A stretch of 24,000 nucleotides of DNA from Anaerovoracaceae bacterium. GTDB taxonomy: Bacteria; Bacillota; Clostridia; Peptostreptococcales; Anaerovoracaceae. This document shows, piece by piece, positions 1-24,000 of the stretch; the stretch's first letter is position 1, and every line of letters starts with the position of its first letter. A program made the translations under genes and the position numbers. Location: contig CAXXMM010000007.1 in the NCBI GenBank assembly GCA_963676385.2, positions 38,096 through 62,095 of the forward strand. The letters are read 5' to 3'. The notes below the pieces were generated by a model. It was not told the DNA's origin, did not search any database, and saw only the letters and a program-made list of their open reading frames with translations.

Positions 1-87
1 CGCCTCAATAGGTTCCCCTTCAAAAAATATTGTGATTTTTTCCTTACCGACTTTCGTGGATAAAATCGGATGATGTTCAATCCTCAA
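1..87 (-). CDS. 5' end (29 codons) of a gene running off the left edge. Product undetermined; the N-terminus MRIEHHPILSTKVGKEKITIFFEGEPIEA is reminiscent of small 2Fe-2S/oxidoreductase subunits.
   Basis: Hand-translated on the minus strand. TTG start at 87-85 with AAAGGAG 9 nt upstream, an in-frame stop further upstream at 142-144, and an open frame to position 1. A -24/-12 promoter lies at 160-175. Too short to appear in the ORF track. Confidence 0.35.
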   Translation of the reverse strand, partial: MRIEHHPILSTKVGKEKITIFFEGEPIEA

Positions 88-159
88 ATTGTTTTCACTC
101 CTTTCCCAAGGGTATTGTCGAAATTTATATTTTGCTGTTCTTTATCTACTCACATATAT

Positions 160-175
160 AGCAATTCCCATGCCA
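160..175 (-). promoter_or_regulatory. sigma-54 (-24/-12) promoter
   Basis: The minus strand reads TGGCATGGGAATTGCT. GG and GC are in the same register as the TGGCACG-N4-TTGCW consensus. It lies about 70 nt upstream of the TTG start at 87, and a sigma-54 activator gene is in the window. Confidence 0.7.
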
Positions 176-266
176 CACTTTTCTTCAAGAAAATTAGGCC
201 TTTTTTGACCTTTTTTTACGAAATATCCTTCAATTTTAACAATTTCAAGGCGCGGTTTTTTTCTGC

Positions 267-314
267 GAGAAAACAAAAGGTGATGAACTGCACTGGATTG
301 TGCAATTCATCACC
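267..314 (-). terminator. rho-independent terminator downstream of the permease gene
   Basis: Minus-strand RNA: GGUGAUGAAUUGCAC / loop AAUCCA / GUGCAGUUCAUCACC, a 15-bp stem with one G-U pair (279-314). It is followed by UUUUGUUUUCUC and sits 55 nt after the stop at 369. Confidence 0.75.
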
Positions 315-368
315 CTTGTCATTAGATTATAGTGGTGTTATAGATAAAATAATCAATAGTAGCTTGTT

Positions 369-1859
369 CTATTTTTTCTCTAAATCCTCTGTCAACTTAG
401 GGAATTTATCATCAAAGGCAACTTCATCTCTATGCAATTTTCCGGTTCTGGTTTTACCCAGCTTTTTGCCAAGGGCATATATTAACATGGGCACAACAAC
501 CGTTGGAACCGCAATTAACAGAACCGGCCATAAATCCGGTTGCCAAGCCATAAAGATAAGGCTCCCGGAAATTGCAACAAGGCCAAAGATGGATAATCCA
601 GTATTGGTTCTTGCTTTTAATGTTTTTTTGGCATCGTAGCCCAGTAATTTCAGTCTTCTACGCATTAGCAATTGAGACAATATAATGGAAAGCCAGCATA
701 TTGCCCCTGTAAACCCAGACATACTCAACAAGTACGCATATAAACTGGAGCCGGGAATAAAGTACCCTACTGCCAACACAAGCCACATGGGTATCATAGA
801 TAGTATCGTGGCAAACTGGGGCACATTGAATCTATTGAGTTTTTGAAATGACTTGGGGGCAAGACCCTCTACCGAAAGACCATAAATGGTTCGCACTGTA
901 CTAAACACGCCAGAGTTTGCACAACTAAACGCAGCTACCATTGTAACAATAGTAAACATAATCGCAGCCCAACTAATGCCATATTTTTCAAGTGCTGTGC
1001 TAAATACAGAGTCTTTTAGTCCTGCTTCTGAATACGGCAATATCATGACCAACAGCACAATTGGAATGATGTAAATAAGAATGATACGATATGTGACTGT
1101 CTTGCAGGCTCGCGGAATATTTACTTCAGGATTTTGGGTTTCAGCTGCGGCAAGCCCTACGATTTCTGAACCCGAGTAATTTACAAGAATCATTATCATG
1201 GTGGTTACAACTACAAAACCGCCAAAGGGAAATATTGCATCAAAAATGGATGTGTCTCCATTATTAAGTAAAATCGATAGTCCCACCGGCTTATCGCCAA
1301 TGATGCCAACGATGATTCCAATCGCTGTAATAGAAAAGATGGCCACCGCCCCAATTTTTATAAGTGACAGTATGGATTCAATATGTCCAAACAGGGTTAC
1401 ATTAAATACGTTAATGAGCGTAATTAATCCCATGAAGACAAGAGACCATCCAAACGCATTCCAAGGCACAAACAGATTCATCAAAATTCCACAAGCCAAT
1501 GCTTCCGATGGGATATATACTGCCCATGCACACCAATAGCACCAACCAACACCCGCCGCAACGGTGGATCCCATAAATTCTTTTGAATAAGAAATAAATG
1601 ATCCTCGCCTAGGAATGTTTACCAGTAATTCACCAAAGCACATCATCACTGAGTAAATAATTAACCCGCCCACAGCATATGCAATAGCAGCAGACGGTCC
1701 AACTTCAGCAACAGTGTAGCCAGAACCCAGAAAATAACACGATCCAATAATGCCACCCAAAGCGATCAATGATACATGCCAAGAGTGGATTCCTCTGGCA
1801 AGGGTTCGCTCTGTCGGGTCAATCAATTTGATGTCGTTTTTTGAATCATTTTCCAACAT
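369..1859 (-). CDS. amino acid / amine permease (APC superfamily, about 12 TM)
   Basis: 496-aa ORF that is hydrophobic throughout. The N-terminal stretch SWHVSLIALGGIIGSCYFLGSG is typical of amino-acid permeases. AGGAGGA lies 6 nt before the ATG. It has its own sigma-54 promoter and sits next to an aminotransferase. Confidence 0.9.
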   Translation of the reverse strand: MLENDSKNDIKLIDPTERTLARGIHSWHVSLIALGGIIGSCYFLGSGYTVAEVGPSAAIAYAVGGLIIYSVMMCFGELLVNIPRRGSFISYSKEFMGSTVAAGVGWCYWCAWAVYIPSEALACGILMNLFVPWNAFGWSLVFMGLITLINVFNVTLFGHIESILSLIKIGAVAIFSITAIGIIVGIIGDKPVGLSILLNNGDTSIFDAIFPFGGFVVVTTMIMILVNYSGSEIVGLAAAETQNPEVNIPRACKTVTYRIILIYIIPIVLLVMILPYSEAGLKDSVFSTALEKYGISWAAIMFTIVTMVAAFSCANSGVFSTVRTIYGLSVEGLAPKSFQKLNRFNVPQFATILSMIPMWLVLAVGYFIPGSSLYAYLLSMSGFTGAICWLSIILSQLLMRRRLKLLGYDAKKTLKARTNTGLSIFGLVAISGSLIFMAWQPDLWPVLLIAVPTVVVPMLIYALGKKLGKTRTGKLHRDEVAFDDKFPKLTEDLEKK

Positions 1860-1979
1860 TTGCTTTCCTCCTTTATTTTTTTGACCGACAATATTCGATA
1901 AATCAAATGAGCAGCACTCATCCTCTGACCGTCTTCATTTAAAAAACGCAATCACTCATCTAATCTCAATTTTATAGTA

Positions 1980-1995
1980 AGCAATTATTATGCCA
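1980..1995 (-). promoter_or_regulatory. sigma-54 (-24/-12) promoter of the permease gene
   Basis: The minus strand reads TGGCATAATAATTGCT (TGGCA-N6-TTGC). It lies about 120 nt upstream of the ATG at 1859. Confidence 0.7.
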
Positions 1996-2098
1996 TTATC
2001 ATATACCAATTGAAGCAGTGATTTTTATATGTTTTTATATAGAATATACTAAAATACAATGTTTTTTCTCCAAATGGACCTTATGGGCTTTCAGTCAC

Positions 2099-2145
2099 AA
2101 AAAAAAGAGGTGCAACGCCACACCACACCGTGCAACTTTACACCT
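2099..2145 (-). terminator. probable terminator after the activator gene
   Basis: Minus-strand stem AGGUGUAA / UUGCACCU (8 bp, one G-U; 2108-2145) with a 22-nt loop, followed by C and U8 (2099-2106). It starts 20 nt after the stop at 2166. The loop is long, so confidence is moderate. Confidence 0.45.
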
Positions 2146-2165
2146 AAATTCTATTTGTTGAGGGT

Positions 2166-3905
2166 CTATTTTCTTTGTATCCCATACTGGCTGATTTTTC
2201 TGGTTATCGTTGATCGGTCTACGCCAAGAAGCTCTGCAACTTTCTGATGGTTTCCACCGGCATCCTCAAAAGCTAGGGCAATCATTTTCTTTTCAGTTTC
2301 TTGAAGGGTTTCCTTGAGATTTTTTATGCCTTTTATCTCAACCACCCCCTCCTTCTCTAGCCCCTTAGGACTGCTTCTTTTTATTCTTTCCGGAATATGT
2401 TTAATGTCAATAATATTATCCTGGGTGATGACACTCAGCATCTCAATTACATTTTCAAGCTCACGCACATTCCCCGGCCAATCATATTGTGTCAAAGCAA
2501 AAATCGCTTTTTGGGAAATCTCCTTATGGGTGCCATGTTCCTCGTTCATGGACTTAAGAAAGTGCTTAATCAAAAGGGGGATGTCTTCTTTTCTCTCTGC
2601 CAGCGGAGGTATCTTGATACACACCACATTCAACCGGTAATAGAGATCTTCTCGGAATGTACCTTTGGCTATCATTTCTTCAAGATTTTTATTCGTAGCC
2701 ACGATTAATCTAAAGTTCAGATTAATATATTTCCGGCCGCCAACGCGAAGCATCATTTTGTCCTGCAATACACTAAGTAATTTAACCTGTTGTGCCAAGG
2801 GCAATTCTGACACTTCATCAAGGAATAGTGTCCCATCATTGGCTAATTCTAACAGCCCTATTTTACCTTCTCTCGCCCCACCTGTAAAAGTGCCGGGTTC
2901 ATACCCGAACAACTCGGATTCTATAATGTTATCTGCAATAGCCCCACAATTCACAACAACAAATGGTTTGTTTTCTTTCATGCTTTTGCTATGTATATAC
3001 CGAGCAAATACTCCTTTTCCTGTTCCCGTCTCTCCTTCTAGGAGTACTGTGGATTCAGTTTTTGCCACCATTCTCATTAATGTCATAAGACCATATATCG
3101 TATTGCTGCAAGTCACTATTGTGTGATTTGTATCTTCGGTGTCATTTCCTTCATACACATCACTCTTTACTTGCGCAACTAATGTTGCTATTTCAAGTTC
3201 CTTTGAAAAATCTCTCGAGATGGATATGACCTTGGATATTTTTCCCTGTTCATCAAAAATCGGAACACCAATCGTAATAAGATTGACCCCTATCTTCGTG
3301 TTGGACATGACGACTTCGCTCTTGCCGCTTGCCAATACTCTTGTTGTTGCTGCGGGATAAAAATACTTGTCTCGTTCAAGGTCGTACATGTTCATTCCAA
3401 TAATATCTTCCGATGTAATGCCGCAGTGTCGAAAACAGGCTTCCCCTGCAAATTCCACAACGCCATTGCTGTCCGCGATACAGATGGTATCATCGTTATA
3501 TTGTTCATAGACAGACTGTAGGTTTTTGTTCAATGTCTTTAGGGTATTGCTTTCTTCCACAACATCAACCAATTGCGTCACATCATGAATCATTAATAGA
3601 ATGAAATCTCCACTGGTGTTTGAAAAGGATTCCGATTTGCTTTGTTTCTGCTCTAAAGTGAATTTCCCTCCACGATAAATATCAGCAAGTTCATCATCAT
3701 TGAACAAATCGCTTAGCTTAGACCACCCATCATTTGACACGTCTTTCGTTAACAGATTAATTGCAATCTGATTCATATAAATGATATGGCCCGTTTCTTT
3801 TTTTGCAACAACAATACCACAGTGTAATTCATTTAATATAATCTCATCAAGCATGCTGCTTTTGATGATTGCTTTTAATTGATCTGTCATATAAAATTGA
3901 TGCAT
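2166..3905 (-). CDS. sigma-54-dependent transcriptional activator (PAS sensor - AAA+ - Fis-type HTH)
   Basis: 579 aa. Walker A is LLEGETGTGKG. The GAFTGA-loop variant is EPGTFTGG. Walker B is LFLDEV, followed by FREDLYYRLNVV. The C-terminal HTH is GGNHQKVAELLGVDRSTITRKI. The N-terminal half is PAS-like. GGGAG lies 7 nt before the ATG. Confidence 0.93.
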   Translation of the reverse strand: MHQFYMTDQLKAIIKSSMLDEIILNELHCGIVVAKKETGHIIYMNQIAINLLTKDVSNDGWSKLSDLFNDDELADIYRGGKFTLEQKQSKSESFSNTSGDFILLMIHDVTQLVDVVEESNTLKTLNKNLQSVYEQYNDDTICIADSNGVVEFAGEACFRHCGITSEDIIGMNMYDLERDKYFYPAATTRVLASGKSEVVMSNTKIGVNLITIGVPIFDEQGKISKVISISRDFSKELEIATLVAQVKSDVYEGNDTEDTNHTIVTCSNTIYGLMTLMRMVAKTESTVLLEGETGTGKGVFARYIHSKSMKENKPFVVVNCGAIADNIIESELFGYEPGTFTGGAREGKIGLLELANDGTLFLDEVSELPLAQQVKLLSVLQDKMMLRVGGRKYINLNFRLIVATNKNLEEMIAKGTFREDLYYRLNVVCIKIPPLAERKEDIPLLIKHFLKSMNEEHGTHKEISQKAIFALTQYDWPGNVRELENVIEMLSVITQDNIIDIKHIPERIKRSSPKGLEKEGVVEIKGIKNLKETLQETEKKMIALAFEDAGGNHQKVAELLGVDRSTITRKISQYGIQRK

Positions 3906-4000
3906 AATTTTGCTCCCTGTTATTTCAAGTTCATTATATCATTACAAAATTATCATTCCATATTTTTTTGATTATTTTAACAGATAAATTGATATTTTAT

Positions 4001-4042
4001 GACAAAATAGAAATGAGTCCGATTTCATTTCAAACTCATTTC
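4001..4042 (-). terminator. probable terminator after the aminotransferase gene
   Basis: Perfect 9-bp inverted repeat GAAATGAGT / ACTCATTTC (4010-4042) with a 15-nt loop, followed on the minus strand by UAUUUUGU. It starts 50 nt after the stop at 4092. Confidence 0.5.
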
Positions 4043-4091
4043 TATGTTATGTATTCTCAATGTTTTATTCTCATATAATCCTATTCCGGCA

Positions 4092-5444
4092 TTAGGCTTT
4101 CGCTTCAACAACAGATAACGCTTCATCAAGTACCTTCATCCCCATATCAATGTGCTCATAGGATATGGTTAGGGGTGGTTCAATTCTTATGGCATGTGCG
4201 TTGGTTTCTGTCCCTGACAGAAGTACGCCACGAGAAAACATTTCCGAAACGACTTGATAGCCTTTTTCATCATCGCAAAATTCCATCACAATGAGCAGCC
4301 CTTTTCCTCTAATCCCCGTGAGGATTTTTGAGTGTTTCTTTTGAAGTACGTTAAGCACTTCAAGAATGTATTTGCCCTTTTCTTCCGATTGCTTTGAAAG
4401 ATCTTCACCAAGCATGACATTGAGTGCCGCAATCCCCGCCGCGCAGGCCAGTGGATTCCCGCCTGTCGTTGTGCTGTGCATCCAAGGATTTCCGTACATA
4501 TATCCTTCGTAGCATCTCTTTGTGCATACTGTTGCGGACAGTGGCATTACGCCACCACCTAATGCCTTAGCAAGACAAATAATATCGGGTTTTACATCCC
4601 AGTGATCAATGGCAAAAAGTTTTCCCGTTCTCCCAAGGCCTGTTTGCACTTCATCTGCTACAAGCAGGACATCATATTCATCACATAACTTCCTGACTTT
4701 GGGGAAATAATCATCAGGTGGAATAATAACACCGATTTCTCCTTCAATTGGCTCAAGAATTACCGCTGCGGGAAGTTCTCCAATGTAGGCCATGCTTTCC
4801 ATGGTCTTCTCCAAATAATCGAAGTCGCCAAAAGGCACATGTCTAACTCCTTGAAGCATCGGCAAGAAAGGTTCTCGATAAACACCTTTTCCGGTAAGCG
4901 ACAAGGCTCCCAAGGATTTTCCGTGGAAGTCGCGGGTTCCGGTAATAAAATAATGCCTTCCGGTTGCCATCATTGCCATTTTCATTGCACATTCAACACT
5001 CTCTGTGCCAGAGCTCATAAAGAATGAATATTGAAGGTCTCCCGGCGTAATGTCCGCCAGCATTTTTGCAAACATCGCCCTATTGCTATCCAGCAATTCG
5101 GCGCTTCCGAGGGCCTGTTTTTTTAGTTGATCTGTAACGGCCTTGATGACTTTAGGGTGCCGATGCCCATGGGAAAACACCCCAAATCCTCCCAAGAAAT
5201 CAATGTAATGCTTCCCGTTTAAATCATAAAACCCATCTCCTTGGTCCTTCCATTCAATTGACGTATAGTCAGAAGCTGCGGACTTTCTATACTCAAGTGT
5301 CCCGGGATTAACATAATTATAGAAGTTATCCACTACTTCTTTTGTGAATTCTTTTTTTTGAGTTTCATCAAGTTGGTCCGTTTCAATAATATTTAGTGCA
5401 TGTTCTGAATACTCTAATACTTCTCTAACATTTTTTCTGCCCAT
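4092..5444 (-). CDS. class-III PLP aminotransferase (putrescine / 4-aminobutyrate aminotransferase-like)
   Basis: 450 aa. DFLGGFGVFSHGHRHPKV, the SGTES motif, LVADEVQTGLGRTG, and the PLP-lysine context DIICLAKALGGG. GGAGGA lies 8 nt before the ATG. Confidence 0.92.
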   Translation of the reverse strand: MGRKNVREVLEYSEHALNIIETDQLDETQKKEFTKEVVDNFYNYVNPGTLEYRKSAASDYTSIEWKDQGDGFYDLNGKHYIDFLGGFGVFSHGHRHPKVIKAVTDQLKKQALGSAELLDSNRAMFAKMLADITPGDLQYSFFMSSGTESVECAMKMAMMATGRHYFITGTRDFHGKSLGALSLTGKGVYREPFLPMLQGVRHVPFGDFDYLEKTMESMAYIGELPAAVILEPIEGEIGVIIPPDDYFPKVRKLCDEYDVLLVADEVQTGLGRTGKLFAIDHWDVKPDIICLAKALGGGVMPLSATVCTKRCYEGYMYGNPWMHSTTTGGNPLACAAGIAALNVMLGEDLSKQSEEKGKYILEVLNVLQKKHSKILTGIRGKGLLIVMEFCDDEKGYQVVSEMFSRGVLLSGTETNAHAIRIEPPLTISYEHIDMGMKVLDEALSVVEAKA

Positions 5445-5507
5445 ATTAATTTTCCTCCAAAATAATTAAGAGTTTCTGATACGACGTTTGTCATGTAATA
5501 TTATATA

Positions 5508-5523
5508 TGCAAGGCAGATGCCA
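5508..5523 (-). promoter_or_regulatory. sigma-54 (-24/-12) promoter of the aminotransferase gene
   Basis: The minus strand reads TGGCATCTGCCTTGCA, in exact register with TGGCACG-N4-TTGCA. It lies about 63 nt upstream of the ATG at 5444. Confidence 0.8.
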
Positions 5524-5663
5524 AGTTTAAATAATAGGTCATTTTACGTTTTCACTCCACTATTTTGCTGTTTTGCCCAATTAGTTTATACAAATTTGCG
5601 CTTTTTTTGCCTTCACCAATCCTGTTCAGTGCATTATCGCACCTAACCGTGCGCAACCACACC

Positions 5664-8660
5664 TCACCCCATCGTAATCTCTACTCCACTGCCTCCGCTT
5701 TTTTCTTTCTTCACCACGATCTGTTTGTCGATGCGGTTTTTCAGTTGGGCTACGTGGGAAATGATACCCACCAGTTTGCTGCCTTCGCTGAGTTTGCCCA
5801 AGACCTGAATGGCTTGGTTCAGGGTATCTTCGTCCAAAGAGCCAAAGCCTTCGTCAATGAACATGGTATCCAAATGCACGCCGCCGGCGGAGGATTGGAT
5901 TTCGTCAGAAAGTCCCAGGGCCAAGGATAGGGAGGCCATGAAGGACTCGCCCCCGGAAAGGGATTTGACGCTGCGGATGCTTCCGTTATAGTGATCCCGC
6001 ACATCCAATTCCAGGCCGCTTTGGCTACGCAGGTTGTCCGCTTCCTTTCTACGGAGAAGTTCATACTGCCCATCGGACATGACCATGAACCGGGTGTTGG
6101 CCCGGGCGATGATTCGGTCAAAGTAGGTCATCTGGACATAGGTTTCCAGGGTGATTCGTTCCTTGCCGGAAAGGTTGCCGTTGGCGGTGTTGGCCAGGGC
6201 ATTGACCCAAGTCCCTTTCTCTTCTATAACGGTCAATCCGGCGCTTTTTTGTTCAATGTTGGCGCGGTTGCTTTGGTTGTTGCTGATTCGAGTAGCCACT
6301 TCTTTAATGTCATCCAGCAGTTTATCCATGGCGGTTGTCTTTTCTTTCAACTGCTCCTGCAAGCCTACCACCTCCGGGTTGGCGTCTGCTGTTGGGAGTT
6401 GGCCTTTTAGGGTCTTGATGGTGGTTTGGCAGTTGTTATATTGGGTGTTCTTGTCATCAAACGCCTTATTTGATACATCAATTGCATCTTGTAGGCTTTT
6501 CATGTTGGTTTCCAGTTGTTTGATGTTGGCCTTGGCCAGCTCCAGTTCCGGAAACTCCAGGGTGGATTTTAGTTTTTGTATTTGCTGGGCGAGGCCTGCA
6601 ATGCCGGTTTCCAGTTTGGTTTTTTCTTCTTTCAAGGAAAGGATTTTGCCGTCGGCTTCTTTCTGATTCGCCTCTAGTTTTGGCAGGCTTTCTTCTAAAA
6701 TGGTCTTTCGATCCAAGGCAGAAACCGCTTGGGCATAGGCTTGCTCCAAATTTTTGAGAGTATCTGCCATCTGAGATTTTTTGTCCTGTATGAAAGTATC
6801 TAAATCAGGTGGCAGTTGCATGTCTGCTGCATCTTGCGCGGCGGAAATGACATCTTGTGCAATGCAAGGGTTATTTTCGCCATAAAGTTGGGTTTTTTCG
6901 CCATGTTGTGCAAGGTGGACTGCATCTTGCGTAGCGGAAATGACATCTTGTGCATGGCCGACATTTCGTGCATCAAAACTGGCATCTTGTGCATGACAAA
7001 GGTTATTTTCGCCATAAAAGTGGTTATTTTCGCCATGTTCTGCTAGAAGGCTGTCACAAAGTGCCAATAAAGCGACACGACTTGCACTTTCTCGCTCCAC
7101 CAAAACGCCGGCGGCCTTGCTATGATCTGCGGCCTGGGCCTGGGCTTGATCGGCGGTGGCTTTGGCCTCTTTTAATTCTTTTTCCGATGGGGCTTCCGCC
7201 GCCAGTGGGGCTGGTTCCGGATGTTCCTTGGAACCACACACGGGGCAGGGTTCTCCCGGCTTCAGCTGGGTTGAGAGAATGCCGGCTTGCGCATCAAGAA
7301 ATGCAGTATTCAGCCATAAAAAGCTGTCAGCTGACACTTCAGCCTTGTTTTTTGACACTTCATACCGAGACTGGGCCGCTTCCAGCTCCGAAAGCAGTTT
7401 CTTGTATCTTATGTAATCCTGTTCCAAGCCAAGGAGGGCTTGGGATTGTTTCCTTTCTTTTTCTAAATTCTGCTGGAGGGTCAGCTTGGTTTCCCCGGCG
7501 TTTTTGAGGGTATCCAGTTCTTCCTTGGTAGCCCCAATTTTGGCCTCCAGCTGAGACGCTGCCGCCACAACCGCAGACAGGTTGACTTCATTTTCCCGTC
7601 GGGCGGTTTCCATGCCTCGGGCTTCCGTCTCTAAGCGAACCAGTTCATCGTACTGAACCAGTTTGTTTTGGGCGGTGGTAATCTGTTGCGATAGGGTCTG
7701 GATTTCCGGTTGATGGCCTTGGGCCTCTTCCTTGGCGACCTTTTGGGCTGCCAGTTCCGCTGTAAGCTGGGCCAGCAACACTTCTTGACGAGCCAACTCC
7801 CCTCGGGTTATTTCCACCTGCCGGGCCTTTTCCAAGGCACCCACTAGGTCATCCTTTTCCTTTCCCAGGGTGGTATGTTGTTCCTCCAAGTTCGTCTGAA
7901 GTTTCGTGTCTTGGTCAATGATTCGCCCCAGCAAATCCAAAAACTCGGTGACAGGAACCTGGCCGGGGTTTTCCTTTAAGGTTTGTAACTCCAGCCCCAA
8001 AACGTCGTCAGGCTTTGGGATAATGCCGCTGATGTATTGGGCGATGCTTTGCCGATGGGCTTCTCTTTCCCGGGAAAGACCGATGGCCTCCCTGCTGAGT
8101 TTTTCCTGAAGGGTATAGTAGGGGGTGGTTGCAAATATTTTGCGAAAAATATCCTGCCGATCCTTGGTGGATGCGGTGAGGAGTTTCAAAAATTCTCCCT
8201 GAGCGATCATGGCAATCTGGGCAAATTGGTTGCGGGTCAGGCCAATGATTTCCTCAATGGCGCCGGTGACTTCCTTCACCTTGGTGATAACCCTGCCGTC
8301 GGGAAGGGTCAACTGGGCCTCGGGTTTTTGGGTGGTGGTGCCGCCGCCTCGCTGGGCAGGCCGCTCATATTCCGGATTTCGCCGGACGGTATATTCTTTT
8401 GCTCCGTAACGGAACGTCATTTCCACAAAGGTGGGGGTTTCCGGGGCTGCGTACTTGCTACGAAACATGGAAGTTTCCCGGTTGTCCCCGCTGGCTTCCC
8501 CATAAAGAGCAAAGGCAATGGCGTCAAACAGGGTGGTTTTGCCGGAACCGGTGTCCCCGGTAATCAGGTATAGTCCGTGGTCTCCCAGCTTGGTCATATC
8601 CAGCTTGGTCAGGCCGGCGTAGGGGCCGAAGGCGGAAATGGTCAGTTTGGTTGGTCTCAT
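5664..8660 (-). CDS. sbcC: SbcC (Rad50-like) ATPase subunit of the SbcCD nuclease
   Basis: Walker A GDTGSGKTT, Q-loop IAQGEF, long coiled coil, zinc hook CPVCGS, signature LSGGESF, Walker B MFIDEGFGSLD, H-loop ISHV. I place the start at ATG 8660 (MRPTKLTISAFGPY). GGGAGGG lies 6 nt upstream, and the start forms an ATGA overlap with the sbcD stop. The track start at 8675 lies inside that RBS. Confidence 0.95.
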   Translation of the reverse strand: MRPTKLTISAFGPYAGLTKLDMTKLGDHGLYLITGDTGSGKTTLFDAIAFALYGEASGDNRETSMFRSKYAAPETPTFVEMTFRYGAKEYTVRRNPEYERPAQRGGGTTTQKPEAQLTLPDGRVITKVKEVTGAIEEIIGLTRNQFAQIAMIAQGEFLKLLTASTKDRQDIFRKIFATTPYYTLQEKLSREAIGLSREREAHRQSIAQYISGIIPKPDDVLGLELQTLKENPGQVPVTEFLDLLGRIIDQDTKLQTNLEEQHTTLGKEKDDLVGALEKARQVEITRGELARQEVLLAQLTAELAAQKVAKEEAQGHQPEIQTLSQQITTAQNKLVQYDELVRLETEARGMETARRENEVNLSAVVAAASQLEAKIGATKEELDTLKNAGETKLTLQQNLEKERKQSQALLGLEQDYIRYKKLLSELEAAQSRYEVSKNKAEVSADSFLWLNTAFLDAQAGILSTQLKPGEPCPVCGSKEHPEPAPLAAEAPSEKELKEAKATADQAQAQAADHSKAAGVLVERESASRVALLALCDSLLAEHGENNHFYGENNLCHAQDASFDARNVGHAQDVISATQDAVHLAQHGEKTQLYGENNPCIAQDVISAAQDAADMQLPPDLDTFIQDKKSQMADTLKNLEQAYAQAVSALDRKTILEESLPKLEANQKEADGKILSLKEEKTKLETGIAGLAQQIQKLKSTLEFPELELAKANIKQLETNMKSLQDAIDVSNKAFDDKNTQYNNCQTTIKTLKGQLPTADANPEVVGLQEQLKEKTTAMDKLLDDIKEVATRISNNQSNRANIEQKSAGLTVIEEKGTWVNALANTANGNLSGKERITLETYVQMTYFDRIIARANTRFMVMSDGQYELLRRKEADNLRSQSGLELDVRDHYNGSIRSVKSLSGGESFMASLSLALGLSDEIQSSAGGVHLDTMFIDEGFGSLDEDTLNQAIQVLGKLSEGSKLVGIISHVAQLKNRIDKQIVVKKEKSGGSGVEITMG
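6828..7043. repeat. in-frame nested tandem repeat inside sbcC (units of 93 and 123 nt)
   Basis: Unit A is 6828-6920 and unit B is 6921-7043. They share a 34-nt block at 32/34 identity (tgcatcttgcg..gcggaaatgacatcttgtgca) and a 46-nt block at about 40/46. CATCTTG(Y)GC occurs 5 times and TTTTCGCCAT occurs 4 times. Both unit lengths are multiples of 3. Confidence 0.85.
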
Positions 8661-9793
8661 TTTCGTCCCTCCCATATGGTTTCAATCAGGTCTTGGGTGA
8701 AGTCCCGTTGCCGGTCGCTAAGGGGCTTGTTGTTTTGCAGCTGAAACAGCTCTTCAAAAAGAGTGAGGGGCGTCTTTTGTTCCGGGTTTTCGGTGACGGT
8801 GATTTGGGCACTGGATCTGGTCCTTTGGTTGTCGTAGTCCACCTTCATGATGTTAGGATAAATGGAACGGAGTTTGCCGATGACGTCGGGAATGTCCTCT
8901 TCATCGGTGAGGGTAATGTGAAGGTAGTCCTCTGTGGGAGTGCCTCGGTAGGTTTCCCGGGCGGTAAGATCCAGGTAGCTGCCTTTTATCTCACTCATGT
9001 CCCGCTTGGGGGTCAGGGGAAGGGTGCGGATGTCCACGGTTCCTTTGGGTCCCAGTTCCACCAAGGTGACGGATTTGGTGTGAGCCGCCTCGCTGAAAGA
9101 ATACTTGAGCGGGGTTCCGCTGTACCGGATGGTGGGCCGAATCACCTGCTGGGGTCCGTGAAGATGGCCCAGAGCCACATAGTCAAAGTCATGAAAAACT
9201 TCCCCATCCACGTTATCGCTGCCGCCGATACTGATTTCTTCCGAATCGCTTCGGGTGGCGCCGGTGACAAATTGGTGGGTGAGAAGGACGGTTCGATGGG
9301 CGGGGTGGGTATGGGCCTCATGCAAAGCAACCCTCACTGCGTCGGTATAGGTTTCAATGGGCTCTTCCGGAAAAAACCTTCGGACGTGGGCAGGTTTGAT
9401 GAAGGGAAGGAGGAAAAAATCCACTTCCCCGTAGGCGTCTTTTAGGGTGATGGGCGCAAGGTGTCCGTTATATACCGGACTTAAGAAAATGCCGCTTTGG
9501 CTGATGATTCGGCCGCCAAAGGCAATTCGCTCCGGGGAGTCGTGGTTGCCGCTGATAATCAGGACCGCCAAATGGCGCCGCTCCAGTTTCACCAAAAAAT
9601 CATCAAAAAGCTGGACCGCCTCGGCGCTGGGAACGGATTTGTCATACACGTCCCCGGCAATCAAAATGGCATCCGGCTTTTCGTCGTCGATGATGTTTAT
9701 AATCTTGGTCAGGATGTACTCCTGATCCTCCAACATGGAAAACTCATTGACCCGTTTCCCGATGTGAAGGTCTGAGAGGTGGATTAGTTTCAT
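8657..9793 (-). CDS. sbcD: SbcD (Mre11-like) nuclease subunit
   Basis: 378 aa. Calcineurin-like phosphoesterase motifs IHLSDLHIG, GDVYD, GNHD and LGHLH. GGAGGA lies 7 nt before the ATG. The gene is directly coupled to sbcC. Confidence 0.95.
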   Translation of the reverse strand: MKLIHLSDLHIGKRVNEFSMLEDQEYILTKIINIIDDEKPDAILIAGDVYDKSVPSAEAVQLFDDFLVKLERRHLAVLIISGNHDSPERIAFGGRIISQSGIFLSPVYNGHLAPITLKDAYGEVDFFLLPFIKPAHVRRFFPEEPIETYTDAVRVALHEAHTHPAHRTVLLTHQFVTGATRSDSEEISIGGSDNVDGEVFHDFDYVALGHLHGPQQVIRPTIRYSGTPLKYSFSEAAHTKSVTLVELGPKGTVDIRTLPLTPKRDMSEIKGSYLDLTARETYRGTPTEDYLHITLTDEEDIPDVIGKLRSIYPNIMKVDYDNQRTRSSAQITVTENPEQKTPLTLFEELFQLQNNKPLSDRQRDFTQDLIETIWEGRK

Positions 9794-9915
9794 GGGCGAT
9801 CCTCCGAAATTGCTGCTTTCAAAATATCGTTTGCATTCTTGTCCATGATTTCAATGAGTTTTCCAACTCCTAAATATTACGAGGCAATATCGGTAATATT
9901 CTACATTAGAAGATT

Positions 9916-10410
9916 TTAATTAATTTGCTCTTCTTGGTTTTTATTGATATTGTTACTTGATGTTTTTATTGTATCCTCAGCAATTTGTATTTGCATGGCT
10001 CTCAAAGTTGCTTCATCGTCAATTTTATTACACAAACCAGTTGGATAGTACGTTCTTTTTATGATGTCCCACCTAATTGTTTTATATTTTAATACTTTTG
10101 AAATTTCCTCTAGCAGTCTAAGATATTTGTCGTCAATATTGGGGTTTTGCTCAGGCTGTTTTTCTGTTTCATCAAGAAATGCCCTTAATGCATCTCTCAC
10201 ATTATTATTAGAATAAAATATCACTTCAAGTGAATTAATTGCTTTGACACTTTCCTCTGAAGCAATGAAGTATCGGTGTGCCATTAATGTCTCAAATATT
10301 TCTCTTTTTTTTGTGCGTGCATTATTTATTTTTTGCCACAAAATAGTTACTAGGGTTGCCATTAATCCTGACAATAATACCGTTATTATTGCCCCCAAAT
10401 TACCTTCCAT
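9916..10410 (-). CDS. hypothetical protein with an N-terminal TM anchor
   Basis: 164-aa ORF. GGAGGG lies 6 nt before the ATG. One N-terminal hydrophobic helix (GAIITVLLSGLMATLVTILW) is followed by a charged helical region. I cannot confidently name a family. Confidence 0.6.
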   Translation of the reverse strand: MEGNLGAIITVLLSGLMATLVTILWQKINNARTKKREIFETLMAHRYFIASEESVKAINSLEVIFYSNNNVRDALRAFLDETEKQPEQNPNIDDKYLRLLEEISKVLKYKTIRWDIIKRTYYPTGLCNKIDDEATLRAMQIQIAEDTIKTSSNNINKNQEEQIN

Positions 10411-10502
10411 TGAATTCCCTCCATAAATTACTACTTCACAACTTTTTCTCCAATTTGTGTGTATGCGTTTTGATTATTTAACACCACCAGTATCTAAAAT
10501 TA

Positions 10503-10889
10503 CTAATATGCCAATACTTTATCTGAATCCATAAGCTTATACATAAGTAGGTGCCCATCATCATCTCCAATGCCCATAGCAAACTCATCATTGCCAAAAT
10601 ACTGCTCATGAACTTGCTTTGCTTTATCTAGCAGATTTTCACCGTATGCCAGCATTAATGACTCGTCTGAATTGTTCCAAACATCATCAATCACAAACAT
10701 ATAGAAAGGCTCTCCATCGTCCCCCGCAGAATACTCGGCTTCAATGCCAAGATAGGAGGCGTATGTATCCAACTCGTCGTTTACGCTTGTAATTGAATCG
10801 TCAGCAAGTGGATCAGCATTATTATTTCCACACCCAATGTTCACTATCGTTAATATAAATATAATGACCATGATTATTGTCTTACGCAT
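10503..10889 (-). CDS. small acidic lipoprotein, function unknown
   Basis: I place the start at the internal ATG 10889 (MRKTIIMVIIFILTIVNIGCGNN). This gives a signal peptide plus lipobox Cys, with AGGAAAGAGAG upstream. The track ORF extends to 10931 without an RBS. Confidence 0.7.
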   Translation of the reverse strand: MRKTIIMVIIFILTIVNIGCGNNNADPLADDSITSVNDELDTYASYLGIEAEYSAGDDGEPFYMFVIDDVWNNSDESLMLAYGENLLDKAKQVHEQYFGNDEFAMGIGDDDGHLLMYKLMDSDKVLAY

Positions 10890-10911
10890 TGTATCTCTCT
10901 TTCCTGATCTG

Positions 10912-11295
10912 TTACTCAACCATAAAATCATTTAAAAGATGATATACTTTCAATAATAGATTTCCCATAGTCTTATCTTTAAAAAATCTTAGTTCAATGC
11001 TAATTCCGCCAGCCATTATTAATTTAATTTCTGAATCAAGGTCAAATGTTCCCGCAGTTTCAACAGCATAAGTCACAATATTTTTATACGGAATTGAATA
11101 ATACTCTATCTTTTTTCCTGTAATCCCCTGCTTGTCCGCTACTAGAATCCGTTTATCTGTAAACACCGCAACATCTCGAAGCGTTTTCACCGCAAAACAA
11201 ATGTTTTCCTTTTGAGAAATAAATGGTTTGAGCGATTCCGAAACAGGTACTTCAGTATAGAAGTTAAAAATTTTATTGAAGCTTACGTCTGGCAT
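10912..11295 (-). CDS. bacterial PH-domain (bPH_1 / YvbH-like) protein
   Basis: DVAVFTDKRILVADKQGITGKKIEYYSIPYKNIVTYAVETAGTFDLDSEIKL matches my recollection of the bacterial PH domain signature. AAAGGAGA sits 10 nt before ATG 11295. The track start at 11304 is a GTG abutting the RBS. Confidence 0.72.
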   Translation of the reverse strand: MPDVSFNKIFNFYTEVPVSESLKPFISQKENICFAVKTLRDVAVFTDKRILVADKQGITGKKIEYYSIPYKNIVTYAVETAGTFDLDSEIKLIMAGGISIELRFFKDKTMGNLLLKVYHLLNDFMVE

Positions 11296-11322
11296 TTTGA
11301 ACACTCTCCTTTCAAATGAGAA

Positions 11323-12789
11323 CTATTGTTTTTCAAACGTTACGTTTGCATTTACTGTAAGAAATATATGTTGCCCAGTGCCAACTTTAACCGTTTTTTG
11401 TTGATTTGTAGCTGTAAACTCATAAGTCTTAACATTTGCAACTTCAGTGTAACCATCAGAATTTTTTGTTGTCTTGTCTTTATCCACATAGACCATACAC
11501 CAGTTAGAATTGCTAGTCACTGTGTATGTTCCTTTAGGCACTTTATACCAAACATAATAGGAAGAATCAATTTTTACTTTTTCGCCATAAGCGCCTAACG
11601 CTTCATCGACTAGCGTAAAACTAGTTCCAGTTGACGAACTTTTTATCTCTTTTCTACCTTTATCATATTTGGGGATTTTATTATCAATAATCCATGTGCC
11701 ATCCAACATGAAGGCCACAATTTTATGGGAATCTCCATTCACCTTATAAATAATCCGAAATGGAATTTCTGATTCAACTCCAAATGCATTTTTTGCTTCA
11801 ACGGATGACGTCAGTTGATAATATGATCTTTCACGACCATAGCTCCAATTAAGCATGCTGAAATCAGCTGAACTAGGATAGTTTAGATTGCTTTTTACGT
11901 AGTCTTCGGATTCTACTGCCAGTTGATCGGCAATATCCATATCAACCAAAAAATCCTTTATCGGATATGATTCAAACCCTTGAAGGAAGAGTTTAATATC
12001 CCCAAGATTTACGCTGTTGATAGTATTGTCACCATTGGCATACAGGGTCATTGGGTGTTGATAATAAGAAAAAGAATATCGTTCCCCGCCAGCCCAGTCG
12101 TCCTCTTTTTGAAAGCTCTTTATTTTTCCAACTTTTAGACCGATTTTTTTGCAGGCTGACAGAAAATTAGTGTTTAAAGTATCATTGGCAATGCCGTCAA
12201 AAGTCTCAACCTCATCTTTTTCTTCGGTTTTCTCATCAAATGAGAAAAACCCTACAATTTTATCCCATAAGCTAACACCATCTGATGCCTTTGCCTCTCC
12301 TTTTTCGTCAGTTTCGGATTTATCCTTATTGTCTGAATTTGCCGTTGCTTCCTGTTGTGCAGTATAAACGGCATATGCTTTTTCATATTCATTTGAATGG
12401 AGTTCCAAAATTTGTCCACCGATTAGGACAAATACAAATGTTGATATTAATATTGCCAAAGTTGTAGATGCAAATTTGTGCTTTCGGTACAACGGTAATT
12501 TGTCCCGGAGTCCAAAAATATTCGACAAGATTAGATAGGGTACAAAAAACGCAAATACAACAATCAACCCACTCGCTTTATCAATAAACGAGTCAAATGT
12601 TGATGTTTCTTGTATGACTCCATCACTAAATAACACAGCTACAAAAGAGATAAAAAGCAAAAGCAAATACAGAGAAGCCAGCAGCATTTTGTACCATTTC
12701 CGACTACGAAATCCAAACAAACGAAAGGATTTTGTTTTTTCTTCTCTGATAGAATCGTTACCCTGCATTGGGCCATCATTTTCCTTCAT
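11323..12789 (-). CDS. multi-pass membrane protein with acidic linker and large extracytoplasmic beta-rich domain, function unknown
   Basis: I place the start at ATG 12789 (MKENDGPMQ), with GGAGGA 5 nt upstream. About 4 N-terminal TM segments are followed by a D/E/K-rich linker and then a soluble domain. The track start at 12903 would overlap the phosphatase gene by 128 nt. Confidence 0.7.
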   Translation of the reverse strand: MKENDGPMQGNDSIREEKTKSFRLFGFRSRKWYKMLLASLYLLLLFISFVAVLFSDGVIQETSTFDSFIDKASGLIVVFAFFVPYLILSNIFGLRDKLPLYRKHKFASTTLAILISTFVFVLIGGQILELHSNEYEKAYAVYTAQQEATANSDNKDKSETDEKGEAKASDGVSLWDKIVGFFSFDEKTEEKDEVETFDGIANDTLNTNFLSACKKIGLKVGKIKSFQKEDDWAGGERYSFSYYQHPMTLYANGDNTINSVNLGDIKLFLQGFESYPIKDFLVDMDIADQLAVESEDYVKSNLNYPSSADFSMLNWSYGRERSYYQLTSSVEAKNAFGVESEIPFRIIYKVNGDSHKIVAFMLDGTWIIDNKIPKYDKGRKEIKSSSTGTSFTLVDEALGAYGEKVKIDSSYYVWYKVPKGTYTVTSNSNWCMVYVDKDKTTKNSDGYTEVANVKTYEFTATNQQKTVKVGTGQHIFLTVNANVTFEKQ

Positions 12790-13249
12790 GGTTATCCTCC
12801 GAAATAAGCCGGGAAAGCAGTGCCCAGCATCCTCTCTCAATGTCTCGGTAAGCCTTTTCAAAATTTCGGGTGTACCAGGGATCCGCAATGTCCTTGGCTT
12901 CACCGGTGTATTCCGTTAAAAAGTGAAGTTTGTGGTGGCAGCTTTCCTGGAGAATCCGTTTGGCACTTTTCATATTGTGGTGGTCCATACAAAGGAGCAA
13001 ATCGTATTCTTCTCCGTCTTGGGCCGTGACCTGCCTAGCATGACGGGATTCAAAAGGAATCCCCTTTTCCCGCAGTTTCTTTTGGACAGGAGGATACATA
13101 TCCCTTCCCCGCTCGTCCGTGCTGGTGGCGGCGGAGGCAATGGCAAATCGGTGGCTTAGGTCCGCCTGTTCCACCAAGTGTTTCATGATAAATTCCGCCA
13201 TAGGGCTTCTGCAAATATTGCCGTGGCAGATGAAGAGAATTTTTGTCAT
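12776..13249 (-). CDS. low-molecular-weight protein-tyrosine (or arginine) phosphatase
   Basis: The CX5R(S) P-loop is ILFICHGNICRSPMAEF, and a downstream DP motif is present (IADPWY). The start at ATG 13249 (MTKILF) is favoured because the displaced paralogous fragment at 14863-14904 starts at the equivalent codon. The alternative upstream ATG is 13264. Confidence 0.92.
   Translation of the reverse strand: MTKILFICHGNICRSPMAEFIMKHLVEQADLSHRFAIASAATSTDERGRDMYPPVQKKLREKGIPFESRHARQVTAQDGEEYDLLLCMDHHNMKSAKRILQESCHHKLHFLTEYTGEAKDIADPWYTRNFEKAYRDIERGCWALLSRLISEDNHEGK
13218..13236. repeat. 19-nt direct repeat, copy 1 (inside the phosphatase active-site codons)
   Basis: ttgccgtggcaGatgaaga matches 14873-14891 at 18/19. 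Confidence 0.8.
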
Positions 13250-13425
13250 TTCGGTCTCTTTCATAATTTTATTCTTAATCTCCTTTAGTATAGCTTACTC
13301 CGCAACCAATATTAAATTCATGCCCATTCTCTTGAGGGAGATTTTGTGGTATTGCTTAGTCTCGAAATATATCATAGCAATTGCAATTTAATAATAACAA
13401 TCTCAAAATTCACCCCATTTTTATC

Positions 13426-14802
13426 CTAAACTTCAAAATTTGCATAATCGGAAAGCATACTTGATGTGTTTATGATTATTTTTTTTTGATTGCCATTAAA
13501 TTCATATCCACCTAAGGTCACATTATTATTTCTACCGGTACTGTCAGTAAAAAATATTGCATTATATATTTCAGTGATTTTCTGTTTAGTTGTGACCTGC
13601 TTTTTATTTTCTACTCTCTCAAACGATTCATCATGCCTCAACGATTTTCTTACTATCCTGTCCTTGAAATCTTCAGTATCTAAAATGATAATAAGAGGCT
13701 CTGGATTTTTTCCATTAATAAAATCAGTGTATAAAGTAAAGTCAACAATTCGCAAACCAATGACAATCGGTACAACGCACACGAGAATAAGCCATTTTGC
13801 TTCCCCATCTGGGAATGCAAACTCAAAACTCTTGTTGTTATGAGTAGGCTCATATAGAGCGGTCTTTACTTGACGGTAATATCTGCTAATCTCCCTTAAT
13901 TCCAAATGAAAATTATCAATAAAGTTGTTTGCTATCCTCTCCAGGTAATATGTAGAATCTAAACCCATTTTATTATATAGCCCACTCTTATCTGCAGGCG
14001 GGAGCGCAATCCGCAAATCAAAAAATCTGTCCAAATACCTACATGCATCAAAAGAATTTCCATAATAGTGTTTTATTGTATGTTGGAGTTCCTGCAAGTT
14101 GACTGAAAATATAAATGTTATTCTTTCATCGCACAAATAATGCTTAATCTGCTCCAGTAAGTGCACGGCATAACTAGGTTTGCAGCGATCCAATTCATCT
14201 ATGAAGACAAACAGCCTGTTACCTCTTTCTTCCAATATTTCTGCAAAAAAGTCTATAAACTTTCCTTCTAATTCCTTTTGTTTTTCAAATTCCTGAAGTG
14301 GATCTTCACTTCTTAAACTATTTAGAATCCCATTTACATTACGTCCCGAAATTGTCTCTATTATTGCACCGGCAACTTTATACAGATTGGTATCAGTATT
14401 AAACTGATACGCAATTCCAAGTTGTTTTGTAATTTCATATATTATAGAGAGTACCGGGTCCATATCATTATCGTTATCCCATGCATCATAGTACACTGCT
14501 ATATCACAATTATCATCCACGCTATTTTTATCTTTACCAAGAGGCAAAGAAGAAATGATTTTCTCTCTCTTTTTTTCATCCATGTCGCTCATTGGATTTT
14601 TTGCATTGATGACTAGGATTGATTGCTTAACAAAAAATGTTTTCCCGCTACCCCAACTCCCGTCAATTGCAATAGCGCTTAAACTTTCCTGTGCTAATAA
14701 CAAATTATACAAATGAACCAAATCCTTGTTTCGTTGTATTAGATTCTCCTGCAAAGCTTGTATTAGGTTTTCTTCTGTGGGTAAGATTTCAAAACTATTC
14801 AA
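13426..14802 (-). CDS. KAP-family P-loop NTPase
   Basis: 458 aa. Walker A is IDGSWGSGKTFF and Walker B is LFVFIDELDRCKP, the hallmark KAP pattern. A hydrophobic segment, WLILVCVVPIVIGLRIV, is inserted late in the NTPase region. The start is TTG with AAAGGGGA 5 nt upstream. Confidence 0.88.
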   Translation of the reverse strand: MNSFEILPTEENLIQALQENLIQRNKDLVHLYNLLLAQESLSAIAIDGSWGSGKTFFVKQSILVINAKNPMSDMDEKKREKIISSLPLGKDKNSVDDNCDIAVYYDAWDNDNDMDPVLSIIYEITKQLGIAYQFNTDTNLYKVAGAIIETISGRNVNGILNSLRSEDPLQEFEKQKELEGKFIDFFAEILEERGNRLFVFIDELDRCKPSYAVHLLEQIKHYLCDERITFIFSVNLQELQHTIKHYYGNSFDACRYLDRFFDLRIALPPADKSGLYNKMGLDSTYYLERIANNFIDNFHLELREISRYYRQVKTALYEPTHNNKSFEFAFPDGEAKWLILVCVVPIVIGLRIVDFTLYTDFINGKNPEPLIIILDTEDFKDRIVRKSLRHDESFERVENKKQVTTKQKITEIYNAIFFTDSTGRNNNVTLGGYEFNGNQKKIIINTSSMLSDYANFEV

Positions 14803-14862
14803 TTTTGTCCCCTTTCAAACTTGAAATTTTGTTACTGTGAAAAATATATTATATTATTTGTT

Positions 14863-14904
14863 TTATAGCATGTTGCCGTGGCAAATGAAGATTAGTTTGT
14901 GCAT
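14863..14904 (-). pseudogene. truncated 5' fragment of a second LMW phosphatase gene (MHKLIFICHGNML*)
   Basis: The minus strand reads ATG CAC AAA CTA ATC TTC ATT TGC CAC GGC AAC ATG CTA TAA, with GAAAGG 5 nt upstream. It is homologous to codons MTKILFICHGN of the intact gene 1.65 kb away. Homology stops right after GGCAAYAT. Confidence 0.65.
14873..14891. repeat. 19-nt direct repeat, copy 2
   Basis: ttgccgtggcaAatgaaga matches 13218-13236 at 18/19. Confidence 0.8.
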
Positions 14905-15021
14905 GTTAGCCTTTCTATGATTTCAATATGAGTGCAATGCTATTTATTCCACATTGCAAAAACAAAAAAATGAATTCCCTACTTTCGCATACATATCCTC
15001 AGATACCATTCAAACAGCAAA

Positions 15022-16041
15022 CTAATTTTCCAATGAAAAATCAATATTATCTTTGCACTTTACGCTGTTAATGCCTACAGTGGCATCAATTCTTCTTACC
15101 AATTTCTTAACTAATTCTTCCTCGGTATCCCAAACAATCATAGATTTTTGGGAAATATCAAAATGTGGTCGTTTTTCTTTGTGGATATCTTCAAATACAT
15201 CTTTTTTACAGCATACGATTACCTGCTTTCCAAGCCCCTGCGCATAACCAGCTTCATAATATGCTCCATAATTCGGAAAAGTAACATCTACAACTATAAA
15301 TTTGCTTTTAGAAATATCTGCAAATATTTCTGGAACGATTTGATTGTTGTGTTCCTTTTCATCAATAATGATTTCCTCATAGTGGCACTCACATATTGCC
15401 TTTCTAAATGCTTCTCTAATGCTCTGTGTTTTAATGCAGAACTTCATAGCAATAAATCCCTTGTTCATTGCCTGTTCCTTGTCATATAAATAACTAACTC
15501 TGCTCCATCCAGCAGCAGCAATTGAATATCGATTTTTTTCTTTATCATGTTTGATGTAACCCAATTCTTCAATTAAATGCAATACTGCCCTAGCTTCCGA
15601 TCTCATTTCATCTGGAGTTGTTGAATTACAAAATAATATCCTGGCATTTTTTTCTTCTTCAATGAAATTATCTTGTGGATTATGGTATATACAAGCTAAA
15701 TTTAATAAGATCCTATCTATTTTATTTTCAAAATTAAAAGGATAATTTTGCATATTATTTGCTAAATTAATTTTGGTAGAATCTTGGATATCATTACCTA
15801 TTTCTAATTCGCTATAAAAGAATTTCCATTTACACTTTTTATCAGCAATAATCTTGTAGGGAGTTCTTAATAAAATCTCACATATTAGATTATACCTTCT
15901 AACCACCTCTAACGCAGAACCAGAATCAACTGAATCATGTACTGTAAATTTATGTCCCGATTCACAGTAAATATACTTCCCATCTCCCACATCATTTTTT
16001 TTGCATTTCAAACTACATATTGGGCAGATATCAGTTTCCAT
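15022..16041 (-). CDS. Zn-ribbon / winged-helix-like / C-terminal nucleoside 2-deoxyribosyltransferase-like (TIR-related Rossmannoid) domain protein
   Basis: I place the start at ATG 16041 (METDICPICS), with GGAGGAG 4 nt upstream. The N-terminus has CPIC...CESGH. The middle has LHLIEELGYIKHDKEKNRYSIAAAGWSRV (wHTH-like). The C-terminus has KGFIAMKF ... SKFIVVDVTFPNYGAYYEAGYAQGLGKQVIVCC ... PHFDISQKSMIVW. I recognise that pattern from NDT-like/TIR-like domains, from memory and without a search. Confidence 0.7.
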   Translation of the reverse strand: METDICPICSLKCKKNDVGDGKYIYCESGHKFTVHDSVDSGSALEVVRRYNLICEILLRTPYKIIADKKCKWKFFYSELEIGNDIQDSTKINLANNMQNYPFNFENKIDRILLNLACIYHNPQDNFIEEEKNARILFCNSTTPDEMRSEARAVLHLIEELGYIKHDKEKNRYSIAAAGWSRVSYLYDKEQAMNKGFIAMKFCIKTQSIREAFRKAICECHYEEIIIDEKEHNNQIVPEIFADISKSKFIVVDVTFPNYGAYYEAGYAQGLGKQVIVCCKKDVFEDIHKEKRPHFDISQKSMIVWDTEEELVKKLVRRIDATVGINSVKCKDNIDFSLEN

Positions 16042-16131
16042 AATTCTCCTCCATACAATCATAATAACCATAAGTCGCAATAAAAGATGCACCGCTCAGT
16101 TCATTATTTTTAATCTATTCAATTTCATTTT

Positions 16132-16845
16132 CTATAATTCTGGCCAAACGCATTCGTCAGGTCCAACCCCAAGAGCTTTCTTCCCTGTTAATATCCCAAT
16201 ATGTAGTTTTTCATCATTTACTATTGTATGGATCTCTTTGAGTATATTTATATAGTCGTTTCTATCCTTTAATGCCACAGCTTTTTCCTTGAGTATAACA
16301 ACCATAAATAGCATTTTATCGCATCCTTCGTTTAAAAATGTATTGATAAGTTGTTGTCTTTTTTCTTCACCAATAAACTTATTATATATTGTCATTATCA
16401 ATTCATCTTTCTCCCACTTCTGTCTACCAGAAACGGCAATTGTTGTGACCTCTACACAATATTTTTTGTTTCCATAAAATGCCACAATATCAGATTGTCG
16501 TTTGTGTTTGTCATGAATAAGTTCAAAATTTATAAATTTCATTTCTCCAAGATAATTGAGAACTCTTACTTCGGCTAAAGCCGCGTCAACCCGGGCTTCA
16601 TCAAAATCATTTACAGAAAGTCCCGTCATCTCAAAAATATAATTTACATCATATCCAGTATGGTTTTCGGCCAATTGAAACATCTTACTTAAGGCCTTTA
16701 CGGTATTGATCTTGTTTTCAAATAGCGCTCGAGTGAGGCTATTTTCCTTTCTGTTATTAATACAATTTTTATAGTAATCTACAAGTGATTTTGGTATATA
16801 TGGATCAGCTTCTAGCTCTAAAATGTTCGATTGTAAGATTTGCAT
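16132..16845 (-). CDS. hypothetical 237-aa protein (orphan; weak hint of a restriction-endonuclease-like core)
   Basis: I place the start at ATG 16845 (MQILQSN), with GGGAGGA upstream. The track start at 16905 is a TTG with no RBS. The only motif-like stretch is SDIVAFYGNKKYCVEVTT (D ... E-x-T), which is not a canonical D...(D/E)xK. Confidence 0.6.
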   Translation of the reverse strand: MQILQSNILELEADPYIPKSLVDYYKNCINNRKENSLTRALFENKINTVKALSKMFQLAENHTGYDVNYIFEMTGLSVNDFDEARVDAALAEVRVLNYLGEMKFINFELIHDKHKRQSDIVAFYGNKKYCVEVTTIAVSGRQKWEKDELIMTIYNKFIGEEKRQQLINTFLNEGCDKMLFMVVILKEKAVALKDRNDYINILKEIHTIVNDEKLHIGILTGKKALGVGPDECVWPEL

Positions 16846-16906
16846 AAATCCTCCCTTCACACATATTCGTGGAACACTATAATACTTATTGTTTGCGCAC
16901 GACAAA

Positions 16907-19816
16907 TTATAAATTTAAACTATGTGTCAAATAATCATATATATCCTCCCGCACTGGTGTGTGCAGGAAGTAGTCGATTTCCACGGCGGACTTTTCGGTT
17001 CCGGGCATGATGAATTCTGTTGGTTTGCCTTGGGTTTCCATGGTGCCAAGGAAATAAAACTCCTTTGAAGTATTGTCATCTTTATTCTTACGCACGAAGA
17101 GAAGAATGATAACACCTCTTTCTTTAGCTTCATAAATTGTTTGCATGTCTTCCGATTCTTTTGTCCTGCCACCCTTGGAAATAGCAATCAACTTGTTTGG
17201 AGAAACAAAACGATCCTCATATTTTATCGTTGCGGCGATATCTTCATCTTTGTTATAGTTAATGAACACGGGGAAGGTCTTGGTGGTTCGGTCATATTTG
17301 TATCCCCCAATGTTCAGAGGGACTTCTGATTTTTCCCAGTCCATACAGCGGCAAGCGTCTTCATAGGTGTATTTTTGGTACAAGGTAAGGTTAATGTCCC
17401 CATACCGCTCCTTACAATTTCGCTCATAGTTATCTTTTGTAAGTCCCAAAACTTCTTCCACTAACTTTCTAAAAGTCTGATCTTTTAGGGCTTCCTTGAA
17501 GGCCTTGCTGATTTGGTATTCACCATTTATTTTTTCGATGAATATGCAGTTTTTGTAAGTAGCCTTTCCGCTTCCTGAAGTAAATTCATTGGTACAAATA
17601 TTGATTACGTTGTTGATGGTGTTTTCAGTTGGCAATATGCCATATTCTTCTTTCATTGTAGCGACAAAAGTTTCAACGGGACTCTTCTTGTTTGCCAACA
17701 AGACACGAAGAAACACCTCTTCATGAATTCTTTTTCCATTGGCAAATTTAACGGATATATATTCCAAGAATTCTTTTTGCAACTCTGTCAGTTCAACATG
17801 ATACTCTTTCTCATATTTCTTTAAGTAGTTGTAATATGATCCAAATTTATCAATAAAGCGCAAGATATCAATGGTGCCATGGTTATAGAAATCCTCCATG
17901 CTAGGAATTCTGCCCAGCCGGATTTTCAAATCAGTGTAAGCTTTTTTTAGAAGTTGAACATCTTGGAACCTTGCCTTATCCAAGGCCTGAAAAATTCGTT
18001 CTTTTGTGACTTGGTCAAAGCTTATGGTGGAGCATCCTGGTATAATTCTGCTTCCCTCTAATATGTATTTTCGAATGGTATCTTTGTTGTAGGAATAATC
18101 TCCTGAAAGAGCAATGGGAATCAGATAGTTATTCTTATAATTTCCAATAAAGTCGATCACCACCACATATTCCTTGTTGGGAATACGTCTGAGTCCTCTC
18201 CCCAACTGCTGCACAAATATAATCGCTGACTGGGTAGGTCGCAGCATCACAATTTGATTGATGGAAGGGATATCCACCCCTTCATTAAAAACATCCACTG
18301 TGACCACGTAGTCCAGCAGGTCTTCCCCATGATCGGCTTCCAACCGTGCAATGGCCAGTTCTCTTGTATCTTGAGAATCGTCACCTGTCAAGGCTTGGGT
18401 CCGATAGCCGTTTTTGTTTAGTTCATCAGACAGCCATCTGGCTTCTTCTTTTCGGCTGGTAAAAATCAGACCTTTTACCCGGTCTCCATCATAGCCATAG
18501 TATTGGATTTTTGAAATGATATGTTTGATTCTTTCATCGTTGGTCAAATACTTAAAGTCCGTATCATCCTTGATGACTTCCCCATTCACCGACATTTCGC
18601 TGACACCAAAGTAATGAAATGGGCAAATCATGTTTTCTTCCATGGCTTGTTTCAGTCGAATTTCATAGGCCACATTATGGTCAAACATGGCAAAAATATC
18701 AAACTCATCATTTCGTTCTGGGGTAGCGGACATGCCAAGCAGAAATTTTGGGTGGAAATAGTTATTTACTTTTTGATAGGTGGAAGCTCCCGCACGGTGG
18801 ACTTCATCAAAGACAATATAGTCAAAATCATCCGGCGCAAATTTCTGAAGCACGTCATCTTTTGACAATGTTTGGATGGTGGAAAAGATAAAATCTGCCT
18901 CAAAGTCTTTGTTGTTACCGCTGAGAATTGCTGTTTTTAGCTCCGACCCAAAAACGCGTCGAAAACTTCGCTGTGCTGATTTTGCAATGGTTTCTCGATG
19001 AACGATAAATAGGAATTTCTTTGCGCCAGCTTTTAGGGCATCAAAGGCAGCCAGATAGGTCTTTCCCGTTCCTGTGGCAGAAATCAATAGGGCCTTTGTC
19101 TCTCCACTTTTTCGAAGTCGTTCCAATGATGACAAGGCAGCCACTTGCATTTTGTTCGGGCTGATTCGTCCAATATGTCCTACCCGCTGGATTGCAATAT
19201 CTTTGTAACGCCTTTCGTCTTTATAGATTTTGGCATACTCATCAATCCACTCAAGGGTAACCGGGGTGGCCCGTTCATAGATCCCTTCAAACTCATGTAA
19301 GGATTCTTTGACAAGGTTGCCATTCTCGGCAGAAATCACCTTGAGATTCCATTCTTTGTTCAAGCAAAGAGCTGCTTGAGTCAGGTTACTGCTGCCAACG
19401 ATAATGGCGTATTCCGTTCCACGTCTGAATATATAGCCCTTGGAATGAAGGGCAGCTTCCTCTTCCGTAAGAATGCGGAGCTGAATGTTTTTTAGATTTA
19501 ATAATCTGCGTAATGCAGTGGGTTCAGTAAAATTTTGATATTGAGACGCAACAATTTTGCCTTTAACGCCTTTTTGCTCCAGTTCTTTTAGGATATCGCT
19601 TAATACCGATACCCCGCTGTTGGTGATAAACGCCACAGAAAAGAAAAATTCATCGCACTTGCCAAGCTCCGTGATGATGGAAGACAAAACCTTTTCTCCT
19701 TGCTGATAATCGTTTACAAGAAGTCTTGGTTTGTATTGTTCAGATACGATGCATTCTTTGTCAATAAAGGCATAACTGGCTCCATTGGCAATCTCAAGAT
19801 TATTTCCCAAAACCAT
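16907..19816 (-). CDS. HKD (PLD-family) nuclease - SF2 DEAD/DEAH-type helicase - DUF3427 fusion protein
   Basis: 969 aa. The N-terminus has a single HKD motif, ALHSKGYIF ... VGSSNLT. Helicase motif I is ISATGTGKT, II is VFDEVH, III is MSATPER and VI is QQLGRGLR. The C-terminal ~300-aa region after the helicase core ends in a ~150-aa domain (GGYKYD ... ILLFVRKN ... FYFLGT) that fits my recollection of DUF3427. The start is ATG 19816 or, better spaced from GGGAGG, TTG 19810. Confidence 0.92.
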   Translation of the reverse strand: MVLGNNLEIANGASYAFIDKECIVSEQYKPRLLVNDYQQGEKVLSSIITELGKCDEFFFSVAFITNSGVSVLSDILKELEQKGVKGKIVASQYQNFTEPTALRRLLNLKNIQLRILTEEEAALHSKGYIFRRGTEYAIIVGSSNLTQAALCLNKEWNLKVISAENGNLVKESLHEFEGIYERATPVTLEWIDEYAKIYKDERRYKDIAIQRVGHIGRISPNKMQVAALSSLERLRKSGETKALLISATGTGKTYLAAFDALKAGAKKFLFIVHRETIAKSAQRSFRRVFGSELKTAILSGNNKDFEADFIFSTIQTLSKDDVLQKFAPDDFDYIVFDEVHRAGASTYQKVNNYFHPKFLLGMSATPERNDEFDIFAMFDHNVAYEIRLKQAMEENMICPFHYFGVSEMSVNGEVIKDDTDFKYLTNDERIKHIISKIQYYGYDGDRVKGLIFTSRKEEARWLSDELNKNGYRTQALTGDDSQDTRELAIARLEADHGEDLLDYVVTVDVFNEGVDIPSINQIVMLRPTQSAIIFVQQLGRGLRRIPNKEYVVVIDFIGNYKNNYLIPIALSGDYSYNKDTIRKYILEGSRIIPGCSTISFDQVTKERIFQALDKARFQDVQLLKKAYTDLKIRLGRIPSMEDFYNHGTIDILRFIDKFGSYYNYLKKYEKEYHVELTELQKEFLEYISVKFANGKRIHEEVFLRVLLANKKSPVETFVATMKEEYGILPTENTINNVINICTNEFTSGSGKATYKNCIFIEKINGEYQISKAFKEALKDQTFRKLVEEVLGLTKDNYERNCKERYGDINLTLYQKYTYEDACRCMDWEKSEVPLNIGGYKYDRTTKTFPVFINYNKDEDIAATIKYEDRFVSPNKLIAISKGGRTKESEDMQTIYEAKERGVIILLFVRKNKDDNTSKEFYFLGTMETQGKPTEFIMPGTEKSAVEIDYFLHTPVREDIYDYLTHSLNL

Positions 19817-20213
19817 CCTCCCGCATTAGCTTCTCGACGATTGGCACGTCAGCAGGTGCCCACTCCAGTTGCAGCAAATCCTTTTTGTCCATCCATTTGA
19901 AATCAATGTGTTCAGTCAATGTAAATTTGTCAGATTCTACAGGGCACAAGAAGCTGTGCATTTTAATGAAAAAATCCGGATATTGATGTTCAATGGTCAA
20001 AAAAGAATCCACTTTTGATTGTTCCAGTTGAAGCTCCATCTCTTCATCAATCTCCCTAAGCAAGGCAACTTCCGGCGTTTCCCCTGGCTCGATTTTTCCT
20101 CCTGGGAATTCGTACTTGTATGAGATATAATCATAAGTTCCCTTGCCGCGCTGCATGCAAAGGATTTTTTGGTTATACGTGATAATGGCTGCTACAACTT
20201 CAATTGATTTCAT
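19800..20213 (-). CDS. NUDIX hydrolase (MutT/NudG-like size and layout)
   Basis: 137 aa. The Nudix box is GGKIEPGETPEVALLREIDEEMEL (G-x5-E-x7-REUxEE). The stop codon lies 17 nt inside the helicase ORF, and the helicase RBS lies inside the NUDIX 3' end. Confidence 0.9.
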   Translation of the reverse strand: MKSIEVVAAIITYNQKILCMQRGKGTYDYISYKYEFPGGKIEPGETPEVALLREIDEEMELQLEQSKVDSFLTIEHQYPDFFIKMHSFLCPVESDKFTLTEHIDFKWMDKKDLLQLEWAPADVPIVEKLMREDGFGK

Positions 20214-20231
20214 AATGTTCCTTTTTCTTGT

Positions 20232-20266
20232 AAAAAACAGACCGCACCAAAATCAGGTTCGCTCTG
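20232..20266 (-). terminator. terminator-like hairpin + U6 inside the leader of the NUDIX cassette (possible attenuator)
   Basis: Minus-strand RNA: CAGAGCGAACC / loop UGAUUUU / GGUGCGGUCUG (11 positions, 9 paired), followed by UUUUUU. It lies between the promoter at 20372-20400 and the NUDIX ATG at 20213. It begins 2 nt after the stop of a 13-codon uORF (20268-20309). Confidence 0.45.
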
Positions 20267-20371
20267 CTCATATAATTGCTATTTCTTTTTCTCTAACTTC
20301 ATTTTTCATATGCCCCCCAAGGCTTATATGAACGGCGTGATATGGCTTTCACTCAAGCACCCAACGTATTG

Positions 20372-20400
20372 ATTGTACAATAATAATGTACAAGTATCAA
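20372..20400 (-). promoter_or_regulatory. sigma-A-type promoter of the NUDIX-helicase cassette
   Basis: The minus strand reads TTGATA - 17 nt - TACAAT. It lies about 160 nt upstream of the NUDIX ATG. Confidence 0.55.
20373..20393. promoter_or_regulatory. palindromic operator candidate overlapping the promoter spacer and -10
   Basis: TTGTACA-ATAATAA-TGTACAA: perfect 7-bp arms with a 7-nt AT spacer. Confidence 0.45.
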
Positions 20401-20440
20401 GCCGCTTTCACGGACTAACTTGTTATTATAAAAACTTTTC

Positions 20441-20505
20441 CAAAAGGGGAACTTAGGGGTGATAGTTTAGTGTAATCCTTCAAAATCTAAGCTCGCTTAG
20501 TTCCC
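20441..20505 (-). terminator. structured 3' region / probable terminator after the lipoprotein gene
   Basis: Minus-strand outer stem GGGAACU / AGUUCCC (7 bp; 20447-20505), then CUUUUG. An inner hairpin CUAAG-CGAG-CUUAG is followed by AUUUUG. It starts about 30 nt after the stop at 20536. Confidence 0.35.
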
Positions 20506-20535
20506 AGCTCCCTCGCAAATCCATAAAGCTAATAA

Positions 20536-21021
20536 TTATTTTATCTCTATATCATCAGGTGAAGTTATCTCTATCTCTGGACTGCCTTTATACATTTCAA
20601 CAGTACCGCTTACCTTGATTGTCTCCCCTGCATACATATCTTCTGGTGCACTTGAAAAATTGTCTCGATCCTCTTCCCATATTACTACTGTAAACCGCTC
20701 TGCGCTTGAATAGTCTCCTCCAACATCCAAAAAAGTTGGACTTCCATTGCTTGATTCGGCATAATATGTACTAACAACCGGCCCTTCAACTGTAACATAT
20801 TCGCCTACATATTGGTCGGCATCTGACCATGAAACTACATCTGAAAAAGTCCCAATGGTTGATTCAAATTCATCCCCAACATTTGTCGAAGTAGATGGCT
20901 CAACAGCGTTATCACTTGACTCATCGTTTGATGCGCCACAACCGCTAAACGCCAAGATAACAAGTAGCATAATAATAGCAAGCAAAGTAATGTTATTTTT
21001 GTTTCCCAATATTTTTTTCAT
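20536..21021 (-). CDS. lipoprotein with a probable OB-fold (nucleic-acid-binding-type) domain
   Basis: 161 aa. Signal peptide and lipobox LAFSGCG. The C-terminal pattern YVGEYVTVEGPVVS ... FLDVGGDY ... FTVVIWEED ... GETIKVSGTVEMYKGSPEIEI resembles the OB-fold modules of secreted DNA-binding/nuclease-associated proteins. Confidence 0.75.
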   Translation of the reverse strand: MKKILGNKNNITLLAIIMLLVILAFSGCGASNDESSDNAVEPSTSTNVGDEFESTIGTFSDVVSWSDADQYVGEYVTVEGPVVSTYYAESSNGSPTFLDVGGDYSSAERFTVVIWEEDRDNFSSAPEDMYAGETIKVSGTVEMYKGSPEIEITSPDDIEIK

Positions 21022-21065
21022 TTCCTCACTTCATTTCTCCCCATACCCACATTGATTTTCCCCCG

Positions 21066-21683
21066 CTATTTCTCCTTCAATTCCTTTGCTACAGAATACA
21101 GGTTGGAGGACACCACGTCCACCAGGTCGTCGTTGAATTCTTTCACGTACCAGGTCCCATCCACTTGTATACATGGGACATCAATGGTTTTTTCTGTATA
21201 GCTTTTGGTGGCGGCTTTGGTGTTTTCTTTGAGGAGTTTGGCCCCCAGTTGAATCATTTCGTTGTTGGTCATTTCTTTTCCCGCCAAGGCAGAAGAAACT
21301 GCTTTTTTGAACAAGCCAACGATGGTCGCTCCAAAAGGCTCTGTTCCATCAATATATTTGCATTTCACAGTAACGGTGGCCTTCTTCCCATCTGTTTTGA
21401 TTCCGGTTACTTCATAAGTCATCTTCTTGGCGTTTTCTTTTAGGTAGTCAATGAAAGGTGCTACTGCAGGGTCCTCCGTTTCCTCAAAATATTTGTTTGC
21501 AGAACCCAAATCTCCTTTGTCGGTTGGGTCCAATGCCTTAGACATCCCATCGCTGTCAAAGTTTTTGGCTGCGGCAAAGAAGTTGTCGATTGCGGTTTCC
21601 GGCCTGTTACCACAACCTGTCATGGCAAACATAAGTGCCAGCACCATAACGGTAACCATAACCGTAACGATTGATTTTTTCAT
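21066..21683 (-). CDS. lipoprotein, function unknown
   Basis: 205 aa. Signal peptide with lipobox FAMTGCG. GAGGAG lies 6 nt before the ATG. Confidence 0.8.
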   Translation of the reverse strand: MKKSIVTVMVTVMVLALMFAMTGCGNRPETAIDNFFAAAKNFDSDGMSKALDPTDKGDLGSANKYFEETEDPAVAPFIDYLKENAKKMTYEVTGIKTDGKKATVTVKCKYIDGTEPFGATIVGLFKKAVSSALAGKEMTNNEMIQLGAKLLKENTKAATKSYTEKTIDVPCIQVDGTWYVKEFNDDLVDVVSSNLYSVAKELKEK

Positions 21684-21836
21684 ATACCGCTCCTCACGTG
21701 TGAAGGATTTAATGTCACCCCTAAATAATTTTCCAAAAAAACAAAGCCAGACGAATATCGCCTAACTTCGATTTGACTTTATATGATTTCTAAGCATCCA
21801 ATTATTCATTGTTTTCCCCACTCAGACACAACATTT

Positions 21837-21865
21837 ATTATACTAGCATTTTATTGATATTTCAA
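21837..21865 (-). promoter_or_regulatory. sigma-A-type promoter of the lipoprotein genes
   Basis: The minus strand reads TTGAAA - 17 nt - TATAAT. It lies about 150 nt upstream of the ATG at 21683. Confidence 0.55.
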
Positions 21866-21935
21866 TGTGCGATTATTGCTGTCTTGTATGCTTTCATTAT
21901 GGGAGATGGATGTGACGATAAACCGTACAGCAAAG

Positions 21936-21948
21936 TGCGGATATTAGG
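21936..21948. repeat. 13-bp direct repeat flanking the IS (left copy, putative target-site duplication)
   Basis: tgcggatattagg abuts IRL and is identical to 23595-23607. Confidence 0.7.
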
Positions 21949-21973
21949 CGTTAATTGCAAAACTAAACGCAAC
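21949..21973. repeat. IS left terminal inverted repeat (IRL)
   Basis: cgttaattgcaaaactaaacgcaac. Confidence 0.8.
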
Positions 21974-22073
21974 TTTTTGTCTACTTTTACTTGTGCAAAC
22001 TTGCATTTACTATTGCAAAGAGTCATTTTTGGATATACTTAATTCTGGTTGTCTGACCGGAATGGAGCATATC

Positions 22074-23375
22074 ATGAGCAAGCACTTATCTTTGTCGGAC
22101 AGAGCACTGATTGAACGCTGCCTTGTCCGAAATTTCACCTTCAACTCAATCGCCAGGTTGCTTGGACGTTCTTCATCCACCGTTTCACGTGAAATCCAAA
22201 AGCACCGTGCTTTTGCCAGTCGCATCGGCGATGGCAAGAACGAATGTCTCAACTATTTTGGATGTCTTCGTACGGACCTTTGTGGCGAGGCCCGCTCCAC
22301 AGGCTGTTTTTCCAGATGCAAAACCTGCAAAGATTTCGACTGTCAAGCCTTGTGCGGCCAATTTGTCTCAGTTCACTGCAAGCTCCTTGAAAAGCCTCCC
22401 TATGTCTGCACCGGATGCCTTTCACAAAAGGCCTGCAGGAAAGATCATGCCTACTACTCCGCACATCGGGCCCATGCAGCTTACCTAACCACCCTGAAGG
22501 AAAGCAGAAAAGGGCTTCGAATCAGTCCACAAAAGCTGTCGGAAATTGGAATTCTCATTTCTCCCCTCATCATGAAGGGCCAGTCCATCAACCACATTTT
22601 CTCCACTCATGCGGATGAAATCGGCTGCTCCGAGCGAACCATTTACAAGTACATCGACTGCCGGGCTTTCGATGTCAGGAACATCGATCTTCCCAAAAAA
22701 GTCGCCTACCGGCAACGAAAAAAGCAAAAAGTGCTGACAAAACTGGAGTATCGCTGCCGCAAAGGCCGCACCTACGAGGATTTCAACCATTATCTCGGCG
22801 AGCATCCCGGTGTTTCCGTCGTCGAGATGGACACGGTAAAAGGCAAGCGTTGCAAAGGCAAGGTTATCCTCACCATGATTTTTCGGCAAAACAATTTTAT
22901 GCTTATGTTTCTTATGGACGATGGCAAAATGAAAAGTGTTGAAGCTGTCTTCGACAAACTCACAAGCCTGCTTGGGCTTTCCTTGTTCCGCAAACTCTTC
23001 CCGATTATCCTCACCGACAACGGAGTCGAATTCAAGAACCCCGAAAACCTCGAATATTCGCTAAGCAACTGTCAGCGCACCCGGATCTTTTACTGCGACC
23101 CTCAGGCATCCTGGCAAAAGCCGCAGGTGGAGAAAAACCACGCCCTGCTTCGGCGAATCCTGCCCAAAGGCGTTTCATTCGACCCCTTATCTCAGGCGGA
23201 CCTGAACGTGGTTTGTCGTCACATCAACAGCGTGGCAAGAGAGGTATTCGGCAACAAAACGCCGTTTCAACTCCTGCAAGGGAAAGACTATGGAAAACTG
23301 CTGGATTCACTTGATCTCTCACCTATTCCACCCGATGAGGTCATTTTGAAACCGGCACTACTCAAACGTAAGTAG
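22074..23375 (+). CDS. IS30-family DDE transposase
   Basis: The N-terminal HTH is LSLSDRALIERCLVRNFTFNSIARLLGRSSSTVSREIQKH. The catalytic region has VVEMDTV ... ILTDNGVEF ... SWQKPQVEKNHALLRRILPKG. A Cys-rich insert follows the HTH. I place the start at ATG 22074 (MSKHLS), with GGAG 6 nt upstream. The track start is 21993. Confidence 0.92.
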   Translation: MSKHLSLSDRALIERCLVRNFTFNSIARLLGRSSSTVSREIQKHRAFASRIGDGKNECLNYFGCLRTDLCGEARSTGCFSRCKTCKDFDCQALCGQFVSVHCKLLEKPPYVCTGCLSQKACRKDHAYYSAHRAHAAYLTTLKESRKGLRISPQKLSEIGILISPLIMKGQSINHIFSTHADEIGCSERTIYKYIDCRAFDVRNIDLPKKVAYRQRKKQKVLTKLEYRCRKGRTYEDFNHYLGEHPGVSVVEMDTVKGKRCKGKVILTMIFRQNNFMLMFLMDDGKMKSVEAVFDKLTSLLGLSLFRKLFPIILTDNGVEFKNPENLEYSLSNCQRTRIFYCDPQASWQKPQVEKNHALLRRILPKGVSFDPLSQADLNVVCRHINSVAREVFGNKTPFQLLQGKDYGKLLDSLDLSPIPPDEVILKPALLKRK

Positions 23376-23420
23376 CAGTATTTGGTCAGACAACCAACTG
23401 ATATACCTGCGAAAAACGGG

Positions 23421-23445
23421 GTCGCGTTTACTTTTGCAAAAAACT
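23421..23445. repeat. internal extra copy of the IS right-end repeat
   Basis: The reverse complement agttttttgcaaaagtaaacgcgac matches IRL at 20/25 (core 17/19). It lies 46 nt after the transposase stop and 125 nt inside the outer IRR. Confidence 0.7.
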
Positions 23446-23569
23446 TTAGCCCTGTTTGTTTGCTGTGCCTGTTTCATAGCGAATTCTAGCAGTTTCAATT
23501 GTATTTTACACGATTCCCGACCCAATTTCCGCAACAAATATGATCTATGGTGATGTTTTTTGATTTACG

Positions 23570-23594
23570 GTTGCTTTTAGTTTTTCATTTAACA
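23570..23594. repeat. IS right terminal inverted repeat (outer IRR)
   Basis: The reverse complement tgttaaatgaaaaactaaaagcaac matches IRL at 21/25. Confidence 0.8.
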
Positions 23595-23607
23595 TGCGGA
23601 TATTAGG
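23595..23607. repeat. 13-bp direct repeat flanking the IS (right copy)
   Basis: tgcggatattagg abuts the outer IRR. Confidence 0.7.
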
Positions 23608-23660
23608 ATGTTGGGGCGGATATCATACAGCTGCAAGCTCTTCCTTACCCTATAATAACG

Positions 23661-23684
23661 AAAATGGCCGGTTTCCCGGCCATT
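23661..23684 (-). terminator. rho-independent terminator of the small membrane-peptide gene
   Basis: Perfect 10-bp stem AAATGGCCGG / CCGGCCATTT with a 4-nt loop. On the minus strand it is followed by UCGUUAUUAU. It lies about 40 nt after the stop at 23726. Confidence 0.7.
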
Positions 23685-23725
23685 TAGTATCAGAATGCTG
23701 TCAATATTTTTCACTTATTCTTGGT

Positions 23726-23890
23726 TTATTCTTCTCCCTTGCTGAACACATCCAAAATCCGATTGCCAAGCATCACCAGCCCACCAAGAACGATGAGTAG
23801 GGCGCCAAGTCCAATGGCACCGGCTTTTGTCACTGATCGGCTTTTGTCTCCAACTTTTTTTGGAGGTTTTATGGTAAAATTCTTTTTCAT
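23726..23890 (-). CDS. 54-aa small membrane protein (one TM helix)
   Basis: Hand-translated; it falls below the ORF-track cutoff. AAGGAG lies 7 nt before ATG 23890. The sequence is MKKNFTIKPPKKVGDKSRSVTKAGAIGLGALLIVLGGLVMLGNRILDVFSKGEE, followed by a stop and a strong terminator. Confidence 0.5.
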   Translation of the reverse strand: MKKNFTIKPPKKVGDKSRSVTKAGAIGLGALLIVLGGLVMLGNRILDVFSKGEE

Positions 23891-24000
23891 TTCGATTCTC
23901 CTTCATATGTATCCGGGTCAACCCGCAATTCGCAGGTGATTCATCACACTTTCTTCACTGTCTATTTTACGACTTATGAGGGCAAGAAGCAAGTTTTAGG

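Follow-up and report, generated by a model that had tools for sequence, protein, structure and literature searches.

A zinc-ribbon, winged-helix-like and NDT/TIR-like protein from a clostridial defence island as a candidate single-gene anti-phage effector

What might a protein do that carries a zinc ribbon and a winged-helix-like module in front of a nucleoside 2-deoxyribosyltransferase (NDT)/TIR-like domain, and that is encoded in a defence island? The window (the whole stretch of Anaerovoracaceae DNA that was analysed, 24,000 nucleotides) contains such a gene on the minus strand at 15022-16041. It is an intact open reading frame of 339 aa, running from ATG to TAA, and the ORF list, the translation and the homologues confirmed its position as first proposed. 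All strings quoted in the preliminary description (KGFIAMKF, IFADISKSKFIVVDVTFPNYGAYYEAGYAQGLGKQVIVCC, PHFDISQKSMIVW, CPIC and LHLIEELGYIKHDKEKNRYSIAAAGW) were present in the translation. The complete gene (15022..16041) encodes the zinc ribbon first, then a helical/winged-helix region and finally the NDT/TIR-like domain.

We made several conclusions about the gene itself. First, a longer form starting from a GTG at 16092 is mechanically possible, but we take ATG 16041 as the real start because direct reading of the sequence reveals a Shine-Dalgarno motif, GGAGGAG (16046..16052, minus strand), 4 bases upstream, and because the CPxC motif is preceded by 4-6 residues in all homologues of the alignment. 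In addition, a chance reading frame is excluded by the homologues, which form 933 clusters at 90% identity (E ≤ 1e-3) and are nearly all full length at 320-340 aa, and by the 53 invariant columns in the alignment of 38 family sequences. Finally, the AlphaFold2 model of the full protein reached a mean pLDDT of 86.5 and a pTM of 0.71. The 38 close members used for the alignment also served for the Pfam and PADLOC profile tests, and a distant set of 17 was added for DUF4062.

The C-terminal region (residues 194-322; 15076..15462, minus strand) was modelled as a Rossmannoid domain with the order β1-α1-β2-α2-β3-α3-β4-β5-α5, which is the strand and helix order expected of the NDT flavodoxin-like β-α-β fold, whose five strands run parallel. 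Pfam PF05014 matched 38 of 38 members at E ≤ 0.1 (best E 1.8e-6), and so did the PADLOC 'Effector TIR' model PDLC00733 (best E 1e-8). The window protein scored 19.6 bits against PF05014, under the gathering threshold of 28.8, which was reached or passed by the relatives L014 (33.9 bits), L015 (29.2 bits) and L090 (28.8 bits). Foldseek searches of the PDB with the full model returned BcmB (4e-4), the RPS4 TIR domain (5e-4) and DNPH1 (3e-3; target TM 0.6-0.7), and also SARM1 and TIR-1; the target TM of the NDT-type matches (BcmB, DNPH1 and viral NDTs) was about 0.55-0.7. The structure matches in BFVD were viral NDTs and a CMP/hmCMP hydrolase. When solved structures were sought by profile and sequence searches of the PDB, only DNPH1 was returned, at a non-significant E of about 0.3. 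On the strength of the profiles and the model, the C-terminal domain is thus predicted to belong to the NDT/TIR-like group, as the preliminary description had proposed. This domain occurs in more than 10,000 representatives.

Within this group, the profile counts place the domain closer in sequence to NDT hydrolases than to signalling TIRs, since PF05014 matched all 38 members and the Pfam TIR model only three (E 0.011). TIR_2 matched one of the 38. DUF4062 (PF13271) matched one close member (E 0.062) and three of the 17 distant ones, always more weakly than PF05014, and Pfam gave no DUF4062 match for the window protein. Only L090 passes the DUF4062 gathering score (26.9 vs 24.7 bits; C-terminal domain 49% identical).

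The candidate active-site residues were then compared with those of DNPH1/Rcl, BcmB/MilB and the classical NDTs (PF05014, clan Nribosyltransf), which are the best sequence and structure matches. They share with the window protein the Rossmannoid fold, the strand order and the motif D/E-x4-(S/N)-x-G-x3-E-x-G with its Glu. In the window protein this motif reads D252-x4-N257-x-G259-x3-E263-x-G265, and Glu263 (15253..15255, minus strand) is the predicted catalytic residue; the catalytic Glu of the NDT superfamily opens the helix behind strand 3, within G-x3-E-x-G. In the phmmer alignment E263 falls on the Glu of the DNPH1/Rcl GYELG motif, and it is invariant in three family alignments (A1, A2 and A5), down to about 30% identity. 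The earlier suggestion that the Glu of YYEAGY occupies the NDT/TIR catalytic position is therefore upheld. Fold placement and conservation of this Glu had been set as tests in the preliminary description, and both came out as predicted.

Glu238 (15328..15330, minus strand) is a candidate second acidic residue of the active site. It lies one residue off the position aligned with Asp69 of DNPH1, as counted from the ungapped phmmer alignment, and its candidacy is based on the role that we take Asp69 to have in the DNPH1 active site. The pair P237-E238 is invariant among the 38 sequences; in the distant alignment A5, P237 is invariant and E238 nearly so. H293-F294-D295 (15157..15165, minus strand), in an HFDxxQK motif between β4 and β5, is invariant in all alignments and is a candidate phosphate or ribose contact. 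In the NDT superfamily, strand 1 bears a Tyr of the active site (Y7 of NDT and Y13 of Rcl). By motif register, this position is the invariant Phe F196 of GFIAMxF in our family, and the chemistry may therefore differ. A further difference lies in size and setting, since DNPH1, BcmB and the NDTs are stand-alone metabolic proteins of about 150 aa, whereas the window protein adds a 190-aa zinc-ribbon and winged-helix extension and occurs in defence contexts.

The N-terminal extension begins with a predicted four-cysteine zinc ribbon (residues 1-40; 15922..16041, minus strand). Its putative ligands are the two cysteines of CPIC (C6 and C9), C13 and C26, all invariant in the 38-sequence alignment, and its three short β strands were modelled at 14-18, 21-25 and 31-35 with pLDDT above 90. 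A CPIC...CxxxH ribbon had been proposed beforehand. The ribbon is borne out by the invariant cysteines and the modelled strands, but H30, the proposed His ligand, is not conserved in the same alignment. Distant family members carry CxxC...CxxC instead, and a few members gave weak Pfam matches to Lar_restr_allev and Zn_ribbon_RlmA. Residues 41-92 (15766..15921, minus strand) comprise a long helix (43-59) and a small β sheet; a structure search with the N-terminal model (pLDDT 93) gave no significant PDB match for them.

The following winged-helix-like module (residues 93-175; 15517..15765, minus strand) has helices at 104-118 and 143-159 and a β hairpin at 163-174. The conserved elements of this region are N92, Y100-P101 and an NL(S/A) helix. 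Foldseek matches were not significant (E 0.05-0.3), yet they were consistently winged-helix proteins (MukE, MarR, PadR and the cullin WHB domain), with some 90 aligned columns, an rmsd of 3.3-4.7 Å and a probability of 0.95-0.99. The net charge averages -3.8 for the module and -2.8 for helix 143-159, and the charge and conservation analysis of the family found no conserved Lys or Arg in residues 111-180. Because it is net acidic, the winged-helix-like fold probably does not read DNA in the classical way. The middle segment had been described as wHTH-like, and nucleic-acid or ligand sensing had been suggested; the model and the Foldseek trend favour the fold, but the acidic charge and the missing basic recognition helix weaken the case for a classical DNA-binding HTH and leave nucleic-acid sensing unsupported. 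A linker helix (residues 176-193; 15463..15516, minus strand), seen in both alignment and model, carries an invariant G178-W179 and leads into the C-terminal domain.

The window gene lies in a defence island of low GC content. Its neighbours are a KAP NTPase that matches PDC-S20, a type IV restriction enzyme (E 1e-240) and a NUDIX protein that matches PDC-S07. The copy in the window is outside any restriction-modification (R-M) operon. An exact-sequence look-up gave no record for the window protein or for P0001, so the wider context was taken from homologues. The closest relatives (66-69% identity) sit between hsdS and hsdR. Type I or type III R-M genes occur within five genes of 19 of the 86 loci (22%), and about 78% (67/86) have no R-M gene nearby. 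In 11 of the 19 the gene separates type III mod from res, or directly adjoins them, on the same strand; one of these is cut, so that only res is seen. At least five type I loci hold the gene between R-M genes in the same orientation, and some of the R-M-embedded copies overlap neighbouring genes by 1-4 nt. Other neighbours of the relatives include CBASS, Thoeris-like TIR genes, McrBC, GmrSD, AbiTii, integrases and recombinases.

None of these neighbours is a conserved partner, as the 86 loci revealed no partner gene shared across them. Homologues of the 257-aa upstream ORF, of the type IV enzyme and of the NUDIX gene were next to none of the 86 relatives. The KAP NTPase recurs only in three near-identical loci (L089-L091), where an NDT-like protein whose N-terminus is unrelated stands next to it and the same LMW-PTP gene is close by; a common insertion hotspot seems more likely here than an independent association. 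A type II-A retron effector would be expected next to a reverse transcriptase and an msr/msd ncRNA. No reverse transcriptase domain was detected among the window ORFs scanned, and no reverse transcriptase cluster recurs among the neighbours (86 loci, ten largest clusters annotated). Membership in retron, Thoeris or CBASS systems was rejected, the required partners being absent.

The placement inside R-M operons resembles that of known defence genes. 'Guilt by embedding' is a published criterion for predicting such genes, and TgvAB, which restricts hypermodified phages, resides inside a type I R-M operon. PrrC, TgvAB and the HEC/PDC candidates are set between modification/specificity and restriction genes in the same orientation, like the R-M-embedded relatives, whose stop and start codons often overlap those of the adjoining genes. 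The enzyme families differ, as PrrC is an anticodon nuclease and TgvAB is GmrSD-like. Our family is not among the published R-M-embedded candidates, and Pfam, NCBIfam and PADLOC 2.0.0 contain no model made for it. Literature searches for the three-part architecture or a named system found nothing, in agreement with the earlier statement that no characterised protein is known to combine a zinc ribbon, a winged helix and an NDT-like domain.

Three immune proteins are close parallels. The effector of retron Ec86 (Retron-Eco1) also has an NDT-like domain and a winged helix, and is reported to act by depleting adenine derivatives. Its domain order is reversed, however, and it lacks the zinc ribbon; it also depends on a reverse transcriptase and on msDNA, and neither turned up at the window gene or near its relatives. 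The N-terminal model weakly matched the Ec86 effector structure in Foldseek (7xjg_J, E 0.29), and no similarity was detected at the sequence level. Swarozyc, which is reported to be a TIR-like NADase of the DUF4062 type and to sense the phage portal through an HTH/winged auxiliary domain, likewise joins a glycohydrolase and a winged-helix-type module in a single protein, but in the reversed order and without a zinc ribbon. ThsI, the CMP-hydrolase effector of type VIII Thoeris, likewise has an NDT-clan hydrolase domain, which is a proposed nucleotide-pool effector in anti-phage defence. Unlike ThsI, which has a TPR domain and needs a TIR partner making cADPR, the window protein has no TPR match and no conserved partner gene.

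Because its relatives lie inside R-M operons and defence islands, the window protein is most likely a single-gene anti-phage effector. We give about an even chance to the full form of this reading, that of a stand-alone protein whose NDT/TIR-like N-glycosidase drains NAD+ or (deoxy)nucleotides. The C-terminal domain would split the bond that links the base or nicotinamide to the (deoxy)ribose, with Glu263 as the catalytic residue and Glu238 assisting. NAD+ or a (deoxy)nucleotide would be the most likely substrate, and its cleavage would drain a metabolite needed by phage and cell alike. The zinc ribbon and the winged-helix-like module may act as sensor and brake: NDT and TIR enzymes complete their active site only as dimers or oligomers, and the two would keep the enzyme silent until some signal from the phage favours such an assembly. 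A protein would be a more probable signal than a defined DNA sequence, and so would an alteration of a nearby restriction complex. The fold, the conserved residues of catalytic type, the three-part architecture kept across the family, the lack of a conserved partner gene and the recurrence in defence islands and R-M operons are observations, whereas catalysis, substrate, autoinhibition, trigger and anti-phage outcome are inferred. Enzymes of the TIR and NDT group are increasingly recognised as weapons that bacterial, plant and animal immunity have in common. The NDT-type defence effectors known so far are few, namely the retron Ec86 effector and ThsI, and their substrates are still debated. 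Fusions of AbiJ-NTD1 to NDT domains, which have been predicted to be Abi-like, are a further precedent. Ours is a large single-gene family, and is thus compact enough for direct testing.

We also considered whether the protein might instead excise bases from phage DNA or from phage-specific modified nucleotides (such as 5-hmdCMP or 5-hmdUMP). Such an enzyme would complement an evaded R-M system and spare the host, with the zinc ribbon and winged helix holding the DNA or directing the enzyme. Among solved structures, the closest relatives work on nucleotides of (hydroxymethyl)pyrimidines, BcmB being a CMP N-glycosidase and DNPH1 a 5-hmdUMP hydrolase, and the viral CMP/hmCMP hydrolase among the BFVD matches points in the same direction. 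A 2013 comparative-genomics paper proposed that Abi-linked NDTs act on DNA. The embedding in type I and type III R-M operons, which resembles TgvAB, and the position of the window copy one gene away from a methyl-directed type IV enzyme are also consistent with this idea. However, the N-terminal module is net acidic and the putative recognition helix has no conserved basic surface residues. To our knowledge, there is no NDT-fold DNA glycosylase. We consider base excision unlikely.

A bolder proposal concerns a new class of restriction-linked immune enzyme, which we regard as doubtful. It could take one of two forms: (a) a PrrC-like guard, produced together with type I or type III R-M complexes, that would sense when phage anti-restriction proteins inactivate them and then fire an NDT-fold N-glycosidase, or (b) the first NDT-fold enzyme to remove bases from modified phage DNA or to destroy phage-specific modified nucleotides. 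The type I enzyme that accompanies PrrC keeps it in a latent state. Form (b), if true, would bring genomes that evade the flanking R-M system within reach of restriction. That the gene has repeatedly been inserted between methylase and nuclease in two types of R-M operon offers a lead on how a second-line effector may be coupled to restriction.

The same insertion, with the methylase and the nuclease gene adjacent in 11 loci of type III and at least five of type I, could also suit a one-component transcription regulator that controls the following restriction gene, its winged helix binding DNA and its NDT-like domain serving only as a nucleotide-binding sensor. A winged-helix fold is indeed present, and Foldseek lists RpiR-type regulators (HTH plus a Rossmann-like SIS domain) over about 270 columns. 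At an rmsd of about 19 Å, however, these alignments have no more in common than the order of the domains. The helix putatively used for recognition is acidic and differs between members, and the catalytic-type residues are invariant. Moreover, 67 of the 86 loci have no R-M operon to control, and the gene travels alone between islands, prophage-like regions and plasmids. A regulatory role is very unlikely.

We consider it highly improbable that the protein is a ThsB-like TIR signal generator, which would make a nucleotide second messenger for an effector encoded elsewhere. The domain is TIR-like, and TIR and SEFIR genes are near the gene in some loci, but no partner family recurs in the 86 loci, and by sequence the NDT hydrolases are nearer than the signalling TIRs (PF05014 38/38, TIR 3/38).

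The chance is slimmer still that the gene serves phages or mobile elements in counter-defence or superinfection exclusion, for example by destroying host immune signalling nucleotides. The protein matches phrog_16139 (E 5e-29), the family has nine IMG/VR loci, and one relative is near a tail gene in a prophage-like region. Against this, the family is rare in viral contigs, with those nine loci and no tblastn match among 50,697 phage records, and chromosomal R-M operons contain it in the orientation of their own genes.

An ordinary nucleoside 2-deoxyribosyltransferase for nucleoside salvage, the name that PGAP and IMG give to the homologues, is hardly credible, as that name derives solely from the PF05014 match and is at odds with the 190-aa zinc-ribbon and winged-helix extension, with the low-GC island, R-M operons, integrases and plasmids around a gene that had no salvage genes nearby in the loci inspected, and with a distribution that is patchy across Clostridia, spirochaetes, Fibrobacterota and archaea. 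The defence systems of gut Clostridia are poorly explored, and the family is abundant in these bacteria.

The target open reading frame runs on the minus strand from an ATG at 16041 to the stop codon ending at 15022 and comprises 339 codons, as determined from the ORF list and the translation. The mechanical ORF list gave a longer start, a GTG at 16092. The true start is ATG 16041, because GGAGGAG at 16046-16052 precedes it and every homologue begins 4-6 residues ahead of the CPxC motif. The strings quoted in the preliminary description were all found in the translation. The protein was matched by 933 clusters (90% identity, E<=1e-3), nearly all full length (320-340 aa), indicating that the target is a real gene. 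The alignment of 38 family members contains 53 invariant columns.

The evidence assigns residues 194-322 to the NDT/TIR-like group. On its own, the window protein matched PF05014 (Nuc_deoxyrib_tr) weakly (E 1e-3, 19.6 bits, threshold 28.8). The same model was matched by 38/38 family members (best E 1.8e-6) and by 16 of 17 more distant members, and its gathering score was reached or passed by three relatives (33.9, 29.2 and 28.8 bits). By these scores, the window protein is a borderline member of PF05014, and relatives belong to it formally. The PADLOC model PDLC00733 (CBASS "Effector TIR") was also matched by 38/38 members (best E 1e-8). An AlphaFold2 model built from the alignment was confident (pLDDT 86.5, pTM 0.71). 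Foldseek comparison of this model with the PDB returned the BcmB CMP N-glycosidase (E 4e-4), the RPS4 TIR domain (E 5e-4), SARM1/TIR-1, and DNPH1 (E 3e-3, target TM 0.6-0.7). Against BFVD, the matches were viral nucleoside 2-deoxyribosyltransferases, a CMP/hmCMP hydrolase and TIR proteins. The profile and fold searches thus came out as the preliminary description had expected.

The preliminary description had also assigned the Glu of YYEAGY (E263) to the catalytic position of NDT/TIR enzymes. The phmmer alignment of the window protein with DNPH1/Rcl was non-significant (E about 0.3), yet ungapped over IVVDVTFPNYGAYYEAGYAQGLGK vs VVAEVTQPSLGVGYELGRAVALGK, and therefore E263 falls on the Glu of GYELG. 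This Glu is the catalytic nucleophile of Rcl/DNPH1 and the counterpart of NDT E98. E263 showed no variation within the close family, nor among plasmid relatives (27-32% identity) or distant relatives (about 30% identity), in agreement with the assigned position. F196, F201, N232, P237, G259, Y261, G265 and H293-F294-D295-x2-Q298 were also kept to the 30% level. E238, one residue away from the position of DNPH1 Asp69, was invariant within the close family and nearly so outside it. The invariant F196 stands where NDT/DNPH1 have the strand-1 Tyr, an NDT feature that is absent here.

One relative (locus L090, 9497-10384), whose domain is 49% identical to that of the window protein, reached the gathering score of PF05014 exactly (28.8 bits) and exceeded that of DUF4062 (26.9 bits vs. 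24.7). DUF4062 was recently published as a TIR-like NADase. At the sequence level, the two scores link the NDT clan to this newly described family. Overall, the domain is nearest to the NDT clan and has secondary ties to TIR-like NADases.

The model of residues 1-192 alone was very confident (pLDDT 93). Residues 1-40 form a predicted zinc ribbon, in which C6, C9, C13 and C26 are invariant across the subfamily (38-sequence alignment). Distant members carry a canonical CxxC...CxxC, and G29 of the window protein aligns with the second Cys of their second knuckle. Since G29 replaces this Cys, C13 has probably taken over as the fourth zinc ligand. The CPIC...CxxxH zinc ribbon proposed earlier stands as a ribbon, but its His (H30) is not conserved. 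Residues 93-175 comprise two long helices and a beta hairpin. Foldseek returned no significant match to the N-terminal model (best E 0.03). The local matches were uniformly winged-helix (MukE, MarR and PadR regulators, the cullin WHB domain and Sso10a; about 90 columns, rmsd 3.3-4.7 A, probability 0.95-0.99), and the retron Ec86 effector was among the matches (E 0.29). The module is net acidic (average -3.8; putative recognition helix average -2.8), and the family alignment contains no conserved Lys/Arg within residues 111-180. For these reasons, we accepted the modelled winged-helix-like fold but not a DNA-reading HTH, so that the wHTH-like segment described earlier was retained as a fold but not as a DNA reader. 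By analogy with MukE or the cullin WHB domain, a protein-binding or scaffolding role would fit better.

A profile of the C-terminal domain retrieved 10,166 representatives (clusters at 50% identity) at E<=1e-3, 5,227 at E<=1e-10 and 358 at E<=1e-30. The best 150 representatives were nearly all 310-370 aa with the NDT-like domain at the C-terminus. Members about 30% identical retain the zinc ribbon, the YPxxF..KID..LL.LA helix, the winged helix and the NDT-like domain. The L090 protein carries the same C-terminal module behind an unrelated 168-aa N-terminal region, and Leptospira and Bradyrhizobium plasmid proteins carry it without the zinc ribbon. Varied N-termini on one C-terminal module are the pattern expected of a portable effector head.

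The distribution of the family was patchy (Clostridia, Erysipelotrichaceae, Treponema, Fibrobacterota, Anaerolineae, Bacteroidaceae and two archaea). The archaeal members are from MAGs (Candidatus Methanogranum and a Nitrososphaerota archaeon; L056 and L088, 29-39% identity), and their presence points to transfer between domains. The family is also carried on Bacillus mycoides megaplasmids and, beside a SEFIR-domain gene, on a Leptospira plasmid. On the latter (Leptospira interrogans plasmid p4; L015, 5258-7684), the homologue without a zinc ribbon follows the SEFIR-domain protein at a distance of 12 nt and precedes a large SAM-dependent methyltransferase. This plasmid appears phage-like and contains a baseplate J gene.

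The genes of the three closest relatives (66-69% identity) are flanked by hsdS and hsdR in type I R-M operons, one overlapping hsdR by 4 nt, and CBASS or Thoeris-like TIR genes are found downstream. Elsewhere, relatives neighbour McrBC/GmrSD and AbiTii, are enclosed by an integrase and a resolvase, or form part of a prophage-like region. At 86 loci, ORFs were called by a simple longest-ORF rule, five neighbours on each side were clustered, and the largest clusters were annotated by Pfam. Type III Res (ResIII and RE_endonuc) occurred at position +1 or +2 in 11/86 loci, type III Mod (N6_N4_Mtase) at -1 or -2 in 10/86, tyrosine integrases in 9/86, HsdR in 8/86 and HsdM in 7/86. The other large clusters were serine recombinases, DUF4391, Schlafen/AlbA_2 and KilA-N proteins. 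When the 80 longest immediate neighbours were compared with PADLOC models, 8 were confirmed as type III methyltransferases and 7 as type III restriction enzymes. By raw count, type I or III R-M genes were present within five genes in 19/86 loci. The target lay between mod and res, in the same orientation, in 10/10 type III loci showing both genes; the eleventh (L085) is cut upstream, with only res visible. In six loci (L062, L068, L078, L084, L087 and L094), the host type III operon has a DUF4391 protein three to five genes upstream, and in L084 a Schlafen/AlbA_2 protein separates the target from res. These operons appear to gather several inserted genes. No other neighbour family recurred among the 86 loci, indicating that there is no conserved partner gene.

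Given that the NDT-like domain is the sole enzyme-like domain and a conserved partner is lacking, it must be the output. The analysis shows the fold, the residues, the architecture and the context, and from these we infer catalysis, substrate, trigger and phenotype. The reading with the best support, to which we give an even chance, is a single-protein defence effector combining an N-terminal sensor and restraint with a C-terminal N-glycosidase. The zinc-ribbon and winged-helix module would sense a cue and hold back the glycosidase; once released, the glycosidase would pair or oligomerise and cut NAD+ or a (deoxy)nucleotide. NDT and TIR enzymes need pairing or oligomeric assembly.

This logic has three precedents. 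The retron Ec86 effector combines an NDT-like domain with a winged helix and is reported to act by depleting adenine derivatives; in Swarozyc, a TIR-like NADase is fused to an HTH/winged module recognising the phage portal; and ThsI is a CMP-hydrolase-type effector of type VIII Thoeris. In addition, AbiJ-NTD1 fusions to NDT domains were predicted in 2013 to be Abi-like, and a position inside an R-M operon is accepted as predicting a role in defence.

An enzyme acting on modified phage nucleotides or DNA is a possible but clearly less probable explanation. What the nearest solved relatives act on and the embedding in R-M operons speak for it, and the acidic N-terminus speaks against it. Regulation of the downstream restriction gene at the transcriptional level is unlikely. 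The mod-X-res placement would suit it, but the putative recognition helix is acidic, the catalytic-type residues are invariant, and 78% of the 86 loci, by the same raw count, have no R-M genes nearby. We consider a ThsB-like signal generator very unlikely, as no partner gene recurs. A mobile-element counter-defence gene is slightly less probable again, since viral contigs seldom carry the family (9 loci) and none of the deposited phage genomes matched it. A housekeeping salvage enzyme, contradicted by the genomic context, is the least probable.

The window protein would resemble known sensor-fused TIR/NDT effectors in its working and is outside every named system. Retrons have an RT and msDNA, Thoeris VIII a TIR partner and a TPR domain, and Swarozyc the DUF4062 signature, none of which goes with the window protein. 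There is no dedicated family model: NCBIfam gave no match, and PADLOC, which has none for this family, gave only the partial TIR-effector match. PHROGs matched an unannotated family (phrog_16139, E 5e-29), and relatives are automatically named "hypothetical" or "nucleoside 2-deoxyribosyltransferase". What is new here is a large family, so far without a name, that consists of a single gene and has a three-part architecture of its own; its striking trait is the nesting inside type I and type III R-M operons.

In the window, the target is surrounded by a defence island. It lies within a low-GC stretch (about 9.8-21.7 kb, GC 0.31-0.40), preceded by sbcC/sbcD (5664-9793, GC 0.49-0.54) and followed on the far side by an IS30-family transposase (21993-23375, plus strand). 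The genes are ordered on the minus strand, in the direction of transcription, as NUDIX, PLD-helicase-DUF3427, a 257-aa ORF, the target and a KAP-family NTPase. The first two lie within 16907-20213: a 137-aa MutT-like NUDIX protein (PADLOC PDC-S07, E 1e-46) upstream of a 969-aa PLD-nuclease/helicase/DUF3427 protein (PADLOC type IV methyl-directed restriction model, E 1e-240). A 17-nt overlap between the NUDIX ORF and the start of the type IV enzyme suggests that the two are coupled. For the 257-aa ORF (16132-16905), Pfam, NCBIfam, PADLOC and PHROGs all gave no match, and none of the 86 relatives has a homologue of it alongside. The TTG listed as its start directly adjoins the stop codon of the gene upstream, and the internal Met of 'MQILQS' may be the true start.

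Further along the same strand, the island contains a low-molecular-weight (LMW) phosphotyrosine phosphatase gene (12776-13264), overlapped by 128 nt by the listed GTG start of a 526-aa ORF (phrog_26910, E 2e-12). A bacterial PH-domain protein (10912-11304) and a DUF6680 protein (9916-10410) are also encoded; the 526-aa ORF and a 142-aa ORF of no assigned family lie within 9916-13264. Downstream of the target, at a distance of 219 nt, comes the KAP-family P-loop NTPase (13426-14802; PADLOC PDC-S20, E 5e-44; phrog_8614). Three near-identical Lachnospiraceae loci (L089-L091, 8130-9479) have a KAP NTPase 18 nt upstream of an NDT-like protein with an unrelated N-terminus; next come a 272-aa ORF, a Tn916-type integrase and an LMW-PTP gene (47% identical). 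This likeness may reflect a shared insertion hotspot or a KAP-NDT link.
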